Positions 1 through 64,000 of a stretch of 64,000 bases of DNA are shown piece after piece. The notes under the pieces were generated by a model. The model did no database searches. It was not told the origin of the DNA and saw nothing but the letters and a program-made list of their open reading frames with translations. This DNA comes from Candidatus Iainarchaeum sp. GTDB lineage: Archaea > Iainarchaeota > Iainarchaeia > Iainarchaeales > 1-14-0-10-31-34. Position 1 is the first letter of the stretch; the number at the start of each line of letters is the position of its first letter. The DNA is taken from the NCBI GenBank assembly GCA_040755695.1, contig JBFMAK010000003.1, positions 101,879-165,878 of the forward strand. The letters run 5' to 3'. The position numbers and the translations under genes are program-made.

Positions 1-459
1 GCAACAAGAGAAGTGGCTGAGGAAATTGGATTTAAAGTCCCTGGAAAAATAAAACAATTCCCGTGGTTTAAAGTACAGAGCGCAGCAAAAGAGATTGGAA
101 TTGCAAAAAGAAAGTTCTCTTTTTACGGAGCCAAATTTAAGACTGTTCCAAAAGAAAAAGCGCCTGCTCTTGCAATAGTAAGGGATGTTGTCAATGGAAC
201 AATTGAACCATTATATGCGATTGATATAAAAACAAAAGAGCCAGACAAGCTTTTGAAAGAAAAATTTAGTGAGCTTCCAAACGGAATGCTAAGAGTAAAA
301 GAAGCAGAAGACGCGTGGGAAATGAAGTACGCCGCCAAAATTCCAAGAAATTCAAGAAGCATAAAAGAATTCATTGAAAAAAACAAAAAGAGCCTAACCC
401 AAACAGCACTCATATGCCTTTCAATCTATGCCGAAGAACTTGAAAAAACAGGAAAATAA
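1..459 (+). CDS. Hypothetical protein, 5' end truncated by window edge
   Basis: Frame 1 is open from nt 1 with no in-frame stop upstream of the GTG at 13. The product is Lys-rich. No family recognised. Confidence 0.45.
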   Translation, partial: ATREVAEEIGFKVPGKIKQFPWFKVQSAAKEIGIAKRKFSFYGAKFKTVPKEKAPALAIVRDVVNGTIEPLYAIDIKTKEPDKLLKEKFSELPNGMLRVKEAEDAWEMKYAAKIPRNSRSIKEFIEKNKKSLTQTALICLSIYAEELEKTGK

Positions 460-461
460 AA

Positions 462-1298
462 TTAATTCTTTTCCATCCAGTTTTCCACAAGCCTTTTTTC
501 TTTTAGTATTTCTTCTTCCTTCACGTTGCTGAAGTGCTCGAGGATAATTGGAATTTTCTTTATGCGCTTTATGCTTTTTAGTTTGGACAAAAATTTTGAA
601 TTTATTGGAGCGTGAACATCCTGGCCTTTCCTGTTTGAATGCAAGTGCACTTCAAAAATCTTTTCCTGCAATTTCAAAAGCCCACTTAAGGTGCCGTCGC
701 ACTGCGCGTGGCCAGTGTCAAAAAGCAGGCCTAATTCAGGGAATTCCTTAAAGACTTTTTTGAATCCCTGAAAGCCTGAAACTAATGCCCCGTCCTGGCT
801 CTTGATGTTCTCAATCGCAATCCTTGTTCCAGATGAATTTTTCTTGAAAAAGAAATCTATTACCTCAAACAAATTTTCAAATGACTCTGCTTTGTTTAAT
901 TCCCTCAATTTTACTGCTTCAGCATAACCTTCCTTCTTCCATTCAAGGCCCATTTCATACAAAAAGCCTGGGTGAAAGCCTATTGCTTCGGCTTCAACAA
1001 TCCTTGCTGCCTTAAGCATGTCCCCTGCAATCAATTTGTTTTCTTTTGTGAGGCCCAGAGAAGGATTAAACCACACCTGCTTTGCTAGGGGAGGAAAAAG
1101 GCCATGAATAGTGAAAGCTTTTTCAGGGAACCCCTTTCTAATTTTTTTAATTACTGCAAAAGGGCTTCCTTCGCTTACAGAATACTTGTGCGCTGCACCC
1201 AATTCAATTAAACTGAAACCCAATTCAGAGCAATTGATAATTGAATCCCTCAACCCAAAGCCTTTTGTGGCAAAATAACTAGAGCTCAATCCAATCAA
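462..1298 (-). CDS. Sugar phosphate isomerase/epimerase (xylose-isomerase-like TIM barrel)
   Basis: 278 aa. The LGLLFDTGHA motif and overall pattern fit TIM-barrel AP-endonuclease-2/xylose-isomerase-like enzymes. Confidence 0.55.
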   Translation of the reverse strand: MIGLSSSYFATKGFGLRDSIINCSELGFSLIELGAAHKYSVSEGSPFAVIKKIRKGFPEKAFTIHGLFPPLAKQVWFNPSLGLTKENKLIAGDMLKAARIVEAEAIGFHPGFLYEMGLEWKKEGYAEAVKLRELNKAESFENLFEVIDFFFKKNSSGTRIAIENIKSQDGALVSGFQGFKKVFKEFPELGLLFDTGHAQCDGTLSGLLKLQEKIFEVHLHSNRKGQDVHAPINSKFLSKLKSIKRIKKIPIILEHFSNVKEEEILKEKRLVENWMEKN

Positions 1299-1369
1299 TC
1301 AAAGCACCTGAGAAAGAAATACTTCATTAAATTTAAAAATTAATGCACTCAAAATATTTATGAAAAATT

Positions 1370-2212
1370 ATGAAAAAAGAGGAAAAGGAAAGGGTCACAG
1401 TAAACATTGACTCTGCACTGCTCTTAAGAGTGGATAAAATCATAAATGGGAGAGAGATAAGGAACAGGAGCCATGCATTCGAGTCCCTCATAACAAAGGC
1501 ATTGAACCTGAATTCCATTAATACTGCCTTCGTCCTTGCCGGAGGCAAGGGCACAAGGCTTAAGCCTTTTACTGATGAAATACCCAAACCCATGATTCCA
1601 GTGAAAGGCAGGCCCATAATAGATTACCTGGTTGAACTGCTCAGAAAACATGAAGTGAGAAACATAATATTCGCTTTGGGCCACAAGACCGACTCAATAA
1701 AAGAATATTTCGGCAATGGAACAAAATTCGGCGTAAAAATTACTTACATTGAAGAAGAAAAGCCTTTAGGCACAGGAGGACCGTTAAAATTAGCAAAAGA
1801 CCTGCTTAAAGAAGAATTTCTAATGTTTAATGGAGACAACCTCACAAACATCAATCTTGGGGAAATGATTTCATTCCACAAAAAGCACAATGCTCTCGCT
1901 ACAATTGCATTAAAGGCTGTTGAAGACCCGTCAAATTTCGGTGTAATGGAACTAGAGGGAGACAAAGTAATAGAATTTTTAGAGAAGCCAAAAAACCCTA
2001 AATCCAACTTAGTGAATGCTGGGGCCTATATACTCAAGCCTGAAATAATTGACATGCTGCCAAAAGGCTTTTCCCAGATAGAGAAAGCAGTCTTCCCAAA
2101 ACTTGCAGCTCAAGGAAAGCTTTATGGCTACATCTACAAAGGCCAATGGTTCCCCACAGACACCTTCGAAAGATACGAGAAAGCACTAAAGGAATGGAAA
2201 GGAATAAATTAG
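1370..2212 (+). CDS. Sugar-1-phosphate nucleotidyltransferase with N-terminal ribbon-helix-helix domain
   Basis: LAGGKGTRLKPFT (GxGTRL) NTP_transferase signature. The N-terminal ~45 aa (RVTVNIDSALLLRVDKII...NRSHAFESLITKAL) looks like a CopG/RHH fold. Confidence 0.75.
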   Translation: MKKEEKERVTVNIDSALLLRVDKIINGREIRNRSHAFESLITKALNLNSINTAFVLAGGKGTRLKPFTDEIPKPMIPVKGRPIIDYLVELLRKHEVRNIIFALGHKTDSIKEYFGNGTKFGVKITYIEEEKPLGTGGPLKLAKDLLKEEFLMFNGDNLTNINLGEMISFHKKHNALATIALKAVEDPSNFGVMELEGDKVIEFLEKPKNPKSNLVNAGAYILKPEIIDMLPKGFSQIEKAVFPKLAAQGKLYGYIYKGQWFPTDTFERYEKALKEWKGIN

Positions 2213-2223
2213 GAGGTAAAAAA

Positions 2224-3186
2224 ATGAAAAGAATTTTAATTACCGGGGTCAATGGTTTTGTTGGAAGCCATCTAAGCGAATTTTTATTGAACAACAATTT
2301 AGGAGAAGTGAATGGAGTTTTAAGAAACAAACATGAATCACTAAAAAATTTATCCAATATAAAAGAAAAAATTAAATTAATTGAAGCAGATATTAATGAT
2401 TTAAATGCAATCTCTGAAACAATAAAAGAAGTTCAGCCAGAGGTAATATTCCATCTTGCAGCACAGGCTTTTGTGCCAAGCTCATGGAATTCTCCTTTCG
2501 AGACATTAAACACAAACATCATGGGTTCACTGAACTTGTTTGAAGCAGTAAGGAAAAGCAATTCCAACCCGGTAATCCAAATAGCAGGAAGCAGCGAAGA
2601 ATACGGCCTGGTTAAAGAGGACGAAATCCCAATAAAAGAAAGCAACCCGCTAAGACCATTAAGCCCCTACGGAGTCAGCAAAGTAGCAATGGACATGCTC
2701 GGCTATCAATACTTCAAAAGCTACGGAATGAAAATTGTCAGGACAAGAGCATTCAACCACACGGGCCCAAGAAGAGGCGAAGTATACGCCACAAGCAATT
2801 TTGCGCACCAGATAGCAGAAATCGAAGCAAAAAAGAAAGAGCCAATATTATATGTTGGAAACCTTGAAGCAAAAAGAGACTTCACTGATGTTAGAGACAT
2901 GGTGAGGGCTTACTGGCTTGCAACGCAAAAATGCAAACCAGGAGAAGTATACAATATCTGTTCAGGCAAAAGCTACGCAATAAAGGAAATCATAGACAGA
3001 TTGATCAACCTGAGCAAAAACAAAAAAATCAAAATAGAGCAAGACCCAAAAAGAATGAGACCAAGCGATGTGCTAAATCTTCTGGGAGACAGCAACAAAT
3101 TCAGAAAAGAAACAGGCTGGAAGCCTGAAATAACATTCGAGCAAACCTTGAAAGACCTGCTTGACTACTGGAGAGCAAACATTTAG
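2224..3186 (+). CDS. NAD-dependent epimerase/dehydratase (GDP-mannose 4,6-dehydratase/reductase family)
   Basis: MKRILITGVNGFVGSHL Rossmann GxxGxxG, YGVSKV catalytic YxxxK, and FNHTGPRRGE motif. GGAGGT RBS lies 8 nt upstream of the ATG at 2224. The longer track ORF from 2146 overlaps the upstream gene. Confidence 0.75.
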   Translation: MKRILITGVNGFVGSHLSEFLLNNNLGEVNGVLRNKHESLKNLSNIKEKIKLIEADINDLNAISETIKEVQPEVIFHLAAQAFVPSSWNSPFETLNTNIMGSLNLFEAVRKSNSNPVIQIAGSSEEYGLVKEDEIPIKESNPLRPLSPYGVSKVAMDMLGYQYFKSYGMKIVRTRAFNHTGPRRGEVYATSNFAHQIAEIEAKKKEPILYVGNLEAKRDFTDVRDMVRAYWLATQKCKPGEVYNICSGKSYAIKEIIDRLINLSKNKKIKIEQDPKRMRPSDVLNLLGDSNKFRKETGWKPEITFEQTLKDLLDYWRANI

Positions 3187-4010
3187 GAAAGCCTTCTTTT
3201 CCTGAATTCCCTGAATGCCTCAATTGTTCCCTCAAACAATTTTCTTTTTGTTAAATGAATCCTTTTAATTTCTTTCATTTTCTCAGTTTTAATTTTGCTT
3301 TTATCCCCTACAAAATAGAATTCATAACTTAATTTCCTTTTCCTTAAAGGCTCAATCATTCTCAAGTCAGAAGGGCTGTCCCCGAAAAGCCTGTAAAACC
3401 TTACTCTCCTTCTTTGAGGCCCAAGCATTCCGAGAGCCTGGTCTGCAGCAAAAGCCTTGCTCACAGCAAAAGGCAAAAGGTCAACGGCATAAAGGCTTCT
3501 CACTACATGAAATCCTTTGTGTTTTAAAGAAATTTCTCTCATTAATTTTTCTGTTTTCTTAAGTCCTTGTTCAACAAGCACTGGATTCTTTCTTTTGATT
3601 TCATGAATGGCCTCAATTGTCACAACAGCTTGTTTTGTTTTATCATAAAACACGCCAGGAATTAATTTCACTTGCCTTCTAACCTTTTCCATTATATTTT
3701 TTGGAACACTAATTCTTCTGTTAATTTCCCTGATTAATTTTCCGCCAGAAATTCTTGCTGTAACAAGGCCGTGCTCGCCGACAAAAGAAATGTTATTCAC
3801 CGCATTAGGAAATTTTGCTTCAAAAGAATTGATTACCGGCAGCAGGTTTTTTTGAACCCAGTCAATCGAACGCCCTGAAACAAAGAAAACCTTGTGGCCC
3901 TCATTTGCTTTTTTCATGAACTCAAGTACTGCTTTTGGCTTTACATTGGCAAAGGCCCCAGTTACAGGCCCATCAATGTCAACCAGAAAACAGTCAATTC
4001 CATTTTGCAT
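3183..4010 (-). CDS. HAD-superfamily hydrolase (sugar-phosphate phosphatase-like, HAD-IIB)
   Basis: N-terminal FLVDIDGPV (DxD motif I), 275 aa. It sits in the sugar-nucleotide gene cluster. Confidence 0.6.
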   Translation of the reverse strand: MQNGIDCFLVDIDGPVTGAFANVKPKAVLEFMKKANEGHKVFFVSGRSIDWVQKNLLPVINSFEAKFPNAVNNISFVGEHGLVTARISGGKLIREINRRISVPKNIMEKVRRQVKLIPGVFYDKTKQAVVTIEAIHEIKRKNPVLVEQGLKKTEKLMREISLKHKGFHVVRSLYAVDLLPFAVSKAFAADQALGMLGPQRRRVRFYRLFGDSPSDLRMIEPLRKRKLSYEFYFVGDKSKIKTEKMKEIKRIHLTKRKLFEGTIEAFREFRKRRLS

Positions 4011-4079
4011 AACAGAAAACTAATTTATCTGAAAAGCTTTTTAATACATTCCTGGAACAAAAAATTACTGGAGCAGAGA

Positions 4080-4616
4080 ATGAAAGAAAAATTTCTGAAA
4101 GAGAAAATAAGGGCTGTGCCGGATTTCCCGAAAAAAGGAATAATGTTCAGGGACATTACCACCCTGCTGCAGGACGCGCAGGCATTCAGGACAGTAATAA
4201 ACGAATTTAAAGAGTATTACACCAAAAAAGGGATTGCTATAGACAAGGTTGCAAGCGCTGAATCAAGGGGCTTCATATTCGGAGCAGTGCTAGCGCATGA
4301 ACTTAACGCAGGATTCGTGCCGGTGAGAAAGCCAGGGAAACTTCCATGGAAGACAATAAAGCAGGAATTCAAGACAGAATACTCAACAGACGCATTCGAA
4401 CTGCACATGGACTCAATAAAAAAAGGCGACAGGGTGCTCATAGCAGATGATCTTCTTGCAACAGGAGGAACAATAGAGGCAATAATAAAATTAGTCGAAA
4501 AATTAGGGGGAAAAGTTGCAGGCATATGCTGCCTTGTAGAATTAAGCTTTCTTAAAGGCAGAAAAAAACTGAAGGGATACGATGTATTCTCTCTTGTAGA
4601 CTATGAAAGCGAATGA
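4080..4616 (+). CDS. apt: Adenine phosphoribosyltransferase
   Basis: VPDFPKKGIMFRDITTLLQD and VLIADDLLATGGT PRPP-binding motifs. Start was chosen at the internal ATG (MKEKFLKEK) to avoid overlap with the convergent HAD gene. Confidence 0.8.
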   Translation: MKEKFLKEKIRAVPDFPKKGIMFRDITTLLQDAQAFRTVINEFKEYYTKKGIAIDKVASAESRGFIFGAVLAHELNAGFVPVRKPGKLPWKTIKQEFKTEYSTDAFELHMDSIKKGDRVLIADDLLATGGTIEAIIKLVEKLGGKVAGICCLVELSFLKGRKKLKGYDVFSLVDYESE

Positions 4617-4640
4617 TTGATAAAAATAGGAGGAAAAAAA

Positions 4641-5417
4641 ATGATTGGATTGATTGGAGGCTCAGGATTTTATGACACGGCAATGCTCAAGAAAACAGAG
4701 CAGAAAAAAGTGCACACGCCATTCGGTGCGACAAGCGATTTGGTTACAACGGGAGAATTTGAAGAAAAAAAGATTGCATTCATTCCAAGGCACGGGGCAA
4801 AACACTCAATCAACCCATCGCAAGTGAATTACAGGGCGAATATCCAGGCAATGAAAGAATTAGGCGTCCAAAGAATAATTGCAGCAAACGCTGTAGGCTC
4901 ACTAAAAGAAGAAATGAAGCCAGGCGAGCTTGTAATAGTTGACCAATTCATTGATTTAACGAAAGGCAGAAAAAACACTTTCTATGAAGGCACGCAAGTA
5001 TGCCATATTTCTACTGCAGAGCCCTTCTGCAAAGAACTGAGAAAAATACTGATTGAATCAGCACAAAAACTAAGCCTGCCATTCCACGAGAAAGGAACAT
5101 GCATTGTAATTGAAGGCCCAAGGTTCTCAACAAAAGCAGAATCCATTCTCTTCAAATCATGGGGTGCAGACATAATAAACATGACCTTGTGCCCTGAAGC
5201 AGTCCTTGCAAGAGAAGCAGAAATATGCTATGCAGCAATAGCAATGGTAACAGACTACGACTGCTGGAAGGACAGCCATGCCACAGGAGCAGAAGTAGTG
5301 AAAATAATGAAAGAGAACGTCCACAAAATGCAAATGCTTGTAAAAGAAGCAATTCCACTTATCCCAGAGCAAAGGAAATGCGAATGCAAGGACGCATTAA
5401 AAAGCGCAATACAATAA
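4641..5417 (+). CDS. mtnP: 5'-methylthioadenosine / purine nucleoside phosphorylase
   Basis: MIGLIGGSGFYD start and overall PNP/MTAP family pattern. AGGAGG RBS before the ATG at 4641. Confidence 0.8.
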   Translation: MIGLIGGSGFYDTAMLKKTEQKKVHTPFGATSDLVTTGEFEEKKIAFIPRHGAKHSINPSQVNYRANIQAMKELGVQRIIAANAVGSLKEEMKPGELVIVDQFIDLTKGRKNTFYEGTQVCHISTAEPFCKELRKILIESAQKLSLPFHEKGTCIVIEGPRFSTKAESILFKSWGADIINMTLCPEAVLAREAEICYAAIAMVTDYDCWKDSHATGAEVVKIMKENVHKMQMLVKEAIPLIPEQRKCECKDALKSAIQ

Positions 5418-5436
5418 GGCATAAGTTTATATCATG

Positions 5437-5469
5437 TTATTAACATAATTATTTGATTAACATAATTAT
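5437..5469 (+). promoter_or_regulatory. Direct repeats (attaacataattat x2) plus TATA-like tttatat upstream of the TA operon; putative operator/promoter
   Basis: Two 14-nt direct repeats at 5439-5452 and 5456-5469, with tttatat at 5425-5431, immediately upstream of the RHH gene start at 5481. Confidence 0.4.
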
Positions 5470-5480
5470 GTGGTGGTCAG

Positions 5481-5786
5481 ATGAATGTGACTATGTCTGT
5501 TAGCGGTGTTTTGGAAAAAGAGATAAGAAGGAACCCGCAAATAAAATGGACTGAAATTGCAAGAAGGGCAATGATTGAAGAGGCGACTAAAATGAGAAAA
5601 CTTGAAATAATGCAAAAGTATATGGAAAAAAAAGAAATTGCTGACGAGGACTGGAAATGGATGGACTCCATTGATTGGCACCCAGTAGATGAAATGAATT
5701 ACAAGAAATCTTTTATTGAAAGAATAAAGAAAGCACAAAAAGAAAAAGCGATAAAAGTAGGTTCTGTTGATAAATTATTCAAGTGA
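5481..5786 (+). CDS. Putative RHH (CopG-like) antitoxin
   Basis: 101 aa. The N-terminal VSGVLEKEIRRNPQIKWTEIARRAMIEEA resembles a ribbon-helix-helix. It sits directly upstream of a RelE/ParE-like gene. Confidence 0.45.
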   Translation: MNVTMSVSGVLEKEIRRNPQIKWTEIARRAMIEEATKMRKLEIMQKYMEKKEIADEDWKWMDSIDWHPVDEMNYKKSFIERIKKAQKEKAIKVGSVDKLFK

Positions 5787-5790
5787 TTCA

Positions 5791-6060
5791 ATGGCTTATT
5801 CTCTTGAATCTGAGCCTTCATGCAAGAAAGCAATAAAGAAAGCATGCAAGAAAAACAAAGAACTGGAAAAAGCCTTAAAAAACAAGATTTCAGAAATCCT
5901 TGAAAACCCGCAGAGATTCAAGCCACTAAAATATAATCTTGCAGGCCAGCACAGAGTTCACATCCTTAAAAGCTTTGTTTTAACTTATGAAATCAATGAA
6001 AATTTAAAAACAGTAAAAATGCTTATTTTTGACCATCACGACAATATATATGAAAAATAA
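5791..6060 (+). CDS. RelE/ParE-family toxin
   Basis: C-terminal pattern NLAGQHRVHILKSFVLTYEINENLKTVKMLIFDHHDNIY is typical of RelE/ParE. The gene is small and sits 4 nt after the putative antitoxin. Confidence 0.55.
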   Translation: MAYSLESEPSCKKAIKKACKKNKELEKALKNKISEILENPQRFKPLKYNLAGQHRVHILKSFVLTYEINENLKTVKMLIFDHHDNIYEK

Positions 6061-6065
6061 TTTTT

Positions 6066-6962
6066 TTACATTGCTTCCAATGCCTTGATTCTTTCCTGTA
6101 TTGGCGGGTGAGTGCTGAACAGGTTGTCAAGCCAGCCGCCGTGGGCCTTTAACGGATTGGAGATGTACAAGTGCTCTGTTGCCTTGTTCGCTGCCTCTAA
6201 CGGTTCCTTGTCTGCATTAATCTTCTTTAATGCGTCAGCAAGGCCTTGAGGGTAACGCGTCAGCAAAGCGCCGTCAGCGTCCGCAAGGAACTCCCTCTTC
6301 CTGGAGATAGCGAACTTGACTAACTGGGCAATAATTGGAGTTAAAATTGCAAGCACAATTCCAATTATTACTAGAACAAACCAGCCTTTTTCTGCCTCCC
6401 TCCTTGAGCCTCTTGAACCCCAGAACATTGACCTTAAAATCAAGTCAGAGACAAGGGCAGCAATTCCCACAAGAACAACAACTATTGTCATGAACCTGAC
6501 ATCATAATTCTTTATGTGGCTCATCTCATGGGCTATAACTCCCTCTAATTCCAGTCTCTTGAGCCTCTGCACTGCGCCCGTGGTAACTACAATAACTGAA
6601 TGTTCTGGATCCCTTCCAGAAGCAAAGGCATTGATTGCTGTATCATCAATAACATAAATTTTAGGCATTGGAATTCCTGCTGCAATTGCAAGGCCTTCAA
6701 CGCTGTTGTAAAGGAAAGGAAACTCTTTTGGGTCAGCAGGCCTTGCCTTGCTTATTGCCAGAACAATTGAATCAGAATTATAGTAGGAAATCAAAACAAA
6801 AATTATTGAAACAACAATTGCAATTCCTGCTCCTAAAAATATGTCTCCCCACACTGCCCCGAGGACAACGCCAAGAAAAGCAATTAATACAACAAAGAGA
6901 ACGAAAAGGATTACTGAATTCCTCTTGTTTGAGGAAATCCTGCCGTAAACATTTTCTGCCAT
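6066..6962 (-). CDS. htpX: Zinc metalloprotease HtpX (M48)
   Basis: HEMSH (HExxH) motif, C-terminal STHPP motif and multiple TM segments. Start was set at the third ATG (MAENVYGR); the ORF could extend to 6998. Confidence 0.85.
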   Translation of the reverse strand: MAENVYGRISSNKRNSVILFVLFVVLIAFLGVVLGAVWGDIFLGAGIAIVVSIIFVLISYYNSDSIVLAISKARPADPKEFPFLYNSVEGLAIAAGIPMPKIYVIDDTAINAFASGRDPEHSVIVVTTGAVQRLKRLELEGVIAHEMSHIKNYDVRFMTIVVVLVGIAALVSDLILRSMFWGSRGSRREAEKGWFVLVIIGIVLAILTPIIAQLVKFAISRKREFLADADGALLTRYPQGLADALKKINADKEPLEAANKATEHLYISNPLKAHGGWLDNLFSTHPPIQERIKALEAM

Positions 6963-7038
6963 AAAAAAACACTTGAACTGCATTAAACCGTAATTCAATT
7001 AATAATTAAAAAACAAAAAAAAGAAAAAGGGAGAGGAA

Positions 7039-7608
7039 TTAAAATGAAACCTTGACTGGCTCCCTTGAACCTGCTTCGACCTCAAAGAATTCCTTTTGAG
7101 TGAACTGGAACATTCCTGCAACAATGTTTGAAGGAAAAGTCTGAATAGAATTATTGTAATCCAAAACTGAATCATTGTAGAACTGCCTTGCGTAAGCAAT
7201 CTTTGACTCAATGCCATCCAACTGCTCTTGAAGAAGCTTGAAGTTCTCGTTTGCCTTCAATTGAGGATAGGCTTCAGCCACAGCAAACAAAGTCTTCAAT
7301 GCCCCAGTAAGAAAGTTCTCTGCCGCAGCCTTGTCCTTCATTCCCTGGGCGTTAGCAACCTGAGACCTTGCCTGGGTCACCTTCTCAAATACTTCCCTTT
7401 CATGCTTTGCATAGCCCTTCACTGTTTCTACAAGATTAGGCACTAAATCAAACCTTTTCTTCAATTGGACGTCAATCTGGCTCCAGGAATTGTTCACCCT
7501 GTTCCTTTTCACTATAAGGCCGTTGAAGATTGCTATTAGCACTAGAACTACAATTACTATTATGACCAGTATTACAATTGAAATCAATGAAACAAAATCA
7601 AAAGCCAT
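7039..7608 (-). CDS. lemA: LemA family protein
   Basis: N-terminal TM then LemA-like helical domain ([20 protein letters not shown]...). HtpX-LemA adjacency is a recurrent pairing. Confidence 0.8.
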
Positions 7609-7681
7609 TAAACAAAACCTCCGTTATACCTATTGCTCACGAATATAATAAAAAGCTTTTCATAACCAGAAAATAAATCCA

Positions 7682-8314
7682 ATGAGCACAATAACAGCAT
7701 TCGCAGGAATAGGAATAGGCACATTCACAGAAATAATTGCAATGGCAGGATACTGGGGGGTATTCCTTTTAATGCTTTTAGAGAGCACTGCAGCACCAGT
7801 GCCATCAGAATTGGTCATGCCCTTTGCCGGATTCCTTGTGAGCGCAGGAAGAATGGACTTACTCACAGTAATACTAATTGCCTCTGCAGGGTCAATTATT
7901 GGCTCACTTATATCTTACTGGATTGGAAGAGAATTAGGAAAGCCCTTCATCAAAAAATACGGGAAATATGTACTGCTGAATTTGCACCATCTTGAGCTCA
8001 CAGAAAAATTCTTTTCCAGGCACGGCACAAAAACAATATTCTTCAGCAGATTCATTCCAGTAATAAGGCACCTCATATCAATTCCAGCAGGAGCAGCAAA
8101 AATGAATTTACTGAAATTCAGCTTCTACACATTCCTTGGCGCCCTCGGATGGAATTCAATCCTAGTGTTTGCAGGCATCAAACTTAAAGAGAATTGGGTG
8201 CAGTTAACCAAATTCACTGAAGCAGTGGACATGATAATAATAATAATCATAATTGCAGCAGCAACCGCCTTCTTCTGGAGCGCAAAAAAACACAGGCAAA
8301 GAAAACACAAATAG
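7682..8314 (+). CDS. DedA/SNARE-associated (VTT domain) membrane protein
   Basis: ESTAAPVPSELVMPFAGFLV and FFSRFIPVIRHLISIPAG motifs typical of the DedA family. Confidence 0.75.
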   Translation: MSTITAFAGIGIGTFTEIIAMAGYWGVFLLMLLESTAAPVPSELVMPFAGFLVSAGRMDLLTVILIASAGSIIGSLISYWIGRELGKPFIKKYGKYVLLNLHHLELTEKFFSRHGTKTIFFSRFIPVIRHLISIPAGAAKMNLLKFSFYTFLGALGWNSILVFAGIKLKENWVQLTKFTEAVDMIIIIIIIAAATAFFWSAKKHRQRKHK

Positions 8315-8387
8315 CCCAAGAATTGGCAACAAATAAAAAGCTTTCTTCACCTAAAATATAACATTTAATTCTCAAGCGTGAAAAAAA

Positions 8388-10622
8388 TTGAACAAAGTCT
8401 TCCTTGCACTATGCATTCTAACACTAACCCAATTAATAGGCACTGCAAGCGCCTTAAGCGTAACAATATCAATTAATTCAGGCGCACAATACACAAACAA
8501 CAACACAGTAACTTTAACCCTAACATCAGACGATCAAAGCGTAAACTGCGATTACGCAAACGACTCAAATTCAAATTACAGCGGAAGCCCAACGCCCTTC
8601 ACTGCAACAAAAAGCTGGACATTAAGCGCAGGAGACGGCGCAAAAACTGTTTATTATAAATGCACTGATGTGAACTTAAACACAGCAGAAGCAAACAATT
8701 CAATAACACTGGACACAAGCGCTCCAACAGTGAATATTTTGCAGCCAAATGGAGCTACAACCTCAAACACTGTGTCCTTTGACTTGAACGAAACAGGAAG
8801 CGAAATAAACTTAAGCACAGTAACAGTGCTGCTCAACGGAGCAGAATCATCCTTCAATTCCTCAAACTGCACCTTAGACGGAGGGCTTAACTACCACTGC
8901 TCTTACACCGAAACAAAAATAGACAAAAACGGAAATTACACAATTGACGTTAATGCCCAAGACAACGCAGGAAATTTGGGCACTGCAACATCCACTTTCA
9001 CTTACACTGACTCAACTCCTCCAAGTGCTCCCACAAATTTTACTGCAACAGGGGGACACCTTCAAATAAGCCTTAATTGGACTGCAAACACTGAATACGA
9101 CCTAAACGGATACAATATTTATTTCAGTACAACACAAAACTTTGACACTAATGCTCAAACACTTTTGATTTTTACAACCTCAAACTCTTATCCCCACATA
9201 TACCTTCAGGCAAGCACAACATACTACTACAAAATAAAAGCAAAAGACAAGACAGGCAATGAATCAACAGCAAGCAATGCAAACGCAACAACAAATGCTC
9301 CTGATGGAACGGCCCCAACAACAGCCTATTCAGGGCCTGATGACGCATGGCATAATTCAAATGCAAGCATCACATTAACATGCAGCGACACAGGAGGAGC
9401 AGGATGCAAATTAATCAGCTACAGAATTAATTCAGGTTCATGGAATTATGTAAGCGGCCCAAGCTCGGCCTTCACCATAAGCAATGAAGCAGACAACCTG
9501 CTTGAATTCTATTCAACAGACAATTCAGACAACAATGAATCAATGCAATCAAAGCACGTGAAAATAGACAAGACAGTTCCAAAGCCTTCACTTACAGCAA
9601 CAGGCTACAGCTCAAGAATAGAATTAACCTGGAGCGCTATAACGGACTCCCTTTCAGGGTTAAAAGAATATTTCGTGAAAAAGAATGATGAGGCATGGAT
9701 AAGCAATGCCAGAAGCACAACATACAATTTTGCTGGCTTAACAAACGGCACATTGTACAACTTCAAATTAAAGGTTGTAGACAACGCAGGAAATGAAACA
9801 GAAAGCGACCCTGTCTCTGCAACGCCAACTTCATCCTCAACTTCAGGCAGTTCAGGCGGGGGCTCAAGCGATACAACTGCCCCTAATTTAAGCTGGACCT
9901 TCCCAGCAGACGCAAACTATGAATTGAAAGATTATAATATTACATTAAAAGTCAATGCATCAGACTATGACAGCGGGCTAGCAATAATAATTTTATCATA
10001 CAGGAAGACAGACCAGAACACTTACACTAGAATCACAAATATTACTGAGCCAACAAACGGAACAAACTCCTATAAATGGGAGCTTTCCTCAGACATGAAT
10101 TCAGGAACACACGAATTAAAGGCCGTAGCAAGAGACGAGGCAGGAAACATTGCAACAAAAACAATTACAATAAAAATTACTTTGCCAGCAGCAGTAAATC
10201 CAGCAAAGCCAGCAGACCAAAATAAGGTTGAAGACAAAAACAAGACAACAGGAACAGAAGACAAAAATAAAAGCAAAGAAACAGTAGGCACAGCAGTGGG
10301 AACAGAAAACCAGCTTGAAGGCACTGCAGGGAAAGGAGAAGAAACAACAAATCCCTTCACAGGCCTTGCTTCAGGATTAATGAAAAACATAATCCCAGTA
10401 ATTGGAATAATTGTAGTGCTTGTAGTAATAGCATTCGTTGCAGTAAAAGCAAAGAACAGGGTAGGGCGCCTTGGAAGGGACGACTTGGTCGGAGTCAATG
10501 CAAGAATAGAAACAGGATTTCATGGAATAAGCTCAAAGCCAAGCCCGCCAGGAAGCAAGACATTAGAAATAATCAAGAGAGAAATAGAGGCAGAGCACAC
10601 AGGAAAATTCGCAAGAAAATAA
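8388..10622 (+). CDS. Secreted cell-surface protein with FN3/Ig-like repeats, N-glycosylation sequons and a C-terminal TM anchor
   Basis: Signal peptide MNKVFLALCILTLTQLIGTASALS. The protein is Thr/Ser/Asn-rich, with repeated DNAGN-type Ig-like motifs and an FN3-like segment. A TM helix (IIPVIGIIVVLVVIAFVAV) lies near the C-terminus. Confidence 0.7.
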   Translation: MNKVFLALCILTLTQLIGTASALSVTISINSGAQYTNNNTVTLTLTSDDQSVNCDYANDSNSNYSGSPTPFTATKSWTLSAGDGAKTVYYKCTDVNLNTAEANNSITLDTSAPTVNILQPNGATTSNTVSFDLNETGSEINLSTVTVLLNGAESSFNSSNCTLDGGLNYHCSYTETKIDKNGNYTIDVNAQDNAGNLGTATSTFTYTDSTPPSAPTNFTATGGHLQISLNWTANTEYDLNGYNIYFSTTQNFDTNAQTLLIFTTSNSYPHIYLQASTTYYYKIKAKDKTGNESTASNANATTNAPDGTAPTTAYSGPDDAWHNSNASITLTCSDTGGAGCKLISYRINSGSWNYVSGPSSAFTISNEADNLLEFYSTDNSDNNESMQSKHVKIDKTVPKPSLTATGYSSRIELTWSAITDSLSGLKEYFVKKNDEAWISNARSTTYNFAGLTNGTLYNFKLKVVDNAGNETESDPVSATPTSSSTSGSSGGGSSDTTAPNLSWTFPADANYELKDYNITLKVNASDYDSGLAIIILSYRKTDQNTYTRITNITEPTNGTNSYKWELSSDMNSGTHELKAVARDEAGNIATKTITIKITLPAAVNPAKPADQNKVEDKNKTTGTEDKNKSKETVGTAVGTENQLEGTAGKGEETTNPFTGLASGLMKNIIPVIGIIVVLVVIAFVAVKAKNRVGRLGRDDLVGVNARIETGFHGISSKPSPPGSKTLEIIKREIEAEHTGKFARK

Positions 10623-10652
10623 TTTTAATTAAAGCCCCTAATTTTATAGAAA

Positions 10653-10985
10653 TTATTTTTTAATGAAAGGCCTGAAAAAAATTATGTCTACCACTTCATC
10701 CTTTTTCATTTTCCTTATTCTGACCCAATAAACAATCAAGCCAATTATAATCAGGAAAAGCAGTGTGCCAAAAACTGAAGTGAAGTCAATTGGAATTGAA
10801 AGCAGAAGGTTTTCAATTAATATAAGCAAGGGAAGAAAGGCAATCGAGAAAACCATAGAGAAAGTGAACCTTTCAATTTCGTCTATTTCATTTTTCTTTG
10901 GAAAAAAAGCCAAGGAAAGGAAATAGCCAGGAATTGTAAGAACCAAAGCCAGAGAAATCAGTGGAATAATTAAATCATAAAGCAT
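10653..10985 (-). CDS. Small hypothetical membrane protein
   Basis: 110 aa with three predicted TM helices. No recognisable family. Confidence 0.4.
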   Translation of the reverse strand: MLYDLIIPLISLALVLTIPGYFLSLAFFPKKNEIDEIERFTFSMVFSIAFLPLLILIENLLLSIPIDFTSVFGTLLFLIIIGLIVYWVRIRKMKKDEVVDIIFFRPFIKK

Positions 10986-11061
10986 ACAATATTTTTTTGA
11001 AGCAAAAAGAATATTAAAAGAAACGCTTAAATTATTAACAGGAAAAAATTAAGGTGCAGGA

Positions 11062-13833
11062 ATGGCTTTGAATGCAATAACAATTATAGGCGCAGGACCT
11101 GTTGGGTTAAAGACAGCAATAGAGTTAAAGAAGGAAGGCTGGGACCCAAAAGTAATAGAAGAACACACTGAAATTGGGGTTCCAGAAAACTGTTCAGGCC
11201 TCATAAGCGTTTCAGGAGTAAAAGAAACAAAATTAGACGTAGAAGACATTACAGTCAACAAAGTCAAAGGCGCAATAATCAAAGCGCCTAATGGAATTGA
11301 ATTAAAAATAGAGAGAAGCAGACCAGTGGCATATGTTATAGAAAGAAAGAAGTTAGACAAAAAGTTTTATGCCGAAGCCCTCAAAAAAGGAATTGAGGTA
11401 AGGACAGAGACAAGGCTCATAGACCTAAGGAAAGACACCTTATTCCTGCAGTTCAGGCAGAGAGGCGAAATGATGAAAACAGAGCTTCTCATAGGAGCAG
11501 ACGGCGTGAACTCAAAAATAAGAAAATTAATGAATTTAGGCGCGAACCCAGAGCACTTTGTCCTCACAACGCAAGTGAGAGCAAAAGGCTCATTCAACAA
11601 AGACTTCGTGGAATTAAGTTTTGGAGAACAGTACAAAGGATTCTTTGCGTGGACAATTCCAGAGAGCAGTACAACAGCAAGGATTGGGGTTGGAGTAAAG
11701 CCAGGCATGAACCCAAAAACTGCCCTTCAGAAATACATGAATGGAATGAAAGTAGAAGTATTAAGCGAAAGCTCTTCACTGATTCCAATAGGAAAGCCCC
11801 TGAGAGAAATTTCAACAGAAAAAATTCTTTTACTGGGAGACGCTGCCTTTCAAACAAAAGCAACAAGCATTGACTATGAAGAGCCAATAATAATATTAGA
11901 AAACGGTCTGATTAAGACTGTTAGGATAGGAGAATTAATAAATAATGAAATGAAAAAAAACGAGAACAATATAAAAACTATCACTGGAAGCCCTGAAATA
12001 AAGCTATTGGAACTAAAAAAAGAAATTAATTCTTTTTCTCCAATGAAAAATGGCTCAGAACCCAAATTTAGAAAAATAGCAAACATTCTAAAACATTCAA
12101 TAAAAGAAGACTTGTATGAAATTATTCTCGAAAAAGGCTATAGAATAAAAGCAACTGAATCACACAGCATAATTACTTTGGGGCAAAAACAACTTGAAGA
12201 AAAGAAGGTTTCAGAACTAAAAGCAAACAAAGACCATTTATTAATGTGCACACGCCTGCCAAACAATGAAATACTAAAAGAAATAAACATCATTGAATTT
12301 ATTTTAAGAGAAAAACCAGAATTAATCCCCTTAATTAGAGTTAAAGGGGGAAGAAAATACATTTTTTCAAAACAAAGTGAAGTACCCAAAAATTTGTTGA
12401 CAGCTTACTGGTATGAAGATTCAATTCCATTAAAAGTTTTTGTTGAAAAAGGTATAATACCAAAAGATGCAAGAATAAGTTACTTAAAATCAGGTTTAAA
12501 AATAAAAAACGGGCTTCAAATCACGCCGGAATTATGTAGGCTGTTAGGGTATTATGTTGCAGAAGGCAGTTGTAAAAAAGGAAAAAATATTAGTTTGACT
12601 TTCGGCAAACAAGATATTGAGAACGGAATAGTAGAAGACACAATTAAATGTATTCAATATGTTTTTGAATTTAAACCAACAAAATATCAGTACAAAAAAA
12701 ACCCTTTAACCAAAAAGATTTCAGCTGTAACAATAACCTTTGGTGGTTCATTACTTTCAGAACTTTTCTCTAATATTTTGAAAGGCGGAAGAAGCGCCAA
12801 AACAAAAGAAGTACCTTTCATTATTTTTAATGTGCTAGAACACCTTAAAATTGAATTCTTAAAGGGTTATCTCAACGGCGATGGAACAATAAGAATAAGA
12901 GAATCAAGTAAAAGAAAGAACTGGAATGCAGAAATTTCTTGCAAGACGGTAAGCAGAAAACTTGCAAGTGACTTAATAACCCTTTCTCTTCAGATGGGAA
13001 TGCTTCCAAGTATAGAAGAGTTTTCTGCTAAAGAAAGAAAAATCTATGGCAAAAAAATTGTTGAAAGCAATGGTTACAAAGTGGCTTTCTCAAAAAAAGA
13101 GGACTTACTGAGACTTTCAGAAGTTTTCCCAAAAAAAACAAGTGAGTTAATTGGTTTTCTTAATGAAATTAAATCAAAATCAACTTCGGGCATACCAAAA
13201 GAATATTTTGCCTTCACTTCAAACCAAAAATATGCTACAGAACTAATAGAAGAATTTGGGCCATCAATATATACAGCTTACAATAAACTTGATTCTAAAA
13301 GAGTTTCCTTTGCAATGCAAAAAATGATAACAAAAAACGAAAGAATTCAATTAATACAAAATTTAATTCAATCAAATATTGCAGTATTTAAAATAAAAGA
13401 AATAAGAAAAGTTAAACCAACCAATAACGAAGTTTTTGATGTTCACATCCCAGAAACAAACATGTTTGTTGGAGGGCTTGGAGCAATACTCCTTCATAAT
13501 ACAGGCGGGGGCATTATTACAGGAATGATGGCAGCAGAAGCAGCAGTAAAGACAATAAGCAATTACTACAAGAAAAAAAAGCCTTTAACTGAATACAGCA
13601 AACACTTAAGCCATTTAAACAAGGAATTAGAATTGCACTGGAGGATAAGAAAATACTTGAATTCACTGAACGACAAGCAATTGAACGAACTGTTCATCAA
13701 ACTAAAGAAAGCAAGAATTGAAGAATTCCTTGCAGAGCACGGCGACATGGACAGGCCCTCAAAATTCATGGGCAAAATCCTTACAACCCCAAGGCTGTGG
13801 AGCCTGGCACCATTAGCATTAAAGCTCAGGTGA
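11062..13833 (+). CDS. Geranylgeranyl reductase (FAD-dependent, archaeal lipid saturation) interrupted by an intein
   Basis: IIGAGPVG FAD dinucleotide motif and ELLIGADGVNSKIR motif. The GGR signature GDAAxxxxPxTGGGI is split as GDAAFQTKAT | intein | TGGGI. Confidence 0.85.
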   Translation: MALNAITIIGAGPVGLKTAIELKKEGWDPKVIEEHTEIGVPENCSGLISVSGVKETKLDVEDITVNKVKGAIIKAPNGIELKIERSRPVAYVIERKKLDKKFYAEALKKGIEVRTETRLIDLRKDTLFLQFRQRGEMMKTELLIGADGVNSKIRKLMNLGANPEHFVLTTQVRAKGSFNKDFVELSFGEQYKGFFAWTIPESSTTARIGVGVKPGMNPKTALQKYMNGMKVEVLSESSSLIPIGKPLREISTEKILLLGDAAFQTKATSIDYEEPIIILENGLIKTVRIGELINNEMKKNENNIKTITGSPEIKLLELKKEINSFSPMKNGSEPKFRKIANILKHSIKEDLYEIILEKGYRIKATESHSIITLGQKQLEEKKVSELKANKDHLLMCTRLPNNEILKEINIIEFILREKPELIPLIRVKGGRKYIFSKQSEVPKNLLTAYWYEDSIPLKVFVEKGIIPKDARISYLKSGLKIKNGLQITPELCRLLGYYVAEGSCKKGKNISLTFGKQDIENGIVEDTIKCIQYVFEFKPTKYQYKKNPLTKKISAVTITFGGSLLSELFSNILKGGRSAKTKEVPFIIFNVLEHLKIEFLKGYLNGDGTIRIRESSKRKNWNAEISCKTVSRKLASDLITLSLQMGMLPSIEEFSAKERKIYGKKIVESNGYKVAFSKKEDLLRLSEVFPKKTSELIGFLNEIKSKSTSGIPKEYFAFTSNQKYATELIEEFGPSIYTAYNKLDSKRVSFAMQKMITKNERIQLIQNLIQSNIAVFKIKEIRKVKPTNNEVFDVHIPETNMFVGGLGAILLHNTGGGIITGMMAAEAAVKTISNYYKKKKPLTEYSKHLSHLNKELELHWRIRKYLNSLNDKQLNELFIKLKKARIEEFLAEHGDMDRPSKFMGKILTTPRLWSLAPLALKLR
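11866..13500 (+). other. Intein (545 aa) with LAGLIDADG homing-endonuclease domain, inserted in GGR
   Basis: Starts with Ser (SIDYEE...). Block B TESHSIIT, LAGLIDADG blocks LLGYYVAEGS and LKGYLNGDGT, and terminal ...VFDVHIPETNMFVGGLGAILLHN followed by +1 Thr (TGGGI). Confidence 0.8.
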
Positions 13834-13861
13834 AAAAGGAAATTTTTTAGTTACTTACAAT

Positions 13862-13945
13862 TGAATTTGCAGAGCAAATTCCTTTTTTTCTTTTAGTTAA
13901 ATTTTTCAAGCTTTGCTTGAAAATTTTCAAAGCCCTGCTTTGAAA
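13862..13945. terminator. Three consecutive hairpins plus T-runs between convergent GGR and tRNA genes
   Basis: gaatttgc-agag-gcaaattc followed by cttttttt; ttttcaagc-ttt-gcttgaaaa; tttcaaagc-cct-gctttgaaa followed by tattttctttttt. Confidence 0.4.
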
Positions 13946-13974
13946 TATTTTCTTTTTTGTAAAAAGAAAAAGTT

Positions 13975-14070
13975 AGCCCCGAGGAAATTTGAATCTGCGG
14001 ATTCAAAAACCTCGTGTCTGATAGCCCCGAGGAAATTTGAATCTGCGGATTCAAAAACCTCGTGTCTGAT
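13975..14070. repeat. Two tandem 48-bp direct repeats, each carrying a degenerate copy of the tRNA-Gln 3' end
   Basis: agccccgaggaaatttgaatctgcggattcaaaaacctcgtgtctgat occurs at 13975-14022 and 14023-14070. Its reverse complement ends ...TTCAAATTTCCTCGGGGCT, versus ...GTTCGAATCTCCTCGGGGCT in the tRNA. Confidence 0.8.
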
Positions 14071-14142
14071 AGCCCCGAGGAGATTCGAACTCCTGTCATC
14101 TCCTCCAGAGGGAGACATCCTTGACCGCTAGACTACGGGGCT
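14070..14142 (-). tRNA. tRNA-Gln (anticodon CUG)
   Basis: Minus-strand sequence AGCCCCG-TA-GTCT-AGCGGTCAA-GGAT-G-TCTCC-CTCTGGA-GGAGA-TGAC-AGGAG-TTCGAAT-CTCCT-CGGGGCT-A folds as a cloverleaf with all four stems paired. Anticodon loop is CT-CTG-GA. A1:U72 is typical of archaeal tRNA-Gln. CCA is not encoded. Confidence 0.85.
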
Positions 14143-14217
14143 GGATTAAAACAAATTAGTGGAAATAAAATTAAAAATTGTTGTTTAAGAAACACTGAAT
14201 AAATTAGTGACTAAATG

Positions 14218-14694
14218 TTAAGTGACAACGCATATGGCTCCATTTTTTTGTTTGTCACTGAATACTTGATTAGGCGTAAAATATTTAAGGCTTGAGTGCG
14301 GAGTGTTGTTGTACTCGCGCTGGAAGCGCGAGAGTAAGCGGTTAGCGTGTTTGAGGTTTTGAACCTCGAACTCATTCAAGAATCGTTTTATTTTTTTGAT
14401 GACTGCTTCTGCTTTTCCGTTGCATTTGGGATTGTGAATGCGTGTGTGAATGTGTTTGATGCCTAATAGACTGGCATCAAAGTTTTTGTGGTATTGTCTA
14501 CCATTGTCAGATAACAAGGCTTTGAATCCCCCCGTTTCTCGGATTGCTTGTTGTAGGTTGTCTATTGTGTTTGCAAGCGTTGCATGAGAATATGCTTGCA
14601 GTGCAAACAGTTTTCTGGATGCATCATCTTCATAGAATGAGAAGCAACAGTGTACTCCATCCAAAATGCGTTTTCTGCCCCAATCCGTATGCAT
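14218..14694 (-). CDS. Transposase C-terminal part (integrase core rve domain, DDE)
   Basis: HTDWG ... LLSDNGRQY ... NPKCNGKAEAVIKK match the D, D, E regions of rve transposases. The reading frame probably continues upstream of the first Met. Confidence 0.65.
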   Translation of the reverse strand: MHTDWGRKRILDGVHCCFSFYEDDASRKLFALQAYSHATLANTIDNLQQAIRETGGFKALLSDNGRQYHKNFDASLLGIKHIHTRIHNPKCNGKAEAVIKKIKRFLNEFEVQNLKHANRLLSRFQREYNNTPHSSLKYFTPNQVFSDKQKNGAICVVT

Positions 14695-14778
14695 TAATGA
14701 TAAAGCGTGCCTGCGCTCGTAACGCTTGCATTTTGTCTTTGGTTTGGGTTTTGGAGGAAACCAACGCTTCTTATAGCG

Positions 14779-15111
14779 TTATACTGTCCTCAAGCAAACC
14801 TTTCCCAAAGCTATCCATGCAAGCGTGCTGGACTTTCCTTGCACCAGCAAGGCTCTTAACCTGTTCAAGACAGGTTGCACTGTTTTGTTCCAGATTCTTT
14901 TGGCCTTTCTCTTAAACCTGATTGGTTGACCAGACAATGTGCGGTTCAACCAACGCGAAAGAGTCTTTCGCGGAATCCGCAAGACTCTATCTAACTCTCT
15001 CTGGCTAACCTGGCCAGAAACAAGTCTGGCGACTGCTTTTTCAACAATATCATTGCTATATTTTATAGTGGGAACCTCCATTCCGTTACTCAAAAAATGG
15101 AGTTCCCACAA
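14779..15111 (-). CDS. Transposase N-terminal HTH part (orfA)
   Basis: VSQRELDRVLRIPRKTLSRWLNR is a helix-turn-helix. It is in a different frame from the rve ORF, so a frameshift, programmed or pseudogenising, is implied. Confidence 0.5.
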   Translation of the reverse strand: MWELHFLSNGMEVPTIKYSNDIVEKAVARLVSGQVSQRELDRVLRIPRKTLSRWLNRTLSGQPIRFKRKAKRIWNKTVQPVLNRLRALLVQGKSSTLAWIALGKVCLRTV

Positions 15112-15222
15112 CTTTAAAACCCGCGTCTTAAAGTGGGGGCATATCCGCTGTCATGCAACAACTAAAGAGATTTATTAATAATTTGCTATCAATATAATTT
15201 AACAAGTGTAAAAAGGCTGTTT

Positions 15223-15681
15223 ATGGATAAATCAAAAATTGATGAACTTATACGCAAGGCAGGGTATGAGATTAAAGTAGACAAAATACCAGAAGGATAT
15301 ACGCCCGGAATTATTATTAGAATTCAAAAAGGAAAAACCCATGCTTTTATTGATATTCATATTGAAAATAATAAGGCGTATTTTGGAAAACTCCACATAG
15401 GAAATGTAGAAAAAGGAGTGTGGCACAAGCCTGGGCATATATCAGCTGCAAAAGCTATTGATCTCATGCTCTATACAACAGAAAGAGAACTAAAAAAAGA
15501 ACGGGTTAAAATAATTCAAGGATGGCCTGGCCCACAGCTTGAGAGATTGTTAAGGAGAAGAGGTTACAATTTAAAAAAACAAGAGTATTATGGTTTTGAT
15601 ATAAAAAAAAGGATTGGAAGAAAAAATCCGCTTCCACTTATATTACAGAGCAAAGTTAAAAAAGCGATTAAAAAAATTTAA
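15223..15681 (+). CDS. Hypothetical basic protein
   Basis: 152 aa, Lys/Arg-rich, no recognised family. Lies immediately beside the IS. Confidence 0.4.
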   Translation: MDKSKIDELIRKAGYEIKVDKIPEGYTPGIIIRIQKGKTHAFIDIHIENNKAYFGKLHIGNVEKGVWHKPGHISAAKAIDLMLYTTERELKKERVKIIQGWPGPQLERLLRRRGYNLKKQEYYGFDIKKRIGRKNPLPLILQSKVKKAIKKI

Positions 15682-15713
15682 TAATTAATTAATTCTCCGA
15701 AAATTTAGGTTTT

Positions 15714-16418
15714 TTATTTGCCGAACCTTCTCTGCCTGTCGTTGAATTCGTTTATTGCTGTCGCCAAGTCTTCTTCCGAGAATTCAGGCCAGTATTTTTC
15801 AATGAAGTAGAGTTCAGAGTAAGAGGACTGGTATGTCAGGAAACCGCTCAATCTTTTCGTGCCTGATGTTCTTATTATGAGGTCAGGGTCAGGGAAAGCC
15901 GAATAAAGATAGTTCTTGAATTTTTTTTCTGTGAGCGAAGCCAGGCTGATTGCGTTGTGCTTGAAGTCCCAGGCAAGCCTTTTTGCTGCGTCAATTATTT
16001 CTGCCTGGCCGTTGTAGCCTAAAGCCATGTTGATTACCTTCTTCCTGTAGTTTTCAGTGAACTCTTCTGCCCTCCTCATTTTATTCTGGAGTTTCTGCGG
16101 CAAGAGATGAGTCCTTCCAATGAACTTCAATCTTAACTGGTTTGCAGTGAACTTGTTTGTGCTCCACACCTTGTCTAATTCTTTCTCGAAGATCTTGAAC
16201 AAAATTTTTAGTTCAGCTTTATTTCTCTGCAAATTCTCCAGTGAAAGCGTGTAAAAAGTGCCTGCCTTGATTTTAGGGTAAGAATTAAGCCAGTCTAATA
16301 CATGCCATGCTTTTTCTGTTCCCATCCTGTAGGATTCAAGTAATGAAACTCCGGCCTTGATTGCGTAACGCCTGTTTCCGTCAGGAATAAAAGCAATAGA
16401 CTTCAATTGCATTAGCAC
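15714..16418 (-). CDS. uppS: Undecaprenyl/polyprenyl diphosphate synthase (cis-prenyltransferase)
   Basis: IPDGNRRYA, DLIIRTSGTKRLSGFL, YSELYF and WPEF ... RRFG signatures. Confidence 0.85.
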   Translation of the reverse strand: MLMQLKSIAFIPDGNRRYAIKAGVSLLESYRMGTEKAWHVLDWLNSYPKIKAGTFYTLSLENLQRNKAELKILFKIFEKELDKVWSTNKFTANQLRLKFIGRTHLLPQKLQNKMRRAEEFTENYRKKVINMALGYNGQAEIIDAAKRLAWDFKHNAISLASLTEKKFKNYLYSAFPDPDLIIRTSGTKRLSGFLTYQSSYSELYFIEKYWPEFSEEDLATAINEFNDRQRRFGK

Positions 16419-16537
16419 ACCAATTATTGTCCTTTTTTATTTATTTTTGCAGCTAAAAATATTTAAAATCAATTATAATCATACTATTTACATTAATTTA
16501 AACCTATGCCTTTAAATGCTTTAAAAACCAATTTTTA

Positions 16538-16738
16538 ATGGTGCAGGAAATGAAGGAAGAAATCAGGTTCATTAAGGCCCAGGAACTGATTCAGGGAATG
16601 CTTGAAAGAACAGAAAAAGAAATAATTGAATTAAAGGAAACAAGAATCAGGGAAGGCCAGGCGTCAAACCCGACAGAAAAGGCAAGAGCAAAAATAGAGG
16701 AACTTCTCGTGCCATCAATTGAGTCCTTGAGAGAATAA
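16538..16738 (+). CDS. Small hypothetical coiled-coil protein
   Basis: 66 aa, Glu/Lys-rich helical. Weak call. Confidence 0.3.
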   Translation: MVQEMKEEIRFIKAQELIQGMLERTEKEIIELKETRIREGQASNPTEKARAKIEELLVPSIESLRE

Positions 16739-16747
16739 AAAAAAGGC

Positions 16748-17116
16748 TTGAAAAGAATGCTTTACAATAAAACCAGAAGAAAAGAGATAATTGGAAGAAT
16801 AAAAAAAGCTGGTTCTTTCTGGGGGAAATTCAAAGGCCTGATGCTCGAAAGAAAAGAGAAGTTCAATTACGGCCTTGTCTTTGATTTCAGGGCAGAGAAG
16901 AGGATTGAGGCAAGCATCCACATGCTCTTTGTCTTCTTCCCAATAGACTTGGTTTACTTGAACAAGGAAAAGAAGGTAATTGAATTAAAACACGGAATAA
17001 AGCCCTGGAGCCTGAACTACACCCCAAAAAGAAAGGCTCATTACCTTATAGAACTGCCTGAAGGCACAATCAAAAAGAAGAAGATTGGCCTGAAAGACGA
17101 ATTGAAATGGAATTGA
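16748..17116 (+). CDS. DUF192-family protein (COG1430-like)
   Basis: Pattern HMLFVFFPIDLVYLNKEKKVIELKHGIKPW ... AHYLIELPEG resembles DUF192. Confidence 0.5.
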   Translation: MKRMLYNKTRRKEIIGRIKKAGSFWGKFKGLMLERKEKFNYGLVFDFRAEKRIEASIHMLFVFFPIDLVYLNKEKKVIELKHGIKPWSLNYTPKRKAHYLIELPEGTIKKKKIGLKDELKWN

Positions 17117-17123
17117 AAAGAAA

Positions 17124-17711
17124 TTAAATGAGCTCTTTCTCTAATTCAATTAAATTATATAATACGCCATATTTTCTGCCTTTGATTTTTTTTCCTGTTT
17201 CCTGCCATTTAAGGTATTTTAGTGCCTTAAGTTTTCTGGGGTCTGTTATGTTCACATATGTTTTGGCTTTTTTGTGGCCTAAGTTACTAAGAATTATTTC
17301 AGCAGTCTTTAGAGCATTGTTGGCGTCAAAAGCAGTTCTATGCTCAGGAAGAATTGAAAATCCCCCTATTTCTCCTGTGCTTGGGCGAATTGAAATTGTT
17401 CCAATCTTTTCCCCTGCTTTATTTATAACAAAATACCATCTTCTACTGTCTTTGATTAATTCTTTTGGGGTTCTCGGGATAGCAAGGAAGCGATTTTTTG
17501 ATTTCTTCATTAATTCAATGGCTTGAAATGCATCTCCTAATTGAAGCTTGAAACCCTTTCTCACAGGAATAAGATTATAAAAGCCGGTAATCTTTCTTTT
17601 CATAACAAAAAAGTAAAGGTTATAATTAATAAGCTTAATCACTATCCAAACAAAAAAGGGTTTATAGTAACTAATTTCTTTCCTGCCTTTTGCGAGCCAC
17701 TTGAGGGACAT
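17124..17711 (-). CDS. Hypothetical protein (possible acyl/acetyltransferase-like)
   Basis: 195 aa. Weak GNAT-like segment GTISIRPSTGEIGGFSILPEHR. Low confidence. Confidence 0.3.
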   Translation of the reverse strand: MSLKWLAKGRKEISYYKPFFVWIVIKLINYNLYFFVMKRKITGFYNLIPVRKGFKLQLGDAFQAIELMKKSKNRFLAIPRTPKELIKDSRRWYFVINKAGEKIGTISIRPSTGEIGGFSILPEHRTAFDANNALKTAEIILSNLGHKKAKTYVNITDPRKLKALKYLKWQETGKKIKGRKYGVLYNLIELEKELI

Positions 17712-17815
17712 TTTTGGTTATTGCGGGGCATTTACTAGGAAAGCATGCATATTTGAATCGTTAACCAATCGTTTAATTTTTCATTCAATCGTTTAATTAA
17801 ATAAAAAAAGTTTTT

Positions 17816-18829
17816 TTATTGTTTTAAGAAATAGTTGGTGGCTTTGCCTTTTCCGTTTCTCGCAATAAAATTGAGTTTAATTAATTCATTTAAATCAAAA
17901 GTAGCGGTTGCCTTCGTAACATTAAACATTTTACAGAATTGACTGGAATTAATTCTATTCATTTTCTGACTCAAGAAATTCAGCGCCTTAATCTGCCTTT
18001 CATTCAATCCTAGTTCTCTTAAATCAATTATTCTGGAGTCCTTAATTAAGTCCAAAATTTTTTCTTTCGGGCCAGGAAAGGTTACTTGAAAGGAAGCTCT
18101 TCTTGCTTCAAAGACAGGTTCTTTCAGTCCATGCTCTTTCATTAATTTTTTCATTTTGTTTAATCCTGAGCCAAGTCTTTCGACTTCATTTATTTTATTG
18201 AATAATTTAAGCAATAACTTGTTTCGAGGAAAACTCTTGTTCATTACTTCTTTTAGGGTTAAACCGAATGGAATGCTTCCGGGTGAAACAACCTCAATTC
18301 TGTCGTCAAAAATGTTAACGAAAACAAGAGTTGAATTAAAGTAGTAGTTTCTGTGGCATACTGCGTTAATGATTGCTTCTCTTATGGCAGTATAAGGATA
18401 TTCTTCTTTGTCAATTCTTTGAAATCCAATAAACTTTGAAGCAATCCTTGTATTCTTTTTAACAAATGTTTCGGCTTCGTTAACCAAATACAATAAATCG
18501 CCGGACAAGTCAGCTCTATCCAAAATATTGAATTTGTCTGTTCCTTGATAGCGAACGCAAGTAATGCAGGATTGCTCAACAAATTTTTCAGGTTCTAAAG
18601 CAAAAAATAAGACGCCAGCATTATTAACTGCCAAAACATTATCGGTCAATCTTGCAACACCAAGCTTCCATAAAGCATCTTCAATATTTAACTCTTCATT
18701 TATTCCTGCTTTATGCAAAAAATCATGCAATTTGTTTCTATCTAAATCTATTTCAATAGAAAAGTTTTCGCACAATAATTCGTCAAAGCCTTCCCCGTTA
18801 CTTAATTCCTCTCTTAAACCAACCGCCAA
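17816..18829 (-). CDS. COG2865-like putative transcriptional regulator (Schlafen/HATPase_c_4-like domain plus C-terminal HTH)
   Basis: YTAIREAIINAVCHRNY motif typical of HATPase_c_4/RecG-C-terminal-like regulators. C-terminal HTH-like LNERQIKALNFLSQKMNRINSSQFCKMFNVTKATATFDL. Confidence 0.5.
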   Translation of the reverse strand: MAVGLREELSNGEGFDELLCENFSIEIDLDRNKLHDFLHKAGINEELNIEDALWKLGVARLTDNVLAVNNAGVLFFALEPEKFVEQSCITCVRYQGTDKFNILDRADLSGDLLYLVNEAETFVKKNTRIASKFIGFQRIDKEEYPYTAIREAIINAVCHRNYYFNSTLVFVNIFDDRIEVVSPGSIPFGLTLKEVMNKSFPRNKLLLKLFNKINEVERLGSGLNKMKKLMKEHGLKEPVFEARRASFQVTFPGPKEKILDLIKDSRIIDLRELGLNERQIKALNFLSQKMNRINSSQFCKMFNVTKATATFDLNELIKLNFIARNGKGKATNYFLKQ

Positions 18830-18963
18830 AAAAACAATTCATGCAACATAAAGGAGGAGGAAACGAAAACAAATAAAAATCATTCCCTTCGTTATGGTAC
18901 GTTATCATACCAAAACAGAAGATTTAAATTTTGTTCTATTCAAGCATTGTTTTGGTGAAAGAA

Positions 18964-19320
18964 ATGAGGGAAAGCGTCTTCTTGGATTTCTTGGGAAACT
19001 CGCCTACAGCGCGGGTTTTGGACTTCCTTATTACTGGAAGAGAATTTGATTACTCTCTGACTGACATAGCCGAAAAATCTGAAATAGGCTGGACGACCTT
19101 GCACAGGATTCTACCATCACTGAAGAAAATGGAAATACTTGTCCCTACAAGGGCAGTAGGGAGGGCAAGGCTGTACAAGCTCAACCAAAAAAACGAGAAC
19201 GTGAAGAAGCTGATTGAATTGTACGACAGCCTGCTCAAAAGAGAGTTGGGCAAGGCAGAAGAAGAAAGCAGAGTGAAAGCAGTTGCAATTGAAAAGACAA
19301 GAAAAAGAACTAAAAACTAA
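18964..19320 (+). CDS. Winged-helix transcriptional regulator
   Basis: VLDFLITG ... LTDIAEKSEIGWTTLHRILPSLKKMEILVPTRAVGRARLYKLN is a wHTH. Start at internal ATG (MRESVFLDFL). Confidence 0.5.
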   Translation: MRESVFLDFLGNSPTARVLDFLITGREFDYSLTDIAEKSEIGWTTLHRILPSLKKMEILVPTRAVGRARLYKLNQKNENVKKLIELYDSLLKRELGKAEEESRVKAVAIEKTRKRTKN

Positions 19321-19334
19321 TTAAACAGAATTAA

Positions 19335-19502
19335 GGGAGGTATCAGAACCTGTTGGAGGGAGGTATCGGATCCTATCGAAGGGGGGTATCGGAACCGTGG
19401 GTTCTGATAAGTACTACCAAGCGAATGCGAAGGTAGTACTGTGATGTCAACTGGCACTGGCAGTTGTTAAAAATTAGAAGAAGGAAAGCATTGCGCTTTC
19501 CT
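19335..19502. repeat. GC-rich structured region: three direct repeats gGGAGGTATCrGAwCC at 23-nt spacing plus several inverted repeats
   Basis: Direct repeats at 19335-19350, 19358-19373 and 19381-19396. Inverted repeats: tatcagaacc (19341-50) with ggttctgata (19400-09); gtactacc...ggtagtac (19411-39); ggaaagc-attgc-gctttcc (19483-19501). Confidence 0.45.
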
Positions 19503-19712
19503 CCTTTGCCTTTTGTCTTCTTTTGCAGAATTCGGGGTGATATACCCGGTGTATTATTATAGGCGTTGAATTTATTAACCTTTTGGCATCTGAAAAGCTA
19601 ACCTTTGGGCAAGAAAAATTTTGGATTATTTACTTGAATTTATTGCCTTCTTTTAATTAAATATTTAAATTTTTTCTAATGGAGATTAATTTAGCTGAAA
19701 GAGGCAGAAAAA

Positions 19713-19886
19713 ATGGACTTAAGCCATTACATCAAGAAAAACAGGGTTAAAGCAGGAGACTTTGGGGCTCCAGCCAAGAGATGCCTTCAATGCGGCAAAG
19801 AATTAGAGAGAAACGAATCCCATTTATACTACCAAAGCTTCTGCTGCGAATTCTGCAAGCAAAAATACCTAAGCCCGAAATTATAA
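19713..19886 (+). CDS. Small zinc-ribbon protein (57 aa, CxxC...CCxxC)
   Basis: Translates to MDLSHYIKKNRVKAGDFGAPAKRCLQCGKELERNESHLYYQSFCCEFCKQKYLSPKL. Below the ORF-track length cutoff, so not listed there. Confidence 0.4.
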   Translation: MDLSHYIKKNRVKAGDFGAPAKRCLQCGKELERNESHLYYQSFCCEFCKQKYLSPKL

Positions 19887-19953
19887 TTTAAAGCAGGTTT
19901 GGAAAAGTTAAAGCGAAAAGCTTTTAAATAACTTAATTCTATGTTAATTCAAC

Positions 19954-21942
19954 ATGAAAAAAACCCAATACGCCCAAGGTCTTCCACACACCACTCTGAA
20001 GATGCTAGCATTCTCTTTATTCCTGATTTCAGGACTCACATTATTGTCTACCCTTCTTTCACCTTCAGAAGGCTGGAAAGTAAAAACGCCTTACACAATA
20101 TTATTAGAAGGAGAGGAAGGAGCACCACCCTCGCCTCCACCAGAAACAATTTCTCCTCCTCCAGAACAACAAGGGCCTCCACCTGAAGGAATGCCTCCCG
20201 AAGGAGCGCCACCACAAGGAGACCAAGGGCCTCCGCCAGAGGGAATGCCTCCACAAAGAGAACAGCCTCCTCAAATGACTGCAGAGCAGATGTACCAGCA
20301 ATTGCCTGCAGAGGTAATTAATGCTGGAGTCAGCTTATCAGACATTCAATCTTTATACAGCATGGGAATAACAGACCCTGCGACAATGCATGTCCAAATA
20401 GGAAATTTAATTGCAGAAAAAATGGCTCCGCAAGGAGTAAGCGAAGGAATGCAAGGAATGGGGCCTCCGTCAGGAGAGGGAGGGCAAGCGCCTCCATGTA
20501 ATAGCCCTGAAGAATGCCAGGCTTACTGTTCTGATCCAGCTCACGCGCAAGAATGCCAGGGAATGGGCCCAGGAGGACAACAAGGAGAACCATTTGGACA
20601 AGGAATGGAGCCACAGCAAGGAGAACAAGGAGGAGAAATGAGGGAAGGCCCAGGAGGCTGCAAGAGCATGAGCGAATGCATTGCTTATTGTAAAGATCCA
20701 GCGCACAGAGAGGAATGCGGAAGAAAAGGGCCACCTGAAAAGAAAAAAGGCGGGCCACCTGAAGGAATGATTCCAGACAGAGTGCCTCAAGAAGTAGTTG
20801 ACGCAGGAGCAACACAAGAATTCCTTGAAGTAATTTGCTCTAACATGAAATGGCACATGGAATGCGATTTTTTGGGCGCAGTGGATGCAGCAAAAGAAAA
20901 CTTCTCTCAGGCAGGAACAGAAATAGGAATGACCTTTGATTTCAGCAATTTAGAAGCATTAAAGGCATTGGTTAGAACAAGAATTGACGCCATGTGCAAT
21001 TCAACTCAAGACAATTTTGGAACAAACATGAAAACATTCATGGAGTTTGTTAACAGCGGTATAATGGACTCTGCAATGGAAGGGATTGGAGGGCAGGTTG
21101 AAGATTTCATGATGCAGAAAGCCCAAATCATTGAAAGCCAAATGGGCAATCCAGAAGAGATTGGAAGGCAAATGCAGGCTTTAGGCGACCAAATGAGGCA
21201 AACACAAGATCCAGTTCAACAGCAGGCACTGCAAGCACAAATGAATGAACTGCAGCAGAAAGCACAGCAAATGCAGAGCACTGGACAGGAAATGCAGGCT
21301 TTAGGAAACAAGATGGAGCAGATTTTCGGCAACATGGAGCAGAAAATGGAGGCATCAATGCAGGCAAACAAGTTAAAACCTGAATGCCAGGAGATGGAGA
21401 AGAGGGCAGTTGAAGCCGAATTGGCTCTTAACTATAAAATGTTGGATTTTGGTTTAAAGATGGTTGAAGAACAGGAAATAGAATTAAGAAAGTATGGCAT
21501 TGAAGTAGAAGAATTAGCTGAATTAAAGGCTTGGTTAATGCAACAGCGAGAGAAAATAAAGACTGTGTTTGCTGTTGGAGCGACAGATGAAGCAAAGTTT
21601 GCTTTCGTTAAAGAAATGCAGGATGGAATGGCTAAATGGGAGAGAGAAATACCTAAAGCAATAATAAAGGAGTTAGCTGGCACTTTTGTTCCAAGAGCAA
21701 AAGAAAACATTGAGAAGTACAGGCTGGCAGCAAAATACGCTAAATCAATTGGAAAGAATAATGAAGCAAAGCTATTGAATGAATTGGCAAACGAAATTGA
21801 AGATTATGTGGTGGCAGTGCAAGAAAAACTCAAGACAGCATTCACACAAAAAGACCTTGAAGACCTGAAATTATATTTCATAAAAATATTTAATGCAGAC
21901 AAGGAAGCAAGAGAAATCTATGACGCTTTAAAAGAAGCTTAA
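19954..21942 (+). CDS. Secreted/membrane-anchored protein with Pro-rich repeats, duplicated Cys motif and Gln-rich coiled-coil region
   Basis: N-terminal hydrophobic anchor (LAFSLFLISGLTLLSTLL). PPEGMPPEGAPPQG repeats. Two copies of CxxxEC(Q/I)AYC(S/K)DPAHxxEC. MQALGDQMRQ.../MQALGNKMEQ... heptad-like Q-rich repeats. Confidence 0.6.
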   Translation: MKKTQYAQGLPHTTLKMLAFSLFLISGLTLLSTLLSPSEGWKVKTPYTILLEGEEGAPPSPPPETISPPPEQQGPPPEGMPPEGAPPQGDQGPPPEGMPPQREQPPQMTAEQMYQQLPAEVINAGVSLSDIQSLYSMGITDPATMHVQIGNLIAEKMAPQGVSEGMQGMGPPSGEGGQAPPCNSPEECQAYCSDPAHAQECQGMGPGGQQGEPFGQGMEPQQGEQGGEMREGPGGCKSMSECIAYCKDPAHREECGRKGPPEKKKGGPPEGMIPDRVPQEVVDAGATQEFLEVICSNMKWHMECDFLGAVDAAKENFSQAGTEIGMTFDFSNLEALKALVRTRIDAMCNSTQDNFGTNMKTFMEFVNSGIMDSAMEGIGGQVEDFMMQKAQIIESQMGNPEEIGRQMQALGDQMRQTQDPVQQQALQAQMNELQQKAQQMQSTGQEMQALGNKMEQIFGNMEQKMEASMQANKLKPECQEMEKRAVEAELALNYKMLDFGLKMVEEQEIELRKYGIEVEELAELKAWLMQQREKIKTVFAVGATDEAKFAFVKEMQDGMAKWEREIPKAIIKELAGTFVPRAKENIEKYRLAAKYAKSIGKNNEAKLLNELANEIEDYVVAVQEKLKTAFTQKDLEDLKLYFIKIFNADKEAREIYDALKEA

Positions 21943-21957
21943 AAGAAGTGAATTGAA

Positions 21958-22221
21958 ATGAATAAATTAAAACAAAAAATTTTGGTTTTGGGATTAATTG
22001 CACTAATTCTGCTAATGATAGGTTGCACTCAACCAAGCGCTCAGGGCGGCACAGGAAAAACAACAGGAGAAACCCTGAAAAGCGGTGCAGAATTAGAGAA
22101 CTTAAGCGACTTGCCTAACCCTGCATTAGGGGAAACTGACTACTTGGACGCAATTGGGGCAGCAGGAGACACAACAAACGCAATTCCAACAAAGCCCAAG
22201 ACCCCAACAACAGGCAAGTAA
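21958..22221 (+). CDS. Small secreted/lipoprotein-like protein
   Basis: Signal-like N-terminus LVLGLIALILLMIGC followed by a Gly/Thr-rich tail. Confidence 0.45.
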   Translation: MNKLKQKILVLGLIALILLMIGCTQPSAQGGTGKTTGETLKSGAELENLSDLPNPALGETDYLDAIGAAGDTTNAIPTKPKTPTTGK

Positions 22222-22303
22222 AAAAAAAAAATTCTTTCGTTTTCTGTCGTATGAAAAAATTTTTAATTAGTGCCCTCTATTTTTTTGGTTAGAGGGAGCT
22301 GGA

Positions 22304-23779
22304 TTGCACGCAAAGGAAAGAATTGAAGAAAGAGAGAAAAGAGAAACTGAAAGGCTTTTAGGCTTCAGGACAAGAAAAATAAAGAAAGAATTAATCCGCA
22401 AATTTCTGCTTAAAACTGATTCTATTGAATTGATTGAATTAAAAAACAGGCAGAAAATATACTTCCTCAAAGAATTCCCGGAGCTCTCGCTCGAAGAAGC
22501 AGAACTAGTGAAAGAGACAGTGGAAGAATTCCAGGCAAAAGAAGGCAGAGGAGAAGAAAAGAACTTGGCAAAAGAATTCAATTCCTACTGCAGGAGAAAC
22601 CTAATTGAATTAGACAGGGAACAAAAGAACTACCTGTACAAGCTGATAGAATCAATTGCATTCGGTTTCGGGCCATTAAACGCAATTCTTGCAGACGACA
22701 GCATAGAAGAAGTAAGCCTGGCAGGCTTAAGCGCAAGAAATCCAGTGCGCGTGTTCGAGAAAAGCCAAGGATGGATTGAAACCAACTTATATTACTCATC
22801 AGAGCAGACAGTCAAGGACTTAGTGAACAAGATGGCTAGAAAGATAGGGAGAAGGCTTTCAATGCAGACACCAAAAATAAATGCTGTCCTGCCAGACGGC
22901 TCAAGATTGAATGCAACAATAAAGCCTGTATCTTTTACCGGTCCAAGCTTTACTATAAGAAAATTCAGGGAAGAGCCTTTCACCCCATTAGACCTCATAA
23001 GAAACAATACCTTTACAGCAGAATTAATGGCCTTTACCTGGCTGGCACTGGAATCAGATGCAAGCATTGTGGTTGCAGGAAACACAGGCTCAGGAAAAAC
23101 TACCACATTGAATTCCCTCTTCAGTTTTGTTCCAAAAAACGAGAGAATAATTGCAGTAGAAGAAACCCCAGAAATAAAACTGCCTCACAGGCACTTAATC
23201 AAATTAAATACAATTGAAAGCCTTGGAATAGGAATGCAGGAACTTATAACAGACACACTGAGAATGAGGCCTGACAGGATAATTGTAGGGGAAATAAGAA
23301 GCAGGGAAGAAATAAACGCATTCATTGACACAATGCTCGCAGGACAAGGAAAGGGAAGCTATGCAACATTTCACGCGCAAAGCTCGCAGGAAGCAGTAAC
23401 AAGAATGAAAAATTACGGGATAATAGACCTAGACCTCCAATCAATTGACCTCATGCTAATACAGAAGAGATGGACTCAAGTAAACCTGAAGAAAAAACAG
23501 AGAAAGGAGACAAGGAAAATAATTGAAGCAAGCGAAATTCTATTGCAGGAGGGCAAGCTGAAGCTCAACAAATTATACGAATTCAATTACAAGAAAAACG
23601 AATTAGAGAAAAAAAGCCACGGCATTAAAGCAATGCAGAAGATAATGAACTGCTTGGGCTTAAGCAAAAGGAAAGCAGAAAAAGAAATAAAAAGAAGGGA
23701 AAAAATGCTCAAAAAAATGCTTGCAGAAAAATACAGCTTGAAGGAATTCTTTGAAAGAATAAACCAAGAAATGCAGTGA
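22304..23779 (+). CDS. Type IV pilus/Tad-like secretion ATPase (FlaI/TadA/CpaF, VirB11 superfamily)
   Basis: Walker A VVAGNTGSGKTT, Asp box and His box (RIIVGEIRS...ATFHA). TTG start preceded by AGAGGGAG RBS. Confidence 0.85.
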   Translation: MHAKERIEEREKRETERLLGFRTRKIKKELIRKFLLKTDSIELIELKNRQKIYFLKEFPELSLEEAELVKETVEEFQAKEGRGEEKNLAKEFNSYCRRNLIELDREQKNYLYKLIESIAFGFGPLNAILADDSIEEVSLAGLSARNPVRVFEKSQGWIETNLYYSSEQTVKDLVNKMARKIGRRLSMQTPKINAVLPDGSRLNATIKPVSFTGPSFTIRKFREEPFTPLDLIRNNTFTAELMAFTWLALESDASIVVAGNTGSGKTTTLNSLFSFVPKNERIIAVEETPEIKLPHRHLIKLNTIESLGIGMQELITDTLRMRPDRIIVGEIRSREEINAFIDTMLAGQGKGSYATFHAQSSQEAVTRMKNYGIIDLDLQSIDLMLIQKRWTQVNLKKKQRKETRKIIEASEILLQEGKLKLNKLYEFNYKKNELEKKSHGIKAMQKIMNCLGLSKRKAEKEIKRREKMLKKMLAEKYSLKEFFERINQEMQ

Positions 23780-23785
23780 GAAAAA

Positions 23786-24601
23786 ATGAAAATTGAAGAA
23801 GAAAAAGAAAAAATTTTGCTTGAAACACAAAAAAACCTTGAGAAAGCAAGGATAAACAAAAACGCAGAAAAATACTGGAAGGAAATTATTGCTTATTCTT
23901 CAATTGCAACAATAATTGCCTGGATTACTGCAGCGCTTTTAACACAGGAAATAATATTGAGCGCAATCCTTGCATTCACGCTTCTTGTTCTCGGAATCGC
24001 CTTGGGATACTATTATCCCTTGCACAAAAAGAATTCGATTGCAGGAGAAATAGAGAAGGAACTGCCTTTCGCCTTAATGTCAATGGCTGTAGAATTGAAC
24101 ATGAACCTGCCCTTCGAGAAGGCATTGAAGAATGCATCAAAAAGGAATTATGGAATTCTTTCAAAAGAATTGGAGAGGGCAACAAGAGAGATTTCATTGA
24201 AAGGAGCAAGCATACAGGAAGCCTTACTGCACTTGAGCGAGAGAATTGACTCAAGAAACTTGAAGAGGAGCATTGCACACTTGGTGAGCGTGAACGAACA
24301 GGGAAGCAAGAACGAGAGAGGAGAGCCAATAAAAAGGATTGCAAAAGAGCTTCTCTCAAAGCAGAGGGCAGAAGCAAAAGAATTTTCTGGAAAATTGATA
24401 ATCCTCTCACTGCTCTTCATTGCAGTCTCAGCAATAATCCCTGCAATGTTCCTGGCATTTGTCTCAATAGGCTCAATGTTCCTTGCAATAGAATTCACTC
24501 CAATCCAGGTAATAATAATTTCAGTAGTAGTCTTCCCTGCAATAGACTTGGCAATACTCTACCTAGTAAAACTCAAGACTCCAGTCTTTCTGAGGGAATA
24601 A
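23786..24601 (+). CDS. T2SS-F domain membrane protein (TadB-like half of FlaJ)
   Basis: Polytopic membrane protein. The cytoplasmic helical domain ELPFALMSMAVELNMNLPFEKALKNA resembles T2SSF. Confidence 0.7.
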   Translation: MKIEEEKEKILLETQKNLEKARINKNAEKYWKEIIAYSSIATIIAWITAALLTQEIILSAILAFTLLVLGIALGYYYPLHKKNSIAGEIEKELPFALMSMAVELNMNLPFEKALKNASKRNYGILSKELERATREISLKGASIQEALLHLSERIDSRNLKRSIAHLVSVNEQGSKNERGEPIKRIAKELLSKQRAEAKEFSGKLIILSLLFIAVSAIIPAMFLAFVSIGSMFLAIEFTPIQVIIISVVVFPAIDLAILYLVKLKTPVFLRE

Positions 24602-24604
24602 AAA

Positions 24605-25540
24605 ATGAAAATCATTCCTTCATTCAATTCAATAATAGAATATTTTTTTGGGAAAAAAAGCAGGATAGAATTCGAGGAAATGCTGAAAGAGAATGAGTGC
24701 AAGAAAAATTTGGAAGGAATAATAAAAGAAAGCCTCTTGCACGGCGCAGTTGCAGCGACAATTCTTTTCTCAATTCTTATATTCCTTGAATTCCCTTTTT
24801 TTTACTCAATAATTTTCTCATTAACTGCATTCTTCGCGCCTTTAATCCTCCAATACTCTTTTCAACTGCTATTGTTTGAGAAAAGAAAAAGAGAAAAAGA
24901 AAGAATGGTTCCTGACCTGCTACTGCAGGCAAGCCTTTTTCCGAGAGGTACAGCAACAACAAAAATAATAAGCTACATGGCCAAAACAGAATTCGGCCTG
25001 CTCAGCAAGGAATTCAAAAAAGTCAATTCAGAGATAAGGAAAGGAGCATCAATAGAAAAAGCGCTTTCAAGGATGCAGCAGAGATGCAAGAGCAAGATCG
25101 TAGAGAGGGCAGCAGACCTTTTAATTCAAGGCCACTCAAGCGGGGCAGAAATGCACTCTGTGTTCAAGGAGACAGCAGAAGACGTCCTTGAAACGCAATC
25201 AATTATAAGGGAAAGGAATGCAACAACAACAATAGAAAAATACACTGTACTAATGGCAGCCGCAATAATAGTACCATTAATTTTAGGGTTGATTGTAGGG
25301 CTGATAGAAGGACTGAATTTCCAGGGCATTGCAGAGCTGAGCCTTGGATTGAGTTCAAAAGAGAGAAAGGCACTGCTTGAAGCAGCACTCACAGCAAACT
25401 TCTCATACATAATTGAATATTCCTTGATTGCCTCCATCTTCATTTCACACCATGAAGGCAACAAAAAGAAAGCAATAATTTACTCCCTTATACTAATCCC
25501 TGCAAGCATAATCACTTACACGATTGCAAGGGCATTGTGA
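24605..25540 (+). CDS. T2SS-F domain membrane protein (TadC-like half of FlaJ)
   Basis: Second T2SSF-like protein. It follows the first after a 4-nt gap, consistent with a split platform protein. Confidence 0.7.
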   Translation: MKIIPSFNSIIEYFFGKKSRIEFEEMLKENECKKNLEGIIKESLLHGAVAATILFSILIFLEFPFFYSIIFSLTAFFAPLILQYSFQLLLFEKRKREKERMVPDLLLQASLFPRGTATTKIISYMAKTEFGLLSKEFKKVNSEIRKGASIEKALSRMQQRCKSKIVERAADLLIQGHSSGAEMHSVFKETAEDVLETQSIIRERNATTTIEKYTVLMAAAIIVPLILGLIVGLIEGLNFQGIAELSLGLSSKERKALLEAALTANFSYIIEYSLIASIFISHHEGNKKKAIIYSLILIPASIITYTIARAL

Positions 25541-25595
25541 GAATAAAAGCAAAAAAATTTATTTTGTTCTATTATAAATATAAATGTGATAAAAA

Positions 25596-25760
25596 ATGAG
25601 CATGAAATGCATTCACTGCAATACGCCGACAAAAAAAGTTTCAGCAAAAAGGAAATACTTCAACAGATGCTTAATTGAAAATGTGCAGATACTAAAATGC
25701 ACTAAATGCGGAGAAAAATATTTAGATGAAAACGAATACGAAAAAATAAAAATAATTTGA
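25596..25760 (+). CDS. Small zinc-ribbon protein (54 aa, CxxC...CxxC; YgiT/MqsA-type zinc finger-like)
   Basis: MSMKCIHCNTPTKKVSAKRKYFNRCLIENVQILKCTKCGEKYLDENEYEKIKII. Unlisted in the ORF track because it is under 60 aa. Confidence 0.4.
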   Translation: MSMKCIHCNTPTKKVSAKRKYFNRCLIENVQILKCTKCGEKYLDENEYEKIKII

Positions 25761-25774
25761 GAGGTGGTAAAAAA

Positions 25775-26056
25775 ATGAACTGGCGGAAGGCATTGCTTGG
25801 GGATTCAACCAAATACAGCTGGTACAATAAAGACGAATTGGAGGACAACAGGTTCACGTATTACCTGATTGTAGCAAATTATTTCCTTGTATGGGTTTTT
25901 TTCGGCGCATTGTTCCTGATGAAATTTGAGTTCAAGTACTGGATGAGCTTCCTAATACTGGGCCATTTATACATAATTGCCTTGTTGTTGATGAAGCTGA
26001 ACAACTTCGCTTTCATTTACCTGAATTCCCAGCTCAAAAAAGAGAAAAGGAAATAA
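25775..26056 (+). CDS. Hypothetical membrane protein
   Basis: Start at internal ATG after GAGGTGG RBS. Two TM helices. Confidence 0.4.
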   Translation: MNWRKALLGDSTKYSWYNKDELEDNRFTYYLIVANYFLVWVFFGALFLMKFEFKYWMSFLILGHLYIIALLLMKLNNFAFIYLNSQLKKEKRK

Positions 26057-26134
26057 ATAAGGAAAAATAGCGCAAGAGTTTTAAATATTAAGGACATAAT
26101 GTTAATAGAAAAAATAAAAGGGGCGCAATAAAAA

Positions 26135-26884
26135 ATGCCTGAAGAAATAAAAGTGAATTTTATTGAATATGAAAAAATGGATTTCTCTGACTACACACTG
26201 ATCGAAGGATTCCCGGGAATGGGCCTTGTAGGCACAATAGGAGCAAAATACCTGGCTGAAAGAATGAACTTCAGGGAAATAGGCTACATTGATGCTAATG
26301 TATTCATCCCAATAATAAGAATTCATCAAGGCATTCCAGTAAACCCCTCAAGGATTTATGCAAACGATAAATTGAAGCTGGCAATAATAATCTCCGAGCA
26401 AATAATCCCAAGATATTATACGGACAAACTGGCAAAAGCCGTAGTTGAATGGATCAAAGAAAAGAAGTTCAAAAGGCTCATATCGCTTGAAGGAATTAAC
26501 GCCGACCCAACGCAAAGCAAGGAAACCATTTACGGCATTGCAGCAAACGAGAAATCAAAGAAACTCTTGGACCAGTACGGCATAAAAATTGTAAGCGAAG
26601 GAATAACAACAGGCATAACCTCCCTCATGCTGTTAGAACTAAAGAAAACCAACATGGAGGCATTCAGCATTCTGGGGAATGTCAATATCCAGGCAGACTA
26701 CAAGGCAGCAGCAGCTCTCCTGGAAAAACTAAACCTGATATTAGGCTTGAACATAAGCATTGAGCCTTTAATGAAAGAAGCAAAAGAAACAGAGAAAGAA
26801 TTATTGAAGCATTTGGAGAACATAAAGAGAACCCACGGCGCAGTACAGAAACTCGAAGAAGACCAACCTCCAATGTACACGTGA
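26135..26884 (+). CDS. PAC2-family proteasome assembly chaperone
   Basis: LIEGFPGMGLVGTIGAKYL is the hallmark N-terminal motif of the PAC2 family (archaeal PbaA/B-like). Confidence 0.7.
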   Translation: MPEEIKVNFIEYEKMDFSDYTLIEGFPGMGLVGTIGAKYLAERMNFREIGYIDANVFIPIIRIHQGIPVNPSRIYANDKLKLAIIISEQIIPRYYTDKLAKAVVEWIKEKKFKRLISLEGINADPTQSKETIYGIAANEKSKKLLDQYGIKIVSEGITTGITSLMLLELKKTNMEAFSILGNVNIQADYKAAAALLEKLNLILGLNISIEPLMKEAKETEKELLKHLENIKRTHGAVQKLEEDQPPMYT

Positions 26885-26958
26885 TTGCATCTTCGCGCAA
26901 AATTTATATACTGCCTTACACCTAATTCTATTAAAGAAAAAAACGGAGGTAAAAAATC

Positions 26959-27135
26959 ATGCCAGCAAAAAGACCGGCTCCAAAAATCAAAAAAAAGAAG
27001 CCAGCAAGTTGTAGGATAGTAAGAAGAAAAAGTGGCGCTAGAGACGTATATCCAAAAGGCGGTAAAAGAAGAACAATATTTCACGGGGCAGATGAAGAGA
27101 TTTCCTACAGAGAAGGCAAAGTCAGAGCAGTATAA
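26959..27135 (+). CDS. Small basic protein (58 aa), hypothetical
   Basis: Strong GGAGGT RBS 8 nt upstream. Product MPAKRPAPKIKKKKPASCRIVRRKSGARDVYPKGGKRRTIFHGADEEISYREGKVRAV. Unlisted in the ORF track. Confidence 0.4.
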   Translation: MPAKRPAPKIKKKKPASCRIVRRKSGARDVYPKGGKRRTIFHGADEEISYREGKVRAV

Positions 27136-27185
27136 TTTTTTAAGCAAAATTTATTGTTTGATTCACAAGTAATAGATTTAATTAA

Positions 27186-27800
27186 ATGAAAGCAGGTTTT
27201 TTGATGAGGCCAGGGCACCACCGCATTGGAAAAAAAAGCTGTAGAATAAAAAAGAGTAAAGACGGAAGAACAGTTACTGTAACCCCTATCCCCTCAAAAA
27301 GGAAAATAATATTCAAAGAAAGAGACCTTGATATAAGTGTTGAAAGAGGCAAAACAAAAACTGAAAAAGAAAAAAGGAGAGAAAATGAGAAAACCCCTGC
27401 CGAGTCTTTTGAGAAAGCAAGAGAAGAAGAAATAAAGAAAAGAACAGAAGAGCTTAAGAGGGCTTTGGAGGAGGCTGAAAAGACCTACGTAATCTTGTGG
27501 GTGCACAAGCAGAAGTACAGCCAAAAAAAGCTTTTGGAAATACAGAGAATGGATGTTAACTCAAGAGAATTCAAATATTTGCTTGGGCAGGTGAATGCAA
27601 GCCGGGAAATACACGGCAGAAAAGCAAAAGCAGAAGAAGACTTTAACAAAGAAGTTTTAGGCTTCTACAAAAACATTTCAGGTATTGTCACAATGTTTAA
27701 GAGGAGAGGAATGCCAAAATTCAAGCCTTATAACTATGAGCAAGTAATTAAAATAATACAGGACAAAATAAATAAATTAGAAGATAAAAAGAAAAAATAA
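27186..27800 (+). CDS. Hypothetical basic/charged protein
   Basis: 204 aa, Lys/Glu-rich. No family recognised. Confidence 0.4.
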   Translation: MKAGFLMRPGHHRIGKKSCRIKKSKDGRTVTVTPIPSKRKIIFKERDLDISVERGKTKTEKEKRRENEKTPAESFEKAREEEIKKRTEELKRALEEAEKTYVILWVHKQKYSQKKLLEIQRMDVNSREFKYLLGQVNASREIHGRKAKAEEDFNKEVLGFYKNISGIVTMFKRRGMPKFKPYNYEQVIKIIQDKINKLEDKKKK

Positions 27801-27802
27801 TT

Positions 27803-30800
27803 CTATTTCCTTTTTCTGTTTTTCCTGTAATGGCCATTAGAGAACTTCGATTGAATTAAAGAGAAAGAGAACAGTAAAAGGGAAATGAACAAAATTAACA
27901 TGATTGGGTTTTCTGGAAGCGAGGGCAGAGAGAAAGGCTGGTTCTGGCCTGTGCCAATGTTTACATTCATGTAATTTCCTCCTGCAGTGGATTTGACTTC
28001 CCCGTCAGGGCCAACCATTGTCTGTATGCCTTTCTGCCTGAATTCGTCGCTTAAAGGAAGCAGTTGAGCGTTCTCTGCATAATACAGTCCTTTTGTGGGG
28101 TCATACCAGAAAGCCCCATTCGCTCCCTGCATGCTGTTGAGCTGTTCTTTAGAGCCATTATATTCTAGGTAAGGCCTGCCATTCTCTGCACCGAAAGCAA
28201 AGTCGTGTGTTTTCCCGTCACTTGTTGCGACCTGGAATCCGTTAGGCGTAGACTTTATTGCATCAATTGGTTGGTCGTAAACCTTTCCTGTCTCCTTGTC
28301 AATTATTCTCATGTGTGGTATGCAGTCAGGAGGCAAGGCATAGAAAATATAACGCCTTTTGTCTGTGTCGAAAACCTGGTAAGGCCCGAATTTGGCCAGA
28401 GATTTATTGAATTGGGCTGCATCAAACTGCAGGGCAGGAGAATTAGGGTCTCCTAAAATATTTAGGTCAAATGCTGGCTCATCGCAGTCAGTCACAGGAT
28501 TCTTGTATGTTGTGGGCGTAACCTTTATTCCTTGAACGTCATTCTGGCTTAAAATGCCTTTCTCGTTGTGCTTGAGCCAGAAAATCAATTCATTTGTCTC
28601 AAGCTTGAATACTATTACCCCGTTCTTTAATTGAATGGATTCAAGCTTTCCTACATCAGGGTCGTTGTCAGCAGAGCCCAAAAGAAGAACCTGCCTGTTC
28701 GCGTAAATTTCAATTTTTGGGGCATTTTCTGAAACTTTTCTCGGAAGGCCGTCTGCAATAATTTTGTTTCCTGAAATAAAAATGTCCGGGTGAGAGTTAG
28801 TTATAACAGAAAGAACTGGTCCAAAAGCATCGCTCAAATTCTCTCCTGTCAATTCAATTCCTGTCTGCTCTTTTACTCCTTCCTTAATACAGTCTAATAC
28901 CTCATTGTTCTTTGCAATCAATTCGCTGTCCAATCCAATGCCAAAAATCAGAATGTTTGAATCATAAGGCAGCCCAAGCCTTGTGAGCGTGTTAGGAATT
29001 TCAATTGCAGGAATATTAGTGTTAATGGAAGAAAGCCTCACGTTATCCTCTGAGGTAATAACTGGCTGGCCGTTAGCTGAAAGCACTCCTGTTTCTTTAT
29101 TTAATTCAACTGAAAGATTCTTGTCCTTAACTACAGTCTTGCCTGAGGTAATATAGCTTGCAACAGAACTGTCTCCAGGGGCAATCCATAAATAGAAAAG
29201 CTTTGAGCCCGCAACAGCCCCATCATTATTTCCTGAAACATCCAATGTCGCCTGCACTAAATCATTATCTGCTGCACTCTTAGTTAATTGTCCGATTTGG
29301 TCTTTCACATTATTCATTGCATCCTGTGTTATGCCCCCAGCCCCATTAAAGAGAGCTTCAGCCTTGTCTTTAGCGCCTGCAACAAAGTCTGAAACCTTTT
29401 CAGTTGAAAGCTTCTGCACATCCTTGTCTGAAGCCTTCTGCTCTTCTTTGGGGGGAATAGAAAATTGGACGTAATAGCCTTCCTCTGTATCAATGCAGTC
29501 CTGAAGCCTTGAAGCAACCACAATCTGCTGCACTGCACTGGTGAAAATCCCTGTCATTCCAAATATAGCATAACTCAAGTTCTCAGTAATGCCTAATGCA
29601 GCGGCAGCGCCTGAAGGACCCAATTTTTTTGCCAAGCCAATACCAAAGAATGCTTCTTCTAATTTGTCAGTGCAGGTCGTCTTCTCTTTTATTGCTTTCT
29701 CCAAATCTACTGGCTCGGTTGTTGTGCTGTCCTCAGTCTTTCCATCCAAATTCATGTGATGGGCATAGCTTATAAGCATTGAGCCTTTCTTTTTTTCTTT
29801 TTCCGGGGTGTCCTCTAAAATGATTGATTTTTGGTCTCCAATAGACCTGAAGTTTGCATTAAAGAAGCCAGTCTTTGAGGTTACAGTTATACTGCAGGAG
29901 GCCCCGCAATCATCTTTTCCGTAAGAATAGAACGCAATGCTTCCAACTTTTGTCCTTAAACCTGCTTCTGGTTTTGTTAATTTATCGTAAGTTTCTTTTG
30001 CAGGATTGAATTTATCTGAAACAGTATTCAAAACCCATTTCCAGGGAAGACTGTTAATTATTCTGACAAACATGTCTCCTGTGTCTGATCCTTCATTGGC
30101 AAAAAAGTCAATGAAAGCGTCATCAAAGATTTTTCCTTCTTTTGTGCTGAACAGAACATAACGCCAGCTTGAAGGAAGCTGGTAAGCACTCAATTCCTTG
30201 AAGCCTGCTCCTTTTTTAGCCCACCAGTAAAGATAAGGATAGGCAGTCCATTTTAATGCCCCGCCCTTTGTAGAAAAATATGCCTTGAAGAGCTTTTCCT
30301 CTTCTTTCTGGAATTTGTCCAAAACAGAATAATATTTTTTGTTAGCCCAGTTATGCTCTATAAAGTCCTCGTAAAGCCAGTTAGTCATCTTGCTTGTCTT
30401 CTTTATCCTGTCCTGGATGTAGTCGCCTGAAATTTCCCCCATTCTCTTTGGCGTAAGGACGTCTTCAACCTCTCTCCCTGTTTCATCAAGATAGGTTGCA
30501 GGGCCCCATGTGCCGGACTTGTAAATCTTAATGTTTGCTGGATTCCTTGAAACAATGTAATCCACAGTGCTTTTGTCTACAGGAATGTACTTGTTGGGTT
30601 CAATTTCTGCTACAACCTGCCTTGAAAACTTTCCTTTCATCACAGACTCTTTTAACCCTGCACCATCCATTGTAACTTCAAGCGGACCAACATCTTTTAT
30701 CTGGTATAATTGAATGCCGTCTCCTTTCATCCTGTATCTCTTCCATCCCTGGAAACTTCCTGCAAAATCTTTTCCAAGACCACCATATTTTGGGTCTCCT

Positions 30801-32296
30801 TTAAAAGTGTACATTATGTTGTTGTAAACGCTTGGGTCTGAAGAAATCGGAATAAATGTTTTTGTTTCTTCATTGAAGACAGCCTTGTAAGTCATTCCTG
30901 TTCTCTCCTGGTTGGCTAAATAAACAGGAAAGTCAGAGCCTATAATGTCATCGTAATTCACTGCAAGCTTTGTAAGGCCTGTTCCCCTTTCAGCATAAGC
31001 CTGGGCAACCAGCTTTTCCTTCAATGCCCTCTGCTCTGCAGTGAGAGCTCCAGGAAATTGGTCGTCAATTTGCTTTAATGCATGCTTGAAGTCATCATCT
31101 ATTTGTTTTGCAGCGAACTCTTCGGCATTATTGAATCTTTTCAAGTACTTGAAGGTATTCATTGCGTGCTTTCTTTCTTCTAAGGTTTTCATTCTTTCAA
31201 ATAATCCTCCTGGAGCCCAGGCCTTGTTCCTGAAGTCAAAGGACCTGCTAGTGGAATACATTGACATGTCTCCTGTAGCCCACTTCCATTCTATTTCTCC
31301 TAAATCCCATCTCCTTATCTCTTTGGCAAAGGTGTATGCGTTTGCCTTGCCAAACCATTGCTCTGGGTCATAAAGCTTTCCCCTAATCTTTTTTGTTACA
31401 GCCCAGTTGTCCCAGTTGCCTCCTTCAGAGAGGAATGGAATCATGCCCCTTCTTCCGGCCATCCCAAAGAGTTTGAATGCCCTTCCAAGCAGGACAGGGC
31501 CTACATTGGAAATTACAATGTCCAAGGAAAACCAGGTGTTGAAGTGCTTGTCAAACATGGAGTAAACTGAAATGACGCAGGAAGAATTATTGCAGGTTGT
31601 GCCCATTGAAGCCTTTAAGGAATCAGTGGAAATATAATTGCTGATGAAGTTTCCTGGAATCCTTGAGGCAGTGACGAACTCAATTCCGTTCTGGTCTGCT
31701 TCAGGCGATTCAATGTAGTCCTTTAGCATCTGCTTTTTCTCTGCGTCCATGTTCAATTGCTGGTCGCCCTTGTTTGAAAACAATTCCTTCAGGTCATTCC
31801 AGGCGCTTTTTGTAGCGCCCTTAATGCCTTCGCCTGAATTCCTTAAGGAAAGCTTGTTTCCATTAAGGGCGCAGGAATTGGTGTCCTTGCATCTTGCAGC
31901 TCGCAGGGTGTCATCCAATAAAATTCCAATAGAAAATCCTCCGGTGTACCTGTAATCCATCAAATACTTTAATTCGGGTACATCCATTTTCTGGTTCGGC
32001 AATTCAATTTTTGCTGCCTGGTTAGAGTCAAGGTCTGTGAGCACAGCAGTATTATTATCCAGTTTATCCCTGTCAGCGATTGGAGGCATGCCAGAGCTTA
32101 ATTCTTGTCCTTGGAAGCCCTCCTTTAAAATCTTGTCCTTGAATAAGGCGACCTCCTCTGGAGTCAAAGAAGAGGTATTACAGGAAAAGCCTGTCATTCC
32201 CTCTTCAGGCGCAGCTGCCTCCTGCGCGTAAGAATAATAAGAGAACTGGGTTGAAAGCAGGAGAATTACAACCATCAAAACAAATTCTTTTTTCAT
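27803..32296 (-). CDS. Large secreted surface protein (1497 aa) with C-terminal TM anchor and basic tail
   Basis: Signal peptide MKKEFVLMVVILLLSTQFSYYSYA|QE. C-terminus ...PSLPENPIMLILFISLLLFSFSLIQSKFSNGHYRKNRKRK (motif, TM, then basic tail). Confidence 0.7.
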   Translation of the reverse strand: MKKEFVLMVVILLLSTQFSYYSYAQEAAAPEEGMTGFSCNTSSLTPEEVALFKDKILKEGFQGQELSSGMPPIADRDKLDNNTAVLTDLDSNQAAKIELPNQKMDVPELKYLMDYRYTGGFSIGILLDDTLRAARCKDTNSCALNGNKLSLRNSGEGIKGATKSAWNDLKELFSNKGDQQLNMDAEKKQMLKDYIESPEADQNGIEFVTASRIPGNFISNYISTDSLKASMGTTCNNSSCVISVYSMFDKHFNTWFSLDIVISNVGPVLLGRAFKLFGMAGRRGMIPFLSEGGNWDNWAVTKKIRGKLYDPEQWFGKANAYTFAKEIRRWDLGEIEWKWATGDMSMYSTSRSFDFRNKAWAPGGLFERMKTLEERKHAMNTFKYLKRFNNAEEFAAKQIDDDFKHALKQIDDQFPGALTAEQRALKEKLVAQAYAERGTGLTKLAVNYDDIIGSDFPVYLANQERTGMTYKAVFNEETKTFIPISSDPSVYNNIMYTFKGDPKYGGLGKDFAGSFQGWKRYRMKGDGIQLYQIKDVGPLEVTMDGAGLKESVMKGKFSRQVVAEIEPNKYIPVDKSTVDYIVSRNPANIKIYKSGTWGPATYLDETGREVEDVLTPKRMGEISGDYIQDRIKKTSKMTNWLYEDFIEHNWANKKYYSVLDKFQKEEEKLFKAYFSTKGGALKWTAYPYLYWWAKKGAGFKELSAYQLPSSWRYVLFSTKEGKIFDDAFIDFFANEGSDTGDMFVRIINSLPWKWVLNTVSDKFNPAKETYDKLTKPEAGLRTKVGSIAFYSYGKDDCGASCSITVTSKTGFFNANFRSIGDQKSIILEDTPEKEKKKGSMLISYAHHMNLDGKTEDSTTTEPVDLEKAIKEKTTCTDKLEEAFFGIGLAKKLGPSGAAAALGITENLSYAIFGMTGIFTSAVQQIVVASRLQDCIDTEEGYYVQFSIPPKEEQKASDKDVQKLSTEKVSDFVAGAKDKAEALFNGAGGITQDAMNNVKDQIGQLTKSAADNDLVQATLDVSGNNDGAVAGSKLFYLWIAPGDSSVASYITSGKTVVKDKNLSVELNKETGVLSANGQPVITSEDNVRLSSINTNIPAIEIPNTLTRLGLPYDSNILIFGIGLDSELIAKNNEVLDCIKEGVKEQTGIELTGENLSDAFGPVLSVITNSHPDIFISGNKIIADGLPRKVSENAPKIEIYANRQVLLLGSADNDPDVGKLESIQLKNGVIVFKLETNELIFWLKHNEKGILSQNDVQGIKVTPTTYKNPVTDCDEPAFDLNILGDPNSPALQFDAAQFNKSLAKFGPYQVFDTDKRRYIFYALPPDCIPHMRIIDKETGKVYDQPIDAIKSTPNGFQVATSDGKTHDFAFGAENGRPYLEYNGSKEQLNSMQGANGAFWYDPTKGLYYAENAQLLPLSDEFRQKGIQTMVGPDGEVKSTAGGNYMNVNIGTGQNQPFSLPSLPENPIMLILFISLLLFSFSLIQSKFSNGHYRKNRKRK

Positions 32297-32305
32297 TCAA
32301 TCATC

Positions 32306-32839
32306 TCATGCAAAATAAATCAAGTAAATCAATCCAGTCAAGGTCCAAGGAAAGAGGAACAATAACACAATCACTGCAACCAGTGAAGCTGAAAAAACCC
32401 CTAAAAACAATTCAGCGAAATAATTAAACTTGTATTTTTTTTGAATCCATTCAAAAACATACAATCCAACAAATTCCAGCGGAATTAAAAGCACTGCAAT
32501 CACAAAAGCCGAAAAAACTACCTTAACAACAGACCAGAAGAAAGCAATAATTGAGTCTGCCAGAGTAGGATTCAGCTCTTCAGGAACTCCTGCAGTATCA
32601 ACCTCCCCCAAAGCGCTCATCAAAGGAAACACATACAAGAAGGCAACAATTATAAGGCAAAAAACATAAGTCACAATAAAAGAATTCCTGAGCCAGGAGC
32701 CCTTGAATTTTTCTTCCAGCATTTCCTTTAATTTCTTTCCGAGAATTACTGCAATAAAAGCTGGAATGCTTGCAAAGAAAGCTATCTTAATTAAGTCAAT
32801 AACTGAAAGAAAGGCATTGGAAGCCAAATCTAAAACCAT
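32306..32839 (-). CDS. Hypothetical polytopic membrane protein
   Basis: Start placed at internal Met (MVLDLASN) to leave a divergent promoter region. Four or more TM helices. Confidence 0.4.
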   Translation of the reverse strand: MVLDLASNAFLSVIDLIKIAFFASIPAFIAVILGKKLKEMLEEKFKGSWLRNSFIVTYVFCLIIVAFLYVFPLMSALGEVDTAGVPEELNPTLADSIIAFFWSVVKVVFSAFVIAVLLIPLEFVGLYVFEWIQKKYKFNYFAELFLGVFSASLVAVIVLLFLFPWTLTGLIYLIYFA

Positions 32840-32917
32840 GCAAAAAATAAGAGGGCAACTAATATAAATAACTTTATGGAACAAATATATGGTAATACAA
32901 TAAAACGGCGAAAAAAA

Positions 32918-33643
32918 ATGGGAGAAGAAATCCCGAGGAGAATGAGAAGGTTCCACAGGGAAAAAAAAGGGGAGAAGAAGATTTCAGGCACTGGAAGCGC
33001 AGAAATAGAAAAAGAGAAAAGAAAGTTAATGGAAAGCGCAAAAAAACTGACTGAAGAAATCAAGGAAGACGAAACAGAAGCATTAGTCGAAGCAGCGCCA
33101 AAAGAAGAAACAGAAGAAAAAGGGGAAAGGCCAAGGCAGATACCTGAAAAAAGAGAAGAGGGGAAAGAGCCTCACATGACGCTTTACAGGAGAATGAGGG
33201 AAGAAAAAACAGAAGAGAAGAAAGAGGAACCAGAAAAAAGCAGACTGGAATTAAGAAGGGAAAAAGCTGGAATCCCAAAAGAAGAATTCAAAGAAGAAAA
33301 AAAAGGCCTTGACGTAAAAGAAGAACTAAAGAAGGCTTTCCTTGAAGAAGAAAAAGAAAAGAAGACAGAAGAAGAATTAGACTTAAGCAAGGAATTCAGC
33401 CTTGAAGAAGAAACCGAAGGCAAAGAAGAAGGGAAAGAAGCTGAACCTGAATTGGAAGAAGAATTAGGTGAAGAAGAAATTGAAGAAGAAAAATGCCCTA
33501 ACTGCAAAAAAGAGGCAACACAAATAATCTTCTGCCCTGAATGCGGCAATGCTTACTGCCAGAAATGCGCTAGGTCAGTCAAAACATTTGAGGGCAAAAA
33601 GAAAACAGTCTGCCCTAAATGCGGAAAAGAAAATACCATATAA
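32918..33643 (+). CDS. Glu/Lys-rich protein with C-terminal double zinc ribbon
   Basis: Highly charged KEE repeats. C-terminal CPNCKKE...CPECGNAYCQKCA...CPKCGKE. Confidence 0.45.
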   Translation: MGEEIPRRMRRFHREKKGEKKISGTGSAEIEKEKRKLMESAKKLTEEIKEDETEALVEAAPKEETEEKGERPRQIPEKREEGKEPHMTLYRRMREEKTEEKKEEPEKSRLELRREKAGIPKEEFKEEKKGLDVKEELKKAFLEEEKEKKTEEELDLSKEFSLEEETEGKEEGKEAEPELEEELGEEEIEEEKCPNCKKEATQIIFCPECGNAYCQKCARSVKTFEGKKKTVCPKCGKENTI

Positions 33644-34309
33644 TTAAGCACAATTCAAATATTCCTGGCTGGCCAGAAAGCTTTTGTAGTCTGGGCTCGG
33701 CGTCCACATTATCAAGCCGACGACTGCCTCCACTGTTTCTAACGAGTCATCTTCCTTGATTTTAATTAATTTTATTTTAGAAAAAGAATTTGCGTTGGCG
33801 GAAACAGCCAGGGCAAAATCATTTATTCTACCCCTTGACTCAGGGCTGCAGGAATACTGAATTTTTTTCTTTTGGTCGAAATCAGTTGCATAAACAAAAA
33901 CAAAAGGAACTGAGGTAAGACCTTCCTCTTCAGGGGAAATAAAAAACAAGTAATCATAAGATTTTTCGACAGGCTTCATTGCAAACAATATATTCTTCTC
34001 TAACTGCTCTCTAGTGAAATCAAACTCCATGTCATCGGCATAATCCTCTTTCACTTCAGCCATAAGGAAATCAACCTCCTTTGAGGTAGAAAGGTCCTCT
34101 GCAGGATTTCTTGGAATGCTGCTGAAGAGGATTGACTTCATTGCAGCAGAAGCATAATCTGAAGTATAAGCAGAAGCAGCATAAGCGCTCACAGTCCTGC
34201 CGTACTGGCCTGAAAAATAGAATAGAAAAGTAACCAGCCCAGTCACAATAAGCAGGAAATACAATGCATCAGTAATTGCGGCCTGGCCTTTCCTGTTTCT
34301 TAACTCCAT
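33644..34309 (-). CDS. Pilin-like protein with class III signal peptide
   Basis: N-terminus MELRNRKGQ|AAITDALYFLLIVTGLVTFLFYF: a charged head, KGQ cleavage-like motif, then a hydrophobic helix. Confidence 0.55.
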   Translation of the reverse strand: MELRNRKGQAAITDALYFLLIVTGLVTFLFYFSGQYGRTVSAYAASAYTSDYASAAMKSILFSSIPRNPAEDLSTSKEVDFLMAEVKEDYADDMEFDFTREQLEKNILFAMKPVEKSYDYLFFISPEEEGLTSVPFVFVYATDFDQKKKIQYSCSPESRGRINDFALAVSANANSFSKIKLIKIKEDDSLETVEAVVGLIMWTPSPDYKSFLASQEYLNCA

Positions 34310-34821
34310 GCAATCACCACAAGAAACTTTTGCTCAATGACAGAGTCCTTGTCCAATGCAATGGGAAAAACCCTTGAAACAATCCTTGCAGAAGGGCTCT
34401 CTGACTCTTTTTTTAATTCAGAAATGCTCTCGCTCAAGCTCTTTGAAGTATTAGAGCACTCGAACTTGTTTGAAGGACCGGAAGAATTTTCTTCTGATTC
34501 AATGCTTGGTTCCAGTTCACCCAAATCAAGGTTGGCGTCCTTTATTATCAATGCAATATATTTAGGCGTCTTTACGTTAAGTGAAGCGCATAATTCCCTG
34601 AGAGAGGAATGACCTGACACAAGGCCTGTGCCCCTCAATGCATTGCTTATCTGCACTACAGCAACATCATTGTCGAAAGAGTCTGCCTTATTTGTGAATT
34701 CAGTCAAGGCAAAATAGAATACAGAAAAGAAGATTGTGAGGGCGAAAAGCAGTGGGATCAATGAAGGAAGGTCGTCCCCTATTGGCCCAAGAAAGCCTTT
34801 CTGCATTCTGTTTTTTTTCAT
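34300..34821 (-). CDS. Pilin-like protein (atypical class III signal)
   Basis: MKKNRMQKGF|LGPIGDDLPSLIPLLFALTIFFSVFYF. Confidence 0.4.
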   Translation of the reverse strand: MKKNRMQKGFLGPIGDDLPSLIPLLFALTIFFSVFYFALTEFTNKADSFDNDVAVVQISNALRGTGLVSGHSSLRELCASLNVKTPKYIALIIKDANLDLGELEPSIESEENSSGPSNKFECSNTSKSLSESISELKKESESPSARIVSRVFPIALDKDSVIEQKFLVVIAWS

Positions 34822-34828
34822 TTCAACA

Positions 34829-35437
34829 TCAGCTCACGGAATATAATTCGCAGTTAAAAGGCCCTGCCTTTCCGAAATTTGCAAGGCAGACTTTTCCTTG
34901 TGTACTGCAAGGAATAAAGTAAAGGATTTTCTTTCCTCCCACAACCTCTTTCACTAAAACAAAAGCATTAATGCGATGATTTTCTGAATCAATGTCTTGG
35001 GGGTCCAGTTTAATTTGGCTTGCCTCTGAGCAAGTGCCTGTAGTGCAGTCAAAAAATCTTATTTCTGCATTAACATCAAAAGAGTCCGCTGCAATCAAGT
35101 GAGTTAAATCAGTTCGAGGAAAGATCTGGAATATAATCCTGTTCAATCCAGAATCCAGGGGAAGGCTTTTGATTACCATTGCATAATACAGGCCCCTGCT
35201 GAATGCATTGGAGGGATTGGTTTCAATTGAATTCTGCAAGTAAAAAGTGTTTGTTTCGCATAAAGACTGGCTTACTACGGCAATATTGTATACGTCCTTT
35301 TCCTTCTGCTTGATGTAGCTTGAGGCAACGCTTTCAAGCATTACATTGCTCAAGCTTATCATGAAGAAAGATATAATTACGAATACAGCCGAAACAAGAA
35401 TCAATAAATTCATTTTGCTTAAAGTAAAGCCCAACAT
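34829..35437 (-). CDS. Putative pilin-like/membrane-anchored protein
   Basis: N-terminal hydrophobic anchor MNLLILVSAVFVIISFFMI. Located inside the pilin gene array. Confidence 0.35.
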   Translation of the reverse strand: MLGFTLSKMNLLILVSAVFVIISFFMISLSNVMLESVASSYIKQKEKDVYNIAVVSQSLCETNTFYLQNSIETNPSNAFSRGLYYAMVIKSLPLDSGLNRIIFQIFPRTDLTHLIAADSFDVNAEIRFFDCTTGTCSEASQIKLDPQDIDSENHRINAFVLVKEVVGGKKILYFIPCSTQGKVCLANFGKAGPFNCELYSVS

Positions 35438-35446
35438 TAAAAAAAC

Positions 35447-35986
35447 TCACCCTTTCTTGTAGTAAGCGCAAATTACCGGAAAGTTTTCTGTCGACTTCTG
35501 GTTGAATTCCAATTTATACAGGCCTCTCTCAATCTCATTCTCCGGATTCAAGTCAACCAAATCATAATCGCCAATTTTTGCAGGGCAGCCTTTATCCCCT
35601 GAATCAAAATATGTTGCCTGGCTTATGTTCAAGCACTTGTTTTCAATGTATCCTGCATCGCTCCTGTAATTCAATAGCAAGCATGACTTTAATGAGCCAG
35701 GGCAGACCCTGCATTGTATGGCCTCAATTGAACTGATGATTTTGATTTCTTCATTTTTTCCGCACTGGGACGCAATAAAAGAGAGTGGAGCAGCAGCAAT
35801 GGTTTCATTGTTTGCTACCTCCTGGATTTTCGCTGCAAGGTTGTCCAAGTCCTTGTTTTTCTCTTGCAGGCACTTCCTGTTTGATGCTTCAGTCATTGCA
35901 TACAATCCAATCAATATAACAAAAGTCATGAGGATTACTGCAACAAGAAGTTCAAAAGGGGCTTCCTCCTGCCCACTGCAATTCAT
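35447..35986 (-). CDS. Pilin-like protein with class III signal peptide
   Basis: MNCSGQ|EEAPFELLVAVILMTFVILIGL. The ATG overlaps the stop of the upstream small ORF as ATGA. Confidence 0.55.
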   Translation of the reverse strand: MNCSGQEEAPFELLVAVILMTFVILIGLYAMTEASNRKCLQEKNKDLDNLAAKIQEVANNETIAAAPLSFIASQCGKNEEIKIISSIEAIQCRVCPGSLKSCLLLNYRSDAGYIENKCLNISQATYFDSGDKGCPAKIGDYDLVDLNPENEIERGLYKLEFNQKSTENFPVICAYYKKG

Positions 35987-35988
35987 TT

Positions 35989-36150
35989 CACGTTCCCCCA
36001 AGAGTCTTCCTTGAAGTATTCATTGCGTTCTGGAACATTGGCTTAATTACTGCGATCAGCAAAAGGGCAGCAATAATAAGGATTACAAGCATGTAAACAG
36101 AATTCCACTCGCTCTGCGCTCTCTCCTCAGAAAAAAATTTTGATTCCATT
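35989..36150 (-). CDS. Small membrane protein (53 aa), possible minor pilin
   Basis: MESKFFSEERAQSEWNSVYMLVILIIAALLLIAVIKPMFQNAMNTSRKTLGGT. Stop/start ATGA overlap with the next pilin gene. Not in the ORF track because it is under 60 aa. Confidence 0.35.
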
Positions 36151-36227
36151 CAAAACATCACTAAAATAAGAACAGAAGAAATATATAAAACATTAGGCAA
36201 AAAAAGAGAAAAAGAGAGGGAAAGAAA

Positions 36228-36752
36228 TTATTTAACTAATCCCACAATGCAGCAGGTATCAGTATTATCTGGAGTAGCGCAATTGCAACCTGATACATCA
36301 ACGTCTTTTAGGAATGAGGTGTCTTCAAGGGAAGTTGATAATGCGTTGCCTTTGTCACAGTATGCTGCAAGGTATGCCTGCTTCTGGCCGCCGCCTGTAT
36401 ACATTATTGATTTTGCTGTTATAGTCCAATTAGGGGGCCCAAATGAACTTTCCCCAACCATACATAATTGGTCGGCAGTAATTAAACCTGATGCCTCTGC
36501 AGTTGCTTTTACATTTATTTGATCATTATTTGAAAACGTTACAGCCTTTGTCCTGTAATCATTATACCTGTTATTGTAAGCCTGCTTTAGTATTTCAACT
36601 GACTCCTTTTTCGGGTCGCCCTGACCTATAGGGCCAATCAATCCAAGGATGTTTAAAAGCAGGGTGAGAATTACGACTGCAATTACTGCAGAAATCAATA
36701 ACTTAAATACAGAGAATTCCTGCCCTTTAGAATTCATTTTTGATTTCACCAT
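36228..36752 (-). CDS. Pilin-like protein with class III signal peptide
   Basis: MNSKGQ|EFSVFKLLISAVIAVVILTLLLNILG. Confidence 0.6.
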   Translation of the reverse strand: MVKSKMNSKGQEFSVFKLLISAVIAVVILTLLLNILGLIGPIGQGDPKKESVEILKQAYNNRYNDYRTKAVTFSNNDQINVKATAEASGLITADQLCMVGESSFGPPNWTITAKSIMYTGGGQKQAYLAAYCDKGNALSTSLEDTSFLKDVDVSGCNCATPDNTDTCCIVGLVK

Positions 36753-36789
36753 TAATTAGAATGCTGTTATAATATTTAAATATATAAGT

Positions 36790-37239
36790 TTAGTCCTTGG
36801 GGAAGTCCATGCCGTACAATGCAATGCAGCAGAATTCAGGGCAGGCACTGCTCTCGCAGGAGACAGAGCCCTGGGAGTAGGCGCTGTAAGAGAAACTGAT
36901 TGCACTAATTATGTCTGGGTCATCGCATTTCACGAAGACATTTGTTTTGATTGCCTGGTTTATTTGAATTGACGAAACTTCACTGGAATTGCTTACAGTG
37001 AATGCACTGCTTTTAGAGGAATTGAATTTAATGCATTTCTCGTCAATGTTTGCTTTTGAGCCTAACTGCTTTGAATTGAAAGAACCTTTAGGAATTGAAA
37101 TTCCTGCGATTGCTTTTGTTGTGCCGTCAGGGCTCTTTGATGCGTGCCCTATTCCTTCAGTGATCCTCTGAAGGCTTATATCATAGTTCACTTGTTCGAG
37201 GTAATTAATGATTCCGACAATAATGAAGAGCACAGCCAA
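36790..37239 (-). CDS. Pilin-like protein; the class III signal peptide is encoded upstream of the annotated TTG start with no canonical start codon
   Basis: The in-frame upstream extension (to 37311) reads FRIKINSSGQ|EFEVFKVLIWGIIALAVLFIIVG, which sits immediately after the TGA stop of the platform gene in the same frame. Confidence 0.5.
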   Translation of the reverse strand: MAVLFIIVGIINYLEQVNYDISLQRITEGIGHASKSPDGTTKAIAGISIPKGSFNSKQLGSKANIDEKCIKFNSSKSSAFTVSNSSEVSSIQINQAIKTNVFVKCDDPDIISAISFSYSAYSQGSVSCESSACPEFCCIALYGMDFPKD

Positions 37240-37311
37240 AGCTATAATACCCCAAATAAGGACTTTGAAGACCTCGAATTCCTGGCCACTTGAATTAATC
37301 TTAATTCTAAA

Positions 37312-39687
37312 TCACCCTGTGAAAGTTCCTACAACGCTGTTCGCAACAATGATTGAGACAACAAAGATTACTGTGGCAATAGGCAGGGCTTTTCCAATAT
37401 TAATTTTTGCCAGAAGCCAGTTGTCCTCCTCGATTTTTGTGGTATAATAAGTCAAAATAATTACAATTTCAATGATGTATACTGCAACAATCAAGGTGAA
37501 CTGCGCTGGAGTTACAAGCTGGGCGAAAGACTCTGCAGTGAACTTCAAGGAAGAAAGCCCTGCAGTGAAATTGCCTACGCCTGAAGCAGTAACACCCGGA
37601 GAGGTAACAGAAGGCATTTCAGAAAACCTCTCGAAAGTGCCTTGCGAAATAATTGACCCTAAAGTCATTATCACAATCTTCTGGAGTGCAGTGGTAATCC
37701 CCAAAACAATTGGCGCAACAAATACAGCCATTGTCTTCATTGTTGAGGTTATCTCCTGCACTAAAATTGAAAGCATCTTGCTGACCTTCTCTGAATTATT
37801 CAATTGAAGGGAAAGGGAGATCAAAGTCCGAGCAGAAACCTCTGCGCCTAATTGAACAGAATCAACCAACAGCCTCATGGAAGAACGAATTATGGCAGAA
37901 GGATTATTCTTGAGTGAACCGTAATTCGGGTCAAATACAGCTAATTCCAAAGGCATTCCAAGCATGTTAATATTATCTATCGTCCTCCCAAACAAGGTGT
38001 TGGAAATCTTGTATGAAGGAAGGAATTCCTTTGCATGCCTCAAGGCTTCCTCTACAGGCTTGTTTTCTCCAAGCCTTGAAGCAAGAACATACAATGAGTC
38101 CTTGAACTCTGACTCCATTTGAATTGCATCCAACTGCACCTTCCTCTTATAGATATTGCTGTAATACAAGAAAACAAAACAGAGCAAACTGAAAGTAATC
38201 AATGAACCGAAAATTAAATTGTAGGGTGTAACATCATTCTTGGGCTCGCTGAAAAACTGTGTTCTCTCCAATGCAACCCTTGCAGAAGCCTTTTCACTGG
38301 ACTCACCTGAATTAATTAATTGCTGGTATAAAACCCCATTTTCGCCATAGTAATTGTTTTCCTTTCCTGCCTCTAAGTAAACGCACTCTTCGGTCTTGTC
38401 CAGGGCAAGGAAAACCATTATCCCCTCAGATTTAATATTTACAGTCTTGCAGTCATAGGAAATGACAGGGCCCCAGAAGCCTGTGCCGGCATTCTTCTGA
38501 ATTACAATCCCGTTCAAGTGAAGAAAGAAACTTGTTCCAGCGCCTAATAAAAGAACCAAAAACAGTACTGCCCTTACGTCCAAAAAAGAATTACCTAATT
38601 TCATCTTCCATTTAGGTGGCACAAGAGGGCTTCCTTCAGGAATAATTGGAGGCTCATAAGTAGGGGGCCTGCTCTTCAACACATTCCTGGCGAAAATGAA
38701 TGCAGCAGCAGGAATTATGATATTGTAAATCAAAATAATTATCTCAGGCCTTGCAAGGGCCTGCCCAGAAAAAGCACTTCCAACAGGAAGAATAATAATT
38801 AAAGTTAAAGGGAGAAGGACGCCCAAATAGAACAACATTACAGTAGGCTGGCTTAATTCGCGGGCATACTGCTCCATCTTGTTCCTGATTGATTCAAGAG
38901 TATTATCCATTGTCTTGTCAAGCAACTGATACCTTTTTGCCTCTGTGTCCTCTAACACTGAAGCCCTAATCATCATCAAAGATGTCTTGAATTCCTCGCT
39001 GAACTTACCCCACTTGTAAGCCATGTCATCCAATGCCTCGCTCAAGGTATTAAAGATGCCTAACTGGACATCCCAGATGATCTTCTTAAAGTCTTCTGCT
39101 ATTTTCCCCCTTCCGTGCTCTGCAGCAAACTCAACGCTCTTCTCCAGGTTGGGGACAAGCTTCATTGACATTATCATGTAGCCCATTATTTCAGGCACAT
39201 AAGTCAAAGCCTTCACCTGTTCTGTCTTTGCTACATTCAAAGCATACTTCTGCATGAAATTCACTATAGCGTAAACCATGAGAATTATTGGAATGAAAAT
39301 ATAAGCAATAGCCAGCTCCTGCATTCCAGTGAAAGAAGCAACATAAGAAGGCAAAGGAGACATCAATGCAACCACAATTAAAATGAAGCCAAAAATTATT
39401 GCTGCAAGTAATGTGAGCTTGAATGCAGCAGCCAGTTCCTCTGCACTCAAATTCCATCCCAAAAAATCGATTGCCTCCTTGTACTTCTGAGAGAATTTAG
39501 CTCCCTTTCCAAGAGAAGGAAAACTCTTATGGCAGGACTTGCAGAACCTCACATATCCAGGGTCAACCTTCCTTACAAGCCTTGTCTCCCCTCTTTCGCC
39601 GAACTCCTTTGAATAAGTTATGCCCTTATACAATTCCCCTGGAGAGACATCCTTTCCTTGCGCCTCATAAACAAATTTTCTTGGCAT
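37312..39687 (-). CDS. Type IV pilus/archaellum-like platform membrane protein (FlaJ/TadC/PilC family, two T2SSF-like repeats) with N-terminal zinc ribbon
   Basis: 791 aa, many TM helices, two T2SSF-like cytoplasmic domains and an N-terminal CKSCHKSF Cys cluster. Confidence 0.7.
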   Translation of the reverse strand: MPRKFVYEAQGKDVSPGELYKGITYSKEFGERGETRLVRKVDPGYVRFCKSCHKSFPSLGKGAKFSQKYKEAIDFLGWNLSAEELAAAFKLTLLAAIIFGFILIVVALMSPLPSYVASFTGMQELAIAYIFIPIILMVYAIVNFMQKYALNVAKTEQVKALTYVPEIMGYMIMSMKLVPNLEKSVEFAAEHGRGKIAEDFKKIIWDVQLGIFNTLSEALDDMAYKWGKFSEEFKTSLMMIRASVLEDTEAKRYQLLDKTMDNTLESIRNKMEQYARELSQPTVMLFYLGVLLPLTLIIILPVGSAFSGQALARPEIIILIYNIIIPAAAFIFARNVLKSRPPTYEPPIIPEGSPLVPPKWKMKLGNSFLDVRAVLFLVLLLGAGTSFFLHLNGIVIQKNAGTGFWGPVISYDCKTVNIKSEGIMVFLALDKTEECVYLEAGKENNYYGENGVLYQQLINSGESSEKASARVALERTQFFSEPKNDVTPYNLIFGSLITFSLLCFVFLYYSNIYKRKVQLDAIQMESEFKDSLYVLASRLGENKPVEEALRHAKEFLPSYKISNTLFGRTIDNINMLGMPLELAVFDPNYGSLKNNPSAIIRSSMRLLVDSVQLGAEVSARTLISLSLQLNNSEKVSKMLSILVQEITSTMKTMAVFVAPIVLGITTALQKIVIMTLGSIISQGTFERFSEMPSVTSPGVTASGVGNFTAGLSSLKFTAESFAQLVTPAQFTLIVAVYIIEIVIILTYYTTKIEEDNWLLAKINIGKALPIATVIFVVSIIVANSVVGTFTG

Positions 39688-39732
39688 GCAATTACCGTTC
39701 CCAAACTTTTTACAATTACCCCAAAATTCAAA

Positions 39733-42018
39733 TTATTTCTTTTTTCTTGCAAGCAGTCTCTTCAGGAAGTCGTTCTGCATCCAGTACTTCCATTTCCCTA
39801 AAACCTCATTATAGTCAACGCTTCCATGTTCTTCCAATTGCTCTTCCTTGAGCAGTAAGAGTTTATTGTTTGCTGCAACAGAATTCTCTGCCTCAAGCAA
39901 TTCCTTCAAGCCCAATTTATTTTTTGCTTCAACAAGGAAGGCTTTGGCGTTAGCATTCATTTTAATGTTATCCCAAATAGAATTCATTGACATTCCAGTA
40001 TTCCTTTGAATCCTGTCAAAGAGCTCTGAGTCCTTCAAGTTGTCTTCAAGCAATTCCATTTTATCCTTTTTTGCGTCAAACACCATTAAATCCAGGAGGC
40101 CTCCTTCCCTTTCAGGGTCTTCAACCCAATGCTTTTTCACTTCAGTTATCTGGGTAACCCTCCTGTGCTTTTGGAGCGAGCCGCCAAACCTTATGGGCCT
40201 AGCAACCACAATAATGTCTGTTGCCTTGAACGAGGTAGTAGGAACCTGCAGGTCATTCACCACCCTGTCCCAGACACTGTAAGCTGAGTCCCCATGAATT
40301 GTTCCAATAACAATGTTTCCTGCTGCACCAACCCTCATTGCCTCATACAATGTTTTGGCTTCCAATGATCTAACCTCCCCTATCACTAAAGCGCTGTCAC
40401 CCAACCTCAATGCAGTCCTCAAGGACTCTTCTGGGGCAACCTCTGTTTCAGTCTTGCTCACGCTGATTGGAGACCTTGTTTTCAGCCTTTGAATATTGAA
40501 GCCTATCTCCTTCATGTAAGGCACAGGGATTTCCAATGTATCTTCCTGCACTATAATCCTAATGTTCTGGAGGATTTCCAGCATTAAAGCTCCAATAAGG
40601 GAAGTCTTGCCTGAACCCCTTGAGCCTGTAACAAGCATTGTTGATTGAGTGTCAATAAAAAAAGAAAGCATGCCTGCTGCGAGAGGATTCAAGAATTTCA
40701 CGTCAATGAATTGAGCCAGAGTCCAAGGAGTAACCTTATGCAGCCTGAAAGCAAAGGCTGTACCGTCTGCAGCCAAAGGCTTTCCGATTACAGCAACCCT
40801 TGTCTCCAATTCCTCCAAGTCAAAGTCCAGCACAGGATGCATTTCATCGAATGGACGGCCTGACATTGCCCTCATCTTTGAAACTAGGGCTGAAGCCTCC
40901 TCTTCAGTGTAAATAATGTTTGTCTGGCATTGACCATAATCCGAATGAACAACATATAATGCCTTCATTCCGATTGGCGAGTCAAGAAAAATGTCTGTGA
41001 GCTTCCTGTCATTCAATAAAATTTCTAGGATGCCATATCCGACTGTGTATCTTGCAACAATTTCAGCTAATTCCTTTACCTCATCTTTATCCAATTTAAT
41101 GTTGTTGTGCTGTGCTATCTCCATTATAGTGCTCTCATAGACTCTCTCAAAGTATTTCCTTGACTTTGCAATTGTTGTGAGGGATGTTCTACCCGGCTTG
41201 TAGGAGGCAACAATCTCTTTTGTCTTAGACAAAACAAAATATTTTTCTGGAGGCAGGGAATATTCCGGTGGATTAATGAAGTACAATTTTTCTGCCTTGC
41301 TAGGGTGCTTGAATATCTGCACATTGGACTTAAGGACATTGTATTCATCCAATAACTCCAGTGCCTCGGGCCTCTCGAACATTAGCCTTGAGGCAATGAA
41401 TGAAGGCTTTACTTCAGCCTCAAAGAAGGCATGATATAATTCCAGGGTGTCAGGCACTTTGTCCAATTTTACTACAATGTCCCTGACCTTTGAAATCAAT
41501 TGAGTTGAATCAAATATTTCTTTTATTTTCAGGAGGGTTCCCAAATAAACTTTTGTTGATTCTGCTGTCTTTGCTTCAAGGCCTGGAACCAAATTTTTTA
41601 TTCTGTTGATTTCCTGTATTAATTCTAAGTACGCTGCAATAGGGTCAAAGGAAATGCCTTCTCTTGTAACCCTGAGGACAAGGTCATGCCTTACCCCGAA
41701 ATCCTTTTCATCTAATGCCCCAGGCTTTCCCAAATGGCTGTAACCCCAAATGTTCTCCAGCTCAAATTTTGGAATTAAGGCAGCAATCTCTGCAAGCATT
41801 TTAGTCTGCGCTTCATTGTAGACCCTTTCATATATTTCCCCGCAGACAATAATTTGCGCTTCAAGCTCTTGAAGCAGAGAAATGGCGTGGAACCTGCAGT
41901 GCAGGTCATCAGACATGGATGCTCCATACACACAATTCCTGCAGTCAAAGATGAGGTGCCTTTTGCCTCCCTCCTCTTTTACTACGTAATCCCCAACCTC
42001 AAAATTCCCTATCTTCAA
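39733..42018 (-). CDS. Type II/IV secretion-family ATPase (FlaI/PilB/GspE-like) with extended N-terminal domain
   Basis: Walker A MLVTGSRGSGKTS, Asp/His boxes (ALVIGEVRS...IGTIHGDSA) and an N-terminal Cys cluster (CRNCVYG...HCRFH). Confidence 0.85.
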   Translation of the reverse strand: MKIGNFEVGDYVVKEEGGKRHLIFDCRNCVYGASMSDDLHCRFHAISLLQELEAQIIVCGEIYERVYNEAQTKMLAEIAALIPKFELENIWGYSHLGKPGALDEKDFGVRHDLVLRVTREGISFDPIAAYLELIQEINRIKNLVPGLEAKTAESTKVYLGTLLKIKEIFDSTQLISKVRDIVVKLDKVPDTLELYHAFFEAEVKPSFIASRLMFERPEALELLDEYNVLKSNVQIFKHPSKAEKLYFINPPEYSLPPEKYFVLSKTKEIVASYKPGRTSLTTIAKSRKYFERVYESTIMEIAQHNNIKLDKDEVKELAEIVARYTVGYGILEILLNDRKLTDIFLDSPIGMKALYVVHSDYGQCQTNIIYTEEEASALVSKMRAMSGRPFDEMHPVLDFDLEELETRVAVIGKPLAADGTAFAFRLHKVTPWTLAQFIDVKFLNPLAAGMLSFFIDTQSTMLVTGSRGSGKTSLIGALMLEILQNIRIIVQEDTLEIPVPYMKEIGFNIQRLKTRSPISVSKTETEVAPEESLRTALRLGDSALVIGEVRSLEAKTLYEAMRVGAAGNIVIGTIHGDSAYSVWDRVVNDLQVPTTSFKATDIIVVARPIRFGGSLQKHRRVTQITEVKKHWVEDPEREGGLLDLMVFDAKKDKMELLEDNLKDSELFDRIQRNTGMSMNSIWDNIKMNANAKAFLVEAKNKLGLKELLEAENSVAANNKLLLLKEEQLEEHGSVDYNEVLGKWKYWMQNDFLKRLLARKKK

Positions 42019-42109
42019 TTAAACGCCACCTTTCTGGAATTCTATAGAAAAAGAATAAAACTTCTTAATAATGTTTATCTTTTTTAGAATAAGTTTTCAA
42101 AGAATAACA

Positions 42110-42631
42110 TCACATAATGTAATGTCTTCTTTTCAATTCCGACTTAATTATTCTATATTTATCCGATGCTTTCTCAAGTCTTGCCTCCAATCTGTATTCT
42201 GACAGTCCGCTGACATGAGAAGGGTCCTCTCGAAACTTGCTAATATTACGGAAAGCATGTCTCAAATAATCGTCTGCAAATAACAATAATTCTTTTAGTT
42301 CAGTGCCTTTCATTTTCTTAACCTTTTCAGCTAAACGCTCTTCAGGCAAACTAAGTATCCTTGATTTAGGCATTTCTTCGGGCTCAACTTTCTCCCTCAC
42401 TATTTTTTTAATTTCCTTGGATATGGCTTCATCCATCATCTTTTTTTGTTTTTCTCTGGGCAAATTCAAATAGGCAGGGTCATACGCAAATCTATCTAAT
42501 AATTTATTTCTTATATTGCTTAACACAAAGTCATCTATTCCATGCATTTTCATCAAAGCAAAAAATTTTCTACTCTTACGTTGGTTTACCCTTCTTGCTC
42601 TTACCCTTACTGATTTTAGTGGCATAATCAA
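42110..42631 (-). CDS. Hypothetical basic protein
   Basis: 173 aa. N-terminus MPLKSVRVRARRVNQRKSRK. Confidence 0.4.
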   Translation of the reverse strand: MIMPLKSVRVRARRVNQRKSRKFFALMKMHGIDDFVLSNIRNKLLDRFAYDPAYLNLPREKQKKMMDEAISKEIKKIVREKVEPEEMPKSRILSLPEERLAEKVKKMKGTELKELLLFADDYLRHAFRNISKFREDPSHVSGLSEYRLEARLEKASDKYRIIKSELKRRHYIM

Positions 42632-42657
42632 ACAATTAGGGTAAGTTATTATTAATT

Positions 42658-43218
42658 TTACTTGTTAGAGGAAGTTCTGCTGAAAGCTTTTGGAAGAATA
42701 TATATCCTTTTTTGTTTCAGGGCTTCCCTTCTCTTGGCGAGCTCCCCCTCAAAGAAAAAGCGCTCAAGCAGCAAGTGCTCTATTATTGTATTCTTTTCTG
42801 CATTAAATTTAGCCATAAGCCTTTTGGCTTCCTTGTTTGAGATAGCGCCTTTAGTCTGCTTGCCCCACAAAATTTTTTCTGCAGTCCTCTTTTCTTTTTC
42901 TGCATTGCGGATGCCTAAATTAATTTTCTTTATTGCAGAAAAAAGCGGCGGGGTAGGCATAGAAGAAATTTTTGAGTAAAAATACTCCGGCTCTTTAAGT
43001 TTTCCCCTGCGCTCCTTCAAAACCTCTTTTTCTGTGAGGCCTGCAATCAATTTATGCTTTAATTCTTTTTTCAATTCAGGAAGTAAAGCATCAACCAATT
43101 CAGCGCTTGACTCAAAAATCCTGTTTGTTTTATTAAAGGACAGTTCAGGCAAGAGCTTACTTTTTTGTTTTGCCCTTCTTGCCCTTGGAGTGCTCATTTT
43201 TCTTTTCGCAAAAGGCAT
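42658..43218 (-). CDS. Hypothetical basic protein (possible paralogue of 42110..42631)
   Basis: 186 aa. N-terminus MPFAKRKMSTPRARRAKQKSK, with similar architecture to its neighbour. Confidence 0.4.
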   Translation of the reverse strand: MPFAKRKMSTPRARRAKQKSKLLPELSFNKTNRIFESSAELVDALLPELKKELKHKLIAGLTEKEVLKERRGKLKEPEYFYSKISSMPTPPLFSAIKKINLGIRNAEKEKRTAEKILWGKQTKGAISNKEAKRLMAKFNAEKNTIIEHLLLERFFFEGELAKRREALKQKRIYILPKAFSRTSSNK

Positions 43219-43223
43219 AAAAA

Positions 43224-44219
43224 CTATTTTCTGGCTTTAGGCCTTGCCTTTCTTTTCACTGGCTTTTTTGCAGGCTTTAAGGCAGGCTTTTTTGCGCTTG
43301 AATCAAAGGCATAGACATTCAAAAAGAACAGGCTTCCATAGCCTTGGGCCCAGACGCCGAATAATACATTTATTATGAACCTGATGATGGCAGCGATGGC
43401 AACTGCCAGTAAAAAGAACGAGAAAACAAAAGAAACCAAATTCAGGATGCCCCCCACTATTAAGAGAACAATTACTGCAGCAAGGCTGAAGATGAAATAA
43501 GCTACTGCAAAAAAGTAATTCTTGAAGTAATTCTTTCTTCCAAGCCAGTAAGCCCTCTTGAAGGAATCAATTATTCCAATGTCCTCAAAGTACGGAACAG
43601 CATTCAGTACGATGAGGAAAGGAAGCAGAACAAGATAAATTACCCCGAAAATTATTGCCCCAAGCAAGAGCCAGGCAAAAACCTTAAGGAAGAGAAGCAA
43701 AAATGCAGGGAAAAGAACCGAGAGAGCAAAAGCAGTCTGGGCAGAAGTGAATGGGAGAGCAGAAAACAAAAAAGAGAATTCCTTTATTGCATTAAGGAAG
43801 TATATTGCAACAGGAATCAGCCATAAGATAACTGCAATTGCAACAACAAGGTTCACAACCAATTTTACGCCGAAGGCAGTTACAAGCCTTGGCTTCAATG
43901 CCTTCCATGCGCTTCCCAATTCAATTTTTTTTCCTGAGGCAAGGGCCCTAGAAAAATTCAGCTTGAAGCCCAAGAAAAGGGCTTCAGCGAAAGCCATTAT
44001 CACAATGAAAACAAAGAAAAGCAGGAGATAAATCCAGAGGGCTGCAACCGAAAACTTAAAGGAAAGAAAGGTTGCCACCGCAGGAAGCACAACAAAAACC
44101 GCAATCAAAAAAATTGAAAGGACAGAAACAATAATTCCTGCCAGGAAATTATAGCCAAGGAACCTTGGACTAAAAGAGCGCCTGAAATTGTTCAATGCAT
44201 AATCAATATAGAAGCCCAT
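43224..44219 (-). CDS. Polytopic membrane protein with Lys/Pro-rich C-terminal tail
   Basis: Eight or more TM helices. C-terminus KKPALKPAKKPVKRKARPKARK. Confidence 0.5.
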   Translation of the reverse strand: MGFYIDYALNNFRRSFSPRFLGYNFLAGIIVSVLSIFLIAVFVVLPAVATFLSFKFSVAALWIYLLLFFVFIVIMAFAEALFLGFKLNFSRALASGKKIELGSAWKALKPRLVTAFGVKLVVNLVVAIAVILWLIPVAIYFLNAIKEFSFLFSALPFTSAQTAFALSVLFPAFLLLFLKVFAWLLLGAIIFGVIYLVLLPFLIVLNAVPYFEDIGIIDSFKRAYWLGRKNYFKNYFFAVAYFIFSLAAVIVLLIVGGILNLVSFVFSFFLLAVAIAAIIRFIINVLFGVWAQGYGSLFFLNVYAFDSSAKKPALKPAKKPVKRKARPKARK

Positions 44220-44283
44220 TGCCCCTCACAAAATAAAGAGAGTGTAAAGTAATATAAAAGCCTTTGCATTAATTCTCTTTTAT

Positions 44284-44853
44284 ATGCCCAAAAAAATCAA
44301 AATTAAAAAGGAAAAAAAAAGGGGAAAAAAGAAAGGTTTTTTCAGCATTGAAAGAGAGGACGCACTCAAGGGCGGAAAATTTGTTTTACGAATCCTGCTC
44401 TTTTATTTGATACTGCTCGCGCTCTCATATTTTCTTGTTCCATTAGGTTTACTGGAAGAAACAATTGCTTCTCACACTAATTATTTTTTGGGCCTTGCAG
44501 GAATCAAAGGCGAAGTAATAAAAGCAGTGAATGAAAGCCCTGCTGGAATTGAATTCCAGAAATTCAATGTAGAAATAAATTACCTGTGCACTGGCCTCCT
44601 CGAGCTCACAGTGCTCTTGGCTGCAATAATTGCAACGCCTTACATAAGTTCAAGGAAAAAAATTTTTGGTGTGATGGGAGCCATAATTGTCTCCTATATA
44701 TTCAATTTAGCCAGAATTGTCTTCACGATAACTGCAATAAGCTCTTACAGCATAAAGACAGCAGAACTGACCCATGACGTGCTTTTCAGGATTTCGCTCT
44801 TCATTATAGTGGCAGGCTACTATTTCGTTTGGCTCAAAATTGTCTCACATTGA
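44284..44853 (+). CDS. Small polytopic membrane protein, possibly exosortase/archaeosortase-family
   Basis: Conserved Cys in YLCTG and Arg residues in NLARIV and FRISLF at a spacing reminiscent of exosortase/archaeosortase catalytic residues. Weak. Confidence 0.3.
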   Translation: MPKKIKIKKEKKRGKKKGFFSIEREDALKGGKFVLRILLFYLILLALSYFLVPLGLLEETIASHTNYFLGLAGIKGEVIKAVNESPAGIEFQKFNVEINYLCTGLLELTVLLAAIIATPYISSRKKIFGVMGAIIVSYIFNLARIVFTITAISSYSIKTAELTHDVLFRISLFIIVAGYYFVWLKIVSH

Positions 44854-44858
44854 AAAGA

Positions 44859-45467
44859 TTATTTCTGCAGCAACAGGAAGGCCTTGGCATTGTATAAAAT
44901 AATCCTTTCCTTTTGAACTTGCACAGCAAAAGAGGCGGCTTTAATTAATTGCCTTTTGAATTCGTTTTCTTCGATAATTAAAGGGGTTGCCTCCCTTCCA
45001 ATATTCAAGCTGATTGTCTGAAACAACCTGATTATTCTGTTTTTTTGGGTTGAATCTGCTTTTTTGACAATAAATAAAATATCAATGTCCGATGCTCTGG
45101 TTAAATGCCCTCTCGCAATTGACCCAAACAAAACAATTGAAACAAGATTGCTTCCAAAAATTTTTTTGAAGGAGTCAATTCTATCAATCAATTCTTTAAC
45201 TACTGCAAACTTTGAGGTAGCAGATAATTTTTCCTGCTCTTCAACCAACTCAAAAGCAGATATACTCAAAGGATTGTCTAGCACTGGAAAAAGCTGCCTA
45301 ATGTTCCCAACCTGCTTTGAATAAATAAGGTTTGCTTCCTCCAATTCATTCAAGATGCCTTTAATATCTCTAAGTGAACCAACCAATTTCATTAAAGCGT
45401 TAACGTGAATTTCGGGGTTCCTGGCAACCTCCGCAAGAATTCTTTGCCTTGACTTTAAAATCAACAT
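44859..45467 (-). CDS. Minimal nucleotidyltransferase (MNT) with N-terminal wHTH, HEPN-MNT module component
   Basis: LFGSIARGHLTRASDIDILFIV is a pol-beta-type NTase motif (GS...DxD). Confidence 0.7.
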   Translation of the reverse strand: MLILKSRQRILAEVARNPEIHVNALMKLVGSLRDIKGILNELEEANLIYSKQVGNIRQLFPVLDNPLSISAFELVEEQEKLSATSKFAVVKELIDRIDSFKKIFGSNLVSIVLFGSIARGHLTRASDIDILFIVKKADSTQKNRIIRLFQTISLNIGREATPLIIEENEFKRQLIKAASFAVQVQKERIILYNAKAFLLLQK

Positions 45468-45473
45468 ATTTAA

Positions 45474-46055
45474 TCACTTCAACAATTCATCAATTTCTTT
45501 AACGAAATTAAAAGCATTTCTCCCAATTGTTCTGACATCATCTTCCTTGACCTTAGTCACAGTATACAAAACACTGTTCCTGAACTGCCTGACTTTTCCA
45601 AGCAGATCTATTTCTTCATCAAAACTTTTTCTTGCGCTGCCAAACCCTTTAACAAACCTTTCGCCATGCAGTATCTCAAGCATCAAGGCAATAGTACAGA
45701 CGTGGTCCTTGGCGGCTTGACCCAAAAAATGAGAAGTAAAAGCCTTGGCTGCCATGTACATGCCAGCATAATAAGCGATAATTGCCCAATCAAGAAAATT
45801 GTCTGATTCAAAAGATTCTGCAGTCTGCAAATGATAATGCGCTTTAGCCAAAAAGGTTTTAGCGTCTTCCTTGGTGAATCTCTGAATTCTCTTTCTTTTA
45901 AAACATTCACTCAAAACCCTTTTCACTGCCCTTAAAGATTTAGGAATCTTTGAGTCCACGTCAACAAAACCCATAAAAACAACACCGCCTGCAAAAATAC
46001 ATATAATCATATGCAAAAATACATATAAAAGATTTTCGGGTGCCTTAAAAAGCAT
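45474..46055 (-). CDS. HEPN-domain protein (partner of MNT)
   Basis: All-helical protein next to the MNT gene, with a C-terminal RQFRNSVLYT-type segment. The pairing is typical of HEPN/MNT toxin-antitoxin-like modules. Confidence 0.55.
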   Translation of the reverse strand: MLFKAPENLLYVFLHMIICIFAGGVVFMGFVDVDSKIPKSLRAVKRVLSECFKRKRIQRFTKEDAKTFLAKAHYHLQTAESFESDNFLDWAIIAYYAGMYMAAKAFTSHFLGQAAKDHVCTIALMLEILHGERFVKGFGSARKSFDEEIDLLGKVRQFRNSVLYTVTKVKEDDVRTIGRNAFNFVKEIDELLK

Positions 46056-46154
46056 AAACCGGCTTAGTGTACTACGGGAAAAACAAAAACAGTGAAAACC
46101 TTTAAATAAACGTAAAACAATTATTTAATTGAAATTTGAATTTTTCGGGGTTGA

Positions 46155-49100
46155 ATGCAATTGATTGCAGAAAAGCTTGGGGCAATCTACGGTAAAGTAG
46201 AGAATGCCTTTTACGGGGTATTAGACTTCCTTGACTCAAAAGGCATTCCAGTTTACGCACTCGTAGACCCGCTGGAAGAGAGGGGCATTCCGTTCTTCCC
46301 GCTCTTTATTGCATTAATTGTAATTCTGATTGGAGGATTTGCTGCATTCACATTAATTGGAACAGGCATTGAGACAACCCTCCAGTTAAGCATTCACGAC
46401 ATACAAAACAAGCCATTGAATGAAGTGAACCTTACAGTGTATGACGACCAAGGGAACACGCTCTTAAGCCAGCCTAACGCAGAAGACAGCACTTCAATAA
46501 AACTTCCAAAAGTAAAGCCTGGAGCAAAGATAAGCCTTTCTGCCTCAAAGCAAGGCTATGAGACAGTGCAGCAGGAGCTTGAAGTGAAAGGCAACCTAAT
46601 TGACGTTTCAATTGCAATGCAGGAAGCGGCTTCAACTATAACCCCAAAAATAAGGTTCATTGATGCCCAAACAAAAACTGCTGTGCCTTATGTTCAGGCT
46701 CACTGGAGCTTCAATGACAACTCACAGGAGGGAAGCTCGGACGAAAATGGTCTAATAGAATTAACAGGAATTCCATTGAATGAAGACATCCTCCTTGAAG
46801 CAATAGCAGACGGATACGAGGATTACTCTGATACAATACAATTCACTTCAGATACAACAAAAGTAATTGAATTAATTCCAGTTGAAGGCTCGCTCACAGG
46901 CCAAAGCACACTAATAGTAAAAGTGATTGACGCAGAAACAAAACAGCCTTTGGACAAAGCAATAGTGCAGGTGTTCGACGAAGACAGTGGCTCCAAGTTA
47001 TATGAAATAATAACAGAACAAGGCGTATTCTCGGAGAAAATAGACAAAGGAACAGTTGTGAGGGTGACAGCAGAAAAAGACGGGTATGTTAAATATGATT
47101 CAAGCGAGGAAAAAAAATTCCTTACCCTGAGAAATGACACAGAAGACTTTGGAACCATAGAATTAGAGAAAGGGGGCAGCAGGATTCAAGTGAATGTATA
47201 CGACAAAGACTCAAAAATGCTTGTAATTGACGCTCAGGTAGCATTATTCAATGACAAAGGAGAAATCATTGACTTCAATGCAACAGAATTCGGGGGCTTT
47301 GTAGAATTCAAGAACCTGGACCCGAATTCCACTTACTACATTGGAACAAGCGCAGAAAACTATCTGACAGACAGAACCAAGCTCATACCAAAAGCACTGC
47401 AGTCAATAAACATTGAATTAGAGAAGATTACAGCAGACAATTCAGGCAAACTGAATGTGTACGTAAACAATTCCCTTGGAAAGCCTGCGGGAAACGCAAT
47501 CCTGAACTTCTATGAAGAAAAAGAAGGAGAAATGCTTTTATTGGGAATTCCAGCACAAAAAACAAGCTCTGATGGAGCCTACAGCACGACAGTAAAAATG
47601 AACCAAAACATTACAGTGAGAGCAACAAAAGAAGGAGAGGAAGGCCAAGCCCAAATAACAATAGAAAAGAAATCAAACGATGTCCTCATAGAAATGCAGA
47701 AAGCAAAGACAGCAAAGACAATAAAATTCTTTGACGAAAAAGGAATTCCAATAATTGAAGGATTGCTTACAATAAAAAGCCAGGCTGGCGAAGTTCTGTA
47801 TGACGGAAATTTGAATGCAGAAGTAATATTTGACACAGCAGGAAATGATTTTGTTTTAGTTCAAGCGCAAACCCCGGACGGAAAAACATTTGAGGAATTG
47901 GTTGACACAAGAAACAAGGATGAACTGTCAATAGAATTCAATAAGGCCCCAATGAACGAATTAGCTCCAAAAATAGAATTCTTGGGCATATTCGACTTAG
48001 AGGAGAATGAAATTGAAGGCCTGACAAAAGGAGAAGAAGCAATACTGAAATTTGAAACCCAATGGATTAAAGGAAACTATTCAGGCGGAGTGCACATTAG
48101 GGTAGGGCCAGACAACATCAAATACATTGACTCGCAGTATGCAGGAATAACAGGCTTTGAGGCCCCAACACAAAAATACTTTTTGGGCAGAACCTACAGC
48201 CCAACCCCTGCTCCAGGAGCAGAAGGCCTAGATTACAGCAACAGAGGCCAAACAGGAGCAATGAACAAATTCTTGGAGTTATATTTCAACAACCCTGAAG
48301 GAACAAAAATAATCAAAGTGAAAGTCCAGGCAAGAGAAACAATAAAAGAAGACAAAATTAATTTAAGTTACAGGGCATGGAGCAAAATTAATGGGCAATA
48401 CAACAGGAATCCAGCTGACACAATATTAAACGAAGAGGAATTCAATGAATCAAAGCAAGGCTTATACGCAGAAACAACAAGCAAAGAAATAAAAGTATTC
48501 ACCACAAAACCTTCATGCTCTGAAGACCTCTGCGCAAACTACTTATTTTACGACGCAAGCGGCAGGTCCTACAGCACAAAAGAATTCATTGCACTCAAAG
48601 ACAATGCTTATGCACTGGAAATAGAATTGAATGCAAGAAAAACAGTCAATGCAATAATCAAGGCTTCAACCAATCCTTCAGCGCCAAAGATTGCATTCAC
48701 AGGAAAAGAGGAAGGAGAATTCACTGAAATAGCAGACAACAATAACTCAGACACCTCAATTGAAACAACAGAAAATGTCACGAGAGCAGAAGCAAAAAAG
48801 ATAAGATTCTACTTTAAGGCAAAAGAGTTAGGAACTTCTTCTATAAAAGTCCAAGCAATAGCAGGAAGCTCTTCAACTGAAGAAGACTTATACTTCAAGG
48901 TGTTCCAAGAAAAAGAAATGAGCCTGACAACAATCCCCTCAGAGCTCAGCTTCGGGAAAGACTTTGAAATACAATTAAAAGGAAAGAATGAAAACGAGCC
49001 CGTAAAGGACGCAGAAATAAAAATCTTTAATTCAGAAGAAAAATTGGTTGAACACATAGTTGGAGACGGAAAAAATGGAACGGGAGCAAACGGAAGATAT

Positions 49101-52100
49101 AAAGTAAATAATAATTTGGGATTAGGAAGCTACAGGATTGAAGCAACTTCCCCTTATTATACCCCAATAAGCTCTGAAATCACAATAGGAAAAGAAGACG
49201 CATTCACTTTAGCAGAAAAAATTTCCTTGTTTATTCCAGCGCAGGAGACAAGCACTGCAGCAACAGAATCTTTGAGTAATAATTCAGGCGAAGACATAGA
49301 TAATATCTCAATTGAAATCATTAAAGAAAAGAATTTCCCTTCAACGCTTGAGGTTACAGCAGAAACAAACCCTTTCATGAATAAGGGAGAGAAAGCAGGC
49401 ATTGAATTGAAAGCAGACTATTCAGGCGACCCAGCAGTAACCGTGCACGGGGAAGCAGACTTAATAATAACAGGAGAAATTAAAGGAAAATTTACTGCAA
49501 AGGCAAAATCCAAAATCATAATAGAATACAACAAGAAATTAGATGGAAGCTGCCTGCAATTAGACAAAACAGAATTAAAGGAATACCTGATAGGCCAAGA
49601 AGGAAACTCAAAAGACTTAGAGCTCACAATAAAAAACAACTGCGGAATGCCCTTAACACTAAAAAGCGAAATAACACCAAAAACAACAAGAGAAGAAAGC
49701 ATTGAATTCATCCTGCCTGAAGTAAGGCTGAAAAAAGATGAAACACAAACAATAAAGATTGGAGTACAGAACAGGATAAGAAGGACATTTGACGCGCAGG
49801 AAAACAAGGACTACACCTTCTTCCTGAAATCCTTCCAGATAACCAAAAGCCTCCCACTCACAATAATTTTATGGGACGAAAAATTCTCTTTAAGCGCCCC
49901 AGCACAGTTAGTATTCTTCCTCACTCAATCAAAAGCAAACCAGAAAGCAGTAAGCTTCCCGCAATTTGTCTATGTAAGAAACACAGGCTTTGCAGACATA
50001 AAAAATTTAACATTAGGAATTGACAGGGTTGACTGGCAGAATGTAGGCATAAGAATCCTGCCAGAACAGGCAGTGCCCTTACTGGCAAAAAGCCAAAACC
50101 TAAACCCCCCTTACATCTTAGTGGCAGAAGGGGACTCAGCAAAAAACAAGTTCGTGAAAGGAAGGCTGCTCTTAAACGGATTCATTGAAGGAAAAAGCTA
50201 TTTGCTCAGAACAATCGATGTATTCGTTTACGTGAGCGCAGGAATGAGCTGCCTTGAAGCATGGAGCGATGAGGACTTACTCTTTATTTCAAGCGAAACA
50301 GGCCCTGTAGTAATACAGAAGCCAATAAAAATATTCAATCATTGTCTTGAGCCAGTGCAGATAACAGGCTTAATGGCTCCAGGGGGAAGCATCCCGAACA
50401 CAGGGAACAATCAATTGTACACTAATGCAAGCAATACAACCTTAATGCCTGACACCCTGGGCGAATTCACTCTCACTTTATCTGCTGACAGGGACTGGCA
50501 GGGAGAATCAACAGTAATACTTAAAGGATTCGGGGTTAACAGCCTGCAGGAGATTGACTCCAGCCCATTAAAGATTTCAATAAAGAAAGGAGAGAATGTA
50601 AGCACGTGCAATGCAGGAGCTGATCAGCCGTGCCTTTCATCTGACTCACAGACCATAGACGTGTGCGGTGAAGGCGAAGGCTCAAAAACAATATTCTGGC
50701 CTAAAATATCACAGAACAACGACTGCACCCAAGGCTACTGCGACGCAAAACAATTATCTGTATTCCTTGCAGAAAAACTGCAGCAGAAAATAAAAGAAGC
50801 AAAATCAAGAATCCTCACTCTAAGCAGTTCATCCCTCAATTTAGGAGGGAAATGCATTGAAGGATACTGCACTTTCGGAGCCTTAGGAGTAAAGCCTGAA
50901 TCATTTGAATTCTACTTCCAGGGAGACAGGCTTGGCACAGGAATATTCGAGAACGAGATAAGGCAAGGGAAATACGATGAATTATTGAATCCTTACATAA
51001 GGGAAAGCGACGAAGACATTACAGACATTGCAAGGTCAGGCTTTACTGGAAGAACAATAATAATTCCAATGCAATTGAAAGGCTGTGGAAGATATACAAC
51101 AAAAATTCTTGGGGCAGTGCAGGAATACAATACAGAATTAAAGCCAGAGAACATTGCAATCCAAGTAAAATTGGACGGGAGAAGGGAGACAACACCAGAA
51201 TGCAATAACAGGATACAGAATGTAATGAACTTCCTTCCAGTAGACAAAGGCTATGATGCAGGAACAAAAGATGCAAGCTGGGCTGCCCTCATAAGAAGCA
51301 ATTCAGACCTGAAAGACATAGCAGAAGACTTCGGGAAAGCATTGTTTGAAACAGAAAAAGGAAGGGTTGTAAGCAGTCCATCAGACAACTACATTGAATT
51401 CGCAGTTGCAGACTTAGGGCAATACATACTCAAAATAGAAATTGAAAGGAAAGGCGCAGCAGACGAGCCAAAAAAAGTTTTAGTAACAATTAATTCAAAT
51501 TACAATGAAGCAAGCGATGAAGTCACAAGAAAAAGCATTGCAACAGAAGCAGGAAACATTATAAGAAGGTTAAAGAACAACAAGATAGACAAGGGCTGCA
51601 TCTCAAAAAACGAAGACTACTTCCTCATAAGCTCAGTGAAAGACTTCAAGGAAGAGGCTGCATTGAAATTAGAAGGACCAAAGGAACTGAAATTATACAT
51701 CAACAAGGAAAGCTGCATTGACCTGAATATTACAACAAAAATTAAGACTGCATTAGACATTGCATTCAATTCCTCTGACTTCAAAAGCAAGGCAGGCATT
51801 ACAAGCATTGGCCTCAAAAAAGAAAAAAAGGATTCAATTGAAGAAAAAATAAGCTTTGAGGCAGGGCAATTGAAATTAAAAGGAAAAGACGAGAAGAATA
51901 AAATTTATTCTGCTTCCTTCCAGTTGTGCGCCACAGCAGACAATGAAGTGCAATACGCAGACTTAAGCGAGGTAACAGTGAACATAGAAGGAATAGACAT
52001 TGAAGACCACAAAATTACACTAAAAATCTGCGGCATAACACCGCAAGACTTGTACGCAGAAGTAAGAAACAACATCAATAACAATGCCTTCAAAGTCGGA

Positions 52101-54050
52101 GAAAAACCTTATTTTGCCACAGTAGGCTGGAACGACAATGGAGATACTTTGAGTCTGGCTGACATAGAGAAAGACTACTACGACAAGCACAAAGACCAAG
52201 ACCCGCAGAATGTGCTAAAGAAAGAAATCAAAACAAAGAGATTAACTGGGATAGGCGCTTATACGGCGGGTTGTGTTGCTGGCGTTTTTGCAACCAATGC
52301 TGCATATACAGTAGTTGGGTTAGGATTTGGAAAAATTTTTTGGGATCTTATATTTGATTGCGGATTGCCCGCAGGAGTGGGAGCGGCAAATGAGTTTGGC
52401 GCATTTGAAGGCAACAGCCCATTAAAGCCTCTGAAAGGAATAATAAACTTTATTGGAGGCGGCATGAACATTGCAGGAAAAGTTGCAGGGGTTGGAGGCA
52501 CAGAAACACCCCCAACCTCTTCAGGGTATAACTTGGAAAACCAGAAATTGGATGACGGCACAGGAACAGAAAACTTAAGTGAACAAGATTTAAGCCTAAT
52601 ATATGGAACAACAGCTATAGATCTATTAGGGAGAGGAATAGCCGGTGGAGCAAAGAAATTAGTAACAAAAGCAGAAGTACCCCAGGCTCCAGCACCAGCA
52701 GTACAAGATTTTGCTAGTCTGGAGAAAAAAATAAACGACTTAGGTTTCTCTATACAAAAGCACAACAATGCAGTAATAAGTGCAAGAAAAGATTATGGAA
52801 AAACTTTATCCAGTAGTCTCCGCCCAGAAGAAGCTGTTGAAATAAGAAAAGCATCTAATCATTTCATAGAAGGAATTTTGAAAGAAGGGCAGGAAATTGA
52901 CGGCATGTTCAGCAAGATGGATAGAACAACGCTTGCAGCACATCAAAACGATTTATTAAAGTTTAAGAAAATGCTGGCTAACATAGAAATTGAGGAAGCA
53001 AAAGGTGGCTCAATAAGAATAATAAGCAAAAGTTCAATAACCAGAGTTCAGACAAGTGTATTAAGTGACCCTGCAGTCGTATCAGACATAGAAAATATAA
53101 TTAAAGCAGGGGGAAAACCCAAAGTCACAGCACTCAAAGAAGTATTATCTGTAATTAAAAGCCCTATTACAAGAGGGATCCTAAAATTTTTAGGTGGGCA
53201 GTTAGGAGGAAAGATTGTGTGGAACTGGTACTGGAAATCGCAAGGCCCAGTTTCTCCTTATGAAGTTACATCTGGAATAGTGAAGACTGAAAGAGGGGTA
53301 ACCTCAAATGTGGATGGAGGCGTTTTCGAGAAAAACCAGACATACAAAGTGTCTTTAAAGAAAGACGAGAAAACAGGCAAACCATTAATGCAATTCGAGA
53401 AAGTGGTAGACTTAAAAGATGTTGACAATGAAAGAAGGCTTGATGACTGCGACGGAAAGTTCCTGGAGCAAAAGCCCCCTGAAGCTAAGACTGCTTTATC
53501 ACAGGCATGTAATATCACAAAAGAAAGTGTAACACCCCAAAGCCTGAGCAGATGCGAGCCATTAAAGACGCCAATAGAAACATTTTCCAGTTCATTCACT
53601 GTTGACCCGCTAATGATGACATCAATTTACTGGCAGGAATCAAAATGCAATCCAAATGAAGCAGACGGAGGGCTATGCCAGCTTACATCAGAAAACAGGC
53701 AAGGGATTACAACAACAGAACAGCAAATACGGCAGTGCACTAAACTTTATTCTGATTGCCTGCAGAATGCCCGAGGCAAGGGCCTTTCAGGGGAAGAAGC
53801 AACGCAATACGCTTTATTCTGCTTCAACAGAGGCCAGGGAACACAGAATCTGGCACTTGACCTGAAATACAATCAAGGGAAAGACAATTATACTGCAATG
53901 GCTGAAGCGTGTTATACTTATTTCAAGAATGGCTGCGGCAAGCTATCAGCAAAAGACTGCTGTGAAGGGGAAGGATTTGGCGCAAGATATCCTGAAAAAG
54001 TTTTAGGAATTTATAATAAGGCGTGCAGCGAGATTGGAACTCCTGCATAA
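46155..54050 (+). CDS. Giant membrane-anchored surface protein (2631 aa) with repeated prealbumin/Ig-like domains, a Gly-rich hydrophobic segment and a C-terminal lytic-transglycosylase (SLT)-like domain
   Basis: N-terminal conserved motif plus TM (…GIPVYALVDPLEERGIPFFPLFIALIVILIGGFAAF). Repeated CarbopepD_reg-like units (VKVIDAETKQPLDKAIVQVFDEDSG...). C-terminal YWQESKCNPNEADGGLCQLT resembles the ES..NP.A...G.GLMQ motif of family-23 lytic transglycosylases. Confidence 0.8.
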   Translation: MQLIAEKLGAIYGKVENAFYGVLDFLDSKGIPVYALVDPLEERGIPFFPLFIALIVILIGGFAAFTLIGTGIETTLQLSIHDIQNKPLNEVNLTVYDDQGNTLLSQPNAEDSTSIKLPKVKPGAKISLSASKQGYETVQQELEVKGNLIDVSIAMQEAASTITPKIRFIDAQTKTAVPYVQAHWSFNDNSQEGSSDENGLIELTGIPLNEDILLEAIADGYEDYSDTIQFTSDTTKVIELIPVEGSLTGQSTLIVKVIDAETKQPLDKAIVQVFDEDSGSKLYEIITEQGVFSEKIDKGTVVRVTAEKDGYVKYDSSEEKKFLTLRNDTEDFGTIELEKGGSRIQVNVYDKDSKMLVIDAQVALFNDKGEIIDFNATEFGGFVEFKNLDPNSTYYIGTSAENYLTDRTKLIPKALQSINIELEKITADNSGKLNVYVNNSLGKPAGNAILNFYEEKEGEMLLLGIPAQKTSSDGAYSTTVKMNQNITVRATKEGEEGQAQITIEKKSNDVLIEMQKAKTAKTIKFFDEKGIPIIEGLLTIKSQAGEVLYDGNLNAEVIFDTAGNDFVLVQAQTPDGKTFEELVDTRNKDELSIEFNKAPMNELAPKIEFLGIFDLEENEIEGLTKGEEAILKFETQWIKGNYSGGVHIRVGPDNIKYIDSQYAGITGFEAPTQKYFLGRTYSPTPAPGAEGLDYSNRGQTGAMNKFLELYFNNPEGTKIIKVKVQARETIKEDKINLSYRAWSKINGQYNRNPADTILNEEEFNESKQGLYAETTSKEIKVFTTKPSCSEDLCANYLFYDASGRSYSTKEFIALKDNAYALEIELNARKTVNAIIKASTNPSAPKIAFTGKEEGEFTEIADNNNSDTSIETTENVTRAEAKKIRFYFKAKELGTSSIKVQAIAGSSSTEEDLYFKVFQEKEMSLTTIPSELSFGKDFEIQLKGKNENEPVKDAEIKIFNSEEKLVEHIVGDGKNGTGANGRYKVNNNLGLGSYRIEATSPYYTPISSEITIGKEDAFTLAEKISLFIPAQETSTAATESLSNNSGEDIDNISIEIIKEKNFPSTLEVTAETNPFMNKGEKAGIELKADYSGDPAVTVHGEADLIITGEIKGKFTAKAKSKIIIEYNKKLDGSCLQLDKTELKEYLIGQEGNSKDLELTIKNNCGMPLTLKSEITPKTTREESIEFILPEVRLKKDETQTIKIGVQNRIRRTFDAQENKDYTFFLKSFQITKSLPLTIILWDEKFSLSAPAQLVFFLTQSKANQKAVSFPQFVYVRNTGFADIKNLTLGIDRVDWQNVGIRILPEQAVPLLAKSQNLNPPYILVAEGDSAKNKFVKGRLLLNGFIEGKSYLLRTIDVFVYVSAGMSCLEAWSDEDLLFISSETGPVVIQKPIKIFNHCLEPVQITGLMAPGGSIPNTGNNQLYTNASNTTLMPDTLGEFTLTLSADRDWQGESTVILKGFGVNSLQEIDSSPLKISIKKGENVSTCNAGADQPCLSSDSQTIDVCGEGEGSKTIFWPKISQNNDCTQGYCDAKQLSVFLAEKLQQKIKEAKSRILTLSSSSLNLGGKCIEGYCTFGALGVKPESFEFYFQGDRLGTGIFENEIRQGKYDELLNPYIRESDEDITDIARSGFTGRTIIIPMQLKGCGRYTTKILGAVQEYNTELKPENIAIQVKLDGRRETTPECNNRIQNVMNFLPVDKGYDAGTKDASWAALIRSNSDLKDIAEDFGKALFETEKGRVVSSPSDNYIEFAVADLGQYILKIEIERKGAADEPKKVLVTINSNYNEASDEVTRKSIATEAGNIIRRLKNNKIDKGCISKNEDYFLISSVKDFKEEAALKLEGPKELKLYINKESCIDLNITTKIKTALDIAFNSSDFKSKAGITSIGLKKEKKDSIEEKISFEAGQLKLKGKDEKNKIYSASFQLCATADNEVQYADLSEVTVNIEGIDIEDHKITLKICGITPQDLYAEVRNNINNNAFKVGEKPYFATVGWNDNGDTLSLADIEKDYYDKHKDQDPQNVLKKEIKTKRLTGIGAYTAGCVAGVFATNAAYTVVGLGFGKIFWDLIFDCGLPAGVGAANEFGAFEGNSPLKPLKGIINFIGGGMNIAGKVAGVGGTETPPTSSGYNLENQKLDDGTGTENLSEQDLSLIYGTTAIDLLGRGIAGGAKKLVTKAEVPQAPAPAVQDFASLEKKINDLGFSIQKHNNAVISARKDYGKTLSSSLRPEEAVEIRKASNHFIEGILKEGQEIDGMFSKMDRTTLAAHQNDLLKFKKMLANIEIEEAKGGSIRIISKSSITRVQTSVLSDPAVVSDIENIIKAGGKPKVTALKEVLSVIKSPITRGILKFLGGQLGGKIVWNWYWKSQGPVSPYEVTSGIVKTERGVTSNVDGGVFEKNQTYKVSLKKDEKTGKPLMQFEKVVDLKDVDNERRLDDCDGKFLEQKPPEAKTALSQACNITKESVTPQSLSRCEPLKTPIETFSSSFTVDPLMMTSIYWQESKCNPNEADGGLCQLTSENRQGITTTEQQIRQCTKLYSDCLQNARGKGLSGEEATQYALFCFNRGQGTQNLALDLKYNQGKDNYTAMAEACYTYFKNGCGKLSAKDCCEGEGFGARYPEKVLGIYNKACSEIGTPA

Positions 54051-54071
54051 ATTTTGTTTTGGTGTTATTCA

Positions 54072-55721
54072 ATGAAAAGCAAAGGCTTTACATTATTCAC
54101 TGCTCTGGTTTCTTTTGTGCTGATTGTGCTAAGCATTCTTTTAGTGCAGGGAATGATTAATGCAGAGAGGGCGAGAATTGACACTATAACTGCAATAGAA
54201 GAGCAGGCTAAAATGCAGGAGATCGCAGACCATGAAAGAAACGATGCGCTGCAATTGCTTGTGTACGACATCAGGTTTGAGCTGGAGGACTACTTCAACA
54301 GGGAAGACAAGATAGGCCCTTTATGCTATAATTGCAGCTTTGATGAATTAGTCCAGCAGTTTGCTGAAAGCAAGTTCGGCGCCTGCTCCAGAGAAATGCC
54401 TGCAGAAGAATGCAACAGGACAGGGGGGGAACAATTAGCGAATTTTGTTGCAGCAACCTTGTACGGGCAATTAAGCTCGACAAAAACAATAGGCTCTTAT
54501 TACATTAAAACTGACCTGGGAGATGAAACAGAGCTCAAGTCAAGCCTGAAAAACTTGATTAATAAAAGTGCAGGGCAAGGATCTTTTTTTAAAGTAATTG
54601 AATGCGAGAACGGAGACCCTAAAAACTGCACTGGAACATTCTATCTTTCCTTGAGGGTAGGAGACCTTTCAAACGAAGAATACGAGAAGCTGCCCAGAAT
54701 TTCAGTCACAAACACGCAGACAGGCAGAGTGCTTCAAGTTGCAGTCCTTCCAAGAAGCAACTTCCAGATTTATGTGCCTTTAAGATTCTTCAAGGCAGTG
54801 GCAGAAGCAAGGGCACTAGTAATGGAGTACGATAAAGAGGATTCTGGAAGCTGGAGCAGTAACATGGGGTTATTCAGCCCGAGAATACACAACGAATTAG
54901 AAGAATTGAAATTAGGAATGTGCGACAAAGACATTTGCAATTATAGAACAAATCCCTATAAGCCCCCAGACAGTGAAACAATGAGCACGGCATGGTGCCC
55001 TAATGAATTGGCCCCCCCGCCACTAGATCAAAGCATAAATTGCGATAGTCTATTATTTTCTTTAGGGTTTTGCGATGGCAGAATTACAAAATATAACCCA
55101 TCGAAAAAGAAAGACATAGAAGATGCAGTAATAGAATTGACAAAAAAGAGGTTGTATAATTTAATTGACAATAAACTTAACATTTACCTAAATAATGACC
55201 CTAATTTTAAATATGTTGGTAGCGAAATTACCCCTGCTGTCGAAGTAAAAAATTCAAAGATTATTTTTTCGAGCGGAAGCTTAGCATCAGTATCTGGAAA
55301 TAAAGATTGGTCTTACAGGGACCCTTGCTCTTACACTAATACTGGAGTTTGGCTTGAAAATAATAAAATAAAAGGAGAAAAAATTTCTGGTGAATGCGAA
55401 GGAGATCAATCAGGCACTTTAGGTCACGGTTTTTGCGGGGAACTCTCATCAATTGATGTTGTATTTAAGTTCAATGAATTAAATCCGCTTTATGCAGTAA
55501 ACAAAAAAAAACCTGAACACAAATATTCAATCTGGTTTGAAGACAATCTTTATTCATCTTTTACAGCAAAATATGAAAGAAAAGCAACAAACAGTGACTG
55601 TGCACTTAATGGAGAACCTCAGCCTATTTCAGGCGGATGCAATTATGTTGCTGGGTGGAGTTGTTTTGTTGAAATTCCAATGAGTGGCTCATACGAAGGA
55701 TGCCAACCAAAAGCCCCTTAA
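54072..55721 (+). CDS. Cys-rich pilin-like secreted protein (550 aa) with class III/type IV-pilin-type signal peptide
   Basis: MKSKG|FTLFTALVSFVLIVLSILL (a G|FTL-type prepilin motif). Many Cys residues. GGTG RBS upstream of the ATG at 54072. Confidence 0.6.
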   Translation: MKSKGFTLFTALVSFVLIVLSILLVQGMINAERARIDTITAIEEQAKMQEIADHERNDALQLLVYDIRFELEDYFNREDKIGPLCYNCSFDELVQQFAESKFGACSREMPAEECNRTGGEQLANFVAATLYGQLSSTKTIGSYYIKTDLGDETELKSSLKNLINKSAGQGSFFKVIECENGDPKNCTGTFYLSLRVGDLSNEEYEKLPRISVTNTQTGRVLQVAVLPRSNFQIYVPLRFFKAVAEARALVMEYDKEDSGSWSSNMGLFSPRIHNELEELKLGMCDKDICNYRTNPYKPPDSETMSTAWCPNELAPPPLDQSINCDSLLFSLGFCDGRITKYNPSKKKDIEDAVIELTKKRLYNLIDNKLNIYLNNDPNFKYVGSEITPAVEVKNSKIIFSSGSLASVSGNKDWSYRDPCSYTNTGVWLENNKIKGEKISGECEGDQSGTLGHGFCGELSSIDVVFKFNELNPLYAVNKKKPEHKYSIWFEDNLYSSFTAKYERKATNSDCALNGEPQPISGGCNYVAGWSCFVEIPMSGSYEGCQPKAP

Positions 55722-55817
55722 AAATAAATTAAACTAAAATTTATGCAATTGCCTTTGTTCTTTTGCTAATTGACTTTTTTTGGTTGTTTTTAAGGTTTTT
55801 GCGCCTGGACTGGAGTT

Positions 55818-55828
55818 AATTATATAAA
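55818..55828 (+). promoter_or_regulatory. TATA-box-like element upstream of giant gene 2
   Basis: aattatataaa lies ~80 nt upstream of the ATG at 55907. A similar ctttaaataaac lies upstream of giant gene 1 (around 46095). Confidence 0.3.
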
Positions 55829-55906
55829 GAAATAAATACATTATTTCAATTGGAAATTAATTTATTCAGGAATTAATGCAGTTTTCGGGAATGTGAGGAA
55901 TAAGCA

Positions 55907-58900
55907 ATGGGGTTGAAGGAATTCTACCACAGCATTGAAGACGCTTACTATGGGTTAATGGACCAACTGGACAGGGCGGGAATTCCAGTATACAAAATAA
56001 TTGACGCAATCGAAGCAAAAAACATTCCGTCATTTCCGTTCTTCTTATTGTTTGTAATAATAGTGCTGTGCGGCCTCTACTTCTTTGTTGCAGTCCCAAT
56101 GCTTGGGCCTTCAATGAATTCTTTTTCCTTGGTTGTGGCAAGCGACAAAGGCCCAATAGAAAATGCTGTAGTGAAACTCCAGGTTGACGACAACATTACA
56201 ACCTATGTTACTGACGACAAAGGAAAGGTCTCCCTCACAATAACCAAAGGCAAAGGATTCCAGCTGACAATATCAAAAGAAGGATTTGAAGAAAAAACGC
56301 AGACCTTCAGCGCAAACGAATCAGGAGCAACAATCACATTAAAGGGCCAGACAAAAACAGTTACTGTAAGGCTGCTCAAGGCAGGGACAAGCGAAATAAT
56401 AAGCCAGGACGTAAGCGTTTCATTCTATTGTTCAGGCAACTCCGATTATTATAAAACTGAAACATCAAGCGACGGAGTAATAGAATTAGCTGATGTTCCA
56501 TATGACTGCGGGACAATCACAGCAGACTCAAGGGAGTTAAGCTGTACAGACTGCAGTTTTGACTCAAGTGACAGCAGTTCCTCAATCTACTTGCAAGAGG
56601 AAGAGCAAGGAAAAGGCACTGTAACATTAAGCGTGCAGGACGAAAACCTGGAGCCAATAGCAGGAATTATTGCAAGGATTATTCCAAACAATGGGAGCAC
56701 AACAGAGGAAACGAGGTGTACAACAACAGGAACAGGCGCGTGCACTGCAAGCAATGTGCCTTTCGGGGAATACTATTTCACTCTGACAGACAGCAGCGAA
56801 AAATATGAGTTCTATGATTCTTCTCTGAAAAACAATTTCATTACAGTCAATTCTTCAAACACTAACGCTTACTTAAGCACCATAACATTAGGCGAAAAGG
56901 TTGTAGGCCAAATAAAAGTAAAAATAATTGATGATTCAACAAAAGAAGCAGTTAATGGAGCTGAAGTGAAATTATTCAAGGACGGAAAAGAGCTGTACAC
57001 AAAAAATTCAGGTGAAGACGGGATTGTAGTATTTAATGTAAGCGAAAATGTTTCCTACTTCCTTACAGTGAATCATGTTGATTACTTGATTCCTGGCCCG
57101 TTGGCAGGAATAAAGCCGAGCGATGAAACAAGAGAAATAGAATTAAGCAGGGCTGACTCAACAAACAGCCAGCGGATTGAAGTTCAAGTATTGGACGAAA
57201 AAGAAGAGCCAGTAGAGAACGCAAAAGTATTCCTGAAGGACGCTGACAGGCCTTCAGTGATAATAGGCCAAATGCTTGTAACAGGGGTAGATGGAAGAAC
57301 CCAATTCGAGAGAGTGAAAGAAGGAAGGTATTTAGTTTACGCGGAAAAAACAGGGTTCAAAGGAAAAAATTCCGATGAAATAGTTACAGTAAAACCAAGG
57401 CAGCCTGCCTCTACAATAGTTAACTTGACAATAGGCCAGGGCACAATAGAATTAAAGGTATTGAACGAAGAACAGCAGGGCATTCAGGGGGCAACAATCA
57501 AAGTAATGGACTACTTTACAGGCACAGAAATTGCAACAGAGCTTACAGACACGCAGGGAGAAAAAACATTGACTTTAAGGGCAGACAAGAAAGTTTACTT
57601 GATTGCAAGCGAAAGCACCAAAGCAGATTATACTACAACCCCAATCCAGTTATTCCAGGGCGCCCAAAGCAATACGATAACCATGGTGGACCAAAGCAAT
57701 GCAAAAAACTTCAAGGTATTATTGAACGGAATTTATGGTATGGATGAACAGGCAGTAAGCGAAGGACAGGGAGAAACAGCAACAGTGCTTGACTCAGGCC
57801 AAAGCTTTAAAGTGAAATTGCAATTAATCCTGCCTAATGCATCCTACTCAAGCGCTGGAATACATTTAAGGACTGGAGCAGACACAGAAAACCAGGATAA
57901 CATAATGGAGCAGGACGACTTATACTTAAAGGATATTACTGCACCAAATGCAAGGATAATTAAAGGAACTTCCTTCAATCCTTCAAACGGTTACTCGATA
58001 GACTCGCAGCATTTAACTTCAGGGAACTCTAAATGGGCTAATGTAATTTTTTCTAATCCGAGAGCAGGCGTAATTGAAGCAGAAGGCGTAATTCAATTAA
58101 GGGGAAGCCCTGCAAGCACTCAAATGAATCTGGCTTACAGGGGCTGGGCAGTATCAGGCGGAACATACTTAAGGGACCCTTACGATTCAGAACTAAAAGA
58201 ATCTGAAAGCACTGCAACAAAACAGTCCTTGTACGCAAAAGCAAAATACGAGCCAATAAGAACTGGAAGCTCTTCACTCTGCACTGAGAAGTTCTGCTAC
58301 TGGTTCAGGATAACAGACCAGAGCACTGGAGTGCAGACAACTGTATCGGACAGCATGCCTGCAGAAATGTCCAATTCCTATCAACTTGAATTCAATTTAA
58401 TAAGCTTGAGCGAACAGAAATTCTATGAAGTCTCATTAAGCATTGCAAATGACAGCCAAGGAATTGAGTTTAAGAATTTTAATATCGCGGGAGAAAACAA
58501 GAATTTAAAGGCATCAAAGATTTTGAAGCCTTTGGGTGAAATAAGCAAAGGAGAAAAGATTTCAGGGACAATAGAATTCACTACAAAAAAAGAAGGGGTA
58601 AACAAGATAGACTTCGGCTTGAGCGCCAAAACCTCTCTTGGAACAGAAAAAGCATTCTTTAAGTCAATCAAAATTGACGTGCAGGCAGCAGGGGAATTCG
58701 AATTACAGGTTGTGCCTGCAGTACTAGTTTCATTAATACAGAATGATATAATAGTGAAGGCAGTTGATTTGTTAGACGGAAGCCCTGTAAGCGATGCCAC
58801 CATAAAAGTAATGAAAAACAATAATAATTTGTTTTCAGGGACAACAAATTCGGATGGAATTTACTCTTTCTCTCTTGAGCCAATGAGCACGGGAACAAAG

Positions 58901-61900
58901 GTTTCAATAACTGGAAACAAGATAGGATTCAAGGAAGCGGAAAAAGAGCTTACGACAACAGAACAGGTCCTGCTTGTAAGCCCTGAAAGCATTAGCGAGA
59001 GCTTCAATGCAGCAAAAGATGTAACCATAAAAAGAGACCTTATATTAAGGAACACAACTGAAGTGCCTTTGACTGTAAGGGCAATTGAATTCAGCGACGA
59101 CTTCAGGAAAATGGTGAACTTAAATTTAAGCGACGGAATAATAGGCCAGGAAATGACAAGCAGCGTGGATTACAACACATTGCTCTCAATGAGGATGACC
59201 CCTGCAGGAAGAAATATTGAAGAATTAACTGAATTGAACGGAAAAATAATTATCACGCTGGAAAGCATCCAGATTGGAAGGCAGTGGGCGCAGGAAATCC
59301 CATTAAACATTACAATAGGATTAGGGAATGAAGTAGATGACCCTTCATGTTTAAGCATAAGCCCTAATGAATGGAGCATTTCAATTGAAGGAGGAAAAAT
59401 TAAAACAAAATCTTTTGCCCTGGCAAACAACTGCAAGGTTGAAGGAAAACCCCTTGAATTAAAGAGGCTGCAGGCAAGGATTGCATGGGAGAACGGCAAT
59501 GAGACAGGAACATTCACTTCAAAGCTTGAGGGAAGCTCACTGCAGTTAGGCACAAGCTGGAAACAAATTTCAGGAACATTAAAGCCTTCAAGAGGGGACG
59601 GAACAGGAATAGAAATCCAGTTCAAGGCAGACGACATAAGCTCTGGAACTGGAGAACCAAAAATTGAATTCAAGGCAGAGAACAGGACACAGCAAGGCAT
59701 TGAAGAATTAAGCACTTCAATTAAAACAAGCCTTAACGTAAGCAAATTAACAGAATGCGTGCAGGTAATTCCCACAGGGCAGCTGAGAGTAGAATTAGGG
59801 CCATACAATTTAGGTTACGGCCTTTACCCGCAGCAATTCGGGTACAATCCTTATCAGCAAGCACCATACTATTACCAGCAATACAATTCATTTTATCCGG
59901 GCACATCATACGGAGGATACGGAAACAACCCTAATGTAGTAATGTACCCAGAGCAATTAAACCAAAGATATCCTTACTCTTATTTCTCAGAGCCATTAAC
60001 CAATTCATTCTATTACGACAACCAGTACAATTATGCTTTCCTGCCGCCGAATTCTGGAAGAAACAATTTCAGAGTGCAGAACAACTGCTCTAATACAGTG
60101 CAGGTAAGCATTGAGCCAGACCAGGCACTAGGAGTATCAAAGAATACCTTGACATTAGAGCCAGGCAAAGACGAGCAAATAAATGTTTACTCGACATTAT
60201 ACGCAGGAAATTACGGCATAATAGTAAGAGCGCAATTAAAGGATTCAACAGAAGGCAAAGCAGACATCACAAGAATTCCAGTACTGGTGGAATCAGAATA
60301 CTTCAGGGATTACAGGGATTGCATCTTCCTCAACAAAAGAACATTCCAATTCAATGACTTCATAGCAAAGCCCGACACAGGAATAATATTCAACAAATGC
60401 TATGACGTGGGAGTAAGGCTGAATTATGACTCAATTGGAATCACTTGGGGCTGGAACTACAGCAATACTCCAGGCAACACTGGCAGCAACCAGCCATCGC
60501 AGCAATCAATATCTGTAACGCCAGGAATAATAAAAGACATAAGAGTGCTTGAACTCCTTGAAAAGCCAGGGCCAGACAACAAGATAATACAGCAATTAGA
60601 ATTCGAAATGATTAAAGACATAGAAAAAAGCTACAGGAATGACATACTGGAAAAATTCAAGGCAATAGATGCAACAAAAACGCCTATTACAGAAATAGGA
60701 ATATACAGGGCAAAAATAACAGCAGGATACTATGAGGTTGAAGCACCTGCCAATCTCTCAGTGAAATTCATCAACAGGGTAGGCGCAAGCGATTCATTAA
60801 ATTTTAACATAACAATAGAAGACAAGTGGGCTGCCCTTCCATTGATATCAGAAGAAATTAATTTCGGTGACCCAGCCATAACAAAATTCCAGAGCTGCAT
60901 TAACGGCGATGCCTTAAATGTAAAAAATTACTGGGCGGGAAGAGGAAACGAAGGCTGCCTTGAAGAAAACCAATTCATTAATGATATTTACGAGCACGAA
61001 TCGGACACTAAAGTAATGAAAATTGCCAAGCAAGGAGGCTGCGGGAGCGTTGACAGTTTAAGCCAGATAAGCCCGCAGACCTACACCGACTCTGCAAGCG
61101 GGCTAAAATTAACATTCCAGACAGTAGACGGAGGCCACAACATAAAGCTTAGAGTGGACAAAAGCAATATGACAACACAAGAAGCAACAATTAACACTAC
61201 AATCTACGCAAACCTTACAAGAATGACCCCTTCAGGAAACCAGAAAGTATATATTCCAGTCAACGTGTGCGTGAAATTGAAGGAAGCCCCTCCAATTGCC
61301 TTGACGCCTGAAGAAAAGATATGCAAGGCAAAAATAGTGAGCCCGGAAGGGCTTTCATTGGAAGAATTGAAAAAGAAGATAGAGGAATTGTGCGCCAGCC
61401 TTCCGGCAGAAGGAAAGCAGAAAGTGGAGGACGCATTGAAAGCACTCTTATCCAAAGAAGAGAAATGCGATGAAGGCACTACAGGAAAAGGCGCTTCAAT
61501 AAAATACGGTTTCGACAAATTAAGCTTTACGTGGAATCCGGAAAAGATAGACGGGCAGTTCTGTTACGGCAGCTTCTGCGATGCAGCGCAGAACTCCATT
61601 GCCTCAGTGAAGAAACTAGAGGAAATCAAGAAATTCATTTCAGGAAAAGAAACAGAATTAACTGCAGCATGCGAAAAAGAAAAAACGTTCTTGCCAATTG
61701 GGGGAACTATTCATATTGAAAGCACGGCATGCAATAATAAGGATGCAGCCAATCTTTACAGGTTCGCAGTAAGCCAGGCAAGAGTTGTTGATAAAATCAC
61801 GGCAAACGAATTGGTGTTCTTTACAGGAGAAGACGGAATAATTGAGGGAAGCAAAATTGATTCCTCCGACGAGTACATCAAGACAATGGCAAGCAATGTA

Positions 61901-63544
61901 CTTAAATTTGACACTATGGCAAATGTCATTGAATCAACGCAGAATATCCTGAACGTCCTAAAAGATAAAACTGGCGGAAAAACGGACAGCATTGTAATGG
62001 AAATAAATTATAACGATGCAACAAAGCAGTACTACGCCAGCCACTTCGTGCCATTGGGAATAGAAGACCTGCAAGGGTTCACGCAAAAGAAGTATGTGAT
62101 GACATTCAATGAATTCTCTGCATTCCACAAGGCATTAAAGGCAGTAATTGACGGAAAAATAGCGTGCAACAGCACAACAACCACAAACTGCTACAGTCCA
62201 GACAAAAAGAATTATTATATTTCAGGTCTGACAGCGCCAGTAACAGCAGAATTCCTGAGGTCATTGTACAACAACCTTTCATTCAAGAACGGAATAAGGA
62301 ATGCGCCTGAATTAAGCAGTGAAGAAATACAGACAATACTGAAGGAAGGAAAATTGAAGGTCACAACAAGCGAAATTAATTCAATTGACAAGTTTGAAAA
62401 AATGTACAAAGAAAACATTGACTCAAATGTCCTGCTGATGAAGGACTCTTACACCAATGACTTCAAGGAAGACTTCTTGATTTCTTACTCAAAAATTGGG
62501 ACAGAAAAATTAGACCAGTTCGACAGCGATTGGAGCTTTATTTTAGGGAACAACATGCAGGCAAGCGTTGAAGCAGGAAGATACGAGCAGGTGATAAATT
62601 ATAATTGGGAGACAAAGAAAGTGAGTGTAAAACTTACTCAGCAAGAAAATCTTGAACAGATGGATAAGAGGACAGGAAACAGCTACAAAGACAATTACTT
62701 CTTCTCATTGCCATTCGACGGAAAACTTGGGTTAGTAAACACCACTTACTCAAGAGACGGCTACGGAGTAGGCTATGGCACATTGAATGCCTCATTCTAT
62801 GTAAACAAAGATGAGGGCAATGTGAACACCTACAATGTAACAGCAGAAAAAACAACAGGAAGCAGCAATGGATTAATGAAGTTTAATGCGGATTTAAGGC
62901 AGAAATTCGAGCAGACAAGAAATGGAACAGTGCTTTCAGTTGACGGCACTGCAGGCAAATTTGAATTCACTCCCTCTACTCCAATCATTGTTTCAGCAGA
63001 ATTAAATGCTTCAACAGCAGAAAAGAGGGGAATGCTGTATGAATTGGAAATGAATTCAAAGGAATTAGGCATAGCAGACGAAACTAATCTGACAAACATT
63101 TTCAGCTGGACTTCATGCTCCGGAAGTCCAAAGAATGACTCAAAAACAAAAATGAATGCACTGGAATCAAAAGCAGGCACTGTAGAGCATTACGGCTTGA
63201 TTGAAAACCCGGGCAGTGCAATAACTTATGCTTCTTTATCATTCATGCCTTCAAGCTCGAATTACTTCATGGTGTACCAGTTGTTCAAGAACGTGAAGAA
63301 CTTCACTGTATTCCACTCCTATAATGAAAGCACTGGGAAATTCACTGAATCTGTTTTAAGCGAGTCAAGCAAGAGGGTTGGAAAAAGCGATGTAACAGGC
63401 GCTACAATCCAGGGAGAAAACATAAAAGAATGGGTTAACAGAATAGAAAAAAGCCATGTGTGCGTCAAGCCTTTGAGCCAAGGAATTGAATTAAGCTGGA
63501 ATAAAGCAAAACTGCTGGAGGAAGCAGGAACACAGTGCAAGTGA
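55907..63544 (+). CDS. Giant membrane-anchored surface protein (2545 aa), paralogue of 46155..54050
   Basis: N-terminus MGLKEFYHSIEDAYYGLMDQLDRAGIPVYKIIDAIEAKNIPSFPFFLLFVIIVLCGLYFFVA matches the N-termini of the other two giants. Repeated prealbumin-like domains. Internal Q/Y/N-rich low-complexity segment. Confidence 0.8.
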   Translation: MGLKEFYHSIEDAYYGLMDQLDRAGIPVYKIIDAIEAKNIPSFPFFLLFVIIVLCGLYFFVAVPMLGPSMNSFSLVVASDKGPIENAVVKLQVDDNITTYVTDDKGKVSLTITKGKGFQLTISKEGFEEKTQTFSANESGATITLKGQTKTVTVRLLKAGTSEIISQDVSVSFYCSGNSDYYKTETSSDGVIELADVPYDCGTITADSRELSCTDCSFDSSDSSSSIYLQEEEQGKGTVTLSVQDENLEPIAGIIARIIPNNGSTTEETRCTTTGTGACTASNVPFGEYYFTLTDSSEKYEFYDSSLKNNFITVNSSNTNAYLSTITLGEKVVGQIKVKIIDDSTKEAVNGAEVKLFKDGKELYTKNSGEDGIVVFNVSENVSYFLTVNHVDYLIPGPLAGIKPSDETREIELSRADSTNSQRIEVQVLDEKEEPVENAKVFLKDADRPSVIIGQMLVTGVDGRTQFERVKEGRYLVYAEKTGFKGKNSDEIVTVKPRQPASTIVNLTIGQGTIELKVLNEEQQGIQGATIKVMDYFTGTEIATELTDTQGEKTLTLRADKKVYLIASESTKADYTTTPIQLFQGAQSNTITMVDQSNAKNFKVLLNGIYGMDEQAVSEGQGETATVLDSGQSFKVKLQLILPNASYSSAGIHLRTGADTENQDNIMEQDDLYLKDITAPNARIIKGTSFNPSNGYSIDSQHLTSGNSKWANVIFSNPRAGVIEAEGVIQLRGSPASTQMNLAYRGWAVSGGTYLRDPYDSELKESESTATKQSLYAKAKYEPIRTGSSSLCTEKFCYWFRITDQSTGVQTTVSDSMPAEMSNSYQLEFNLISLSEQKFYEVSLSIANDSQGIEFKNFNIAGENKNLKASKILKPLGEISKGEKISGTIEFTTKKEGVNKIDFGLSAKTSLGTEKAFFKSIKIDVQAAGEFELQVVPAVLVSLIQNDIIVKAVDLLDGSPVSDATIKVMKNNNNLFSGTTNSDGIYSFSLEPMSTGTKVSITGNKIGFKEAEKELTTTEQVLLVSPESISESFNAAKDVTIKRDLILRNTTEVPLTVRAIEFSDDFRKMVNLNLSDGIIGQEMTSSVDYNTLLSMRMTPAGRNIEELTELNGKIIITLESIQIGRQWAQEIPLNITIGLGNEVDDPSCLSISPNEWSISIEGGKIKTKSFALANNCKVEGKPLELKRLQARIAWENGNETGTFTSKLEGSSLQLGTSWKQISGTLKPSRGDGTGIEIQFKADDISSGTGEPKIEFKAENRTQQGIEELSTSIKTSLNVSKLTECVQVIPTGQLRVELGPYNLGYGLYPQQFGYNPYQQAPYYYQQYNSFYPGTSYGGYGNNPNVVMYPEQLNQRYPYSYFSEPLTNSFYYDNQYNYAFLPPNSGRNNFRVQNNCSNTVQVSIEPDQALGVSKNTLTLEPGKDEQINVYSTLYAGNYGIIVRAQLKDSTEGKADITRIPVLVESEYFRDYRDCIFLNKRTFQFNDFIAKPDTGIIFNKCYDVGVRLNYDSIGITWGWNYSNTPGNTGSNQPSQQSISVTPGIIKDIRVLELLEKPGPDNKIIQQLEFEMIKDIEKSYRNDILEKFKAIDATKTPITEIGIYRAKITAGYYEVEAPANLSVKFINRVGASDSLNFNITIEDKWAALPLISEEINFGDPAITKFQSCINGDALNVKNYWAGRGNEGCLEENQFINDIYEHESDTKVMKIAKQGGCGSVDSLSQISPQTYTDSASGLKLTFQTVDGGHNIKLRVDKSNMTTQEATINTTIYANLTRMTPSGNQKVYIPVNVCVKLKEAPPIALTPEEKICKAKIVSPEGLSLEELKKKIEELCASLPAEGKQKVEDALKALLSKEEKCDEGTTGKGASIKYGFDKLSFTWNPEKIDGQFCYGSFCDAAQNSIASVKKLEEIKKFISGKETELTAACEKEKTFLPIGGTIHIESTACNNKDAANLYRFAVSQARVVDKITANELVFFTGEDGIIEGSKIDSSDEYIKTMASNVLKFDTMANVIESTQNILNVLKDKTGGKTDSIVMEINYNDATKQYYASHFVPLGIEDLQGFTQKKYVMTFNEFSAFHKALKAVIDGKIACNSTTTTNCYSPDKKNYYISGLTAPVTAEFLRSLYNNLSFKNGIRNAPELSSEEIQTILKEGKLKVTTSEINSIDKFEKMYKENIDSNVLLMKDSYTNDFKEDFLISYSKIGTEKLDQFDSDWSFILGNNMQASVEAGRYEQVINYNWETKKVSVKLTQQENLEQMDKRTGNSYKDNYFFSLPFDGKLGLVNTTYSRDGYGVGYGTLNASFYVNKDEGNVNTYNVTAEKTTGSSNGLMKFNADLRQKFEQTRNGTVLSVDGTAGKFEFTPSTPIIVSAELNASTAEKRGMLYELEMNSKELGIADETNLTNIFSWTSCSGSPKNDSKTKMNALESKAGTVEHYGLIENPGSAITYASLSFMPSSSNYFMVYQLFKNVKNFTVFHSYNESTGKFTESVLSESSKRVGKSDVTGATIQGENIKEWVNRIEKSHVCVKPLSQGIELSWNKAKLLEEAGTQCK

Positions 63545-63558
63545 ACGGTGAAAGAAAA

Positions 63559-64000
63559 TGGGAGTAACAGACTTTTATTACGCGCTCGAAGACAAATACT
63601 ATGATTTAATGGACAGGATTGACCGGGTCATCCCAATACACAAGATAATTGAGCCAATAGACAAGGTCTTCCCCTCATTCATTCTGTTCATTATAATTAT
63701 CCTGCTTCTCATAGGCTCAGGGATTTACTTGGCATTAGGAGGACTGCCAGGAAAAGACGTGCAATTAACATTCCATGTAACAGACCAGAGCAGAAGCAGC
63801 CTGAACGCAATAAGCATTAGCGCAACACATGATTCAAAAACCGAAAGCCTTACAACAGACATGACAGGAAAAACAATGCCCTTGACAGTGAAAGCAGACA
63901 CAATTGTTTCATACGAGATAGATGAAAGCTCCTACGAAAAATTAAGCGATTCAATTAAAGTCGAAGAAAACAAGACATTAACGCTCACCCTTTCGCCGAA
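63559..64000 (+). CDS. Third giant-protein paralogue, 3' truncated by window edge
   Basis: MGVTDFYYALEDKYYDLMDRIDRVIPIHKIIEPIDKVFPSFILFIIIILLLIGSGIYLALGG has the same N-terminal motif plus TM. A prealbumin-like domain starts (LTFHVTDQSRSS...). Confidence 0.6.

What the first reader, a model, noticed from the sequence alone, without database searches (positions are those of the whole stretch)
59800..60060. Prion-like Q/Y/N/G-rich low-complexity segment inside giant protein 2
The stretch YGLYPQQFGYNPYQQAPYYYQQYNSFYPGTSYGGYGNNPNVVMYPEQLNQRYPYSYF...YYDNQYNYAF is an aromatic and Gln/Asn-rich low-complexity island. The protein is otherwise built from globular beta domains. The island could mediate self-association, adhesion or phase separation at the cell surface.
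Basis: seen in the sequence. Interest (0 to 1): 0.5.

Follow-up and report, generated by a model that had tools for sequence, protein, structure and literature searches.

The report
Tyrosine-rich disordered loop in archaeal giant protein
A giant cell-surface protein of a tiny DPANN archaeon carries a conserved, floppy, uncharged, tyrosine-rich loop of about 84 residues sticking out of one of its beta-sandwich domains; it most likely acts as a sticky patch, but this has not been shown by experiment.

Summary
Residues 1299-1382 (nt 59801-60052) of the 2545-aa ORF 55907-63544(+) are 25% Tyr against 3.5% elsewhere and almost free of charged and aliphatic residues. No other stretch like it occurs in any frame of the window.

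It is an insertion in the first beta-hairpin of a PapD/ASH-like beta-sandwich. AlphaFold2 scores it pLDDT 27-44 between flanks at about 90.

It is neither an artefact nor hypervariable:
- The 75%-identical orthologue keeps it at 89% identity with no indels (dN/dS 0.09, dS 0.72).
- 102 of 147 family representatives carry a 41-220 aa island at this hairpin.
- About 15 positions are conserved, and Cys occurs as 0 or 2 per island, apart from two islands with 3.

Island-less relatives are orthologues of the adjacent paralogue. The island therefore marks one paralogue in a conserved cluster (giant, pilin-like protein, giant 2, giant 3, giant 4) next to type IV pilus genes in Iainarchaeota (Diapherotrites).

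"Prion-like" holds for composition only: a PAPA-like score is positive, but Q+N is 22 per 80 residues, below the threshold of 30.

My best reading is a multivalent aromatic "sticker" loop for adhesion or self-association. This is inferred, not shown.

The parts
55907..63544 (+). Giant protein 2 (2545 aa), the host of the island. It is identical to NCBI MAG protein AB1467_05970 from Candidatus Diapherotrites.
   Evidence: ORF list and translation. 100% match to P0001. Pfam CarboxypepD_reg 3.3e-25, SpaA and bMG3.
56033..56104 (+). Single N-terminal transmembrane anchor (about aa 43-66). It follows a conserved roughly 40-aa N-terminal motif shared by all the giant paralogues.
   Evidence: Kyte-Doolittle scan: the only strong hydrophobic segment is aa 35-71, maximum 3.03. 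The motif is seen in the paralogues.
59351..59773 (+). Preceding PapD/ASH-like beta-sandwich domain (about aa 1149-1289).
   Evidence: AF2 pLDDT about 90, all-beta. Foldseek matches to tandem ASH/PapD-like domains.
59756..59758 (+). Cys1284, invariant. Together with Cys1394 it flanks the hairpin that carries the island.
   Evidence: Invariant columns C170 and C280 in alignment A1. Cys positions listed.
59783..59794 (+). Strand A (LRVE, aa 1293-1296) of the host beta-sandwich, immediately before the island.
   Evidence: AF2 strand E179-182 of the model, which starts at aa 1115.
59801..60052 (+). The island: an 84-residue Tyr/Asn/Gln/Pro/Gly-rich, nearly uncharged, predicted-disordered loop (aa 1299-1382).
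   Evidence: AF2 pLDDT 27-30 with 12 sequences and 41-61 with 43 sequences. Composition statistics. dN/dS 0.09.
59801..59842 (+). Conserved entry motif P-Y-N-x-G-[YFW]-G-x-Y-x3-F-G (aa 1299-1312).
   Evidence: In alignment A2: G1303 in 43/43, G1305 in 39/43, aromatic at 1304 in 93%, N1301 in 32/43, P1299 in 34/43. A looser form of the motif, [NDGST]-x-G-x-[GNDAQS], is found near the start of 88 of 102 family islands.
59969..60001 (+). Conserved exit-side motif Y-P-x-S-x-[YF]-x-x-P-[FY]-Y (aa 1355-1365; here YPYSYFSEPLT).
   Evidence: In alignment A2: P1356 in 41/43, aromatic at 1355 and at 1360 in 88%, P1363 in 32/43. A strict regular expression matches 33 of 102 islands.
60038..60040 (+). Conserved aromatic residue (F1378; Trp in most relatives) just before the loop closes.
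   Evidence: Aromatic in 88% of A2 rows, W in 26 of 43.
60059..60292 (+). Remainder of the host PapD/ASH-like beta-sandwich (aa 1385-1462), starting with strand B (NNFRVQNNC).
   Evidence: AF2 pLDDT 87-98, strands E101-178 of model 2. N1392 and C1394 are invariant in 43/43 rows.
46155..54050 (+). Giant protein 1 (2631 aa). It is a paralogue at 25% identity over the N-terminal 970 aa and has no island.
   Evidence: BLASTP and composition scan. Syntenic in relatives.
54072..55721 (+). Type IV pilin-like protein of 549 aa (N-terminus MKSKGFTLFTALVSFVLIV) between the two giants.
   Evidence: N-terminal sequence. Weak ComGF pilin hit. The same N-terminus is conserved in L001, L026 and L027.
63558..64000 (+). 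Start of giant protein 3, the island-less paralogue. It runs off the end of the window.
   Evidence: Translation shows the family N-terminal motif and matches the N-terminus of L001 giant 3. Its orthologues are the representatives that have a 2-4 aa turn instead of an island.

Best explanation
The island is an intrinsically disordered, nearly charge-free, tyrosine-rich loop of about 84 residues. It is inserted in the first beta-hairpin (strands A-B) of a PapD/ASH-like Ig beta-sandwich, roughly half-way along a 2545-aa surface protein. That protein is held in the membrane by a single N-terminal anchor.

The host organism is an Iainarchaeota (Diapherotrites, DPANN) archaeon. The island marks one specific paralogue, "giant 2", of a conserved gene cluster: giant 1, pilin-like protein, giant 2, giant 3, giant 4. 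The cluster lies next to archaeal type IV pilus genes.

I propose the loop works as a multivalent "sticker-and-spacer" patch. Evenly spaced Tyr/Phe/Trp side chains, set in polar Gly/Asn/Gln/Ser/Pro spacers, would project sideways from the rigid beta-sandwich stalk. They would make many weak aromatic and hydrogen-bond contacts. The partner could be identical loops on neighbouring molecules (a cohesive coat) or another surface such as a partner cell's envelope, lipids or a cluster partner.

Shown:
- composition and position in the fold;
- predicted disorder;
- purifying selection;
- conservation across the family;
- restriction to one paralogue.

Inferred:
- extracellular location;
- adhesive or associative function;
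- identity of the partner.
For: - Composition and uniqueness.
- Disorder: the loop scores pLDDT 27-44 between two beta-sandwiches at pLDDT about 90, in two AF2 runs with 12 and 43 sequences.
- Fold: the flanking domains match tandem ASH/PapD-like domains.
- Position: paralogous proteins have a 2-4 aa turn (GE, KGE, PGE) at the same place, so the island is a hairpin-loop insertion.
- Selection against the 75%-identical orthologue: 89% identity, no indels, dN/dS 0.09, compared with 0.17 for the whole protein. dS is 0.72, and 7 of 18 conserved Tyr use a different codon.
- Selection among orthologues about 60% identical: no gap columns and 47-68% identity in the island.
- Family spread: 102 of 147 representatives carry a 41-220 aa island. 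Medians are 20% aromatic, 16% Gly, 17% Asn+Gln and 5% charged.
- Patterning: aromatic residues are spaced more evenly than in shuffles in 97% of 99 islands (median z = -1.63, none above +1.64). Even spacing of aromatic stickers is described for prion-like low-complexity domains (PMC8638251; 10.1101/2021.01.01.425046).
- Cys count per island is 0 (59), 2 (41) or 3 (2), with the cysteines at the loop base. This fits a stapled, protruding loop in an oxidising, extracellular setting.
- Interfacial free energy: the Wimley-White value of -5.3 kcal/mol is the lowest 75-aa window in the protein, whose mean is +18.8.
- Precedent: the aromatic-rich 57-aa loop in the beta-prism of Vibrio cholerae Bap1 is absent from paralogue RbmC and mediates non-specific adhesion to lipids and abiotic surfaces (PMC10102183, PMC12965690).
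- Context: type IV pilus ATPase, platform and pilin-like genes lie next to the cluster, and the cluster order is conserved at 32-75% identity.
Against: - There is no experimental or structural evidence for any binding activity.
- For this window's own island the aromatic spacing is not significantly uniform (z = -0.5). The family-wide trend comes from related sequences, and short GYG repeats inflate it.
- About 15 strongly conserved positions and very low dN/dS fit a specific interaction, or a fold that AF2 cannot see, better than generic stickiness.
- Extracellular topology is inferred. It rests on one N-terminal TM segment, paired cysteines, 33 N-glycosylation sequons and adhesin-type domains.
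- Nothing is published on this protein family.
Confidence: 0.5

Rival explanations
1. The island is a specific recognition module that folds on binding. Its conserved short motifs (PYNxGYGxY...FG, PY, YPxSxYxxPFY, W) would dock onto one defined partner. Candidates are the pilin-like protein, a paralogous giant or a host surface protein. The low-complexity middle would be only a tether.
For: - About 15 positions are conserved across 43 sequences at 22-40% identity, including G1303 in 43/43, P1320 in 42/43 and P1356 in 41/43.
- dN/dS is 0.09, lower than in the flanking folded domains at 0.19-0.29.
- There are no indels within sub-clades.
- The island is restricted to one paralogue of a conserved multi-protein cluster.
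- pLDDT rises slightly (51-61) at the exit end of the loop.
Against: - AF2 finds no structure even with 43 sequences.
- Length varies from 41 to 220 aa between sub-clades, through expansion of GYG-type repeats.
- MAFFT can over-align tyrosines in a low-complexity region.
- No partner has been identified.
Confidence: 0.2
2. The island is a true prion or functional-amyloid domain. It would convert to a self-templating cross-beta state and link molecules into fibres or a rigid matrix on the cell surface.
For: - A PAPA-like score of 0.114 exceeds the 0.05 threshold, with FoldIndex below 0.
- Archaeal PLAAC candidates that formed amyloid and propagated in yeast had higher Tyr/Phe content and P-Q next to aromatics (10.1101/2020.07.20.212902). 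This island contains YPQQFGYNPYQQAPYYYQQY.
Against: - Q+N is 22 per 80 aa, below the criterion of 30. The family maximum is 25, and none of 102 islands pass.
- There are 11 prolines in 88 residues, and the longest stretch free of Pro and Gly is 16 aa.
- Both ends are pinned in one beta-hairpin, and 40% of relatives staple them with a disulfide. This disfavours long in-register stacking.
- Aromatic residues are evenly dispersed across the family. Dispersed rather than clustered aromatics are associated with liquid-like rather than solid assemblies (PMC8638251).
- PLAAC was not run.
Confidence: 0.08
3. The island is a membrane-active loop. Its aromatic and glycine-rich segments would partition into the interface of a partner cell's membrane, in the manner of a fusion loop or the Bap1 peptide, and help a DPANN cell attach to or bridge with its host.
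For: - The Wimley-White interfacial free energy is the lowest in the protein (-5.3 kcal/mol).
- The loop has a G-[WYF]-G...F-G entry motif and a disulfide-bracketed base in many relatives.
- The Bap1 57-aa loop binds lipid through an aromatic core that becomes a beta-hairpin (PMC12965690).
- DPANN archaea are generally regarded as host-attached, and pilus genes are adjacent.
Against: - The family median interfacial energy per residue is about zero (-0.02 kcal/mol), which is neutral rather than membrane-seeking.
- Aliphatic residues are almost absent, polar Asn and Gln are abundant, and prolines are frequent.
- There is no alternating amphipathic pattern.
- Whether this Iainarchaeota lineage has a host at all is not established here.
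Confidence: 0.1
4. The island is a tolerated, functionless low-complexity insertion or a passive entropic spacer.
For: The segment is predicted disordered. Its length differs among sub-clades.
Against: - Purifying selection is stronger than the protein average.
- Motifs are conserved.
- The island is retained in about 100 divergent representatives.
- The paired Cys pattern is maintained.
- A side loop of a hairpin is not in the N-to-C force path, so it cannot act as a spring in series (inference).
Confidence: 0.05

Closest known systems
Vibrio cholerae Bap1 57-amino-acid adhesive loop (PMC10102183, PMC12965690)
   Same: Both are aromatic-rich, flexible loops inserted into a beta-rich domain of a surface or matrix protein. 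Both are absent from the paralogue (RbmC there, giants 1 and 3 here). Both are conserved in sequence among relatives and combine a central conserved motif with repeat-like periphery.
   Different: The host fold differs (beta-prism there, PapD/ASH-like sandwich here) and there is no homology. Bap1-57aa is 12.7% Lys with about 18% aromatic residues (Tyr and Trp). This island has no Lys, one Arg, and 25% Tyr plus 7% Phe. It is also longer: 84 aa here and up to 220 aa in relatives. Bap1's function is shown by experiment; here it is inferred.
Aromatic sticker-and-spacer prion-like low-complexity domains such as FUS and hnRNPA1 (PMC8638251; 10.1101/2021.01.01.425046)
   Same: Tyr/Phe stickers sit in Gly/Ser/Asn/Gln spacers. 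Charge is very low, the segment is predicted disordered, and aromatic spacing is more even than random across the family.
   Different: Those domains are cytoplasmic or nuclear, terminal, and found in RNA-binding proteins. This one is presumably extracellular and is a closed loop inside an Ig-like domain. Its aromatic fraction is much higher (32% here, about 20% family median, against about 15% in FUS). It also has more Pro, and it has conserved motifs.
Yeast Sup35 N domain and PLAAC-type prion domains, including archaeal candidates (10.1101/2020.07.20.212902)
   Same: The Q/N/Y/G/P-rich composition is similar, and YQQYNP-like strings occur in both. JSD to Sup35N is 0.12. The PAPA-like score is above threshold.
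   Different: Q+N is 24% against about 44% in Sup35N, and the criterion of 30 Q/N per 80 aa is not met. The island is not terminal and has no oligopeptide repeats at the DNA or protein level. Amyloid or prion behaviour is untested.
Extracellular Tyr/Gly/Asn/Gln/Pro-rich structural and adhesive proteins: mussel foot protein 3, wheat HMW glutenin repeats, Gly-Tyr-rich cuticle and keratin-associated proteins (recalled from my own knowledge, not checked here)
   Same: These are extracellular, aromatic-rich and poor in aliphatic residues. Their cohesion or adhesion comes from Tyr-mediated contacts.
   Different: Those are whole proteins or long tandem repeats. Many depend on DOPA or dityrosine chemistry, for which there is no evidence in this archaeon. 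The resemblance is compositional only.

Membership tests
Q/N-rich prion domain (Michelitsch-Weissman / Alberti-PLAAC sense) | At least 30 Gln+Asn in an 80-residue window | tested here: not met
   The maximum is 22 per 80 aa, at aa 1317. None of 102 family islands reaches 30, and the family maximum is 25.
Q/N-rich prion domain (Michelitsch-Weissman / Alberti-PLAAC sense) | Predicted intrinsic disorder | tested here: met
   AF2 pLDDT 27-44 across the island in two runs. FoldIndex is negative.
Q/N-rich prion domain (Michelitsch-Weissman / Alberti-PLAAC sense) | Compositional prion propensity above threshold (PAPA >= 0.05, or a PLAAC core of at least 60 aa) | tested here: inconclusive
   My re-implementation of PAPA gives 0.114 over aa 1310-1376.
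Q/N-rich prion domain (Michelitsch-Weissman / Alberti-PLAAC sense) | Forms self-templating amyloid | not testable with these tools
   This needs ThT or Congo-red assays, or a Sup35-swap assay.
Aromatic sticker-and-spacer low-complexity domain (FUS/hnRNPA1 type) | Aromatic stickers in polar Gly/Ser/Asn/Gln spacers with low net charge | tested here: met
   Tyr+Phe 32%, Asn+Gln+Gly+Ser+Pro 49%, charged 5%. Pooled family composition: Y 14%, G 17%, N 10%, S 11%.
Aromatic sticker-and-spacer low-complexity domain (FUS/hnRNPA1 type) | Aromatic residues spaced more evenly than expected by chance | tested here: inconclusive
   Across the family, 97% of 99 islands have z < 0, with median -1.63. For this window's island alone z = -0.53. 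The sequences are related, so they are not independent tests.
Aromatic sticker-and-spacer low-complexity domain (FUS/hnRNPA1 type) | Undergoes phase separation or gelation | not testable with these tools
   This needs purified protein.
Bap1-57aa-type adhesive loop | Aromatic-rich loop inserted in a beta-rich domain and absent from the paralogue | tested here: met
   The loop lies between strands A and B. The paralogue family has a 2-4 aa turn at the same place.
Bap1-57aa-type adhesive loop | Abundant Lys or other positive charge next to the aromatic residues | tested here: not met
   No Lys and one Arg in 75 residues.
Bap1-57aa-type adhesive loop | Sequence homology to Bap1 | not tested
   The host fold differs (beta-prism against PapD/ASH-like), so homology is not expected.
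PapD/ASH-like Ig beta-sandwich (the host domain) | Seven-to-eight-stranded sandwich with structural similarity to ASH or PapD domains | tested here: met
   Foldseek E = 6e-9 to 1e-6 against ASH-domain proteins of the ciliary central pair (7sqc, 9ijj), the CEP192 SPD-2 domain (9fh8, 7ptb) and the CfaB pilin. TM-scores are low (0.2-0.34) because the model holds two domains plus the loop.
CarboxypepD_reg / prealbumin-like repeat surface protein (the whole protein) | Pfam domains above the gathering threshold | tested here: met
   PF13620 scores 88.7 bits (cut-off 32.3), PF17802 42.4 (23.1) and PF11974 39.5 (34.9).

The most novel reading that the evidence does not exclude
The loop is the working surface of a DPANN-specific contact apparatus. 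It would be an extracellular, disulfide-stapled, prion-like sticker loop that forms a gel or condensate-like adhesive layer, or inserts into a partner membrane. It would sit at the interface between an Iainarchaeota cell and its host or substrate, and act together with the co-clustered giant paralogues and the type IV pilus-like system. That would be a case of low-complexity-domain cohesion working outside the cell in archaeal cell-cell interaction.
Probability: 0.12. Interest if true: 0.8.

Novelty: new variant of a known kind. Interest (0 to 1): 0.4.

Why it matters
DPANN archaea are tiny and mostly uncultured, and how they touch other cells or surfaces is largely unknown. This work defines a large, uncharacterised family of proteins of about 2500 aa, arranged in a conserved cluster next to pilus genes in Iainarchaeota. 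At least 246 clusters at 50% identity match the central region of the protein around the island. Within one paralogue, the work pinpoints a small, conserved, experimentally tractable element. An 84-residue peptide can be synthesised and tested for self-association, lipid binding and cell binding. If it proves adhesive or cohesive, it would extend the sticker-and-spacer principle of intracellular low-complexity domains to an archaeal cell surface. It would also give a handle, such as an antibody or a labelled peptide, for finding the partner of these organisms. If it proves inert, it is still a clean sequence marker for this paralogue.

Tried and rejected
- Tandem Repeats Finder on 59500-60400 found nothing, so the island is not a DNA-level repeat.
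- Assembly artefact or frameshift is rejected. The same sequence is in an NCBI MAG, and the orthologue is in ENA, Logan and JGI assemblies, with synonymous differences.
- Hypervariability is rejected.
- Depletion of N-glycosylation sequons in the islands gave no clear signal. Sequons occur at 0.135 per Asn in islands against 0.169 elsewhere, and 138 were observed against 158 expected.
- The search for homologous proteins with the domain alignment A1 returned a single hit and was wasted.
- A PDB sequence search of the C-terminal 1045 aa found nothing. NCBIfam added nothing useful for the giants.
- The SLT-like motif at the C-terminus of giant 1 was not confirmed by Pfam or PDB sequence search.
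- Literature searches for this family (DPANN giant proteins, carboxypeptidase regulatory-like, Iainarchaeota pili) found nothing specific.
- A pore-forming beta-hairpin (aerolysin-type pre-stem loop) was considered and rejected by reasoning. There is no alternating amphipathic pattern, aliphatic residues are almost absent and there are 11 prolines.
- An entropic spring or elastomer was considered and rejected, because a hairpin side loop is not in series with the chain (inference).
- A PGF-CTERM or archaeosortase substrate was considered and rejected. The C-terminus (...EEAGTQCK) has no such signal, although an exosortase-like gene lies nearby.
Full report
**1. What is there.**
The finding lies in a 2545-codon ORF, window 55907-63544 on the + strand. 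The quoted peptide is present exactly at aa 1304-1378, nt 59816-60040. Tyr makes up 19 of 75 residues, against 3.5% in the rest of the protein. The binomial P is 8.6e-12, or 2e-8 after correcting for all windows. Only 4 residues are charged (background 23.6%) and 5 are Ile, Leu or Val (background 21%). Ile, Lys, Cys, His and Trp are absent. Sequence entropy is among the 12 lowest of 2470 windows. No other window in any of the six frames of the 64 kb combines Tyr >= 15% with charged residues <= 10%. There is no tandem repeat at the DNA level.

**2. Organism and protein.**
The ORF is identical to a hypothetical protein of a Candidatus Diapherotrites MAG. A scan of GTDB genomes with the central domains found 23 loci. 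Most named records are Candidatus Iainarchaeum or Diapherotrites. One MAG is labelled Micrarchaeota, two contigs sit in "Chloroflexi" bins that are probably mis-binned, and nine records are labelled only as unclassified archaeon.

The protein has one strong hydrophobic segment, at about aa 43-66, after a conserved N-terminal motif. CarboxypepD_reg, SpaA and bMG3 beta-sandwich domains follow. There are 31 cysteines, mostly in nearby pairs, and 33 N-glycosylation sequons outside the island. From this I infer a membrane-anchored, extracellular stalk. The topology was not tested directly. The last roughly 1000 residues match nothing in Pfam, NCBIfam or PDB sequences.

**3. Anatomy of the island.**
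AlphaFold2 on aa 1115-1500 with 12 homologues gives two beta-sandwiches at pLDDT about 90. Between them, aa 1299-1382 score 27-30 with no secondary structure. A second run on aa 1285-1480 with 43 homologues still gives 41-44 for aa 1301-1366 and 51-61 for aa 1367-1384, between flanks at 92-98.

The loop lies between strand A (LRVE, aa 1293-1296) and strand B (NNFRVQNNC, from aa 1386) of the second sandwich. Foldseek places the pair of domains with tandem ASH/PapD-like Ig domains: ciliary central-pair proteins, the CEP192 SPD-2 domain and the CfaB pilin. The island is therefore a side loop of a hairpin and not a linker between domains. Invariant Cys1284 and Cys1394 flank it.

**4. Conservation.**
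That test fails.

- The full-length orthologue P0002 (75% identical) occurs in ENA, Logan and JGI assemblies. In the island it is 89% identical with no indel. There dN/dS is 0.09, against 0.17 for the whole protein and 0.19-0.29 for the flanking domains. dS in the island is 0.72, and 7 of 18 conserved Tyr use a different codon.
- Four orthologues that are 58-61% identical to each other have islands of identical length (102 aa), at 47-68% identity.
- An exhaustive phmmer search with aa 1051-1650 against 1.84 billion cluster representatives found 246 relatives, most of those listed being 2300-3000 aa long.
- I anchored on the conserved flanks to measure the loop in each relative. Of 147 representatives, 102 have a 41-220 aa insertion at this hairpin (median 95 aa). 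Median composition is 20% aromatic, 16% Gly, 17% Asn+Gln, 17% Ser+Thr and 5% charged. Another 40 have a 2-4 aa turn such as GE, KGE or PGE.

**5. It is not merely compositional.**
In a 43-sequence alignment at 22-40% identity, several positions inside the loop are conserved:

- P1299, N1301, G1303 (43/43), an aromatic at 1304 (93%), G1305 (39/43), Y1307 and F1311;
- P1320 (42/43) and Y1321;
- aromatics at 1329 and 1330;
- Y1355, P1356 (41/43), an aromatic at 1360, P1363, [FY]1364 and Y1365;
- an aromatic at 1378, which is Trp in 26 of 43.

MAFFT may over-align tyrosines in such a region, but the invariant Gly and Pro columns are robust.

Cys occurs either not at all (59 islands) or exactly twice (41 islands); two islands have three. 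In the two-Cys islands, one Cys sits at each end of the loop, as in SCPYNTGYG...SWNCG. This both-or-neither pattern implies a disulfide that staples the loop base in about 40% of the family. The window's protein belongs to the Cys-free group.

**6. Paralogue specificity and context.**
The short-turn representatives are orthologues of the neighbouring paralogue. Giant 3 of the related contig L001 is 80% identical to P0155 and 40-49% identical to other short-turn members. In three relatives at 75%, 37% and 32% identity the gene order is the same. It runs giant 1, a 492-597 aa protein, island-bearing giant 2, giant 3, giant 4, all on one strand. In one relative (L026) a 159-aa gene sits between giant 2 and giant 3.

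Only giant 2 carries the island. In the window the cluster reads:

- giant 1 at 46155-54050;
- the mid-size protein at 54072-55721;
- giant 2 at 55907-63544;
- giant 3 starting at 63558 and running off the end.

The mid-size protein has a type IV pilin-like N-terminus, MKSKGFTLFTALVSFVLIV, which is conserved in the relatives. Upstream lie a T2SSE-type ATPase (39733-42018), a T2SSF-type platform protein (37312-39687) and small proteins with pilin-like KGQ-plus-hydrophobic N-termini (33644-36752). A second ATPase/platform set lies at 22304-25540. The island-bearing protein is thus part of a conserved surface module next to archaeal type IV pilus genes.

**7. Is it prion-like?**
A PAPA-style calculation singles out aa 1310-1376 as the only region with score above 0.05 (maximum 0.114) and negative FoldIndex. 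By the same calculation 60 of 102 family islands pass.

The composition is closer to Sup35N (JSD 0.12) and the FUS low-complexity domain (0.19) than to the rest of its own protein (0.24).

Against the label, the classical Q/N-rich criterion fails: 22 Q+N per 80 aa, with a family maximum of 25. There are 11 prolines in 88 residues, and the longest Pro/Gly-free run is 16 aa. The segment is also a closed loop. PLAAC was not available. Work on archaeal PLAAC candidates found that Tyr/Phe content and P-Q next to aromatics distinguished those that formed amyloid and propagated in yeast (10.1101/2020.07.20.212902). Amyloid capacity therefore cannot be excluded. I rate it unlikely as the native function.

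**8. Mechanism proposed.**
Across 99 aromatic-rich islands, aromatic residues are more evenly spaced than in shuffled versions in 97% of cases. The median z is -1.63, 49% fall below -1.64 and none rise above +1.64. Even spacing of aromatic stickers in polar spacers is the pattern described for prion-like low-complexity domains that form reversible multivalent networks rather than solids (PMC8638251; 10.1101/2021.01.01.425046). There are caveats. The sequences are related, GYG repeats contribute to the signal, and the window's own island is not significant by itself (z = -0.5).

The island has the most favourable Wimley-White interfacial free energy in the protein (-5.3 kcal/mol, against a mean of +18.8 per 75 aa). 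The family median per residue is about neutral.

The closest experimentally studied analogue is the 57-aa aromatic-rich loop in the beta-prism of Vibrio cholerae Bap1. That loop is absent from paralogue RbmC and is responsible for non-specific adhesion to lipids and abiotic surfaces (PMC10102183, PMC12965690). Unlike it, the island lacks lysine.

I therefore propose a protruding, multivalent aromatic sticker loop for adhesion or self-association (confidence about 0.5). The rivals are:

- a motif-driven specific partner site (0.2);
- a membrane-active loop (0.1);
- a true amyloid or prion domain (0.08);
- a functionless insertion (0.05).

Disorder, conservation, loop position and paralogue specificity are shown. 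Extracellular location and every functional statement are inferred.

**9. Novelty and verdict.**
Aromatic low-complexity domains and adhesive loops are known kinds. This instance differs in being presumably extracellular, embedded as a sometimes disulfide-stapled loop in an Ig-like domain, rich in conserved motifs, and diagnostic of one paralogue of an uncharacterised giant-protein cluster in a DPANN lineage. I found no literature on the family. I rate it a new variant of a known kind, of moderate interest (0.4). It is a well-defined, testable element, but nothing yet shows what it does.

Noticed in passing
window 63558-64000 (+): A third giant gene starts here (MGVTDFYYALEDKYYDLMDRIDRVIPIHKIIEPID...) and runs off the end of the window. 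It is the orthologue of the 2232-aa island-less paralogue in L001. Relatives have a fourth giant gene after it.
   Followed up: yes
window 54072-55721 (+): The 549-aa protein between the two giants has a type IV pilin-like N-terminus (MKSKGFTLFTALVSFVLIV). The listed TTG start at 54054 is probably wrong. The same N-terminus is conserved in the syntenic genes of L001, L026 and L027. No Pfam family matches it.
   Followed up: partly
window 33644-44219 (-) and 22304-25540 (+): There are two sets of archaeal type IV pilus-like machinery. Each has a T2SSE ATPase and T2SSF platform proteins. The first set also has several small ORFs with KGQ-plus-hydrophobic pilin-like N-termini. They lie directly upstream of the giant-gene cluster.
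   Followed up: partly
window 55907-56032, 46155-46280 and 63558-63690; L001, L026 and L027 giants: All the giant paralogues share a conserved N-terminal segment of about 40 aa before the TM helix (...Y..LEDKYY..LD..D...P[IV]YK[IV][IV]D.[IL][DE]...PSF). It may be a cytoplasmic sorting or assembly signal. It is not a class III (pilin) signal peptide.
   Followed up: no
window 53900-54050 (+), C-terminus of giant 1: The string SIYWQESKCNPNEADGGLCQLT resembles the catalytic motif of SLT lytic transglycosylases. Neither Pfam nor a PDB sequence search confirms it.
   Followed up: partly
L026 about 3260-3440 (giant 1 paralogue of a 32%-identical relative): That lineage's giant 1 has a milder Tyr/Asn/Thr-rich stretch (…NNDYYPTQYAYQNPASNQGTS…TYNPNTYNPAYGF) just after a CLEFD…SLQIFL strand. 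This suggests that similar loops arose independently in another hairpin of a paralogue.
   Followed up: no
window 44284-46055: An exosortase/archaeosortase-like membrane protein (44284-44853, +) and a HEPN plus nucleotidyltransferase pair (44859-46055, -) lie between the pilus genes and giant 1. The giants have no PGF-CTERM-type sorting signal.
   Followed up: no
L012, L013 (GTDB contigs DAOWAC010000014.1, JAFCCG010000009.1): Two contigs encode full-length relatives of this archaeal protein (33% identity over the whole query) but sit in MAGs labelled Chloroflexota/Chloroflexi. They are probably mis-binned DPANN contigs.
   Followed up: no
window 27803-32296 (-): A 1497-aa ORF next to the pilus genes has no Pfam or NCBIfam match.
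   Followed up: no
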